A DNA stretch of 64,000 bases from Chrysomallon squamiferum. Taxonomy: Eukaryota > Animalia > Mollusca. Shown here in pieces: positions 1 through 64,000 of this stretch; the stretch's first letter is position 1; each line of letters opens with the position of its first letter. The position numbers were made by a program, and so were the translations under genes. The DNA is taken from contig CM022678.1 in assembly GCA_012295275.1 (NCBI GenBank), positions 10,540,001-10,604,000 on the forward strand. Direction: 5' to 3'. The notes under the pieces were generated by a model. It worked only from the letters and a program-made list of their open reading frames with translations, searched no databases and had not been told where the DNA came from.

Positions 1-37
1 CAATTAACTGATAAAAAAATATTTTTATAGATCTAAC

Positions 38-189
38 CTGCTAACAATGTCAGCCACTAACACTTTAGCGAGGGCCATGTCCAGCAAAAGTTCAACAGCA
101 GTAGCTTTGTTTTCAAGATTTTCAAGATTTTCAAGACCGTACAGAACACACTGAAATGCCTGAAATAAATAAATAAATAAACAAATATA

Positions 190-224
<35 letters not shown>

Positions 225-333
225 AACATCAAATGAAACTAAGTTTGACAAAGTTTGAATCTTCATTAAAAAAACAATGATAATAATTTATATATGTATG
301 TGTGTGTGTATATGTCTCCATGTGCATGTATGT

Positions 334-386
<53 letters not shown>

Positions 387-2371
387 TATATATAAATTAA
401 TAAAAAAATAGTAATAATAAGAATATGCACATTCTTTTCAAATTTTCTGATAGTAAAAATGTGATGAAAACAAAAGTTAACATGGAAATCATAGTTATCA
501 AATCAAAAAGTTAAAACAAAAATTTCAATCTGACAATGAAATATATAGCCAGATATAATTATAACAACAAAATAATTAATAACTGCACCTGATATGGAAG
601 TGTTTTGTTTATTTCTGGTGGAAGTGGTCTTAGCTTGGATAGGTCAACAAATTCCTTGTCGCCATGGTCACAGTACATTACAAACGCCTGTAAACAGAAA
701 AAAAACAGAATAACTGTTGGACTGATGATTTAAGTGGAATTCTTAGGACATGATTTGTTTTTTAAAAAGTAGACCACTTTTGATTTTTGTAATATTTACA
801 ATCTGGAATGGCCTTAGTGTGATCATGAGGATGATTAAAAATTTTAAAAAATTTTAAAAATTTGTTAAGATGCTTCAGATCTTTATTATATATAATTAAT
901 ACAATTTAGAATTTGTATTTATTGAGGAAGTAAGATAAATAAATAATGTATAATATTTAAAGTCTAAATAACAAAATAGCTACGCAAAGAATATGTATGT
1001 ATATGTTTATGGATATATATATATATAAAATATTAATACCTTATTGTCTTCAACAGAGAGAACTTGGACTCTGTGGTAGAGTGTCTCAGAATTCAATATA
1101 TACATCATTCCTTCTGTTACCATGGTTACAGGTTTCAGTTTTTGGTAGATCTGTGCCATCTGGTTCTCTAATTGCTCCAGTTTGTCCTGAAATTTCAAAA
1201 CATATTTTTTCATCACTGATAAGAGGTAAAAACATTAATTCAAAATAACTTTTTGTTGCGGAAACAATAACAACAGTAAAAATTGGTACCCAAAGGTTTA
1301 TTCTGATATTTCCAGATAAAGATATTTTAATTTTTTTATTTTTTATTAATAGGACTATTGATAAAAGTAAAAAACTGTTTCTAATATAAAAAAACCTTTA
1401 ATATTTAAAATTATCTTTAATTTCAAAAGATATATTTCATCACTGGAACTATAATAAACATTCAGAATAGTAAAAGGTTGAAGATTACTTTAAAAAAATA
1501 CACTGACAAAGACTGCTTTAAAAAAAAAATTGATGAAGATTATTCAAAAAAAATTACTCACAGAATATTGCTCTCCAACCAGCCTTATGCTCACTTCAAG
1601 ACTGGGTGAGAGAAATGAAACATAAACATCCCATAATTTGTCATCAGGGAGAATCAGGTCATCTGAAAGAGATTTCATAAAAGTTGCTTTTTTATCATTA
1701 TTTAAATTGTGTGGATAAAATTTGAAATTAAAAGGAATATTAAATAACGTTATTTGTTTATTAAGGAAATAATAAAATAAAATAAAATAACAATAAAGTT
1801 TATTTAGTCTGCCAAACTTAATTTACAGAAATAATAAAATAAAAAGGAAAAGTAATTACAGAAGTGAGAGATTAGATAAAGAGGTACAGACGTGCATGTA
1901 AAGAAAGAGACAGAAAAAGACAGAGGGAGACATTAAAATACACAGTGAAAGAATGAGAAAAAGAAGAAATAATAGAAACAAAACAAATAAGAACAGATAT
2001 AAAAAATAAAAAAAAATGGTATAAAACCAAAATAGAATAATATTAATCCTACCCCATAGATAAAATTTAAAATTCAGAAAAAGCAATATCACTATTAGTA
2101 CCTGGTTCACCATCTGTTATTTCTTTTTGGTTAACTTCCTGCCTTCCATTCCCAGATGCTGCCCCTTCACTCAGAGAACTTACCACCAGATGGCGGTCTA
2201 TGAGCTGTTTATTTATAGAAACACTGTTGTCAGGGATACACAGCTCAACCTCACACAGACCATCTTAAATAAACAAATAGAATGAAAAAAAATAAGCCAA
2301 ATAAAATTGTCTGATATTTAAATTATGCAATAAAAAGTTATTTTAAAAGATAATCATTTATACTTTATAAC

Positions 2372-2425
<54 letters not shown>

Positions 2426-4146
2426 TGTAATCCGATTCAGTTTAACTGTTTTAGGAAAAATAAAAATAAAGATTCTCCTCAGAGTGTCATTTGAAAAAAG
2501 CTGTATTTTGAGTAATTTAAGTATGCTGAATGAAGCAAGTGTTTATTACTTATTGTGTGTGCCACTGTGGTTGCTTGTAGTGGAGTGTCTCGCACTAATT
2601 CTGCAAAAGCCAGCATGGCAGGAGAAGTCTTGTAATCATCCTGGAAGAAAAAAAAAAAAATAATTTCCTGACACCCATCAAAACATATCTTGTTATAAAC
2701 AATCACAAAACAAATAGAAATTTTTAATAAATATACTGATGATGAGAGAGAAAAATTTGATTCTGCAACTCCATGGCTTATTTTTAACCTATAATTAGTT
2801 TTCATATGAACCTTCACATAGGTTGGAAATCGAATTAATTCTAAAATGATTTAAAGATCTATTAATAACAGTAAAAAATATCTGTATTTAAAGAAATATA
2901 TAAAATTTAGCAATTAGTATGTGTTCCTTAACAACATTTTACATTTAAATGATAAATCTGGTTAGGCTGTCATAGAATTGTGCTGTTTATGCTAGAGTAC
3001 GATTTTATTATTATCATAATTTTAACCCTTTCAGCACCATTGGTAAGATATCTTGACAAGCCAGAAGACTCGCTTAGCAAGATATCTCAACATACTATAA
3101 GACTCCTTTAAAAAGATATCTCAAAATGCTAGAAGACTCACATAGCAAGTTATCTCAACATGCTAGAAGACTCACTTAGCAAGACATCTCAAAATTCTAG
3201 AAGACTCACTTAGCAAGATATCTCGACATGCTAGATCCACTTAGCAAGATATTTCAACATGTAGTAGACTCACTTAGCAAGATATCTTAACATGTAGTAG
3301 ACTCACTTAGCAAGATATCTTAACATGCTAGTAGACTCACTTAGCAAGATATCTCAACATGCTAGTAGACTCACTTAGCAAGATATCTCAACATGCTAGT
3401 AGACTCACTTGTATCTCATACAAATGTACTTACTGATGACTCTATTCTCTGCACACCAAACAGTGTACAAGATATCTCAACATGCTAGTAGACTCACTTG
3501 TATCTCATACAAATGTACTTACTGATGACTCTATTCTCTGCACACCAAACAGTGTACATGGAATGGCTTGTGTTGGAATGTGAGCGATTTCCTCTGGAAG
3601 TGCTCGGATGCTGCTTACGTTGACCATGTCTGTGTTGCCGTAGTCGACAAAACAAACTTCAACCATCTAAAAAAATAAATATGCTGTTTTACTATTTTAA
3701 CAAATATCAGATCATGTAGAGAACACAGTACATTTTTTCCTGCAAGTATAGACTTAGAAAAAAATCATGATCATCTGAAGAAATATTTGTATTATTAGCT
3801 TAGTGAGTATTAGAAAATATATGGTGATATTTTTTCTCTAATGTGTAGAAGCTGTTTCCTCTGGTTGGCAAAACAAATCTTGACCACCTGTAAAAAAAAT
3901 AAAATATATTAAAATGTCAGAAATTCATGCAAGTTGTTTAGATCCTGTTCATACTGTCTGCAGTTGACAACACAAACCACATCCATCTAAAGAAATGTAC
4001 TGTTTTATTAGGTCACTAAATGTCAGAAAAATATACATTTGGCTTTGGTACCACCAACATTTGGTGGGTTTTGTAATACCTTTTATTAGTTCTGTGTGTT
4101 TAGTGACTTCTGCAGATGTCCAAGTTAAGTTGTAATTAAAGAAAGT

Positions 4147-4184
<38 letters not shown>

Positions 4185-4444
4185 AGTTGTTTGAAAAATG
4201 ATTACTTTGGAAAACGTATTTTATTTTCATCTATTATTACGATGGATATTTGTTTAATGATGGAAAGAGAAGTGTTTACCTTGTCCTTAATATCAGACAA
4301 AATCTGTGCTCGATACCATGTGTCGTCTTCACTGTAGAGGGCAGCACAGTACACACCTTTCATTAAAACTGACATATCTGGAGGACTGACAGTCTGCAGA
4401 AAAAAGTACAGAAAATAAATTTAAAATATATATATTAGTTTATA

Positions 4445-4481
<37 letters not shown>

Positions 4482-7400
4482 CGACGTATACATTTTTACA
4501 TTTCTCTGCATGTATGCATAAGCATGAATACTTGCATTTGTCAGTCTATGCCTCTGTGTGTATGTGTGTCTGTGTTTGTGTGCATGTGAGTGAGTGAATG
4601 TGTGTGTGTGTGTGTGTGTGTGGTAACTGGTGAACTCTTGCAATTAATTCATTTTCCTTCATCAATTACAAAATAGTAATTTGATAACAAATTAGTAACT
4701 ATATCTTGTGTTGGAAATGGAAATTCTGTTTGAATTCTCCTCAATGTGATTTGTATCTTTCGGACAGAAATTTTGGTTATAAATTTCTGAAATACATTTT
4801 TGACAGAAATACACTATCAGGACTAAATGTCTCGTTAAAGAAGACATTGTTTACTGATAAACTTACACCTTATTTACATGATAAGCTCAACATGAAAACG
4901 TTTTATACTTCTGTGTTATTGACTGTTAAATTACTTTCAACTTACCTTACAATATTTCAGGAGTTCATCAGTTATATACTCCACCATGCAGTCTTCTCTC
5001 TGAACAAAAAATTTGTCACAGTGCGACGCAAATGTCACATACACTGTCACTTTATTTCTGAAACAGATGTTACATGCACTTTTTTAATAAGAGCATTAAT
5101 ATTACACCTACATTTTTCTGTAGACTAAATATTACACAATACTTTAGTAGTTACTTTAGAATAAATATTATATAAATGTTATTTTACATTAAGCATCAAA
5201 CATACTGCTACATTAAAATTAACATTATGCTGTTATTATGAAAAATATCTTTTAAGTTATTTCTGTGAAAAACGTTTTGTTTCTGAAATGAATGTTGTTA
5301 TTTTACGTAACATTTTTTCAAAAGCAATTTAACATTTTATGTTGCTAGGGCTACTCTGTTTTACATTCTGGTGAATGTCAAAATCTATGTTTATTAAGAA
5401 ATTTTATATTTTTTCATTACCCAAGTTCAAGCAGATCAGGAGGAGGAATTGTGTATTTCTGGCCAAAAGTAAAAAGAAAAAAGAAAGAAATAATAATAAT
5501 AATAAAAACATAAAATAAAAAAAGTTAAATAATGACAAAACAGAGTAATCAGGTCTTGTGAAAGTTAATTTAATGGCAACAAATTGTTATTATTCATTAA
5601 AACATCACAAAATATTATCTTATTTCTCAGTTTTACTTGAAGACATACTGCCACTATATTAACATTATTATCATCCATAATTAAAATCTAATTTCATACT
5701 GCAGAAAATTAATCTTCACTAACTAATGAAAAATAAAAGATGTTCTTAATGTCATTATCCTTACTGTTAACGCTGGAATACTTTTAACAAGTTTAATATT
5801 TTATTGATTTTTTTTATCAATTTATAAAAATTCTGAGTTTTAAATATTTGTAAACGTGCAGCAAATTAACCATTAATAATAAACGAGAAAAACCAATTTT
5901 TCTTAATATGAAAGTTTTATCTGTTAACTTTTCACAATTAACCAGTCTAATTTTTTACTCATGCTCCATCAATTTTATTTAATTTATAAAAATACTTGAC
6001 TTTTTAGCTTAAAAATTTCTGACAATGCATCAAATTAATCTTTACTAACAATAAAAGCCGCTATTAATACCAGCTTTTTTAATTTCATCACATTTACCTA
6101 GTTTAATCTTTTATTTATATTCCAACCATTTTTAATCAATTTATAAAAACACTATTTCTCACAGAGCTGCAAATTAATCATTGCTAATTAACAATGAAAT
6201 AATATAAAATTTTAACTTGATCTTTTGCTCACATTTAAACCATTTTTTTTTTTATCAATATTTAAATTTTTTTTAAATATATTAAATGAACTGAATTATA
6301 TTCAAATATTTCCCCATTGCCCAGGCCTAACCTTCCAAATGCCAACACTAGTTTCTATCACAGGTTTCTTAGTCTTAACAGCCTCAGCTACTGCTGGATA
6401 GGATGCTGTTGCTGCTGGCTGTGTTGTAGTTGTTGGGGACTTTTTGGTTGCTATTCCTCTTGTAGAAGGTGATGATGGTGTTGGTGTTGGTGTTGTTGTT
6501 GTTGTCACAGTGGGAGGATTCTCTCTTTGCAGACGAATAATTATGCGGTCTGTGTCTAAAATTCTGAAAAAATAATCTTTTCAATACACGATGAAGACAA
6601 AATATTTAATAAGTGAAGAATGACTAGCCATAATTCTGTTAATGCTTTTAATCCTTATATATTTAACACAAATAAATAAATAAATACAATATTTATGATC
6701 TGCCTATGTTTCAATATTATAATTTTATTATTTATTATTATTCATTATATTATTATTATTATTATTATTTCAAAACTCAAATATCAAAAAAGATGAATTT
6801 TTTTTAAAATGGTGCTTGAAACATACAGAAAAAAAGGGCAGAAAAATTATCATTTTTTTGGATCACAGTGATCTCCCCCAGCATTTATGAAAGGGATGGC
6901 GGGAAGTACTTGTTTTTCAAAAACAATACTCCTATAAATAATTGCATCAAATGCATTAACTATTAACAAGATTATTTTACTAGCAATTAAATAAGTGTCT
7001 ATTTAATGTATTATACAAAACAAAGTTCATTAAATAAACGGGTGGCGTATATATTAATGGCAGGCGAATTCATCTTAAGCTGTAAGGGATGGCTGGCAAG
7101 ACATTTGGATCCGGATAGAAAGTATTACTGATGAAAATCATCAAGTGATGTATTTTATGGTAAAAGAAAATGGTTGAAATCACTTATTTGAGATAAAAAA
7201 ACAGAAGTTAATGACATACTGGTCGACTTCAAACAGATCTGGCCACGTTTTGATTTTTTGTACAAGGTCAAAGGCTGGTTTGCCATACTTCTCCGTATAA
7301 ACCACTTCCACACGAGAACTCCACAAACCATTCCTCGCCTCGGCAACAATCTGAAAATATTTATTTACAGAAAAAAAAAGAAAAAAACGTTTTTTTCCAA

Positions 7401-8069
7401 ATATTTTAATTTTAATAAAATACGTCTTTCAAAAACCGAAAAAATCTAATTAAGAAAAAAAATCAAACGTGACAAATTTGTTTTTGTTACTGATTGTTCC
7501 TAAACTTTCCCCACACAAAATTAATGTGTATTACTACTGACAGTAAAATGATATGATTACTGCAAAATGCATTATCAGTTTGAACAAATAATTGCTACAT
7601 AAAATTTTACTTATTTGAAGGACTTTTTAAAAAAAAAAAAAAAATGATAATTTTGTTGTGACAATAATAGTTTCTAAAAACTATTAAACTATTGGATACA
7701 TAGCTAATAATCTTTTTTGGCTATTTTGCAATAGGTACTAGATATTTTTTTTAAATTGTTTTCTCACCTCTCGAACCCTATCTTGAATAACAGAATCATC
7801 CTCATCTGCAGAATATGAAACTGCAAGATAAAAAGAATAAAATTAAAATCCATTTTGTTTTATTAAATTAATCTTTGTCTGTAAAGAATTTTTTAAATCT
7901 ATGTAAGACATGAGGCATTTATTTTCTGACTCATTTTCCAAATTTATTATTTATTTATAATGTGAATTCATAATGTCCAAAATCATTAGTAATAATAGTC
8001 TTAAATATCAGTCTATATTTAATACTTTTTCAAGTTCATATATCCTGTATAAACAGTATTTCTTATACG

Positions 8070-8117
<48 letters not shown>

Positions 8118-9399
8118 GCTGCTGTGTTGCTGGTGTAAAAATAAAAAGGAATATTGCTTATTTCAAAATCTTAAGGGGAGACACTGGTCGAAAAATAACA
8201 AAATTTGAAAAATAACTCGTATGAGATTTTGACACGACCATTTACAAAAATTATTCAGCTTTCTGTTCATAAAAGTTAGAAAGTCCAAATAAATGTAATT
8301 ATCTCCAAACAAATGCATTTTGTGAGGTGCCTCTCACTGAAATTTACACATTTTAGTCCAAATTCTGCGTTTATTTTCGGATTTATTTTCGATGCGTGTT
8401 TTGCGAAACCTCCATGAAATTCGACATTCTGCATAACGTTGGAAAGCCCTATTTTCGCATTATGGGACCAATGTTCTAAAAATAGATACAAATCGATATT
8501 TTCATTCATTTAGTGCCCCACTCTCTGAAAATAGAGAAAAAAATTAAGATTGCGTCGCCCTTGGATTGGTCGTGTGATATCACATGACTTGATGCCACAT
8601 TCTGATTGGTTATGATCACTATTTCCGGTGACTTTGTTTACTTCCGTTCATTTAATTTTTCGAAATCATAGAGACTTATTGTGGAAAGAAAACCAATAAA
8701 AATACAAATTTGGTAAACGAAAGCTTTCGCGCAAACAACAGTTACAGTCTGATCGAGAAAAATTGCAGAAAATCGAAACTGCCGAAAAAAGCTCGGGCAC
8801 TGAAGAAATGGAATCAATCATTCAATCAATGGATTCTGGAGATCGGCACGCACGAGAATCTTCCCCAGTGACTTCCAAAAGAATTTTGGAACATGTTTTG
8901 GAAATAGATGAAGATAAAGATCATCGCTCCTTTGTTAGTGATACAGCTGTCTTTTTGTGAATTTTAAATGTAAATATGTTATTATAAGTTTCAAGGACGA
9001 ACGAGAACCAACTCTTTTTTGCACTGCACATAGTGACATAGTCATGATAATTAACATGTATTAGAAATAAAGTGTTTTTGATAACTGTTTCTGGTTATTT
9101 TTGGAAGGAAATACATACACGCAGTTATCACAGTAATTATACATAACATCTCCACAGTAGTTAGAATAAGTGCAAATATAGTTATACAAAAAAAGGCAGA
9201 AAGAAAATCTTGAAATTAATATCCATTCTTTTCATATATATATAACCTTTACCATGTCGCTAGTAGGAAAAATACGAGTGAAAAACGTAATAATTATTAT
9301 TTTTTAAACATTTCTTTTGAAGCATGTATCAAAAGGCTAATTTCTTTCAATTATTTTATAGACATACATGCCTATGATGAACTTCTGCAAGTTTGAATG

Positions 9400-9437
<38 letters not shown>

Positions 9438-12400
9438 TTTGGGTTAGAGAGGTTCCTGAAATACTAAAAAAAGCCCAAAATGAAAAAAACATTTGTTGTA
9501 AGGAAAAAAACAACTGGTAATAGTGTTTTAGAGTAACAAATGGGCATTATTTCCATCAAGTTTCAATTCTGTAACATAAAACATAATGGTTTTGGTTTTT
9601 TCACCTAGTTTCTACTCTTAAAGAAAAAAGCAAAGAATTGGCACTATTTCAAATATTTATTCCTAAATTATTGGCATCTACTAATCCTTCAAACCTTACT
9701 TTGACCACTAAGACATAACCTGCTGCTTTCAAATTAATACCAATACTTATTTCATCTTGAAAACTACATCTGTAACAAAAACAACAACATCACAAACAAT
9801 TAATAAAAAAAACAAAGCTTAATAACGAATATTAACCTTTTCTAATATCAGTATTCGGTAGCTTGGATGATGAAGGTGATGATGATGATGATGATGTGGC
9901 TGATGATGGTTCTTTGTATTGGTTTCCTTCTTCCTCTAATTTACGAAATCGTGGTGGAACTTCATATCTTTTGTTATGAACTGGGCCAAGTCTTGATTTT
10001 ATCTGAATTGATATGAGTTGAATTCAGTTAACAGTCTTTAAAATAAGATTTGTATTCAAAGGATTTTAATGCCATCTAATCAAAACATTTTTCAATTAAG
10101 AATATATTCTAACAAATTTGAACAACAAAAAAAACTGAATCAAGAAAACTGTACTCCTTTCTGAACTGTAATAAACAAAAAATTCCTTTTATTATTATTA
10201 TTTCATATTATTAACGTATTTTTAATAGTTTATTTTAACAACAACAAAAAATGAACCATGAAAACTACTTTTTAATGAACTGTAACAAACAAGATTGTTT
10301 CTTTACTTATTTGTTATTTTATATATATAATTCATTTTTTTTGTTCTATCTTTTCATATCCCATCTTTTTTAAAAAGAAATAATTACTAAAATAAGATTT
10401 TCCTGAATGATAAAACTGGAGAATTAAAGATAAATATATGAATGATAATCAAAAAATCTTTTTGCAGCATTTTTTAACCATAAAATAAAAATAAATCCGT
10501 AACTGACATTAGCCTTTATTTATTCCCCATTCTTACTTTTATATAATGTTAAAAAAATTATCTTTTATTTTCATCCTCTTGTCATTTTTTAAAAGTAGTT
10601 TCTGGCAACTGCACAGTAATAAATTCATTCCAGACAGTAAACACAAAAATTAAAGACTCCTGTAACTTACCGATGCTTTATTTTCTTGCTGCTGGAGTAA
10701 CAGCACTTCATCCAAAGCTCTGGAAAGTATTCTGTTCGAGTTTGTCACTTTCCGCTGTGAGACTCTGCTTCCAGGCTGATACGACGGAGAATTATTAACA
10801 TCAAATGTAATTTTCATGTCTCTTAAAGGCTTTCGTGGTGAGTCCCAGCTTTCTGTCTCACTTTTCTCCCCGCTTTTATCTTCAATGTTTTCAGTGTCCT
10901 CGCAGTCCCACAGATTTTCAGACTGACTCTCATCACCTTTGAAGTTTGTGTTTAAAACTGGAGTCATCTGGCATTGCTGGCTGTAATTGTTAAATATTTC
11001 CCTCGATGTGACACTTCTCTTCCCAGGCAATCCTCTGTCTCTGATGTTGAGGGGCTGGGAACTGCCATGGTTAGAGAATGATATCCGCGAGGACATGGAA
11101 AAGGAGCCACGCCCTCGACTTGATGGTGGTCTTCCTCTGAATGGTTTGGAAGGATGTCGAACATATGTCTAATGAATTAGATAATAATAATAGTTAAAAT
11201 TAATTCAATAAAAGATAAAAATAATAATAATAATTAAAATCAATAATAAAAAATAATAATTAAAATTAATTCTGAATTTATCTGAAATTTCTATTAAATT
11301 TTATACTTCATTTAGTAACAGAATTAACAAAAGCTACCCTTTGTTCTAAATGAAACTGCATAAAATAAAATAAAATACTTTTCAAAAGATCTATAAAGAT
11401 TTATGTCTTGAAATTAATGTTTCCCATCTTTTTTAAACAGAATTGTAAAAATGAAAATCCTGTTCTATAATTTTTGTGTGTATATGGAGTGGGGTGGGTT
11501 TGTTTACTTATTTACTCATTTTATTTTATACTATTTTTTTAATTTTTTTTCTTATGAAATGTTATCGGAATTTTCTTATGGAATTGTTATTTTACCATCA
11601 AAATTCATTATCAGCAAACACTGATAACAAGTAACGAATGAAACAATAACGGTACGGTAAAGAAAATTGATTTAAACCATTTTGTATATAAATAAAAAAA
11701 ACAAATGCACATTTTTAACCACTCACTTTCTTTAAGGGACCTTTTGTTTTTCTACTTTTCTGTTTGGAAACAAGTTTCTGTATATGAGCTGTTGTTTCAT
11801 CTGCTACTGCATGATACACTGTCTCGCCAAACTTGTTACTGTAGGGAATACATTATTATTATTATTATTAGTAGTAGTAGTAGTAGTAGTAGTATTTTTT
11901 ATTGCTGTTATGTTATTATCATTATTATTTGATAATATACAAATACTTTAACAGAAAGTATATTATACATGTTGCACTAACAGAATAACATACAACAAAC
12001 ACATACATACAATACAAAAAACCACATAGGTAACTAATAACACAAACACATCCATATTAGCACAAACATATGCAGTAACACACATGTACACTTAAAACAC
12101 ACACAACATTAATATCAACAAAACACACACAAACGCATACATACATGGACAATAAACCAAAGAAAAAGATTATATATAAAATAACCCAAAAATCTGTAAC
12201 TATCATTGTTACCCATCCTTAATATATATACAAACATATATACAAACATCTTTAAAAAAAAAAAAATGTTAAGCCTCATTTATAAACAAATACTTTTATT
12301 TACTTTTTACTTAAATATACCTGATCTCTGCTATATGATCAACACAATTTAAAACAATGCATTCAGCTAACAAAAATGTGAATATAGAATAGTGCACCAC

Positions 12401-13243
12401 ATACAAACATACATCCGCATGCACACACTCACACGTATTACCATTTGGCAGTAATACTATTTCTTTAAGATTAGTTAAAGAACTCGCAATGTACAAATAT
12501 AATATTTTGGTGCTTTATATCTAAAATCACATAATTAAAATAGGGTATTACTGTAAAATAAAGAAGGAAATCAGTTTCAAAATAAAACTTACGTCATAAC
12601 ATGGACAACATCAGGAAGACTGGCAATGAAGTCTGACTGGTTAGAGTAACCAAACTTTTTAAAGGGAAGCAACTCTCCAGTTAGAGAGCGGTAATCCGCT
12701 GTGAAAAGTAAACCAAAAATAAATGATAATTACTGAAAAATAAAAAGACATTAGTAACAAAGAACGTAAATGCCAGAAATATTTTCCTTCCTAATTTTTG
12801 ATATAATGAGTGTACAGACATTCACACTTAAACACTTCTTTTTTTTTTGGCAAAATGTTTTTTACATGCAATTATAGATGTGTCAAAGCCTAAATCTGGA
12901 CTCATAAATAAAATTATTATTTGAAGTATTGATAATTAGAAATGAAAGAATTTTATTTTTCAATTCTCTCTATAATGCCTAAGAATAATTCTCATTTATA
13001 AACCAGCAAATATTTGAAATCACTCAAGAAAATATTGTTATTATGAAACTTTTCTTAGGCCTGTTATTTAAGTCTAATCCAGTGTTGTAACAGAATGCAG
13101 TCTTTGAGCTGTTTAAACTATTACAGACTATTTGGAGTAAGCTGAAATTAATTACCGAGAAATCTTTCTGCTGTAACTCCTTCTTTACTGCTGAGAAGGA
13201 CAGACCGCAACATGGCCTTGACCTCCTGAATTTCTTCTTCCAT
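38..13243 (-). CDS. TDRD7: Tudor domain-containing protein 7 (TDRD7/Tapas-like), LOTUS + Tudor germ-granule protein; 3'-partial (continues off the left edge)
   Basis: 18 coding exons with GT-AG boundaries and matching phases: 13243-13156, 12698-12593, 11838-11727, 11168-10671, 10002-9837, 7820-7768, 7350-7220, 6563-6332, 5458-5421, 5057-4946, 4393-4280, 3666-3523, 2640-2550, 2263-2102, 1662-1562, 1186-1040, 687-589, 159-38 (~838 aa in window). N-terminal extended LOTUS: MEEEIQEVKAMLRSVLLSSKEGV..DYRSLTGELLPFKKFGY..LPDVV..AVADETTAHIQKLVSKQK. Second LOTUS: IQDRVREIVAEARNGLWSS..KTWPDLFEV. Tudor 1: CAALYSEDDTWYRA..VCFVDYGN..IPTQAIPCTL. Tudor 2: YHRVQV..YCDHGD..LPYQAFQCVLYGLE. Multiple Tudor domains and the LOTUS sequence favour TDRD7 over TDRD5. 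Confidence 0.88.
3042..3410. repeat. ~32-bp minisatellite (caagatatctcaacatgctagtagactcacttag)n in TDRD7 intron
   Basis: About 11 visible copies, more degenerate toward the left end. Confidence 0.9.
3379..3558. repeat. 89-bp perfect tandem duplication spanning a TDRD7 exon end and its splice donor
   Basis: 3379-3467 is repeated at 3468-3556. Both copies contain minus-strand ...AGAATAGAGTCATCA|GTAAGT. Confidence 0.9.
8175..9617 (+). mobile_element. Non-autonomous Kolobok-like DNA transposon in TDRD7 intron
   Basis: TTAA flanks both ends (8171-8174, 9618-9621). Imperfect TIRs: left GGGGAGACACTGGTCGAAAA vs right reverse complement GAGTAGAAACTAGGTGAAAA (14/20). The left part is CpG-richer, with CCAAT boxes (8564-8610) and a broken ORF remnant (8763-8960). 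A TTAA TSD with RR..YY termini is characteristic of Kolobok. Confidence 0.65.
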
Positions 13244-13786
13244 GTTCACTGATTGTTATCCTCTTAAAAAAAAAAATTAAAAAGGAAGAAGAAAAGACAA
13301 TAAGCAAAAAGAATCTATCAGATATTAAAAAAAAAAAAGCTGAATTGTTTCCAAATTGAAACACACAAAAATAAAATTTAATGTTTCTATTTTAATTTGC
13401 CTGACTAATAAATTATGTTTCAGCCAAAATGAAACATAAATATAGGAAATCTCTATAAATTTATTTTATTTTTCCTATTAATATTTTTTCTACATTTGGT
13501 GCTTTCATATATATATATATACACACATTAATTATGATTATGATTATTATACTTAAGAAAACTGTTAAATTTTTAATGTTATTTTTTAATTTCTCATATT
13601 TTGGTTGTTTGTTTTTGTTTGTTTGTTTTGTTTTCTCTTTTTCAAAATAATCTTAAATGTTTGGTTTGTTTGCTGTAGTTGTTTTTTTAACAGTAATTAT
13701 TTCTTCTTTTGTTTTCTTTTTTAAATTTCTTTTTTAATCTTCATAATAATTAATAATTATTAGTATTAAATAAAACATTAAAAGAT

Positions 13787-14015
13787 GTATTTTGGTAACA
13801 TATTCACAATACTTAATACGTAAATACCTGAATAACAAACCGAAAGTGGGTGGAAAAAATGAACCTGCCGATAAATGCATTTAATATAAATGAAAAACAG
13901 AAAACATGAATGCCGAAATGGGTAGAATAAATGAAACATGACAAAATGTATTTTGATAATATATTCACAATACTTTACATAAATACTTAGTTAATAAACC
14001 GAAAAATAACCTGTC
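13787..14015. repeat. Diverged local duplication (tgtattttg..atattcacaatactt..taaatac..aaccgaaa..acctg.cgataaa), two copies
   Basis: 13787-13875 resembles 13946-14020. Confidence 0.65.
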
Positions 14016-14180
14016 GATAAACGAATTAAAAAGAAACTAAAAAGAAACTAAAAATAGATAATAAAAATAGACAAACTTGCTTAGAAAGTGTAGATTAAGA
14101 TTTACGTCGTACGAATATAATTCAATATATGATAAAATATGTTTCAGGAATAATAATATTTGTTAGGTGTAAATTGGTAC

Positions 14181-14242
14181 CTTCAATAGTGCTTTAAGTC
14201 AAATATTATATTTTGCACTGATGAAACATTTTCCATAGCAAC
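14181..14242 (-). promoter_or_regulatory. Candidate TDRD7 non-coding first exon and promoter with RFX X-box-like site
   Basis: Minus-strand donor AAG|GTACC at 14181/14180 and an acceptor just upstream of the ATG exon (~13263). X-box-like TTTTCCATAGCAAC at 14229-14242. Confidence 0.4.
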
Positions 14243-14402
14243 AAGTATCTTATCAATTACTTATTTTCACTTTAACATTATTGCTCTTTCGTTTCAATTT
14301 CTCTGAAACCAATAAAGAAATGAAAACTAAAACAAGAGTTCTTATAATACGGGGAGATAATCGGAATGGCAAAGTTAAACTGGTTGCCTCATTTGTAAAC
14401 AA

Positions 14403-14485
<83 letters not shown>

Positions 14486-14970
14486 ATCAGAGATATGTAT
14501 ATGTATAAAGTTACGTCCATCATCTCTCTCTGTTTCAGAACATTAAAGTTTACATCTAAAGATTTGCATTATTTTGTATATGGAAAAAACAAAAAATACT
14601 ATCATCGCAATTTCCATTATAAAAGTAATTCATTGTTACGAAAATTATATTAAAAAACTCGTCTTTCTCCTTAATGAGAACCAGTTAAATCAATTAAAGG
14701 ACAGTAGAAAGATAAAAAAAAATAAAATAAAAAAAACAACATTTTGGAACAAATTGTATTCTCACACAATACACCAGCTGCATACCAAAGAATGTTTTGC
14801 CGTTTTCTGGTCGGTTTAGATGATGCAGCATCGTACCTTTGTAGCCCATAAATTAATGTCAGATTTAATTTTGGAAACTCTTTTTTAAATTAACTCTAGG
14901 TAACGCAATACTTTAGGCAAACATATGAAGGTTTGAGAGTATGAATGCGTTTGTGAGTTTAAACTGTGTG

Positions 14971-14975
<5 letters not shown>

Positions 14976-15030
<55 letters not shown>
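14976..15030. repeat. (GA)n microsatellite; representative of dozens of (CA)n, (GA)n, (TA)n, (TTA)n, (TTTA)n and (TTAC)n tracts in the window
   Basis: Seen directly. Others lie at e.g. 335-383, 15470-15583, 16755-16816, 19050-19195, 21384-21432, 33939-34036, 36004-36069 and 47516-47577. Confidence 0.95.
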
Positions 15031-15034
<4 letters not shown>

Positions 15035-15485
15035 ACCATACAATATATACATAGACTTGTATATTAAATTTTCTTGAGTATTCGTTTTTTGTTACGAAAT
15101 AGCTCTGAATGCGGAATCTACTTTTGTTAAAAACTCTAAAGATTGTAGACGTAGACGGATTTAATCAATAAATAAATAAAAACAAAAACAAAAACATAAA
15201 AATAAAAAACAACCGAGTATAATTAAAGAACAGCATATGCAGCAAGATGTAATGTAAATTATTTTTGTACACATTTAATATATTCCGTATTTCGTCACAT
15301 CAGTAAACTGTAAGTTATTTGTAATAGTTTGTTCTTTATATCTGTACAGTGAAATCGGGTATTTCATTTTGGATTTTAGTAAGAACATATGCAACATAGT
15401 AAAATAATATTGTTATTGTTTTAATGGATTATGAAAGTAACATATGAGTAACGGTAAACAAATAATATTATTTATTTATTTATTT

Positions 15486-15586
<101 letters not shown>

Positions 15587-15589
15587 CTT

Positions 15590-15864
15590 TTGCCAATAAC
15601 AATAAGTATTGGCAATAAGGCCAATAATTTCATTTATATTTATTATTGTGACTGCGAAGATTTCTGCAACAGTGCTGACTCGCAGTCTTCAAATTCAGCG
15701 TTATATATTCCAACTATTCTCTGGTTTACAAGAGCTTTATGTCGAAATATATGTAAATATTTTCTATTCTAATCTGACAGCAGAATCGCCCACAGAACTA
15801 AAGGTGGAGTTACTTCCCTTGTGATTACGCGGTAAACAAGTATTTTTACGAATGAAAAGGCGGA
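15590..15864 (+). promoter_or_regulatory. Candidate CENP-O promoter (CCAAT boxes, E2F-like site)
   Basis: CCAAT/ATTGG at ~15593, 15608 and 15622. E2F-like ACGCGGTAAA at ~15827. Locally elevated CpG just upstream of the inferred ATG. Confidence 0.35.
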
Positions 15865-16749
15865 ATGGAAAAGCGTTTGAAACAGTTTAGCATAGGTAGT
15901 CTTTTTCCTTTTCTTTGTTCAACGGGGAATATATTAGTCAAACGAGGAATTATTAATTTATAGAAAGCTAATGAACACCCTTATAACTGGATAAATCTAG
16001 ACGTCAAGATGATAAGTATAACTGAAAATAAATGAAGTGCGCTAGAGCATGATCATCATCATGCTCCACAAAAAAGTTACGAATAAATATAAATCATAAT
16101 AAACTATTAAACTTAAAGCTATTTACTTCCAGAAAATATTTTAGAGACGAAAATAATAATAATAATACTAAATAAAAATTCTGGATCAAATAGAGGATTT
16201 AAAATCGATAAACTGAGACAAATTAATAATATTTGAATTGTTATTTTATTTATTTTGATCATTAGCATTGTTATTATTATAAAACAAATATGTATTATTA
16301 TTATTATTTATATATTTTTTGTTTGTTATCTTTTTTGTTAATACAGGAGGTTTGTATAACCTTGAACATTTTGAAAAGGTAGCTATAGATGAACGAACTG
16401 AAAAAAATAAGTTTGAATCTGACAAGAAAGAATTACGTCGACTACAAAAGAAAGTTGCATCATTGGAGCAGAAGAAAAGTGAACTCGAGAAACGACTGCA
16501 CATTGCCAAAAACGATCTGGTACTGAGAGTAATTCATCAAGCTAAACTCAGAATAAACTTAAAATTTAATTTTTAATAAATTTATATATATATATATATA
16601 TATATTAAATAAATTATTTATATTTTATTAAAACCATCTACAAGGTGCATTTTTCCCAAAAGCAGATTCCACATTCAGAGCCATTTCATAACCAAAAACA
16701 CTAAAGGAAATATAATATACAAGTCTATGTGCATATTTTATGATAATTT

Positions 16750-16818
<69 letters not shown>

Positions 16819-19125
16819 GTATATATTATTTTTTATTTATATTCTATTAGTGATTTATTTATTTATCTTTTTGTGATGTTTAACCAAAACTTCCTACTTG
16901 TCATCAAAATATTCACTATTGTCAATATTGACAGTTTCAATACTGATTCAAATAAATTTTAAAAATATAAAAACAATTTAATTCATTAAATTCTGTAATA
17001 ATCTTATAAAAATATTTTGCTATGTCAGAATCAATAATCCGTTTAAATTGTTTCGGACATAAAATTCCTTATCTAAAATTTGATAAATTATTTAAAAAGT
17101 TTCTTTTTTGTTTTTTTTTAATTTATTTTCTTAATTAATTTTATTTTATTTACTTTTTTTATATTTATTTATATCTAATTTTTTATTTTTTGCCAAGAGA
17201 CATCATAGATAAATTTATTGTTTACTTATTTATGCACTAGTATGACTGTATATATATATATTTGTCTGTGTGTGTGTGTGTGTGTGTACATATGTATGTA
17301 TAAACTGTGATTAATTTTTTAAGGTTTATTTTTCTCATTAGTTGCTTTTGTTGTCAGATTTTTAGTAAAATAAAGTTTATTATAATCATTAAACTATATT
17401 AATTCATTTCTCAAATCAATTTATATAAAATACTAATATTATTTATTTGTTAATCAGTCAGAAAACAAGACTGCTAATTCAGATGACTTGAAAGATGGTG
17501 TTACTGAACTGATCAGACTAAAAGAGGTTGTAAAGTTCCATCGATTAACAGGTTAGTGAATTTATTTCATTAATATAATATCAGCAATCTGTATTAATTT
17601 GTACTATTAATTCTGTATAGAAAGGACTTTATTTTATTTTATTTTTATTTTTTTTTCTCATTTCTCTATTTTCTTTTTCTCTGGTGATTACATATGGATA
17701 GATATATATATATATAAACATTTTTTTATTATTATCTTTAAATTGTTTGAATGTCTGTACATGTGTGTGTGTGTGTGTGTGTGTTTACTTAACTGTATGT
17801 ATGGATCAGTGGTAATCTGGATGGAGCATATTTTAACTGAAAAAAAGTAAAAAGCAGCAAAAAGTAAATGTAAAAAAACATAAATGTTTTTATGATTATA
17901 TTTCTGTTCATTTGAATTAAAGACATATTTTCATTCATTTATTTATTTCTTAAATATACATTTCTAAAGAAATGATTCTGAAATGAAAAGATTTTGATTA
18001 TAAATGATTATATTTGGTTTTTGTTTAAATTAAACATATATTTATTTATTCTATTTATTTTATTCTTTTTTTTTTTTTTCCTTTTTATTCATGATTTCTA
18101 AATTATGTGTTTTTAAACTGCAGGTATATCAGTAGAATCTGTAGCTGAAGATGGAAAAATTGTTCTGAGATTTGAGGGAACCAATGAAGGGTCTTATTTT
18201 AAGTCATATTTCATAGAAATCCTACAAGACTGGAACCAGCAAGTTTTCAGACACACTCTTCCGAGCTTCATCCCCGTGAAAGAAATAGCAAGCTGTTCAG
18301 ACTTGCAGACGTTTATATTCAAAATTCGAAAATATTTATTTGCATTCACAGCAAGGCAGTCAGAAGTAGCTTCACTGAAAGTAAATGTTTCATTTCATTT
18401 TATTCTACTTGAAGTTATTATTTGTTTTTAAAAACCTGTCAGCAATAATAGCAGTTTGTAAGTTTTAATTTAAGTTTTAAGAATGTTAAAATGTTTGGTT
18501 AGTTTATTTATGTGCTTACCTTAATCAATCTAATTGTTATTAGTATTTGAAAAGGTATAATTTATTATTTGTTGTCATAAAGTTTTTCTGGATGTGGAAT
18601 CATTAGTACTTATAAATGTTATTATTTTTATATGAATCTTATAATATATATCATTAACTAAAACATACTATTATTTTAAGATTATTTTAATAATTATACA
18701 TTTTGAACAAATCAGCACAAATAAAATATAAATTATTAGTAGTATATTTTGAAGAAAATGGCCACAGTTTATTATAAGAATATTTTGTAAGCTCAAACTC
18801 ATAATCTAACAAAATCACTGTGCAAAAAAGATACCTCTATTAAAAACATTAACAACTCAAAAGAGTAGATATAAATTCATTTTTACAAATCCACCTGAAA
18901 TAGGCTGTTTTGTTATATAGTCTCCATAATTTTGTTTTTAAAAAAACATGATTTGTACAAAGAATACAGTTATTTTAATAATGCTGTGTTTAATTTTATA
19001 TAGTTTTTCTTTCTGACATCATATTTTATTTATTTATACATTTATTTGTTTGTTTATTTATTTTATTTTATTTTATTTTATTTTATTTTATTTTATTTTA
19101 TTTTATTTTATTTTATTTTATTTTA

Positions 19126-19193
<68 letters not shown>

Positions 19194-21380
19194 TTATTTT
19201 TTATTTTATTTTATTTTAGAGTGATTGTTCTGCAGTACTTAAGGGTGAGGTTGTGTGCAGCTTTGCACTAGATTATATAAAAATGGTAACAATGCCATTT
19301 GAAGACACGTTTCCTATCAAAGTTGTCTTGGTTTATGATAATCTCATGGATATTTTGCCCACAGCAGTTTTTATGACAGTTCTGAAGTCAGGTATGGATA
19401 GTTTTTAAATAACCATTCAAATAATACTTGTAAATATAAATATAAATATAGAATACATTAGTCTGTTTTGGAAAAGGAGTTGTCTAGGGTTTTTCTTTCA
19501 TTCTTTATTTCTTTCTTTCTAAAGAAAACTGATAATTTTAATCATTTATTTTAATAATTACCTCTGATGTTTACTTAAAATTTACCAGTATAACAATTTT
19601 GTTTGTTTTATTCAAATTATATGAATTTTTTGATTATTATTATTAAATAAATATATTTCTTCTGATAATCTTTTACAGACCTCTGCTTTATAAAATTAAC
19701 TAGTACAATATTCTTGTTTTCTTTAAATGACCTGAACAAAAATATATGTTAATTAATATAAAACAGATTTTTTATTTTTTTTATTTTTTTCATTAATGTT
19801 GATAATTTTAATTTAATTTTCACCTGTATATTTATATGTATGAATCTGACATTTTACTTAAACATATTTTGTCTATATTATTTAATGTTATGAACACATC
19901 AAAGAAGGGACAAAATGGAACAGTGTTTTTTAATTTGATCAGTTGGCCATGATTTCTTCCTGTGTTTGGATACATTGTATTTTTGTGCTTGATAAAACAG
20001 AGTCACCGACTGGTCTATTACTTTCCATTCCATCGCTCTGATTGGACGATATTTTTACTTGCGAATTTCCTTTGATGTTAGCAGAATTCCCTTTAAATCT
20101 CACATCCATTTCTGGATGAACCTTGTTGTTACTCTGGCAACAAACAATCGTCTTAAATGTTTTCCAAAAACGTTTATTGAGAGTGCAGTAGAGAAGAAAG
20201 TTGCAGGCAAAGTTCAATGAGGTCAGCACAGTGCTGACAAGTCTCATGACTAAATATGTCTCAGTATAGTAGGTAGTGAAACCAATCAGCAGCATAACTG
20301 AACTGGGTACCATGGTCACCAGAAAGAGGATGATGATGCCAACAAGCATGATGATTATTCTTTTTTGTTCCATTTGAAACCGTTGTTCGAGAGTCTGGTT
20401 CTGTTCTTCAAGTCGTTTGCGAACCTGGCGATGAGAGCGAAGATAGAGAATCATAATAATGTTAAAAACGAAGAGAATCAGCATGGGCAGGAACTGAAAG
20501 AGGACAGCGTCAAACCAGCCGTAAATTATAAAAGCTTCACTTTTAGCATATTCCGTGACCTCCACATTTCCCGATTCGGTGACCTCAATCTGCCAGAATG
20601 TCGGCAGGTTTTCCAGTGCTGAAACAACCCCAATGGCAATCACCGTCAGCAAAGCTGTGCTCGTGTGCTTAGTCTGAAGATGATGCAGCTTCACAAAACA
20701 AACAGCAATGCTTCTTTCTATAGTTAAAACAACAGTGGTCACAATGCTAGCCTTCAAAAAGATGTCGCCAACAGGAATGTACATAAACGCAATATAGATA
20801 TTTCGGAATTCACTGGAGATATTGCAGACTGGACATCGTATGAAACAGATGGGAAGAATAAACAAAAGACCCAGCATGTCATATATGGCTAGTCCTTTGA
20901 GGTACACGAAAGCCACCCCTTGAAACTGCCCCTTTATTAAAACTATGAGGGTGAGAATGTTGCCAGTGATGCCAAAAATACAAATGGCAGGAATGATTAC
21001 AACATAGCCTGCAATTGCAGTATCTTCTGGTAACGATGCAGACATTATAAATTTAATTTTAATTTTAATTTGTTCAATTTGCAGTGAAAGGGTGACTTTT
21101 TTTCTGTTTTTTTTTTTTTTTTTTAAGTGTATATAGAGCTGAATTCATGAAGTCCAATCTTAATCATATTTTGGTTGATCTGTTGATCTGATAAAATCAG
21201 ATGTTTGCAGTATTCTGTTGAATTGTTTTTCCTTCCAGCAGAATTATTTATCTCCACATGACTATTGCTAGTAATGAATCAGTGTACCATGTTCAGCTGT
21301 AACTCTTCAATCACTGCACAATGTATAGTTTTCTTTTGCTGAAAAAAAAAAAACACAGTTTTTTAAATTTCTAGAAAGTC

Positions 21381-21437
<57 letters not shown>

Positions 21438-23061
21438 CAGAGAGAGAGGAAAATGTGAAGATTAGAGAGAGAGAGAGAGAAGAAATGTGAGAAAAAGAAA
21501 GAAACACTGAATTTAAAAGAAAGAAATGAGAGAAAAAGAAAGGAAACACTGTATTTAATAGCTAGATGGTAACTATATAATATCTCCATAACTATATAAC
21601 CTAAATGGTCAAAGTGAGAAATCAAAGGTGTTTAGGTGTACAGTAAACAGTATCAGAAAGGAGGTGTATATGTAGGTGTATCAACAGCAGAATGAAAGAA
21701 AAGAGAACGAGAGAAGAAGAAAGGAAATTCTGTATGTAATAGCTAGATGATCAAGAGTTGAATGAAAGAAGAAAAGAATGAGAGAAAAAAGAAAGGAAAT
21801 GCTGTGTGTAATTTGTCAAAAGTCACAAATATACTTACAGAAACATACCGTGACAAACACCACACTGTACAGTTTAGCAGTCACAGTCTGCATGTTACGA
21901 TTTCTTCATTGTCTGTTCTTTACATTGCTGTTATAGTGTCCAAGACCTTTTTATTGTCCACTTGCAAAACCCTCATTTTGTTGTAAAATCAATAAAATAT
22001 TAATAAAGGTCGATGGTTTGCCTGTTAGTGATCTTCAGACATCAAGTCAAGTTGTACTGGTTTTTATGACACAAGTTACTGTCATCAACTGGGTGTTTTT
22101 TTTCTTTATTTGTTTCTTCTTTTTTATTTCAATTTGAAATTATCTTTGAGAGAGCTATTTATTATAATTAATCTTTTTTCTTATTATTGATTTTTTTAAA
22201 TGTTTGTTATTATGTTTAATTTCCAATATAAGAATATTTATACAAAGACCTTCCTTCCTTTTAGATGTTTTATTATTATTACTATTACTACAACTATTGT
22301 GACTATTTTTAATTTACTGTTATTAATATCATCATTATTATTGCTGTTATTGTTGTTCTGTTATTATTATTATTATTATAAATTACTAATATTATTATTT
22401 TATTTGTTGCTATTAATATCAATTTTCTATTATTAGTATTTTTATTTATTTTTATTATTATTACTAATAATAATGTAAGAAACCATTTGATCAACATTTG
22501 ACGCCAAAGTCATATTTCATTGTTATGTAGTTGTTTTTTTGTTTTTTGTAAAGACTATTATTTACTGTTTTACAGTTATCCAAGCTACTGAACATATTCC
22601 AAATAATTTATCAATTTTTATTTTATGTGTTTGCCTGTCTGTCACCATGGTGACCATGTTGACAATAACCCAGTCATAAAGAGATTTATATCCTAATGAG
22701 AATATCTTGTAATGGTTTATTGTGTGTGATATATGACGGTATTCAACAGGTCCTATAAAGTATATGTGTATATTCTTTCTATGTGACGAATATCTTGGGT
22801 AACCAATATTATTAGTAGTAGTTGTGATGTATATGTGTTTCCAGATCTAACCAATATTTTTTAACAGAAACAGAATTTCAGTTTTTCTACTCTTTATGTA
22901 GAAGAAATTTGGATTGTCTTGTCAGGAAATTTATTCTCGATAACAAATTAATTAATAGTTTAACAGTTTGGAAAGATAATAATTTTAATTACCAAGTAAT
23001 CATTCTTTTGTACATTAACAAGATTTATTTTCTAAATTAATATTTTTATAATGATAAATAA

Positions 23062-23104
<43 letters not shown>

Positions 23105-23546
23105 CAGTGGCATTACCTGAATTTTATCACATTCCCTGTATATACAAGTATAGGTTTACCCACTATAACGTAGCTGTTTCCATAACAACCTTGATCATTC
23201 TATCTTTGATTGGCTGTTGTGGGAAAGAACCATTATTATGATTAAGAAAGAACATTTTTCTGTCCAGTTCTGTGTTTTTTTTAAGAATGTTGTTCTTGTG
23301 TTTAGTTTCCCTTACAAGTATATTTACATAGAGACCTTGCTGTTTTCTAGATGTTTTATTATTACTATAACTACTGTAACTATTTTTATTTACTGTTATT
23401 ATTATCATCATTATTATTACTGTTATTGTTTTCAATTAATGTGTAGATTTTATTATTTATTATTTTTTTTTTTTTTTTTTTTTTTTCTTAATTTATTTTC
23501 TTTTTCTTTTTAATTTTTAAGAATTATTTTATCTTTTTTTATTATT

Positions 23547-23623
<77 letters not shown>

Positions 23624-23961
23624 TGTGTGAACAGTAACCTCAAACAGTTTCTTTCACTGTATAACTCAGTCAAAATGCAATTAACTTGAAATAATCAAAC
23701 TTCAGCATACCTGGCAGATTTACAGCCTTTTATTACAGGTAGATTCTTTCACTGCACTTTTAAACACACTACCCAAACAGTTGCAGTCAAAACAGTGAGA
23801 GACCTTAAAGAAACTGGAACCAAAACACACTGGCATTTAAGTCAAGCTTTTCAGTAAAACCTGCAGTTGTATTAGATAATTTGGCAGCTGCAAGTAGCTA
23901 TTATTGTCTTTATTTTTATTTTACATGCATTTATAAATTCTTTTTTTTAATTATTATTATT

Positions 23962-24008
<47 letters not shown>

Positions 24009-25041
24009 TTATTATTATTATTAAATTTTTTTTTTTATCATGTTCATACTAAGAAACAGTTATTTGGTTGTCATATTCATGGCCACTCAAGGAGTAGAAA
24101 ACAGCGATATTTTGTTGTTAGCATTTTTAAGTATTCTGGACATTAATTTAAGGTTTAATTCTCAATCACAAAACTGATTGATCCGAAATCCATTCCAACC
24201 TCATAATCAGTTTTGTTATAAATTCTGACTGGGTAAAACAAATACAAAAGAAAGAAAAAGATAATTTTTCAGTGGCTGTATATCCAAAATAGTTTTATTG
24301 GTTGGGCACATAGCAAAATTATGTACACAAATAATATTATATTATCTGCCTTCATATTAAAACAGATTAAAAGTAATTCAGTGAAATTTTCTGCTGTTTG
24401 TTTACATATCAAAAGATACAAAATTAGTTTTTACAGCTACCTACATTGCTTGTATATATTTATTGCTGGCAATTAAATTTATATAAGAACTTATCTCATA
24501 TAGCATTAAAACATATTTTTATGTGTGTTTATATATATGTATAGAAGTACCATAATGATAATGTATTTAATGTACAGCTGATATTTATTTCTGTTTAGCA
24601 AACCTTGATATTTCCCTGGTATAAAAATTAAATAACACATCTCAAAGTATTTGAAATTGTTTAATTTATGATTTGTCATCCTTAAGTTATTTTATCATCA
24701 TATTTGATTGAAATTTGTATTCTTATATAATTCTCTTTGCCATCTGATCTTTTTCTTTTATTTCTTTATTATTATTTTTTTTTATTGTTAGACCATAAAT
24801 CATAATTTCTTGTGAAGAATAAATAATTTATTGTAAGAAGGCCTGATATTACTTTTCCAACTATATATTAATATAATAAATAAATTAGGAATACATCAAG
24901 AATAAATTAAGATTAAATTAATTGATCTGGTACCTGTATATATAAATAATAATTTTAACAAAATAAAATAAAAATTATTTTAAATAAAGTAAATGTTGTA
25001 AATTTGAAATATAGGTTAAAAAGATAAAGAATAATACATAT

Positions 25042-25078
<37 letters not shown>

Positions 25079-25241
25079 TATTTTTCTGTTAGATGAAGAG
25101 GAGTTTGCAGAGCCCAGTGAACAGCTGATAGAGCAGTGGGTGGAGATGTACAAATCTTACCCTATAACCAAAGCCCTGAAAAAGATCATCTCCATGGAAC
25201 TGCAGTCGGAGGAGACATCAGACTTCTCTTCAGAACTCTAA
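15865..25241 (+). CDS. CENPO: Centromere protein O (CENP-O/Mcm21 family kinetochore protein), ~291 aa
   Basis: Exons 15865-15895 (start exon least certain), 16347-16519, 17458-17551, 18124-18380, 19220-19391, 25093-25241; phases are consistent. GGLYNLEHFE is followed by a coiled coil, then FHRLTGISV..RFEGTNEGSYFKSYFIEI..VFRHTLPSFIPVKEIA..YLFAFTARQ..SDCSAVLKG..LVYDNLMDILPTAV, which matches CENP-O family motifs. Confidence 0.85.
19939..21045 (-). CDS. Class A (rhodopsin-like) GPCR, FMRFamide-receptor/srw-like orphan, single coding exon, 368 aa; nested in CENP-O intron 5
   Basis: Seven hydrophobic segments. TM1 FGITGNILTLIVL, TM2 YLKGLAIYD, TM3 LTIERSIAV, TM5 FLP, TM6 FLVTMVP, TM7 NFACNFLLYC followed by helix 8 NKRFWKTF. 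Confidence 0.93.
   Translation of the reverse strand: MSASLPEDTAIAGYVVIIPAICIFGITGNILTLIVLIKGQFQGVAFVYLKGLAIYDMLGLLFILPICFIRCPVCNISSEFRNIYIAFMYIPVGDIFLKASIVTTVVLTIERSIAVCFVKLHHLQTKHTSTALLTVIAIGVVSALENLPTFWQIEVTESGNVEVTEYAKSEAFIIYGWFDAVLFQFLPMLILFVFNIIMILYLRSHRQVRKRLEEQNQTLEQRFQMEQKRIIIMLVGIIILFLVTMVPSSVMLLIGFTTYYTETYLVMRLVSTVLTSLNFACNFLLYCTLNKRFWKTFKTIVCCQSNNKVHPEMDVRFKGNSANIKGNSQVKISSNQSDGMESNRPVGDSVLSSTKIQCIQTQEEIMAN
21046..21960 (-). other. Inferred GPCR 5' UTR with an intron
   Basis: Minus-strand acceptor (T-tract)CAG at 21341-21339 preceded by a (CT)n tract. Donor CT|GTAAGT at 21839/21838. Upstream end is approximate. Confidence 0.45.
22641..22654. promoter_or_regulatory. Perfect palindromic RFX X-box-like site GTCACCATGGTGAC
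   Basis: 14-bp perfect palindrome fitting GTYNCC-AT-GGNRAC, upstream of the nested GPCR. Confidence 0.45.
23176..23189. promoter_or_regulatory. RFX X-box-like site GTTTCCATAACAAC with neighbouring CCAAT box
   Basis: One mismatch from canonical GTTTCCATAGCAAC. GATTGG lies at ~23208. Confidence 0.4.
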
Positions 25242-27147
25242 CATCAAACCAGAAACCAGTCTACTTCTGGAATACCCAGCAGTGAAACATGATCAACACC
25301 AGTTGAACAATTTTATTACATTTGCCTTCGAATTTGACAGCCAGTAGCCAATTATACATGTGGTGGCATAGAATAACCAGTCACATGGTGAAAATTATCA
25401 AAACCTGAGTTTTGATAAAATAAGATAAACCAGATTCTACAGATCAAACTACTTTTAGAATCATCCAAATCAGATTAAAACTTTCAAAATAATTACAGAT
25501 TTCGTATCAAAGAATCACGACTTTTCACAAAACAATTATCTGCATTAATAGGCTGTAACTCAAAATTACATTGCGTGACATCCAACTATGCCACCACTCA
25601 TAAATTTTTGAGCTGATGTGTCATTAAACATTCATTCAGTCATTTGGGCTTACACATTTTTGATAATGTAAAAATATACTTAATTTTTGAAAAAGGTAAG
25701 TAGATACTCTAGGCCATAAGTGAGGTTCATGTAAGGCCTAGACAATGACAATGACATTATTCTCATAAACTGTAGCTTTACAGTACAGAGAAGAATGTCT
25801 ATCAGATGTATGATAACAAAATTAAAATGCATCTGTAATGTAATGTGGATGATGTATGGTATAACTTAGTGTTATAGTTTATGGTTGAGAAAATTCTTGA
25901 TACAGACATTTGAAATGTGGAAATAATACACCTCAAGAATATTTGTGCTGCAGCTAGATATTATTGTTGCACTGTTGTCCCAGAAAAATAATATAGCTGG
26001 GTTTTAGAATAATACAAACCCCAAGAGGATTTGAGGTTTTCTAATACTTTTCATTAAAAATACACAGAAAACCTTATTTTGTTTTTCTATCTTGAAATTG
26101 GGTATGAATTATAAAATGTAAATCTTACCATTACTATTCTCTTATTATTATTATTTTAAGATGATGATGAATATTATTATTATTATTATTAAACCATTTC
26201 TTTATAAAATGGAATTATCACAAATAGAAATTTATCTTCTAAACTAACTCATGCTGATGAATTTGTTATTTTGTATTATTATTGTTATTGTTATTGTTGT
26301 TATTTCTAGATTAGTTTAAAAAAATGATCAACTCTGGTCATTGGCAATATCCAATACATTTTTGTCTCTGATCTGTTCTCAAACATGGGATTTTAAAAAT
26401 AATCCTGAATTGAAATAAACTCACTGGCCCACCATAATTCTGTGATTACAAGCAAATCTTCACTAGCACCTTTCTAGACAAAATCATACTTTCTGAATTT
26501 GGCTATTTGTCAAAAACCAATATTAACTAAGAACTGATTTTATGGTTAATAATCCCTTGACCTTTGACCCAGTCATCAGTTCAGCACTCATTTGTTTCAT
26601 TGGTTTGAAATCCTCTTGGAATTCTGTATCTGTGTTATTTGTTAAGTTTATTAATAACAAACAAACTTAAAGAAATCAGTACATTTTTTTTGATTTAACT
26701 TTTTATTATAATATAATCTGGAAGAAAAAAAAAAAAAAAAAACTTTTCATTTATAGTTAAGTTCAGATGAATTAAAAAAAAAAACATGTTTCAAATAAAA
26801 TACAAAAGAAGGAAGATCCTTTACTGTGTATTAAAACAAACAAAACAAAAATTGTAAAAAAATTTAAGGTGAATATTAAAATTTATTAAATGATAAACCT
26901 GTCTTACATTGTTTTTTGTTTTTTATAATTATTATTACAACAGACCTTTACTGTGTTTTTAAAAACATTACAAAAATCTGGAATAAAATGGATTAAAAAT
27001 TCAACCCTTCTATTTTAACTCTCTAGCAATCAAGGAAATTGCACCATAATGCAAACAGAATTTTTATACATTTCAATATTTGGTCTTAACATTTTATAGC
27101 AAACAATGCTCACATGATTTCGTGTTCAATACTGGTGTATCATTACA

Positions 27148-27195
<48 letters not shown>

Positions 27196-27379
27196 TTCAA
27201 TATAATTAATGTATATAGCTATCGATAGTTTTGAACATGAAATAAAGCTTATGTAAACTAGCTAAGCATATAAGCAGTTACTAATATGGCTGCAAGAATA
27301 TTTCAGGCAAAGATGCTAAAGCTGCAACATATTTTCAGTCAACAATAGTTTCGTAATTTCGTAAACTCAGAAAAGCACA

Positions 27380-30300
27380 TCAATTCTTATTCTTGTCCAA
27401 AATGTCAAAATGGGCCAATATTCCCCAGTGATCGCTGGGAAATCTTTGGCATGATTTAAGTCGCTCTATTCCGACAAGTTCAAAATACACTGGTTTTACC
27501 AGCGGCTTTGGCTTGCTGTGACGCAAATACAGTCTGTCATACCGACACTGTGGTCGAAATTTCAGGTTCCACTCTAAGTTGTCATTACGTTTCAAATCCC
27601 AAGTAAACTTTGCTTCAGGTCGTTTCCCTGTAACCTCCCAAAGGTCAAGGACACCATCAGGTAATCCACCAGCAGACACCAGCTACAAAACGAAACAACT
27701 GTGATTCACAGTTTTTTGTTAATTAATATTAAAATGCATGTTTGAGTAAACTGCTCATCTTTAAAGTACCACTATAATTCACACTAAAGCATGTATGTTG
27801 ATTTAGAAAATAATGTTTTTTTGTGAATATAAATTATACTGATTAAAATGCATACGATCGCTGACAAACTAATACAATTAATTTTCCGTTTCTGTTAATA
27901 ATTATTTTACTGTTAAACAACCGTTCCTTAATTTCCTTCCTTCTTTTAATAAAAAATATCTAGCTATGGGAGACAACTCTTCAAAACCTTCAGTGTTAGC
28001 AGTAACCTTAATACTCATACCTAGCTATAATGGGTTTATTCATATATTCTATTTATTTCCAAAACAATTTGTAAGCATCATTATAAAGACATGTTAACCT
28101 GTTTTCCATTAAAGATAATTCAATTTACATACCTCAGGATCTCTAAGGTTAAGGTCACCTCCAAATATGACACTGCGACCATTTTCTGCATTGGTGACTT
28201 TATGTAAAATTTGCTTCAGTTGGTTTGTTCTTTCCTTGCTGTGTTCTTTGCAGCTTTCAAGATGAGAAGTCATTATAAGGAATGGTAGACCTTTTATCTT
28301 ACACTGAAATATATAAATAATTAGATAATTGACTCTTATCTAAGAATGAAAATTTAAATTATCTGATATATGCAGATGAGAAAATTAAAAATAATTTATC
28401 TTTTACCTTAAAATTATTTTGATAAGTACATATGATAAATTCATAAAGATTTTTATTTTGTACTGGAAATACAGCAAATTGGTATGTGCAGATTGCAAAT
28501 ATTTTATCTTATGCTGAAAATACAGTAATTTGATTATGTATCTGTAAGAAATAAAAAAAATTCTGTTTATCTTTCACTGAAATTAATATTTTGATGAGAA
28601 CAAACAAACTCTGAACAAATTATTTGATACATGCAGACACCAAACTAAATATTTTTTTTATCTTACAATGAAAATATAAATTTGAAGTGTTGAAATAACT
28701 ATAAATCTTACAACACTAAAAATCCCATATCTTTATATATATGTACACATATACACACATAAAGGCAAACATATATCTGTAATATCCTTTTTCTTGCTAA
28801 CCTGGACACTGAGTATGTTTCGTTTCATCAAACTACTGAAGAACGGAATTGTTTCAGTACTCTCAAATTCCACAGCACCTGCCTTTAATAGAACAGCAGT
28901 GTAATAATCATCCTGCCCTCCAGCAATCATCTCGTACATGGGACAGTATTTTTCTATCAATCTGGATGATTCCGCTACCACTTCTTGAAGCAAAACAACT
29001 TGAGGATTTTCTCTGTATAAGAAAAGAAATTTTTAACCGAATTCGTGTCATGACTGTGTCGCAGTTCAAAAGAAAATAAAGTTTTTAACTGAATTTATAA
29101 TCATCATTATGTCACAAGCATTCAGTCACAGTATCTGTATCTATAGCTATATCTATATATATATGGTTCTAGATATTGCAACTGAATGCTGATGTCATGA
29201 TCATGGATTCAGTTAAAAACTACTTTTATAAATAGCTAACAGTTCTTCGTGTCTTCCAGTTAGAAATGAGATCAGATTTCCAATTCAAAATGACTAAAAT
29301 GTTAATGAAGCAAAATTCTAAAAAAAAAAAATACTCTGTGTGTGTGTGTGAATGTCAAACTACTGAATAATACTTACCTGTTAATAACATCACACACACC
29401 TCTTGTCCTTGATTTGCGATTGTTCAAATCCAATCCATCAATATTCCATGACATCAGGCGAAATCTGTGCGTTTCACGATCACTATTAAAACCAAAATTA
29501 AATAATAAAATATAGACAGATACATAGACAGCTAGACAGCTATTTGTGATATCATCGTATATATTTAAAAATATATTAATAAATCTTTAGAAACTATTAA
29601 CATATAATCATATTTTATAATCATATCACATTCATATTGCTTGTTTTAATAAGATTTTGCTAGTTAGTTTAGAATCTATACGTGTTTAAAAAAATCTTTT
29701 AAGTTTTTGTCTTCAAACAGTAATTTGATTAAGAACTGTTATTTACATTTTTAAATACTGATTTTTATATTATAAATACATTATAAATCCATCACTCGAG
29801 TTTCAAATACAAGTACAAAACTTATAGAGCGTAGTTATAACATTTATATGTTCTAAATATACAGTTTTATGACTGCTCCATGTTGCCCAAGTGTCATACA
29901 GATCATACAGATTAAAAATCACAGCTTGATCACATATTAATTAAGAATGTCTCATCATTTGTTTTACCTCTAAAACTGAAGGTCTCTATCATTAAGAAGA
30001 AATACTTTTATTTAGGAAAAGATAGAAAAGTTTTCTTAACCCAGAAGTACTAGATTCCGATGAATCTTTTTTCACTGCTGAACTGCTATCAGTTTCACAA
30101 ATATCCTCAGATGATCGTCCAAAGAATGCATTGACTGCTCTCTAAAATACGAAAAGACAAGATTGAGAAACAATTTTGAAGTAGTATCTTTCAAATACAC
30201 ACCTAAGTGATCTTGAGATATGGTATTCTGTTTCATGTGTACTTCCAGAATAAACACTTAGGTCAAATTATAGTCTTTTATGTCAGAAAGATGCTGTGTA

Positions 30301-31128
30301 TTTGTGTAAAACAGTCTAGAATTTTATACTTTACCCATTAAATAAGTTTCACAACAAAATAACCATAATTTCTTTTTCATATATATTTATATTATTTTTA
30401 ATATTAATACCAGTCTAAGATCAAAATAACCATTATGTTATTTATTATTTTATCAACCTATATTACCTAGTTATGAGTAAAAGCATCTTAATATTTTATA
30501 CTTTATATATGATAATGATAATAAATGTTAATATTTAAAAGTAAAAATAATGTTATACTTTTTAATTATAATAATATTCATAAGCTCACATTTATTAGTA
30601 AAAACATGTCTAAATTTTATACTTTATGTATAATAAGAATGACGTTAATAGTTGTACTGTATTTATAATAATAAATGTATGCTAATATTAATACTTCAAC
30701 TTCAATATTAGTCATATATTAATAAATAAAAACATCTCAGTATTTTTAAAATAATTGTTTATTAATATTTATACTTTATAATTTATAGCTATAATATTAA
30801 TCAAATATTAATAAATAAAAACATTGCACTATTTTTTTATAATAATTATATATTAAAATTTATATTTTAGCTATAATAATAATAATCATATATTAATAAA
30901 TAAAACCATCCACTATTTTATAATTGTATGTTAATAATAATCATATATTATTAAGTAAAAATGTCTTGGAATGTTTATACTTACAGTCAAGTCCCAATCT
31001 CTGTCTTGCAGGTAGAACATGGCCAGTGCTGTGTCTGTTCCAGTAACTGCTGCAAAACTCTGGCATCGTTCTTCACATTCTTCACGTGACGGCAAATTAG
31101 CATCAACATCATCATCAGAATCACTCAT
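27380..31128 (-). CDS. TDP2: Tyrosyl-DNA phosphodiesterase 2 (TDP2/TTRAP), 344 aa
   Basis: Exons 31128-30985, 30141-30041, 29482-29378, 29012-28802, 28303-28133, 27682-27380 total 1035 nt in frame. N-terminal UBA-like FAAVTGTDTALAMFYLQDRDWDL. EEP motifs SWNIDGLD, LLQEV, PFFSSLMKRNIL, MTSHLES, FGGDLNLRD, FTWD, RYDRLY, FPSDHWG. Confidence 0.96.
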
Positions 31129-32468
31129 TTTTAACTCTTATAATTCTGTTTCTGCATCAAAATAAAACATTAATAATCTGTTATATATGAGTCTGTTTAA
31201 TAAGAATTAGATATATATATATATATATATGTGTTATTCACAATTTGTAGGCTAAGAACAAAATAAATAATTTTGTAAGTTAAATAAAATGTGAATTAAA
31301 TCTTAGATAAATATAAATTATTTTTTGTAAAATGTGTTAATACAGCTGAAAGTGATGAACTAGGTTTAAAAACAAAACTTGAAATCAAGTCTTCAAAAAG
31401 TTCTCTATGGCTTTCAGAATATCTGGTTTTTGAATGAATGTGAATACTATTAATAGCATATTTTGCAGTGGAACATTTTTTATTTTCATTCCCATGTCAA
31501 TTGTCTAAACTGCTTTAAGAACAAGATAAAAAAATAAGAAAAGTGAGCAATGTGAAAATAGAATCAATCTATGATATGTCATCCTTCCCACCAAAGTATT
31601 ATTTCGTTAATTTTCATAATTGTATTCTGTCATTATTATTTTTATTCATTTTCTTAATTAAAAAAACCTGTTTATTTCGAAAACGAATCAATAAAACCAA
31701 ACGCCATAATGGGATTAAAGTCCCAAAATTGTTTTGAGGAACCTTTACTTAAACTGAGTAACGTGCGAGTTGTTTCCCTTGAATTAATTTATCGCCATTA
31801 TTTTAAATTCAAATTGTTAATGAGGCAATGCAAATTTCTCTATTGTTCTTTTAATCCTCTAATTTATTATTTTTATTAATAATATTATTATTAGGGTTTT
31901 TTAATACGTTATACTCTTTGTTTCCTGTTAACAACACTTTCTCTGTTAAAGTCTATTTTAATATTACTATCAGTATCATTATGATGTATCAGCGACTATC
32001 ACTATCACTGTATCAGTATCAAGCAGACATGCAGTAACAACAATTCTTCTTCTTTGCATACTGAACCAATAATAAAAAAACATCTTTTTTTTTTTTTTCA
32101 GAGGTTAAAAAGGTTTAACTGTCATCACATATCCTGATTTTAACCTTTCGTTTGTATTTTCTGGTACACTTTGATGTAGAAATGTAGTTCCCGCACTTTG
32201 GTCTATATACCTTCTTAATTTCCTCCTTTGTATCGATGGTCACCAGAAAGAACTGAAGTGAGTTGAGGTTAGAAAGTGTATGGTTAAGTGGATATGCTTT
32301 AAACCTTTTTAATTTCATTCCAGCTGTTTAATTAGTTACTTCTTCAGCGTTAATTGTTATTATTTTTTACTTATTACCTTTCAAGTCTTTGTTCCTCAAA
32401 ACAGTTTTGTGTCTCTTACACAATGAACATGCACAGAGAAATATTAGATTTTAATGCGAATATTAATT

Positions 32469-32519
<51 letters not shown>

Positions 32520-33936
32520 TACCCTGCTTATGAAACCGTTAGTGTCAGAAAGGATGCGGTCGGACATTAGTACTTGTTTCATATTTCAGCTAAAAACGTG
32601 ACGGTCAGGATATCAGATTTCTCATTCACATTATTGCCGCCATTATGCATTACTGTATTTAAAATTAACTTATTCTGCTGGTTAGTTGATACTTGCTCAT
32701 TGTTTCTTTCATTCGACCGGTTTTATATTTCTGTTATAAACGTGATGGGCTACAGTTTAAACGAATGTCAGCAAAACAACACAGAAAATTGTCCTTCAAT
32801 CCCGTGTGTGTGTGTGTGTATGTATGTGTATGTCTAAAAAGGGTTGACAAAAAGGGGTTGTAGTTTCTTAGATCCATTTGATTGTTGTGCGTTAAGGTTT
32901 AAGTAAATGGATGGTTCTATTTATGTTACAAAAAAAAAAAAAATCATACAGAGCTATATAAACAGATAGAAAGAACGAAAGAGGAAGGAAAAGAGAAAAA
33001 TGGTTAATTTTAGGTAAGAACATGTTATGCTTGTGAATAATTATGCAACAAATACAGATAAGGGGATGTATTCGAAAACATTTAATGATGCCGTGTCAGA
33101 AATAACGACTTCAACCGTAATTCATGATAATGAAATCTTTCTTGGGTGGCTTACTTTCTTTCTTGTTTATTTATTACTGCCTTCATCAGCCATTTGTTGC
33201 AAGTGTTAGCTTTTTGTCCCACCGTCTGGGGGGAAGAAGGTCAGTTTTTGAGACCTGTTGTGTTTTCTTGATTAGCTCTGTTTTGAAATATCTGTTATAA
33301 TTTTTGGCTTGCTGAGCCTAATAATTTGCCTTTGAGCTGTGTTACGTTCCGTGAACGTAGAAATCTTATTCTTGTTTATGGTGAGCATCTTGCTATGTTC
33401 TACACTTTTTATGAATTATTTATTTATTTATGTTTATTAAATATTAAAATCCAAATTATAAAAAGTGAACATTTCTGTTATTTAATGATAAAGATTTGTG
33501 TTGTCGGATTATATTTGTCTTCATATCGTAATAGCAAGAGGAACGAAACAAACGAAAAGATTTGTATAAATAATTTACCTTGTTTGTTTTGTTATTAAAA
33601 AAAAAAAAAAAAAAATTAATGGAATTAATTTAATTTAACAGATTATAAATAACCGAATGTTTAAAGACAGTGGCATTTTGTGAAGAAAACAAAAATAATA
33701 ATAGTAACTAAATAATTCTAAACACTCGTTAAGCGTTATATGCATTATGCTGGGGCACATACTTATAGAACTTTTTTTTTTTACCACGTCACAGCAGTTT
33801 TTAATGTTTTTCTACTAGATCACGTGAACATCCACGATTTGTTCCCCTATGACGACGATTGAGTGTGATAAATTTTATTATATACATAATTTTGTTAACC
33901 AGTTAAGTATTGATGGCAAAACACATATTGTATATC

Positions 33937-34039
<103 letters not shown>

Positions 34040-34252
34040 TAATTCCATAGCTGTCGTTTGCTATGTTGACGATTTATGGACTAGGGAACTAAAATGGTAG
34101 TTAGAATTACGAGTAACATTCACTGTTTTCAAGTAACTTCATGCCTTTTGGTTTTTCCAGAACAGACTAAATGAACCATTTTGCTTCGTAGAATCATACA
34201 GGTTAAGCTTAAAAATAGACCAAAATTACATACTTTTTTTTGTTTGTTTTTT

Positions 34253-34293
<41 letters not shown>

Positions 34294-34532
34294 GTCTGGT
34301 TAGCTGTCTATACAATGTAAATTATATATTTGTTATACAGAAAAAGGCATTTTAAGTATTAGTTCTCTCTAATTTTTTATATTTTTTAAACATTTTACTT
34401 GTTTAATTATTATTATTATTTTTCTTTTCTTTTTGTCCAATATAAATACAAGTTTTAATAGAACTGGCTTGTTTGGAAATGTTGAATTAATTGGCTTGGC
34501 CTAGTAGATTTGCCGAAGCGCATTCCTAGTTC

Positions 34533-34564
34533 CGTGACGTCACGAATACGCTGCGGCCATTTTG
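34533..34564 (+). promoter_or_regulatory. PRL/PTP4A distal promoter: palindromic CRE plus YY1 site
   Basis: CGTGACGTCACG at 34533-34544 and GCGGCCATTTTG at 34553-34564 lie in a local CpG-rich patch, followed by a strong donor CTG|GTGAGT at 34658/34659. Confidence 0.65.
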
Positions 34565-34640
34565 ACCCGACAGACAACATCCTTGTCAGGTTTCCAGTCC
34601 TCTCGCTCACAGGGCGAGTTCTTATAATCGGTTACAATCA

Positions 34641-34658
34641 ATGTGCAGAATCATACTG
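34641..34658 (+). CDS. Inferred first coding segment (MCRIIL) of the spliced PRL uORF, in distal first exon
   Basis: ATG TGC AGA ATC ATA CTG |GTGAGT is phase 0. Joined to the acceptor at 58811/58812 it reads in frame into FFGELGHTFMEF. Confidence 0.55.
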
Positions 34659-36001
34659 GTGAGTAGAAAATAGATAAAATCTTATGTAATTTGTTACAAT
34701 TTTATATTAGATCGATCTCATCTATTTTGAAAAGATATTGGTGAACTAATTCACACCATACGTTGAAATCACGTGAATCAGTGAATGAATCGGTGAATGT
34801 CAAACGCTGGATAACTTGCCGTGGATAAGCCGGCACGGAATATCCATATGTTTTATTATTTGGAAAAAGAATTGTGATATTATATTTACACTTTGTTATT
34901 ATTTAGACGGGTAAGCCATTAGTAAGAACTTTTTTTCTGGATTGTTCTAATCTGAGGATTAAAATTACGTGAATGTTCTAAGTTGCGTCATGAGCCGAAG
35001 AATTTGTCTATAGCACTTGCTGGTAAAATTAATTCCATTCTAAAATATATTTTAAGCAATCATGTGTAATAGTAAATTCCATTAACTAAAACAATTACAA
35101 TTGTTTACATTATATATATATATATATGTAAATAAAATAGATTATTTTCGTTTGTTTATTTGTTATATTCAAATAATATTCTCAGTTATTTACGCATTTT
35201 GAGATAGTCGTAATGATAACCTGCACTTAATTTACAGTTAATTTTAGACATGTCTTATTTAAGTAACAAGTAATAGTTAAATAACAGTTAGATATCACAT
35301 ATTATTTCTAATTACAACAGTTATTTATCATAGTTGAGTGATAATGATGAGTGTGTCAAGATTTGCCCTAGCCTATTACTAACTGGCACTTCAGAGTCCG
35401 TTACTAACAATAAGTTAATGAATTTGTCCAGCAGACTAATGTTGATGTCATAGAGTAATTCAAATTAGTACATAGTTGTTTTTTTTTTTTTTTTTTTTTA
35501 TTTATTTTTATTATTATTATTATTATTTTTTTTTTTTTTTTTGTACAAATTTTGGCAACAATTCCTATCAGACTGATTTTTTAAAATTTATTATTATTAT
35601 TAGCATTTTTTTTTTTTTTTTTTTTTTAAGTCATTTTGTTGAGGGTTACTTGTTAGATGTGCTCACCAAGGTTTGATAAGATCAAACCTCTTTTTATATT
35701 TACTATTTCTATAATGATACAGTTTCTTGCTGTTCTTTTCCTTTCCACAAGAGTATATTATCTGATATGAAGGCATCAGGTTGCATCTGGGCTTCCTTAA
35801 AAAGTTGAGATCTTATAACTAAGTATCATTTGAGAACTTCAGTATTGATTATCTAAAGGAAATTTTAAACTGTATTTGGCATGTGTTTACATTACTAAAA
35901 TAACCTCTATCAAATGTATCTAAATGTTGTGTTTGATACTGGTCTACTAAAAATTGTACTGTTTGAATTAATCACTTTCACAAGTTTTTCTAGTGTTTAA
36001 T

Positions 36002-36072
<71 letters not shown>

Positions 36073-36984
36073 ATCATTAAATATAAATCCTCAATTAATT
36101 TTGTATTAATTCACACAGTGTTCAATGGTTGTTATTATGAAAGTATTTTCAATCTTCTCTTTTCTTCATAAGAATCACAGTACGAACAGGTCATTATGTA
36201 TAAAACAATTTGCCCTTGCTTTTGAGTTTAAAGACACCTGCAATATGTCAGTAGGACTGCCACTGAACACGTGGAACTGATATCTGTTTACAAGTATTTA
36301 TCTTGTTTGTTTGTGGCATTTTCAAAAGAATGTAAAAATGGACGTGGGCGTTACATCATATGTCTTCTGTCTGACCTTTTGAAAGGTATAATCATTACTG
36401 GTTTGGAGAACATTTTAAATTACACGTAAATACCACCAAGTAGTTTACCTGTATGGTGTAAAACAGCTTTTTTTTTTTTTTTTTTTTTATTCCTTCCTGT
36501 CACCTTGACATAAAGTAGAAATGAGTTGTTTATTACAAGCAGGTACATACTGATGGTTATGGAATGCTTTCTTGTTACCCTGTTGCTCTTTTGAGCAAGG
36601 GTGTTGTGTTGGCTCTGTGTTATCTTGTTTACGTGTGATTTGTTCACATTTACAACCAAAGAGAAAGGAATGCAGTTATAAACTGTAATGGCAGTGCTGT
36701 ACCATGGATGTAATGCAGTAATGCATTTGGTAGCAGTTGTTAGGTATGTTTTATTGCTGAAATTTTTCTGAACATTATTTCTTTTGTTATTATTCAGAAA
36801 TTGTTTAATTGTTTAGTATTAACACACACACACACAGTAATAAGAAAGAAATAAAAATAAAAATTCACCTCTTATACAGCTGTTAGCTGTACTTTCAAAA
36901 GAGTATTTAGGTTAAATAGACAGTGAATGTCAATTTAACAAAGACATTCTTTTAAAAATGAGTCAGCAGTGCCATAATTAATGT

Positions 36985-37285
36985 TTGTTACAACAGATAA
37001 TCATTGTCATTGTCATTAATGTTTGTCAAAAGTTACTTTCATTATTAATTTCAAACAAATTTACACTGTCATTATTAATATCCCATTAAAACAGAAAGTA
37101 ATTGTCTTTATTAATACTCGTCAAATTAGTTACATATTTTCATTATTAATGTCAGTAAAAACACATTTACGTTGTCACAACGTCTGTTAAAAAAGATACC
37201 TGTTGTCATTATTAATGTTTGTTAAAACAGATATTCACTGTCGTTATCAAACTACATTCATTTTCATAATAAATGTCTCTAAAAC
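36985..37285. repeat. Degenerate ~30-35 bp tandem repeat (tgtcattattaatgt..)
   Basis: Recurrent tcattattaat/tgtca cores. Confidence 0.6.
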
Positions 37286-37505
37286 AGACATTCAGTGTCA
37301 AAAGTATATATGTAATTTGACATTGAATCTTGTCCTTGCAGTATATATGTAACCTTAATTTCGTGGCATGTCCTAGACATGTACAACAGACTCATTGTAC
37401 ACCTGAAGCAAAGTGAAAATTTGCGGAATGCCACCCATGTGTAATTTGAGACCCTGTTTGATGTCGTGGGAAACATATTTATGCTTTTGTCATTTGCACA
37501 GAAAT

Positions 37506-37543
<38 letters not shown>

Positions 37544-38392
37544 TCATTCTTTAGAAACCATGCAGTATGTTTATACCTGTTTTCCTAAATGTGAGGTAAA
37601 GATATGATACAAATATTTATAGTAATGCATTTTAAAATAACACTGACATATATCTACAGGTATGGCTTTATTTATTTATTTTTTTTTTTTTTTTTTTTTT
37701 TTACAACAGTGATATTGAAATTTATTAATGTGACAAAACAACTATTTATATTTCAAGTATTACAGGGTGAGGTTGGTTTTAATAGTGAACAACCGAAAAG
37801 TAATTGAACAGAAATTTGTTATTCGACTTACTTTCACACTTTTGATATGTGAAATTCCATTCATTATTTTTCACAGCTTCAAGCTGATTTGTTTTCATTC
37901 ATCAATTCTTCAGATGTAAGGTTGTAGATATTTGTGCTTGAAGCAGGCTAGCATAGAACACTATTTTTTAAACCACTCCTCAGCTTTCTGAATGACAGGA
38001 GCCTCAGGAATATAATAATACTTGACAGACATTTTTTTTGGCTCTTCTAATATTTATACTAGACATGGTATTTTTGTCGTTTTTAATCAGGACCTAAAGC
38101 TGTGCTGTAATGTTAGTGAAGGTTATAAATTTATTTAGCTTTTTAATTAATATTTTGCTGTAATATGAAACAGTTTATTCATAGCAGTTGTTACTAATAC
38201 CAGTAATACATTCTGAGCCCAAAAATAAATACATTTAATAAAGCTGTTCTGTTTAAAGAAGCTTGTTCTTTCTTTATTGCTGTATCATGTAATAAGTTTT
38301 AAATTAAATTTAATTTTTATAGCCTATTCATTGCAGGATGTATGGTTCAGCAGTTTGCATATCACATTGCCTATCGCGTTGCGTCTCTGATT

Positions 38393-38435
<43 letters not shown>

Positions 38436-41400
38436 TATTGTGGTAGCTACAAACAATTTTTCTTTTAAGGTTAAAGTTTATATTTAGTTTTCTGTCAGAT
38501 ATATATTGTAACTGGTTGTGTTTCATATATATATATAGTTAATCTAAGAACTGTCTTTAGATTGATGACTTAATATTACCTGGACTGCAAATATGGTAAC
38601 AAAAGGTATTGTTTTGTTTTGTTGTTTCTTTGTAAAAAATGTGTAATAAATTGTACTAGTAGTTTGTTAAATGGCTCTGGAAAGAAATTCAAATTGCAAT
38701 TTTAAAAAATAACGAACAGTTTTCTTTTGAAAATTAATGGGGCATAATTAGCAAAAAAATTAAGACAAAGTTTCAAATTCTAATCCAGTGTTTCCTGAAT
38801 CCATTGTGTTTACCAGGAATATTAACTGGGGTTTCTAGATTAAAAAGAATTGTACTCACCCAGTTGTAATAAAGATTGCTGTTCGAAAGAACAGTATACA
38901 AAAAATAAAAATCTTCAGAAAAAAATAAAAAATAATAATAATAATCTACCATCACTGAATTGCAGATAGTGTTATTAATTATGACAAACAGAAAACTGAC
39001 ATGCTTATCCACAACAATCCATTTTTTATTATGTATAGTTTGACATGATCTGTTGGACAAAATAACAAATAAAAGCTTAGATGTAGAATGTGCAGATGTT
39101 ATTTCATAACAAGCTGACAGCACTGATTTTTACAAAAGCAGTGATCTGACTGACACCTGGATCTGTGTTTTTGTAAACATTGATTGTAAAACACTTTAAA
39201 AAATCGGGAAGTTTTAGCAGAAAAATCAGGAAGTTTGTATAAAAAATAGCAACAGGTTTTATGTAACGTTCATAACTGTTTTCATACATTTTTTTTTTTT
39301 TTTTTTGTCTTGCAGCAATTTCCAACCATTTTTAATAAATAGCTGAAAAGATTTTAAGACTGAGAAATGAAATATCACAATTGATAAATATTTATTTATT
39401 TATTTATTACTGCTTTTAAAAATAAATACGAAATATTAGAAATTGTAGAATAGATGCACTTATTATGTTTGCAAATCTGGTTCATAAAATAAATTATTTT
39501 GACAATGTATTATAGCTATGAATGAAATTGATCTGTGCCACATTAAGAATGTTATGTAAACATTTTCACAACAGCTGTAAATTTAAAAAAAAAAAAAATC
39601 ATTGAACACAAAAAAGAAAACAAAAAAAACAAAAGATTAAAAAAAAATGAAACAAAAAAACAATAGAAAATAGAAAAATAAAGAACAAACAGATAATAAT
39701 AAATAAATATATAAATAAACAACCACAAAGCTTCGTAGGAATGACAAAAAGTGTAAGAAATCTGTTGTTTACCCATCCAAAACAAACATGTTTACGTAAA
39801 CATGCATAAGTGTTAGTAACGTATACCATAACTTCCTTGTAAACATTTCTCTGAATGTTACTACTTGGGATAAAAAAAACATTTGATTCTTCTTCCTCTG
39901 TGACAAATTGTTTGTCAGAAAGAGCACAGATTTTGTTGAATGGTTCTGAGTTATTTCTTTCTGTTCAGGTATTTTTTAATGTAATTAACTTTAGAAAAAA
40001 ACGTTAATCTGGTAATTGTTGTTACCATTACTAAACTCATTACTGTAATATTACAAATCACATTAATTATTTTTTTAACTAATATAACGTTATTATTATT
40101 TTTTTGTTCTTTCTTTTAATTTTGTTGCCTAAGTAACTTAATTTGCTTATAAAGCAGTAGAATTTAGTTTTTTTTTCCTTCCAATTATTAGTCCTGTGGT
40201 TGCCATGCCAATATGATCATGAAAGATTTCAAGTACCATTATAGCATTAATAAAATAACTAAAAGTTTCAAGAATTTCTTCTTCTTCTCTTTTTTCTTTA
40301 TTTTTTTACATTAAATTATTATTATTATTATTATTTTAATATGATTGATAAGCCATTTTAGATAGGCTATTTATTTAAAATAGTTTTTCTAAGATATAAA
40401 ATCATAAATGGTATTCATACTGATATTCAGAACATTTTTAGATTTTAGCTATTGCACTGGTCTTTGAAAAACCCCATAAATGAACAAAAATGATAAAACT
40501 CAAAACAGAATGTGTTAATATTTGTTTTTAGAAATAATTTGTATATCCAGAAAGAAAGATGTCTTTAAAGGAAAGCCTAAACAAAACAAAAAAAAATTGA
40601 TCTGTTTCACTGTTGTAATTACCTCACAATGATCTATAGCAGTGAAGAAAATAATTAACATGTTTATTTCACACAATATGTTTCCTAAAGGGAGGTCACT
40701 AACTCCAATCTTCCTCAGTGTCCCTTTAGGACATCACTTGATCATTCTTCATGAACATTTTAGACATAAACACCATGTTACTTAGATGAAGTATCTAATA
40801 ACCACTCAAAAGAAATCTGTATAAAATTGTCAGTAAACATTCTTAAATTTCCTATATTCCTTTCATCTTTAATTAGTTTATGTAATATAATTATCAGATA
40901 ATTTCAGGGCTTATTATGCTACTGGGTGGAGTGAATTATCTGCAGAAAATAGAAAAATGTTGAAGCAGCTGAATAATTAAAACTCCGTTGTCTAGACATT
41001 GTCTTTTGGTAGGGTGAGATAACACAGCAAGTTTTCTTAATGTTATTAAACTGCCAAGATTATTATGGTAGCAGGGTGATTGTATAAGTATAGATGTCTG
41101 TGTCCACTGATAAGTAATCTGGATTCATAGGATACATATTCAGAGAAAAATGATGACAAAAAAAAAGAAAAACAAAAAGAAGAAATTAAGAAAGTGTAAA
41201 TCAGAAATACATGGTCTGAGGAAATTTGGTAAATGTGGAATTGTGCTCAAGTTAAAAATCGATTGAATTATAAAAAAAAGTTGATGTTTTTTCTTCTTTT
41301 TCTAATTCTTCTTCTTCCTTCCCTGAACGTACTTTAAGTATTATTTTCTTTTTTCTTTCTTTTTTAAATATAAATTATCACCCTCACACAGACAAACACA

Positions 41401-44206
41401 AAAGAAATTAAGAAAGTGTAAATCAGAAATACATGGTTACTATTTTTACATATAAAAATCTTTGATGTACACACACCTTCTGGGATAGTTTATTCATTAT
41501 TACCATTATTTTATAAATCTTCAGTAAAATCAGTGCTCTTTGTAAGACTGTGATCCTTTGAACCCTGTTATATCACTACATAAACCAAGAAAAAAATATT
41601 GAGCCAGTATTTTAATATTTATTTAACATTCCAAGAATAGAAACATATATTAATAAGAAAATAATATGCATTTTACTTATTACTTCCTTTTCATTTTACT
41701 GAATAGTATGAGGAACATTAAACTTGCTGATCAGATGAAATTTTTATCTTCCTGGTGTATATATATATATATATTTTTTTTTTTTAGTGTATTTATTAGA
41801 TATTTTTGTTCACTGCAAAAGAATGCTTTTATTTTTTTCTTTTAAATTTTTTTTTTTTTTTTTTTTAATGGAAAATTAATAATATACATCCTGTTGTTCA
41901 GGTAAACAACTAGTTATAATGTAAAGTAAAGTGAATAGAATACTATTACCATATATGTATGTATATCAGTGACTGGGTTTCACGTGTGCTCTATAATTAG
42001 GTGTGAAAGGGGAATTTTTATAGAATTTTCCAGAAGTAATACGTACATCTCAGTATTCTAGTGAGAAGAAGGTATGGTATATTACCACAATTATAACAGA
42101 TTAACTCTTTAATAATATTATTATTATTATTATTAACTGACCACATATTATATCTATTATTAATTCCTGTTGTTTCTATGTTTCATGTGTTGTATTTACA
42201 CTGAGCTTAAGAAAGATTGAAGCTGGCAGATTTTATATGTATTAAAATAAGACATTATAAACCATGTTGGATTTAACTCATTTTCAAAATCTTTATTTTA
42301 TAAATAGTAAATAATTTCAGTAATTTATTAACAACAAATCATATGTGTGTTGCATTCTTACAACTTTTTATCATGAGTGCTACTGAACTTGTTTCTTTAA
42401 GTCTGACTATATATATCATAACAATCTTTTTTCTTTTCATAAGAGTATTTTAAAAGTTTATTATTATTATTATTAATGTTTATTTATTTATTTATTTATT
42501 TATTTATTTTAATGCTTTTCTTTTAATCATTTTTTTTATTTTTTTTATGCCACAAATTTTAAATGAATTTCTTTCTTAAAAATGAACCTGATAGATTGTT
42601 CATTATTTGTCCCAGAAGATTTCATTTAAAGAAATAGTTGACAAGGGCGTCATTTGCTTTTTAAGAAAACCACAAACAAAAACTTTGACTGTTTCATGAA
42701 CACAGACCTGCCTGACTAACACGACTCATTAAATATGTGACGACAGAGACCAACTGACCCACTACAAGTGACCCAGTGAATGCATACTGGTCAGTAGGTG
42801 TGACCACTAGACTTAAAATAGAGTTAATAGCCAGCTGGTGACAGGCAGACAGCCGATACAGAATTGGAGGGTGTGTACACTAACACTGTCTGCCTCGGTT
42901 CAGAGATAACTGGTAAATACCAGTTACACTTCATAACTGAATCTTTTGTTGTTGGTTTTTTTTTTATTATTATTATTTTTATTATTATTATTATTATTAT
43001 TACTACTATCATTATTATCATTAATATTATCATTATTATCATTAATATTATTACTATTATTTTGTTGTTTTTTCTTAACGATATGTTTGCGTTCTACTTG
43101 CTAAAAATCAAATCTTTTTTTGTTGTTTGCAAGTTGTTTGATAAAATTTTTTACTGTTATTATTTTTAAGAATATGTATTATGTTTGCATAGTATTTTTG
43201 AAAAAAATTTTTATTTTATATATATATATATTTTATGAAATATCAGTGACATTTTGTTCAAAGATTTAAGAATATTCAGTATTATTTATATACAAGGGTG
43301 TTTGAAAGAATCTTTTTCATTACTGTCAAAACTAACTGATAGAATACTATTAGTATTATTAGTTCTGCTTGACATCTTCAGAATCTTTTGTTGGTTTCTT
43401 TATTCACATATTTTATTTTTATTTTGTTTGTATATGTGCTGATAACTGTCTTGTAGTTATTTTACACTCTGATGCCACTTCATTATAGTTATCTACATAA
43501 TATATTGTAACAATTAATGTTGATGCATTACATCACTGCCATACTTCTGTTTGTTTTTAATCAACATGCACATTTTTGTTTATCACATGTAATTAATTAC
43601 TTTGCAATGCGACTGATGTTAATAAACAAACAGTGTTTATTTTTTTATTATAATTTTGCTTATGTAACATCATTTTTGTAGAAATGATCAGATGCTTATT
43701 TGCAAACAGCTAGGTGGTTAATTGTTTTCACATGACAGAATGGTTGTTTTCAGGAAAGGAATGTTCCCTATCTGTATGTTTTCTATTACATTTAGTGACT
43801 GAGAATAGTCTAGGATGAATTACACTTCTAACAGGTTGGTTAATCATGTTTGTGAGAAAGTAAAAGAGAAAAGAGAGATAAAGGCAGAGAATAAGAGAGC
43901 GAGAGAAAGAAAAAGAGAAAGAGCGAGAGAGAAGGAGAGAGAGATTATTATTTTTTATTCAGTTTGAATATTTTATGAATTTTGTTTATATTTTCTCATT
44001 TTTAAAATTTGTTTGTGTTGCTGTAAGTATTGAATTGTTAACATGAATGTTTATGATGTTTTATTGTATATAAAGTAAACTTTTTGTATTTACTATAGAT
44101 ATATGCATAATAAATAATATTAAATTTTTATATGTACATACATACATACATACAGTTTTAGTAAACTTTTGTGATTATTTCTAACATATTGGCATGTACA
44201 GTCATA

Positions 44207-44238
<32 letters not shown>

Positions 44239-47200
44239 GTGTGTGCTTTGTGTGCTTTGTGTGTGTGTGTGTGTGTGTGTGTGTGAACCACAAAAACACC
44301 ACTGAGTACTTTAACAATGACTTTTTAATATGGCTGAGATATGCTGTAGAGATAAAAATAACAAAAACAACAGTATTGGGGCAGATAGACCCGCCATCTG
44401 TTACGTCTTAAACCACTGGGAATTATCCGCTGGTATTTAGTAACCACTGATCCCATATGTGTATTGTTACACGTGTGTACACGTTTGTGTTCACATTTTG
44501 TGTGCAATACTGGAATGAATTTTAGGTAGGTGGCCAGAAATGTTCTAGACTTGCAGAAATACACGTTGAATCAAATAAGTGAGAATAAAAACAAACAAAC
44601 AAACCAAAAAATTAACAAATTACTTTTTTTTTATTTTATATTATAAATAAAGGCATGGATATGTGGAGAAAAATGGTGCAGAATGAAATATTATTGTTAG
44701 TGTTAATTGTAAACTTGAAGAATAATTGTTCTTGTTATTTAAAAAAAAATATATTTTTTGTTATTGGTAATATATTGAGTTCAGATGTTTCACCAGTTTA
44801 GAATATATTTATTATAGGTGGTCTTTTCTTTTTTCTTTTTTTTACATTTAATCATATACATGGTTTTAAACAAAGATACTGAAATTCACTACTTGTCATT
44901 ATCAGATTTCATTGTTACATGCTGGAAAGTATTTGCCAAATTTTAATCTGAAAAAAAAAAAAAAAAAAAAAAAAAGTTTGTTTAAAATCTTGCTAAATTT
45001 AATTAATTAGGTTTATTTTTAAATTATATGCTTCTTACTTTGATTAGTTTCAGTAATTGAAAGTGTATGTGTAAAAATAATTAGAAAAATAATAATAATA
45101 AAAGCAAAAACCTGACAAGAACAAAACAAAAACAAAAATACCACCAAAAGAACTAATGGAAGAAAGAAAAAGAAAAAAGCTTTCTTTGAGCCACTTAGAA
45201 GAACAGAAAACAAAATAAAAATAAATAATAAATTAGAAGAAAAACAAACAAAAAATCACTTTGTATTAAAAACACTGTCATTAATTCTATGGAATGCAAG
45301 TGCATGAAGATCATGACATACATAGACTAACCATTAACTATATATACATACACAGGACAGCTATTAGTTATTAGTTTAACAACACTAATTACAGCCCAGT
45401 GTATCATCATTGATATTCTTTAACAAGTGGAAGCAAAACACAATAGATTGATATTGATTGTACAGATTTTCTTACTCAGTTATATTCATTATTATGTTGG
45501 GATTTTGAGGATGGTGTAAAGTGCAATGTTTATGAGTAAAAGATAAATTTTTATTATATATATATATTTTTTGATATAAACATTTAACTGGTTGTTTGAT
45601 AAAGTAAATATGGTGATGGTCTAAAATACTCTTCATTTTATAGGTGGTGGTTTTATGCACAAGGTGTCTAAACATTTTAATTTTAAAAGAAGACGAAATG
45701 AAGGAAAACTGTTTTTATCTTGTAATAACAAATGCTGATCTATCCTGAATGATGTTGAAATTTGAACAGAACAGGTTGTTAAATGAGTTTTAAAATTTCT
45801 GTATCACAGGTGCATGGAACAAATTTATAATTTTCGTTAAAGACTGATGGCTGAGTATATGTTGATATACATTTCACAAGACAGATGGATTGTTAAATAA
45901 CAATTTTTATCATTTTTTTTTTTATTTATTTATTTATTTTTTTATTTATTTTTTTAATATATAAAACAGTTCTATATGACCTGAACATACAAGTAGTTAC
46001 AAAGACAGTTTTTATGTGAAAAAACAAAAAAAAACCTTGTGAAAGTCTGTGTGTTATTTACTTCCCGTGTGCTGATGGGTATTAGCTTGTCATGGAGAAC
46101 TCATCTTTTATAACACACATTGTGTGTTTGCAAACATTCTCTTAGTATGAGGATTGCTGCCAACAGCAGTATACTACTACTACCACCACCAGGCCTTCTC
46201 TCAGAATTCCTAGCCTGTGAATAATACATTCACAACCAAACTGTAAGTTCTTTTTTTTTATTATACTATATCTGCCAACAGTTAGGATTAGTCTGCACTT
46301 ATCTCCAACAGATCTGCAAATCCATTTCTTTATGATTGTTGTGTGTATTAATTTGTATTAACAATGTTTCCTTGGCTAATCCTGTTGGATCAGGAAATAA
46401 CTACCTAGATAAAGTTCCTGTCACCAGAACGGTAATCTGATAGACTTATTACCTGGTTTTCTTCCAGAATGAGAAGGTGACTTGAGGCCAGTAACCTTGG
46501 CTGTGAAAGGAAAAGACTTCGTTGTTTTTTTTTTTTGTTTTTTTTTTAAAGATAATTATTATTTTAGCTTATGTTACAGCATTAGGTCTTAGTTGTTGTT
46601 CTGTGCATGGTTGTAAATTTTATGCTGTTGCAGAATGTCTCTGTGCACATTTGAATGTTAATGAATATTTGAATACATTGTTATTTGATCATTTATTATG
46701 AAAGTAGTTTTTGTTTTGTTTATTATTTTATTATTATTGTAATTTTATATATAGACAGATAGGTAGTAAACATATATGCATATATACATACATACACACA
46801 CGTATAAATGTAATAAAAATAAAATTGTATTTTAAATTACTATAGGATGGATGTAACGTGTAGTACAGATGAGTTTTATTAGTAGTAGTGATTAGTTTTT
46901 CTAATAAGAAAAAAAATGAAATTATACTAATGAACATGGAATGGCAAAAAATGATGTGTTTTATGTGTCTGTGTGAGCCACATATTTTCAAATCATTATT
47001 ATATAATAATATAGATCCACAGTTGATTAACTGTTTCTTGTATTATTGTCTAAAATATTATGAATATAATTCTTTATTTACTGAAATAAGTAAAGCAGAT
47101 TTAAATTTTGTTACATCAGCCATTGTTCATCCTCACAATTTAATTTTAAACTGCTTATAGTCTTATCTATAGTACATAATCCTGGATGATGATGATGATA

Positions 47201-47512
47201 AATGCTTAATTTAAGTAACCATTAAGATTACGGAATACGAAATGAGAAAAGTATTACATTCATTTTAAAATAATTAAATCTTAATTCCTTTTCTCATTTG
47301 TTCTTTCTAAAAGTGAATGTGACCTTTTCTTCTCTTAATCCATTAAATGAAATGTTTCCTGTTCATCCATTTTGTGGAATAAACAAGTCCATTTGGAGAC
47401 ATTAGAGAAATTTTTCAATGAAACTCTCTATAAGGAAAGGCACATAATAAAAGACATGCTGCTGGCAGAAGAGAACGAAATTGACTTTTGTGGCTGCAGC
47501 CTTTTCCTTACT

Positions 47513-47579
<67 letters not shown>

Positions 47580-47850
47580 CTAGCCATGCTAACCTGATTT
47601 ATTAATATATTAAGTGGTTAATTATAAACCTTATATTTTTGTTGAAAGACGATACCTTTACCTGTATAGTTGAAACAGAATACAAGTCTGAAGAAATGAA
47701 TTACATTGTTGTAATTAAGTGGATATATCCAACACCTCGGTTATTCCAGTACTTTGTACTTAATTAGCAAAATTTACTTTTATATATATATATATTTTCT
47801 AATATAGTGGAACAGAATCCCCGATAACCAGATAATGTCAATTTATTTTG

Positions 47851-47890
<40 letters not shown>

Positions 47891-49392
47891 GAATACGTAT
47901 AGATTTTTTCTTTCTTTACATATGTAATAATATATTTATTATAAAGAGAAAACTATTTTTGAAAAAATTCTATAAATCATAACATTTAGATATATGATGA
48001 TATTGATTTCCCAGAGTAATACGAGCATTTTGTTCTGATTATGTGTTGTCATGGTTACGAGAATTGCCAACACCATTGATGTATATAAATGCTTTCATAA
48101 CATGTTCAGGTAAATTGCTTAAATTTCTGATTAGCAGGTTTGTAGCCGATACTTTTTTTTTCTCTATCATTCACATATCTTTTTTTTTTTTTCACAGCTT
48201 GTGATATATTTACTAAATATAGAACGTTATCCATTTTGTTGTTTTGCAGTGGTTTCATAGATAAATAATTTATTAGGGCAATAATGGAAAGGTACTGAAA
48301 GGTTCAAAGTAGTGTTAAAAAGGGAAAATTGGGTGTGGGTGTATATTATTGATAGGTTTGTAGTTGTTAACTGTATTTGTACGATTTGATTCATTTTATT
48401 CTGTATATTTATCTCGTACAGATGAATGAAAGACATTAGGCAATTCCGTTTCTATTGATTTGTCATTGGTTTGCAGAAATAAAAATGCAACTGTTTCTGC
48501 AAATGTCAGAATTGCTCTTTTCCTCAGAAGATTAAAATGTTCAAAAGAAATAATGACAGAGAAGAATAAAAAATGAAAAAGTGCTGTTGCTTAAATTTTC
48601 TATTAAATGAAGTGATTTAAGAAATTATTCTGACAGTTAACAACATTAAGATGTGCACTGCAATTCTTTATTAAAAAAGTGCATCAGATTTTTAAATCAT
48701 ATTGGCTGTATTCCACTATCTTTATAATTTATATATTTATTTATTTATTTTATAATTTATTATTATTGTTTTTATTATTATTATTAATAATAATAATAAT
48801 ATCATTATCATCATCATCATCATCATTATTATTAACATTATTACTAGTAACTATTACTTTTATTATTATTTATTTATTTATTCATTTATTTTTATTATTA
48901 TTTATTATTTTATTATTTGTTACTTAACTAATTGGGGTTATAACTATTTACTTCTGAAGTAGCACAATTTACGTGAATCGTGAACACACAGTCGTAAGTA
49001 TTTTTACCATTGCAGATACTTTGAGTATATGCTCTGTTATGGGATCACCTTGAAACTCTGATGAAACTTGAACATTATGAAACATTTTTTTATGCTGTTC
49101 TGATGCAACTGTAAATGTCTCTGAATAACTGAGTAATCTGATACAACTCTTTTGTCTTACCAGGTACTGCTGTCTGCTCTTTCATTGTAACCACCTGTAT
49201 CTATATCAAAAACCTTACAACAGTACCATTCAGCTATTTGTTTTATTATTGTTATTCCAATTACATTTTATAGATAATGTCCTTTTCTTCTTTCTTTTTT
49301 TTTAAATTTATTTATATATATTTTTTAATTTTGATATATTATTATTATTATTACTTTTTTATTTTATTTATACATATATTATAAATTTTAAA

Positions 49393-49423
<31 letters not shown>

Positions 49424-50131
49424 ATGGGTTGATTGTAACTAATTATCTGCGGTTCAGCATATTTTTTATTATTATTTTTTTTTAATTACCTGCTGATTTG
49501 TTAATGCAGAAAAGAACATTTTTCTTTTCTTATTTTTTATTTTATTTTATTATTATTATTATTTTTTTTTCATTTGTAATGATAGAGCTATATTGTTTTT
49601 CAAGAGTTCACTGATGTAAAAACAATTAATTTGTTAACAATTGAGCATGAATTTGATTAATGTCAAGAATGCCTCTATTAAAATGAAAATTACATTGAAA
49701 TCTAGTGACTGTTCTTGCAAAACTATAGTCAGTGTTTTGTCAGATGAAATAGATTGGATTTGAAAAAATAAAAATAAAAATAAAGAAAAGAAGAGGAATG
49801 GTTCTTTGACATCTCCCAAAATTGATGCTGACATCTCTATTATGCTTGCTGTATTTTTCACAGGCCTGGTTTAATTTGATATTTGTTTCACATTCGCTAC
49901 TATAATATTGTTACATTGTTTTAAACTAACCACACTCAACATACATTTTAGAATATTACCTATGGTTAATGTAGATTTCAAAAATAATTTTTATTATTAC
50001 TCTCTTTAAATCAGGTTTAATAATATGTTAGAAGGTAAAATAAACATTTGTATTATTTGTATGATTTGACCAAAGGAATGAATTTTTTTTTCTTCTTCTT
50101 CTTCTTATTATTATTATGTAGATATAAATTT

Positions 50132-50162
<31 letters not shown>

Positions 50163-53100
50163 ATTTTTTTGTGGAGACGTTTAAGGAACTTAAAATTACA
50201 GTTTGTTCCAACTTTTGAAACTTATTAAACTTTTTGAAGATAATATTATAAAATGATGTACAGTACAATCTATATTTATGAAGGATCATTCATCAATACA
50301 GGAAGAAAATGAGTTATATGAAATAAATAGCTTTTTTTTTTTTCTTTTTTTTTTTCTCTTAGCTGCAAGAGGTCTTTTATTATCCTTACAATAAACCCCA
50401 AAATCATTCATCTCTTGCTGGGAAGTTACATCTACTTTGATGAAAACAGATTTTTTTTATATTGTCCCTCTACTCCAAAAATTGAGTCTCAGCCTGTTCC
50501 ATGAAACCTGTGCTAAAGATGGGACTTGACAGCTTCATGTCTCACTGACACATTAAAAATTGTCAGTCCAGAAACTCTAAGGTCAGAACACTTAAGAAAT
50601 TTGATGAATTTAGCCTTGATCCCTCTCTAGACCATTTCCTCATCACACTTCTCTTTAGGTGACTGGTGAACTGAAACACAGGACTTCACTTTCAGATTAC
50701 ATCTGATGATCTTATGAGGATACTAATAACTGTTACCAATACAATTTCCTATGGGAGAAAAAAAAATTGCTTTCTGTTAAGCTTTTGTACTCTGCAATTT
50801 GGCAGGATTTTCTTGTAGAACTTAAACATAATAATTTTGTTTATATCTCGTAATTTTGGCAGTTTAAGATAGGTGGTCTGTGTTTTGAAAAATGATTATT
50901 AAATATCATTAATATGTAAATTAAAATTTTATTTATTTTTGGTGATGTTCGTGAGAGTGCCATTGGCAGCAAAGAACAAAAATAACTATAAAGATTTTTA
51001 ATAATATTACCATCATCCTTTTTTAAAAATTTATGTTTGTTATTGTCTTTCACTTCTTTTATTCTTGAAAACTACATTCCAATATTTTTGCAGTGGTAAA
51101 CATGCAGAAATTCCATAACTGCCTGTAATCATTCCTTCAGACATCAATTCTGAGCATTCCTGAATTTGATAGCCCATTCATGAATGCCATTTGTAAAACA
51201 CTCAATTGAGAAGGGCAGAGTATCTGTTCTATTTTTTTTTTTTCTCTTCCAATCAGCTTACTATCTAGTTGTTGTTACTGACCTGACCTGCATATTGAAT
51301 TCTGATAATGAAGATCCCAAGTACACATTTTTTTTTTTGCTGGAAAATGTCACCAAGGATTGATTTTGCGTTCTTCAATAATTTTTTTTTTTTTTTTTTT
51401 TAAATTTCTTTTTAATCTCATTTCATGAGTTATTATTATTGTTTTTTTTTTTTCTCTCTCTTGACAAAAGAATCTAAAATTCTAATTCTTTCTTTCACAG
51501 TTTTATCCTGCTATTTTTTTAAAATCTTTATTTAAAAATAAGATAATTTCGTCTCCACCTATCTCTTGAATATTTTCTTAGTGGGGAACTACAGTAATTC
51601 ATTGTATATTTGGTTTGATTCATTTTAGAATACTTCCATTATTAAGTGGGTTGTGAACTTTAGATGAACCTGTTATGTAATATAAAAAGTAAAATTAGAA
51701 GTAATAAAATATATAAAAAAATTTAAAATAAAATAAAGAAATACAGTTCCAAGAGAAGATTTATAAAAGGGCTTTACAAAAAAGAAACGATATTTAAAAA
51801 AAAAAAAAATTTAAAACCTGAATTGCATAACCATTTACAATAAAGTTTCTTTTTTATTTTATTTATTTTTTGTCTTTTTTCTTATTTTGTCTAGCAAAGT
51901 GTGTGATGTTTCATCGATTAAGTATGTCTGAATTCAATTAAAAATTTATTTTTTTGGACTGTTTTTTTTTTGGTTTTATTATATTTTTTACTTTAAATAT
52001 AAAAGTATCAGTTAATACTGTATTTACATTTAGAAAGCTTAATATTTCATTATATAAAAAATTTGTTTTATAACAATGGTGAAATTGGTGTAATGAATCT
52101 GCAAAGACATTTATTTGTTGGTTCCTTGTTTTATTTAAAAAAAATTTCTGCATATTAATCCTGGTTAAATAAAATCACATTAAAGCTGTCTTAAAGATTA
52201 CGTGACTTCTATTCACTTGAAAAAACATTTAACAGACACATTTTCCATGTAGCTTGAGTACTCACCATGCAAAAGTGAGTTAAATTAATCATAGTTTCCT
52301 AATTAATACTTTTGTTTTTTTGTTTGTTTTTAATCTGCCCTTTCTCCCACTTAACTTGCAAGCCATCCTGGCTTTTGCCCATCATATTTAAAAAAATAAT
52401 ATCAGCTCTTTTAGAAACTGTGTCAGTGTTCTCAAAGGATTATCTCTGGTGGAGAAACACATTTTTAAAAAAGGTATTGGCCTAAAAAACACTTGACAAC
52501 GAAGGGACCTTGAGTTTCCCAGTCCTCATTACTTGTCAAGTACCAACAAGATCTTTGTGAATGACTTTGTTCACTGAGTTTCTAACATTGACACTTTAGT
52601 TATCACCCTTCCTCTAGGTAAGCAGCTGAAAAAAAATACTTGTGCAGGTTAAGGTTAATTCATAGTTCATGTCAGATTCATTTTATAATTTGTATGTTAA
52701 TATCTGTTTTTTTTCAGGTATAGTTGTATATTTGTCTTTGTTTTTGTTTATTTAGCTACGTTAATTCTTATTTCATTATAAATTATTTTTTAAGATATGA
52801 CTGTGTGTATGTGTGTTATTTCATTTATTTATAGTAACATATATTTTATATTACCATAGGTTATTACATAATATTACATTATATTACATTCTATTAAATT
52901 ATAGGTTTTATTTGTTCTGATTTTATTATTTTAATTATAATTTGGCCTAAGTATATTAGCTTACAATAATTTAAAGCTCCATTCAATTTCCATTATAAAC
53001 AGGTATAAATTAACAATAAAGGTAATCTGTTGCTATTGGTAACTAATGATTTCTTACCAGTCAGTCTGAATAATTAATTTTAATCCGTGTAAATAGTAGA

Positions 53101-53187
53101 TCCAATAAACACACTAGGGCTTAAATATCCATTACTGGGTTTTTAAATAGTTTTTTAAAGATTTTGTAATTTTAAAAAAAAAAAAAA

Positions 53188-53225
<38 letters not shown>

Positions 53226-54116
53226 ATATTTTTATATTTACTTCTTCTTATACATATTTGAAACATGTATTACTTTTCCTTTTTTTTTTTTTATTATTTT
53301 TAGAATTTTTTTTCTGTTTGTTTGATGATAACATGCAGTTCACATTCATATCACAAGTTGCCCTCATGCTGTGCTATGCTGTGGGTCACGTGCGTCTTGG
53401 GGATTCTCTCATACCTTGATCTTTGTCTTGATCCAGTTGACATGCTTTCTTGCGACATGTCTGTTACCCATAGAGACACGTCTATCTTTATAAATCATTA
53501 AAAATATTTACCAGAACAGAAAATATTTTAGAAGTACTTTTTAAAAGTTTCTTCTCATGTAGCGTTTTTGTTGAATTTTACTCATAGAACAGAAAGGATT
53601 GTAGAAATAATTTTAAAGCTTTCATTTTAATATAGCGTTTTCTTGAAATCTATTTATATAGAATAGAACATAGAGTATTTTAAAGCTTTCTTTTATTTTT
53701 TATGGTATTTGTTGAAATTTATTTATATTAAAATAGGAGATGGTTTAGAAAAAAGTAAATTGCGGAAAAATAATATTAGAAAATAATCCAGAATAAGTTT
53801 TAATACTTTATTTTATAACTTGTTGAAAATTATTTGTTAAAACAGAAAATATTTATGAAAGTTTTATTAAATAACACTATTTAGAAATCATTTGAGAAAA
53901 AATCTTCTGTTGAATTATATTTAACAAAAGATATTTCTAGAATGGGGTTTAAAATTATATTTTTCTAAAAACAATATTTAGAAAGTATTCCACAAATGTT
54001 TTAAAACTTAGAATTAAAAATATTTCTGAAATGTGTTGTAAAGTTTTGTTGTGTAACCAGTTTAATTGTATAATGAAGTTAGCCCCAATTAACAATGTTC
54101 GGAATCCTCTGCTTGA

Positions 54117-54175
<59 letters not shown>

Positions 54176-54970
54176 TTTATTTTTATTTTTTCTCCTCTTT
54201 TTCTGTGAAAATAAAACAGAAATAACCTCCAGGCATTTTCACAAGTGTTATTCTGTCATACAGAAATGTCATTTTAGTACATGTCTTAAATGTGTGAATT
54301 TCCAAAAATACTCCTAGAAAGATTAAAAAAAATAAAATAATAATTATAATAATTATAATAATAATAAAGACAGTAATAAATAAATAAATGTAATAATAAT
54401 AAACTAAAAAAGAAATATGTATAACAACTGTAAGATTCATGTGTGTGTGTGTGTGTGTGTGTGTGTTTGTGTGTTTGTGTCTATAAAACAAAATTTAAAA
54501 TGTAATTCAAACTTAAAGAATATTATATGGGTAATTTTGCCATTTTATCATGTTCTGTTACTTGGCTGACATCAAATTGAAATTAGTTACAATCTCTTGT
54601 AATGAAAAGAGCTCAGTATTTTAGTTGTTAATATAACTAAATTTGTTATTTATTTATATCATTTTTTTTTTTTCATTAATAAACGTACCTTGTTACAGTT
54701 TCTGTAATTTATTTTAATGTTAATCTTCTTTTCAGAATTAATATACAGATAATATTGTGTCTGTGTGCGTGTGTGTGTGTGTGTAAACCACTGTTACAGA
54801 TGATCTATGGTGAAAGAAATGAATTTAAGATTGGGTTAACAAAGATTTTTGTCATTTATAGAGGGGTGTGTTGTAACAAATGTCATTCCTAAATTAATGA
54901 AGTGTCCTTGAAAGTATTTTCTTTCTTGAAGTAGAAGTGGACTCCATTTAATAGTAAAACAAAATTATAT

Positions 54971-55004
<34 letters not shown>

Positions 55005-55416
55005 AGTATCTATAAATATGTATATGTTAAGTCTGTTAGTACCAGATGTATTTTTAGAAATTAGCAGCATGTTGTACCAGTCAGTTTATGAATGCTCATG
55101 CTTTATTACACCTGTAGTTACCTGTGTGACGTGGGTGAATTGAATGTCGATTGCATACCTATAACAATGGATCAGCTTGTTTACTTCCCTGTAACAAACG
55201 ATAAACTTGTTTATTCTCCAGGTAGCGTGTCACGGCAGGTTAATCTAAGATCTTACCTGAAATATCTCTTACGTTGATTATTGTATCGTTTTGGTATTGT
55301 TTCGGTCATTTTGAAGAAATGTGTGTGACCATCCTTAATCAGTATATATTTAAAGCAGTGTATAAATTTTAAAATGTTTTCAATGTAATGTTAAATAAAA
55401 CTCTATGTGTGTGTTT

Positions 55417-55448
<32 letters not shown>

Positions 55449-55938
55449 CTTTAACCTTTTCCAAACATTCCTTCGATATGGTAGCCATTTTCAGATTTTA
55501 TTTTCAATGAATACATTTAATTTTTCTAAATAAAAGAAGATTAAATCATAAAACTTTATATATGAAACCATTAAGACGTTTTACTTGCTGGCAAAAGTTT
55601 TCTTCATTCTGGTATTTATTGTCGGATTTTCTTTTCAGATCAGTTTTCAGCAATTTAAATGAAGATTAGTATAAAACTTAAAAGTAAAGATTATAACATT
55701 TAAGCTGTTTACCAGATCAAGAATTTTCTTCATATACTATCATTAATTCTACAAATTTCAGTAAACGCAGATTACTTCACAAAAATAAATGAAGATTAGT
55801 CATAAATCTTCATAAACAAATTATACGGCTACTTTTCTTTTCCATTCTTTAACCTTCAAACTAAACGGCATGGATTTCTGAATCATTTTTATTACTGAGT
55901 CACTGTAATGTGTCAAGCATTATAATTCCACAAACTGA

Positions 55939-56016
55939 CAGTTGGTAGTCGAAGATTAATTTATGATGACAAAGCAGCTATATTTCCATTTCTATAAATA
56001 TCTTGATAACAACATC
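55939..56016 (+). repeat. 78-bp dispersed direct repeat, copy 1 (copy 2 at 57323-57400)
   Basis: cagttggtagtcgaagattaatttatgatgacaaagcagctatatttccatttctataaatatcttgataacaacatc; about 5 mismatches between copies. Confidence 0.85.
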
Positions 56017-56739
56017 AATCTAAGAAATCCAAGTGAGTGTGTCTGTGAAAAATAAGCATTGGTCAGTTTTAGAAATCAGATGACATTGATTTTTATGGGA
56101 CTAAATACTTTATAGGCATTAAAATAGAAATTAAAAAAAAAAAAAACAGTTAATGCAGATTTTTGGTTTATTGTTGTTAATTTTATATACAATTAACAAG
56201 GAGAGTAATTAAAAATGAGTAAAGAAGAAAAATTCAGATATTCTATGACTTTATAATTTTATGTTCTGATTAAAAATACATCAGTTTACAAGTAAAGATG
56301 ACATATGACTGGCTACTTGGTTTTAATCTGGGTTTTTTTATTTGATTTCTATTTGATCCTAGGAATTTAAATGTATTTCTGCTGATATCTTGTATAGAAA
56401 TTTTAAGCATGTATTCTAATTATATACAGTACTGCAGCTTTTTCTGTCAGCTGTTAATATATTAATACAGTGATGTCTTTGGTTAGCTAATTTTAATCTG
56501 TTACTGATATATAATTACAATTCTTACCCAGGAACTCGCACATATTTGTACTGATATATTGATTTGAATGAAATATATGTCTAATTATAGTCATTTACTA
56601 ACAAGCCATAAATAACTAGTATTACAAATATCTCATAGTTTATATGAGTTACAATAATATAAAAAAAAATCTGATGTGTACAATCGGTATTACTGACATG
56701 TGTACACACACACACACAATCAATCACTGACTCATTGAT

Positions 56740-57137
56740 CCTTCCCCGACCACCCGTAAAAAACGCACACACTGTCCTCTGCTGTTATTAACACAGGCCA
56801 CGTTTTTCACGAAACAATTTCACGTGAGTTGGGCAACGTGATTACGACACTGGTAAGCAATTTGTACAGGGTGTGCCGTGAACCGGCTAGCAGATTAGTC
56901 CCGTCACCAGTGATTTCTTTAATTAAGGACAACAGTTACTCAACAGGCAGTCAGACTTGGTACATGCATGCATGCCAACTGGATAGACAGTCGACTTCTT
57001 TTGTTAGTGGCAAAGCAGGGCTTTTACACACGAGGCTTGTTCCTACCATTCTGACATCGCGTAAGGTGACCAGTTCGTTTCTGTTCGTTCGTCTTGAAAA
57101 GAAAGTTGGTTACAGCAGCTGGTTGTGGCTCATGTCA
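56740..57137 (+). promoter_or_regulatory. Candidate proximal alternative promoter and first exon of PRL/PTP4A
   Basis: GC/CpG-enriched island in an AT-rich intron. E-boxes CACGTT (~56799) and TCACGTGA (56820-56827). Ends at ATG TCA|GTAAGT (57137/57138). Confidence 0.5.
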
Positions 57138-57322
57138 GTAAGTGGAAGTTCTCTGTAATGCGTATAATTGTAATACTTGATAATGTGGATTGAATGTAAA
57201 GATGTCCATGTCTTTACAAACAAGATCTGTAGCATAGTAATAATCATGTGATAATTATATATAATTGTATACTTGGTATGTGAAATGTCTGTATCGTTAT
57301 AAATGAGATCTGGATCATGTGG

Positions 57323-57400
57323 CAGTTGGTAGTTGAAGATTAATTTATGACGATAAAGCAGCTATATTTCCATTTCTACAAATATCTTGATAATAACATC
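57323..57400 (+). repeat. 78-bp dispersed direct repeat, copy 2
   Basis: Matches 55939-56016. Confidence 0.85.
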
Positions 57401-57673
57401 TTAAACATCATTATATATACATATATAGATATATAGAGATATCGATATATACACAAAAAACTATACTTAAAATGTAAATTGATTGTAAAGATGTGTATAT
57501 ATATATATATATACTTGTATATGAGATCTTTAGCAATATAATAATGTTTTACTTGGTAAAGCAGATAAAATGTGCATTTCATAGTAGCACATAAAAACAC
57601 AAATATATATATATACACATACATACCATACATTAACACAACACATACAGTACATGCAGAAATTAAATGTAAC

Positions 57674-57717
<44 letters not shown>

Positions 57718-57788
57718 CACAGCAACTGCAGTACACATGAAATACATACAAAATTCATACTTAACACACACACATATCTACATCAGTG

Positions 57789-58292
57789 AAGTATTTACTT
57801 TGATGATACCTGCAGTGGTTTAAGTATATATTTAGCCTCTCTACTGCTAAGGTTCTTATCACTATTGATCATCAGATGTTTTAATATTTTATGAAAGGAT
57901 TAGATTATATTCTGGCACTGCACTGTACTATATACCAAGAATTTAGATACATATATAAGTATTTACTTTGATGATACCTGCAGTGGTTTAAGTATATATT
58001 TAGCCTCTCTACTGCTAAGGTTCTTATCACTATTGATCATCAGATGTTTTAATATTTTATGAAAGGATTAGATTATATTCTGGCACTGCACTGTACTATA
58101 TACCAAGAATTTAGATACATATATAAGTATTTACTTTGATGATACCTGCAGTGGTTTAAGTATATATTTAGCCTCTCTACTGCTAAGGTTCTTATCGCTA
58201 TTGATCATCAGATGTTTTAATATTTTATGAAAGGATTAGATTATATTCTGGCACTGCACTGTACTATATACCAAGAATTTAGATACATATAT
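57789..58292. repeat. 3 x 168-bp near-identical tandem repeat
   Basis: Units start at 57789, 57957 and 58125. I noticed only one substitution (tcactatt vs tcgctatt). Confidence 0.93.
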
Positions 58293-58811
58293 ATATATAT
58301 CAAAAAATTAAAATCATGATTGATGAAGTATTCTGTACAAATATTCAACAAGTTGGTTGGTTACTTTTTTATTTCTAATTAATAATTAATTACTATAAAT
58401 GTTGTAATTAACTTCTTCCTCTTTTTTTTTTAATTATTGTAACTGTTTGGTCACTATTAATTTTATTACTTTATTTTTTTTTGTTTTTTTAATATTTCAG
58501 ATTTTTGGTGAACAATCTAATTTATAGTTTTAGTTTGGTCACTAATATTATAATCTCATTTTTGTTTTTAATTTGGTCACTATTAATATAATGTAATTTT
58601 TATTTTTATTTTTATTATGATTTTTTGTTGTTGTTTTTTTCAGATTTTTTAGGGTATGTTTAGTACTATTAATATTATAAATATAATTTTTATTTTTAAT
58701 ATTATCATTTTTTCAGATTTTTGTGGGGTATGTCTATAATTTTTACTTTTAACATTATAATTTAATTTCTGTAATTTAAAATTTGTTATGTTTTTTTGTT
58801 TTTTTTTTCAG

Positions 58812-58889
58812 TTTTTTGGTGAACTTGGTCACACCTTTATGGAGTTTGTCACCAACTCTGGAGACTACTGCCAGGCTCAACACGTGTAG
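58812..58889 (+). CDS. Conserved-peptide uORF of PRL/PTP4A (FFGELGHTF-MEFVTNSGDYCQAQHV*), putative Mg2+-sensing regulatory peptide; internal ATG at 58839
   Basis: The frame is open from the exon start at 58812 to TAG at 58887-58889, ~600 nt upstream of the PRL ATG. It carries a GDYCQAQH motif like the one I recall from vertebrate PTP4A1/2 uORFs (needs alignment to confirm). Confidence 0.8.
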   Translation, partial: FFGELGHTFMEFVTNSGDYCQAQHV

Positions 58890-59490
58890 AGTGTCGTCTG
58901 CGTTTGCTGCGACACGTCGGTTTGTCCAATGGGTGCTTTGCTAGATGTTCTTCATTTAATTACAAGTCAGCTGACCTGGAGGTTGCCAGCCACCAGCTCT
59001 CAAGTGTTTTGAATGGGTTAAAATACCTCATTACCCCCCCCTGGACAACTCATCACCAGTGTCTTTCTGTTTGTTATTGTTGTCTTTTTATTTAATTTAT
59101 TATTATTATTTGTTTTATTTATACCTTTTTGTTATTCATTTTCTTATATATCTATCTATATATATATATATTTTTTTTTTTTTTTCCCCAATTTTGAAAT
59201 TTGAATTTTTTTAATTTTTTTTTTGTTTTTTTTTGTTTGGATGTTCATTGGAAAGGAGGTTCTTCGGATTACTGTTGTGATTGTAGAATTTTCTATAGCA
59301 GAAATAAAAAAAGAAAGAAAAAGAAATTAAACAAAACAAAACAAAACAAAACAACAGCAATACTTTTTTTATATACATATATTTTTTTTTTTTGAAAAAA
59401 AGAGATTTAAAAAGAAATTTGTTAAACAACTGCAATAACTGAAGTGTTGGTCCTAGGTATATTGTTTCTTGTGTGTGTGGATTACATACA

Positions 59491-59704
59491 ATGTCAGTAA
59501 CAACAATGAAGGCTAGACGCCCAGAACCGTCGGAAATTCAGTTTAAGAATATGCGTTTCTTAATTACTGATCGTCCATCAGATTCCACAATGGAAAAATT
59601 TATTCAGGTTCGGTTCAGTTTTTCTTTACACTTGTTAATGTTAAAAATAGTAGATTTGAGCTGTATGAATTTCTTCAGTTTGTTAAAATAATGATGTTAT
59701 CATA

Positions 59705-59743
<39 letters not shown>

Positions 59744-60242
59744 CGCGCGCACATGAGTGTGTTTTTCTTTTAAGCTATTTTGGTTTTGGTTTATGGTAAA
59801 TTATTTTATAAACTTCATTTAATGAATAATCAGTGTAAAAAAAAAAAAAAAATTAAAACAATTTAATTTAATTTTGGTACAATTGATTAGATATCATTGT
59901 ATTAGTTTTTAAAGAATTTTATGATACCAGTTATTACTTGCCAGTCAAGTTTATTCATACATATATGTGTGTTTTCTCACACTAATGGTAGTGTTTATAA
60001 TGTATCAGATGAAGTTTGAGAACAAGGGTACGTGAATGTGTGTGTGTGTGTGTGTGTGTGTTTGCATGTTTGCATGCACGCTCATCAACAGTATTCATTA
60101 CATTTAGTTTTTTACAGGGGTTTGCTAGTATTTTATTCAATTTACATTCTTCATGAAAACAAATTACACATTGCTCCCAGGTCCGAGTAACATTTTGATT
60201 GGTTTTTCAGATTGGAAATGGCAAGGCATTGATTTTCTTTCA

Positions 60243-60273
<31 letters not shown>

Positions 60274-60377
60274 ATCTTTTACAGGAATTGCACAAGCGAG
60301 GCACAAAGGATGTAGTGAGAGTGTGTGAACCCACCTACAACACAGAAAAACTGCAGAGTGAAGGAATCCGAGTGTTG
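59491..60377 (+). CDS. PTP4A1: Protein tyrosine phosphatase type IVA (PRL-1/PTP4A), first two coding exons; 3'-partial
   Basis: Exon 59491-59607 encodes MSVTTMKARRPEPSEIQFKNMRFLITDRPSDSTMEKFIQ. Exon 60285-60377 encodes ELHKRGTKDVVRVCEPTYNTEKLQSEGIRVL. Both are hallmark PRL motifs (MRFLIT.RP, VVRVCEPTY). No WPD-loop or CX5R exons were found before 64000. It is likely the single invertebrate PRL co-orthologous to PTP4A1-3. Confidence 0.93.
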
Positions 60378-60589
60378 GTAAGTGAGAATTTTTTTTTTTT
60401 CATTTTGCTCCTATCAGTAATTATTACACAGGAATTAGGGTATTGACCAGTAATTATAACTGTTAATGGCAGCATCAGTTTCATGGTTGATGTGAGAGCA
60501 GTTAAGATTCTGTGGTAAAAGTGCATGGGGGTTGAGAGATGATGGTAAGATTGGATCTTGCTTAATGCTGGATCTTTGACCATGGTGAT

Positions 60590-61420
60590 AGCAATAATAA
60601 TAATTAGTGTGAGTAATCAGTGGATTAGTGCAGTATACAAAGTAATTAGTGTAGCGTATAAAGTGATTAGTGTGAATAGTCAGCGGGCTAGTAGTGGTAT
60701 TAAAAATAATTAATGTGTGTAGCTGATGGATTAGTGGTAGCATATAAAATTACTTTGAGTAGTTAATGAACTAGTAACAGCATATAAAGTACTAGCATAT
60801 AAAATAGTTAATGTGAGTAGCTGATGGACTAGAATATAAAATGGTTAGTATGAAAAGCATGTCAACTAGAATAACATATAAAGTAATTACTGTTAATAGC
60901 TGATGAACTACTGAGTAGTTGATACACTAGGGACAAATAAAAATGGTGAATAGTTGATCTACTAGTGGCAGGATGTAAACCAACTGCTGTGACTAGTTAA
61001 TGAATTAGTGAGACATAAAACAGTGAATACAGGTACCAGACCAATTATCAGGACCTGAGGCATTCTGGATTTTCTGGTTTTCTGGCATCTAAATATGTAA
61101 ATAATAATTTTGAAATTAAAAACATTGAAGATACACAACTGTGGCGACTCGACACTTTTAAACAATGCGGCGAGTGAATGAACGCCACACGGCTTGAAAG
61201 AGTAGTTCCGGTCTGGTGAGGACAACACCTGCACGCACAAACCATGAAAATAATGTCTGGGAAAAAAACTTCAGTTTTCTGGTCTTTCCAAATTTCAGGA
61301 TGCCAGATAATTGGTCCAGTGCCTGTAGTTGATACACTAGTGACAGCATATAAAATAACTCTGTCAGTTATTATAGACTAGTGACAGCAGTTGGTGGAAT
61401 AGTTATAAAATAGTTACAGC
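60590..61420. repeat. Degenerate tandem repeat (gtgagtagctgatggattagt..gcatataaa)
   Basis: Recurrent tagctgatg/tagttgat, actagt and gcatataaa cores, interrupted by a MITE. Confidence 0.65.
61030..61325. mobile_element. ~296-bp MITE, Tc1/mariner-pogo type
   Basis: TA on both sides (61028-61029, 61326-61327). TIR CAGGTACCAGACCAATTATC vs right-end reverse complement CAGGCACTGGACCAATTATC (17/20). Removing it restores the host repeat unit gtgaaTAgttgatacactag. Confidence 0.85.
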
Positions 61421-62253
61421 AGTTGATTTATTGCAGTAAATACATCAATTTTTGTTTTAAAAAAATATGAAATCTATAGCAGTATGTTTGTTTTTATATA
61501 TTACATGGTAAACATACATCATCCTCTTGACATTGGTGACTGCTGTAAATGTCACAATTCTTTTTAAAAAAAAGAAATCTATAATGTTTTTGTTTTTAGT
61601 TCTTGTATCCATAAACAAAACAAAAACCAACTTGTTGATCTAAATTAGTTGATACTGTACATATCAAAATTTGTTATCTTAAGAAAAAAAACTTTTATAG
61701 TATGCTTGTTATTTTTTATTTTCTATAGTGATTGCTTTTGCAGTAGTGTGATCAGTTATAACTTAGTATAATATAATGCCTGAGCATCATCTGAGTCTAC
61801 CATAGATGATATAAAATGGCAAGTAGCATCTGTTTTGATGAGCATAAAATGTTTTGATTTGCCAGTAAATAAGAAGTACTTTGATGTTCATATAAATACA
61901 TTTTTAATGATATGTTTTTATTTATCTTCTCCCCCGAAAAGATGGTCATTATCAGATTTGAATGTAGAATTTATTTCTATTCAGTTTTAAGATTTTAAAA
62001 AGCAAAGAATAATTGAATATAGGTAACTGACAGTTTTCTAGTCTCCAGATATTTGTTATGAAGGAAAATATGTTCATTGTTACTTCTTTGGTTATAATCT
62101 TCATCACTTGTTATTATTATTAGTAGTAGTAGTAGTAGTATTACTACTATTACTATTTCTACTGTTACTACTATTAATATTACTGTTTCTAATATTAGTC
62201 TTCCTATCACTGTCATTAATATTATCATTTTTCTCATTATTATGATTATTATG

Positions 62254-62290
<37 letters not shown>

Positions 62291-62904
62291 CAGACTGTTT
62301 AATGTAATGTTTATTTTTTAATTTTTTTTTTTTTTTTTTTTTCAAACAAATCCTTTATACTAAAAAAGAAAAGTGTATGTAGATGAATATACACAGAGAA
62401 AGAATGAACAGTGATTTTCATTTTATTGATTGATTCTATAATATTCTCCATGAAGAATTAATGGGGACTAATTATTAATGCATTTATTCAAATTATTCAT
62501 CAACAATTTAATAGTATACACTTTTTTTTTCTTTTTTTTTTGGATTTGCTATCTAAGTAGTACATACTAGGAATAATGCAGTTGTTTGAGCATTCTGTAA
62601 CTTGTTTTTGTTTGCCTGCAGATATATTTTCATCTTGAAGTTTTAATTAACATGGTTTCTTATTCATATAATGATTTTGTTGTAAGAGATGTTAAGACAT
62701 CTATACCCCCAAAGTTTGTAAAAAAAAAAAAATAATAATAATTTTGAAAAAGAAGCAGAAACTGGAAATACCTTCAGGACAGGACTTGTTCTCCAAAAAA
62801 CTGACTAGACGATTGGTAAACAGTACTGACCTTTTTGTGTAGTTACCTGACGAACTGCTGTTACACAGAGGTACAGACAGATGTATGCAAATAACAAAAG
62901 CAGG

Positions 62905-63197
62905 ACTGACATTTCACAAGCTTCTAGTATCAAACATTCATTTCATAAGTGTAGTATTAAACAGATTTTATAATTTTGTAGTCACAATTTAGCATACATT
63001 TCACAAGTATATTAATAAACACACATTTCACAAGTTTGTAGAACTTAGCATGCATTTCACAAGTGTAGTATTAAACATGCATTTTACAAGTTTGTAGTAC
63101 TTAGCATTCATTTCACAAGTGTAGTATTAAACATGCATTTTACAAGTTTGTAGTACTTAGCATTCATTTCACAAGTGTAGTATTAAACACACATTTA
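62905..63197. repeat. Dimeric ~27/29-bp minisatellite (catttcacaagtgtagtattaaacatg / cattttacaagtttgtagtacttag)
   Basis: Alternating units with a ~56-bp higher-order period. Confidence 0.85.
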
Positions 63198-63664
63198 TTT
63201 GATGATTTATGATAAGTCAGTGCTTTACTGTGTTACGTTTTCTCTGTTTTTCCTTCTTTTTTAAAGTTGGTCGTAACTTAGCAAAGCAATAATTTATAGA
63301 TAAATGATACTTTAAATTTATTGTATTTTATTTTCTGTAGAGTCTGACATTTTTTTTTTGTTCTAAAAAAGTTTAAAATTTGTTTTGTGTTATATATATT
63401 CAGTTCTTATGATATATCTGATGTGTTCTCTAGTCTTTTTTTATTGATCCAGCACGATGCATAGATTTTTACTTCAGCTGAGTTTTTATGGTAGAGAACA
63501 ATGCTTAACTCAGTACTAAAGAGGGTAGTCCACACAATATCTCCTTGTGTATTTATTACCAGTGTTAATGGTATATAGACTGATAAAAGCCTGAGCTGTC
63601 AATAAGAACATTCCTAGAGAAAAGCCTATATTATTTAGTGTTACTTTGTTATATTAAATCTCTC

Positions 63665-64000
63665 TTCAGTACTGGAAAGTTCCGTTGCTGAAAAAATGTT
63701 TCATGTCAGTAGATACTGCCTTGCCTAGGAAAGTTCTGTTATTAGAAAAACATACTTGTAGTTAGATACTATCTGGAACTGTTTTATTACTGGAAAAATA
63801 TTTCATTTCAGTAGCTTCTTGTCTAGGAAAGATCCAACATTAGAAAAATATGTAGATATTGTTATTAGAATAAACATGTTTCATATCAGTAGATATTGCC
63901 TTGTCTAGAAAAGTCTCTTACTAGAAAAATGTTTCATCTCAGTAGATACTGCCTTGTCTGGGAAAGATCTCTCACTAGAAAAATGTTTCACATCAGTAGA
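63665..64000. repeat. ~50-55 bp tandem repeat (cagtagatactgccttgtctaggaaag..actagaaaaatgtttcat), runs off the right edge
   Basis: At least 5 degenerate copies. Confidence 0.8.

Follow-up and report, generated by a model that had tools for sequence, protein, structure and literature searches.

A probable molluscan orthologue of the human PTP4A1 conserved-peptide uORF in the PRL leader of Chrysomallon squamiferum

The leader of human PTP4A1 contains an open reading frame upstream of the main one (a uORF) that represses in a sequence-dependent manner, such that a frameshift in it raises reporter output (PMC7530721). The human and mouse PTP4A1 uORF peptides, 44 aa long (NM_003463_1), are given in supplement file 2 of PMC1402274, and the vertebrate element is known from human to fish (PMC3914846). 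Low Mg2+ raises mammalian PRL-1/2 synthesis via the uORF (PMC11855589, PMC10083557, PMC9276622), a sensitivity that is abolished by scrambling the uORF (Hardy 2019, as reported in the review PMC11855589) and that requires AMPK/mTORC2 (PMC11855589); the same review proposes stalling and AMPK/mTORC2, without a molecular sensor. Binding of PRL to CNNM extends to Drosophila (PMC10040874). An upstream AUG in the TRPM7 leader, in U(-3)/G(+4) context, sees greater use when Mg2+ is high (PMC4227784).

We analyzed a stretch of 64,000 nt from Chrysomallon squamiferum (CM022678.1), here called the window, in whose coordinates all positions are given. A preliminary description of this DNA had read a conserved-peptide uORF at the start of a PRL leader exon, and translation of the frame gave the same 25 residues and stop that had been reported. 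The frame and the coding exons downstream of it are as follows:

58812..58889, + strand: 3′ portion of the uORF (25 codons, then TAG), with a 24-residue conserved core ending in SGDYCQAQH
58839..58841, + strand: internal in-frame AUG with T at -3 and G at +4, opening a short form of 16 codons (16 aa)
59491..59607, + strand: first coding exon of PRL/PTP4A, 39 codons, its AUG with A at -3; PDB matches are PRL-1/2/3
60285..60377, + strand: second coding exon of PRL/PTP4A, 31 codons; the best PDB match is 8ct8_C, a chain named PRL-1 phosphatase

Directly 5′ of the frame lies an AG acceptor (58810-11) that closes a long pyrimidine tract. The frame is not a chance occurrence, since a tblastn search of the whole window with the human-type peptide P0088 (the protein named LOC128125822 / A0A3F2YNX1) matched at the uORF with an E value of 2e-12. 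The window core is identical to the human one at 19 of 24 positions and stands in the same place before a PRL gene, which supports the orthology proposed earlier; judged by its sequence, it is almost certainly the orthologue of the human PTP4A1 conserved-peptide uORF. The vertebrate peptide cited in making that proposal agrees with the human and mouse rows of supplement file 2 of PMC1402274. The further claim of a coding composition within AT-rich surroundings held for the contrast itself, with 51% GC in 58839-58889 compared with 16.5% in the upstream intron and 18% in 59061-59430, but not for its boundaries, as GC remains at 48.5% to 59060, which carries the GC-rich island past the end of the frame.

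The intron 5′ of the frame contains roughly 3.5 head-to-tail copies of a unit of about 165 nt (57784-58280). Nearer the frame, between 58486 and 58760 (+), the acceptor and exon start recur three times in degenerate form (AG ends at 58500, 58643, and 58716), each time running into a stop. These copies have the look of tandem duplicates in decay, and they could serve as decoy or alternative 3′ splice sites.

In a PDB search with an E limit of 1, the first PRL coding exon matched 21 sequences, the best at 2.9e-7, and the second matched 22, the best at 9.1e-6; Pfam yielded no family for either of these two short exons. The uORF lies upstream of the PRL coding sequence, apart from it and on the same strand, with 601 nt and four more AUGs between its stop and the PRL AUG at 59491. 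The donor after the first coding exon (59608, GTTCGG) looks weak, and the remaining PRL exons were not found between 60377 and the window end. The second exon is identical to a Pomacea model at 22 of 31 positions and to an Acanthosepion model at 24 of 30, compared with 16-18 of 31 for shark- and mammal-type models. Elsewhere in the window, exons of a TDP2 gene occupy 27380-29032 (-) (exon 27383-27682, PDB E 3.7e-22), oriented away from the predicted first PRL exon described below, so that a promoter region common to both genes is possible near 33.3-34.6 kb; an intronless rhodopsin-family GPCR (PF00001, E 1.8e-11) lies at 19939-21144 (-).

The window core is identical at 24 of 24 positions to Mizuhopecten OWF55764.1, one of the five candidates from a word-index search with the window frame, and at 22-23 of 24 to Pomacea, Elysia, Argonauta, and Acanthosepion; together with the closer resemblance of the second PRL exon to mollusc models, this makes the earlier inference of a lophotrochozoan-type genome a fair one. 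In the Pomacea and Acanthosepion models the peptide is fused to the phosphatase domain, which ties the peptide to PRL. With a 14-sequence profile, 77 of 1.84 billion proteins matched at E up to 0.001. A wider profile matched 58 of the 7994 longer candidates that were scored and, among 380 short candidates, 122; CQAQH was exact in 186 of the 204 proteins collected. The identified vertebrate matches run from lamprey to mammals. Six matches are from insects (Gryllus, Laodelphax, Anthophora, Callosobruchus, Anopheles, and Ctenocephalides), all of them protein records without genomic context, and the five of these that were compared share 12-15 of the 24 core residues with the window. No match was identified from Drosophila, nematodes, echinoderms, or cnidarians in libraries made up only of frames that a gene caller had called. 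If the window uORF works as the same brake as the human one, which is likely, this control of PRL translation would date back to the ancestor that molluscs and vertebrates share.

A metagenome scan with a degenerate eight-residue pattern returned 38 loci. A PRL exon lies downstream in 22 of these, so that peptide-level conservation in related PRL leaders, on which the preliminary description had staked its reading, was indeed found; in four of them (L011, L024, L033, and L035), which are spliced, the uORF, its stop, and PRL are all on one contig. In three more loci the homologous frame is present, but the flank is too short or gave no PRL match. The other 13 (L001-5, L009, L016, L018, L020, L023, L028, L031, and L038), which show neither further likeness nor PRL, were rejected as chance matches.

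For a codon test we compared the window with 10 of 12 full-type loci, leaving aside L013 (a duplicate of L006), L011 (incomplete), and the 13 split-type loci described below. Over the 16 codons free of the search pattern, pN/pS was 0.26 for the window against the 10 loci and 0.18 over all pairs, compared with 0.85-1.50, with stops present, in shifted frames; these values are uncorrected, near saturation, and taken from related pairs. The in-frame values lie below the Ka/Ks < 0.5 cut-off for selection used in PMC7530721. Among the 16 codons, third positions varied in 14, first positions in 6, and second positions in 5, and the codon for Ser16 is TCT in the window and AGY in all other loci. The dN/dS-type comparison that had been proposed for this frame thus returned purifying selection on residues: selection acts on the peptide residues, not on the bases. 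All 11 full-type DNA loci keep the internal Met, as do 75 of the 86 cores that are distinct at the protein level; among those 86, the residue after His takes 11 values.

Conservation was not confined to the part of the uORF that follows the internal Met. The 16-aa form is probably not the whole uORF, as conservation spans the nine residues 5′ of that Met and then a six-codon upstream exon. The likely start of the uORF is at 34641, with six codons ahead of a 24-kb intron, which would make the whole 31 codons long. The predicted upstream features are:

34535..34640, + strand: CpG-rich island, predicted to hold the edge of the promoter and the 5′ portion of the first PRL exon
34641..34658, + strand: predicted first six uORF codons (MCRIIL), the AUG with T at -3 and at +4 (weak), followed by a phase-0 GTGAGT donor
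34659..58811, + strand: predicted phase-0 intron within the uORF, 24,153 nt, with GT...AG ends

When candidate N-termini were scored against six homologous N-termini, ATG 34641 ranked first among the 54 candidates upstream of the acceptor that consist of an AUG, five codons, and a GT (score 13.2; next 4.8), and also first among the 1708 AUG hexapeptides on both strands of the window. Only two of the 54 candidates have a GTRAG donor, ATG 34641 being one. Genomic homologous loci, including vertebrate-type ones, have an AG acceptor before the same codon, and in the spliced contig L024 the six codons in front read Met-Cys-Lys-His-Ile-Leu, with similar N-termini in records from scallop, snail, and cuttlefish and in two further records. 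A Met-x-x-x-Ile N-terminus with the same acceptor phase was found in human, L024, scallop, snail, and cuttlefish, and the TCA preceding AUG 34641 is common to L024 and to the internal Met of the human row. The CpG-rich island holds the palindrome TGACGTCA at 34535-34542 (+), and GCCATTTT is found at 34556-34563 (+) and again in L024, where it precedes the uORF AUG near the 5′ end of the contig; the two are putatively CRE-like and YY1-like, respectively.

RNA data bear on the leader exon as a whole. In four RNA runs from one study, we detected 41-45% of the words of 58700-60450, an unplaced share that cannot resolve the 78 nt of the frame. The share expected from the coding exons alone is 9%, from the whole leader exon 48%, and from a leader starting after the uORF 44%. 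Given 41-45% against 9%, the long PRL leader exon is therefore transcribed, and the share fits either a leader with the uORF or one starting after it.

A CpG-rich patch at 56760-56860 (+) contains several CACGT-type hexamers and, at 56853, a GTAAGC donor in uORF phase 0, without an in-frame AUG; it is a possible alternative first exon, which would leave the 16-aa form only. Contigs L035 and L033 have differing 5′ ends ahead of the same core. In scallop and cephalopod models (P0006, P0046, and P0114), an in-frame exon of 27-35 residues stands between the uORF parts, the two cephalopod inserts being alike; tblastn found no counterpart of this extra exon in the window.

The 13 split-type loci form one clade (three are identical) and have a TGA at exon codon 9, followed by a frame of 14-16 codons. 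SGDYCQAQH is the sole match in this second frame, with eight of its nine residues fixed by the search pattern. The internal Met comes after the stop and starts its own frame in 11 of the 13. Three loci (L008, L010, and L036) retain the six-codon first exon and its GT donor; this exon was not found within the available flank of the other eight split-clade loci examined. Across loci, the uORF stop falls 1 to 14 codons past the His. These results bear on the earlier suggestion that the short tail of the window peptide marks a minimal core: the vertebrate tail does appear dispensable, since a short tail after QH is common to cephalopods and insects, but the natural minimum is found in the split clade, with 14-16 aa and SGDYCQAQH only.

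A second, much smaller frame follows the peptide uORF:

59013..59021, + strand: Met-Gly-TAA mini-uORF, 123 nt past the peptide uORF stop, with U at -3 and G at +4

Of 10 other full-type loci that are non-redundant, 8 have such a mini-uORF 104-197 nt past the stop, the vertebrate-type L006 and L029 among them; its frequency by chance, estimated by shuffling, is 0.002-0.013 per locus. The base at -3 is a pyrimidine in 9 of 9 cases, and the third base of the Gly codon is variable among loci. The mini-uORF is absent from L015 and L022 (two of the 10 full-type loci) and from the split clade, which has AUG-stop-AUG in place of the Met-Gly frame. A conserved hairpin over it was considered and rejected, as only two of nine folds (the window and L024) form one and the other loci fold differently. 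Immediately upstream, a 27-codon uORF at 58929-59012 (+) ends in a TGA that abuts the mini-uORF AUG; no conserved counterpart of its peptide was seen in the other loci. In the spliced contig L011 (1-80), PRL starts only some 25 nt after the uORF stop, compared with 1113 nt in the related L033, and L011 is possibly an isoform with the spacer and mini-uORF spliced out.

Taken as a whole, the scheme that we moderately favor is one in which the uORF, with a predicted 31 codons, acts in cis as a brake on PRL through its nascent peptide, with Mg2+ predicted to set the braking; for cis repression of PRL by the peptide, taken by itself, we have high confidence. Scanning subunits would meet three conserved weak-context AUGs, namely the uORF start, the internal Met, and the Met-Gly-stop frame. 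By extension from the human counterpart, ribosomes translating the uORF would be held near its SGDYCQAQH end and would block those that follow. Arrest is predicted during elongation, at or beside the His codon and not at the stop, since the conserved stretch closes with His, the residue behind it is free, and the stop comes at variable distances thereafter. At low Mg2+, if the analogy with TRPM7 holds, the weak AUGs would be skipped more and the roadblock loaded less, and more subunits would arrive at the PRL AUG, directly or via reinitiation after the two-codon frame; the additional PRL would, as the literature describes, bind CNNM transporters and restore Mg2+. Given U(-3)/G(+4) at both the internal AUG and the mini-uORF AUG, and an even weaker context at the first AUG, we predict that Mg2+ acts largely on roadblock loading, although the context of the internal AUG at -3 and +4 is confounded with the flanking Phe and Glu codons. 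Sensing of Mg2+ may be indirect, since the mammalian response needs AMPK/mTORC2. A broader possibility, which we put forward tentatively and consider doubtful, is that bilaterian PRL leaders share one modular Mg2+ sensor predating the mollusc-vertebrate split, in which weak AUGs would sense, SGDYCQAQH elongation arrest would amplify, and the Met-Gly-stop frame would serve as a reinitiation gate. If this is true, the split clade, with its uORF cut at the internal Met and its first exon and nine-residue motif kept, would prove the parts separable.

Other explanations of the same conservation differ in what they take the frame to do. The peptide could be a cis brake with no Mg2+ response or only an indirect one, serving as a gate for energy state or stress in general (AMPK/mTORC2, eIF2 phosphorylation). 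The AMPK/mTORC2 dependence in mammals (PMC11855589) is consistent with this, as is the resistance of PTP4A1 mRNA and its leader to eIF2 repression (PMC4383229), and sequence proves no Mg2+ input; yet in 22 loci the uORF precedes a regulator of Mg2+ transport, and its conserved start contexts are of the TRPM7 kind, which is Mg2+-sensitive in vitro (PMC4227784), so we consider a gate of this sort unlikely. That the product might be mainly a free, trans-acting microprotein, with PRL repression a side effect, seems very unlikely to us. The 44-aa product is entered as a protein in RefSeq/UniProt for many vertebrates (human LOC128125822) and its N-terminal six residues are partly conserved too, but both ends are free in length, the split clade breaks the frame by a stop and keeps nine residues only, the human frameshift relieves repression in cis (PMC7530721), and three versions of the uORF tested against Pfam belong to no family.

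Two further readings would deny the frame its role as a uORF. A GT just after the His codon (58884) could be spliced in frame to the exon at 60285, which is in phase 0, making the frame an alternative N-terminal coding exon of PRL, and peptide-phosphatase fusions of this kind occur in models from Pomacea (P0109), Acanthosepion (P0114), and some vertebrates. These models are automatic predictions, however, the fusion loses the conserved first PRL exon, and in all four spliced contigs examined (L011, L024, L033, and L035) the peptide ends at a stop and PRL has a start of its own; we regard such an exon as extremely improbable. Conservation of an RNA structure, riboswitch, or protein-binding site, with an incidental frame, would accommodate the GC-rich island, which reaches 170 nt beyond the stop, and the local hairpins that the window and L024 sequences allow across the mini-uORF. 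It is, in our estimation, just as improbable: synonymous sites are near saturation where residues are kept, Rfam gave no match at E up to 1 over 58300-59700, and the predicted folds around the mini-uORF differ among nine loci.

We found no literature report of invertebrate copies, of the two-exon layout, or of the mini-uORF, the range figure and table of PMC7530721 lying outside the material covered. The list in that article, in which PTP4A1 is the first of 17 and a Eutheria-only case the last, hints that a wide taxonomic range may already be printed there. A full-text search for the motif CQAQH returned unrelated papers only, nine of the 16 supplementary files of PMC4568590 (one of them in part) are without CQAQH or GHTFMEF, and PRL is absent from the main text of PMC2276209, on dipteran uORFs. 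The invertebrate copies amount to natural mutants that narrow the Mg2+ readout: SGDYCQAQH appears indispensable, the tail and the stop position are free, and the internal Met is able to stand alone, with weak start contexts and a two-codon frame kept alongside. If their link to PRL holds, the insect-like copies could bring the problem within reach of genetics. There is also a recurring annotation error, in which the uORF is fused to the phosphatase or called a hypothetical protein; public models fusing the peptide to the PRL protein (P0109, P0114, P0067, P0116, P0117, and P0120) are probably prediction errors.

The fungal arginine attenuator peptide and AMD1 MAGDIS are metabolite-responsive arrest-peptide uORFs, and the PRL uORF resembles them in being a short conserved leader peptide proposed to stall the ribosome; no sequence likeness is claimed. 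It differs in the freedom of its stop position, a point against arrest at termination. TRPM7 uORF2 (PMC4227784) offers a likeness of another kind, with a U(-3)/G(+4) upstream AUG in the leader of a Mg2+-homeostasis gene and leaky scanning proposed at low Mg2+, but the TRPM7 uORF peptides are not conserved, whereas the window peptide is under purifying selection, and the two have no sequence relation. Closest by far is the human and mouse PTP4A1 uORF, which agrees with the window in its position in a PRL leader, the 19 of 24 core residues, the invariant SGDYCQAQH end, and the internal Met, in an intron that, in vertebrate-type loci, is placed ahead of the same Phe codon, in the TCA before the N-terminal Met, and in the Met-Gly-stop frame behind the uORF (in the vertebrate-type L006 and L029). 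The window uORF differs in its predicted length of 31 aa compared with 44 in human, in having no 7-residue N-terminal extension, in the single residue after His compared with six, and in VTN replacing LKG; its spacer is 601 nt. The evidence as a whole gives good support to the view that the window uORF is a further member of the known PTP4A/PRL regulatory element, whose function here would be that of its mammalian relatives.
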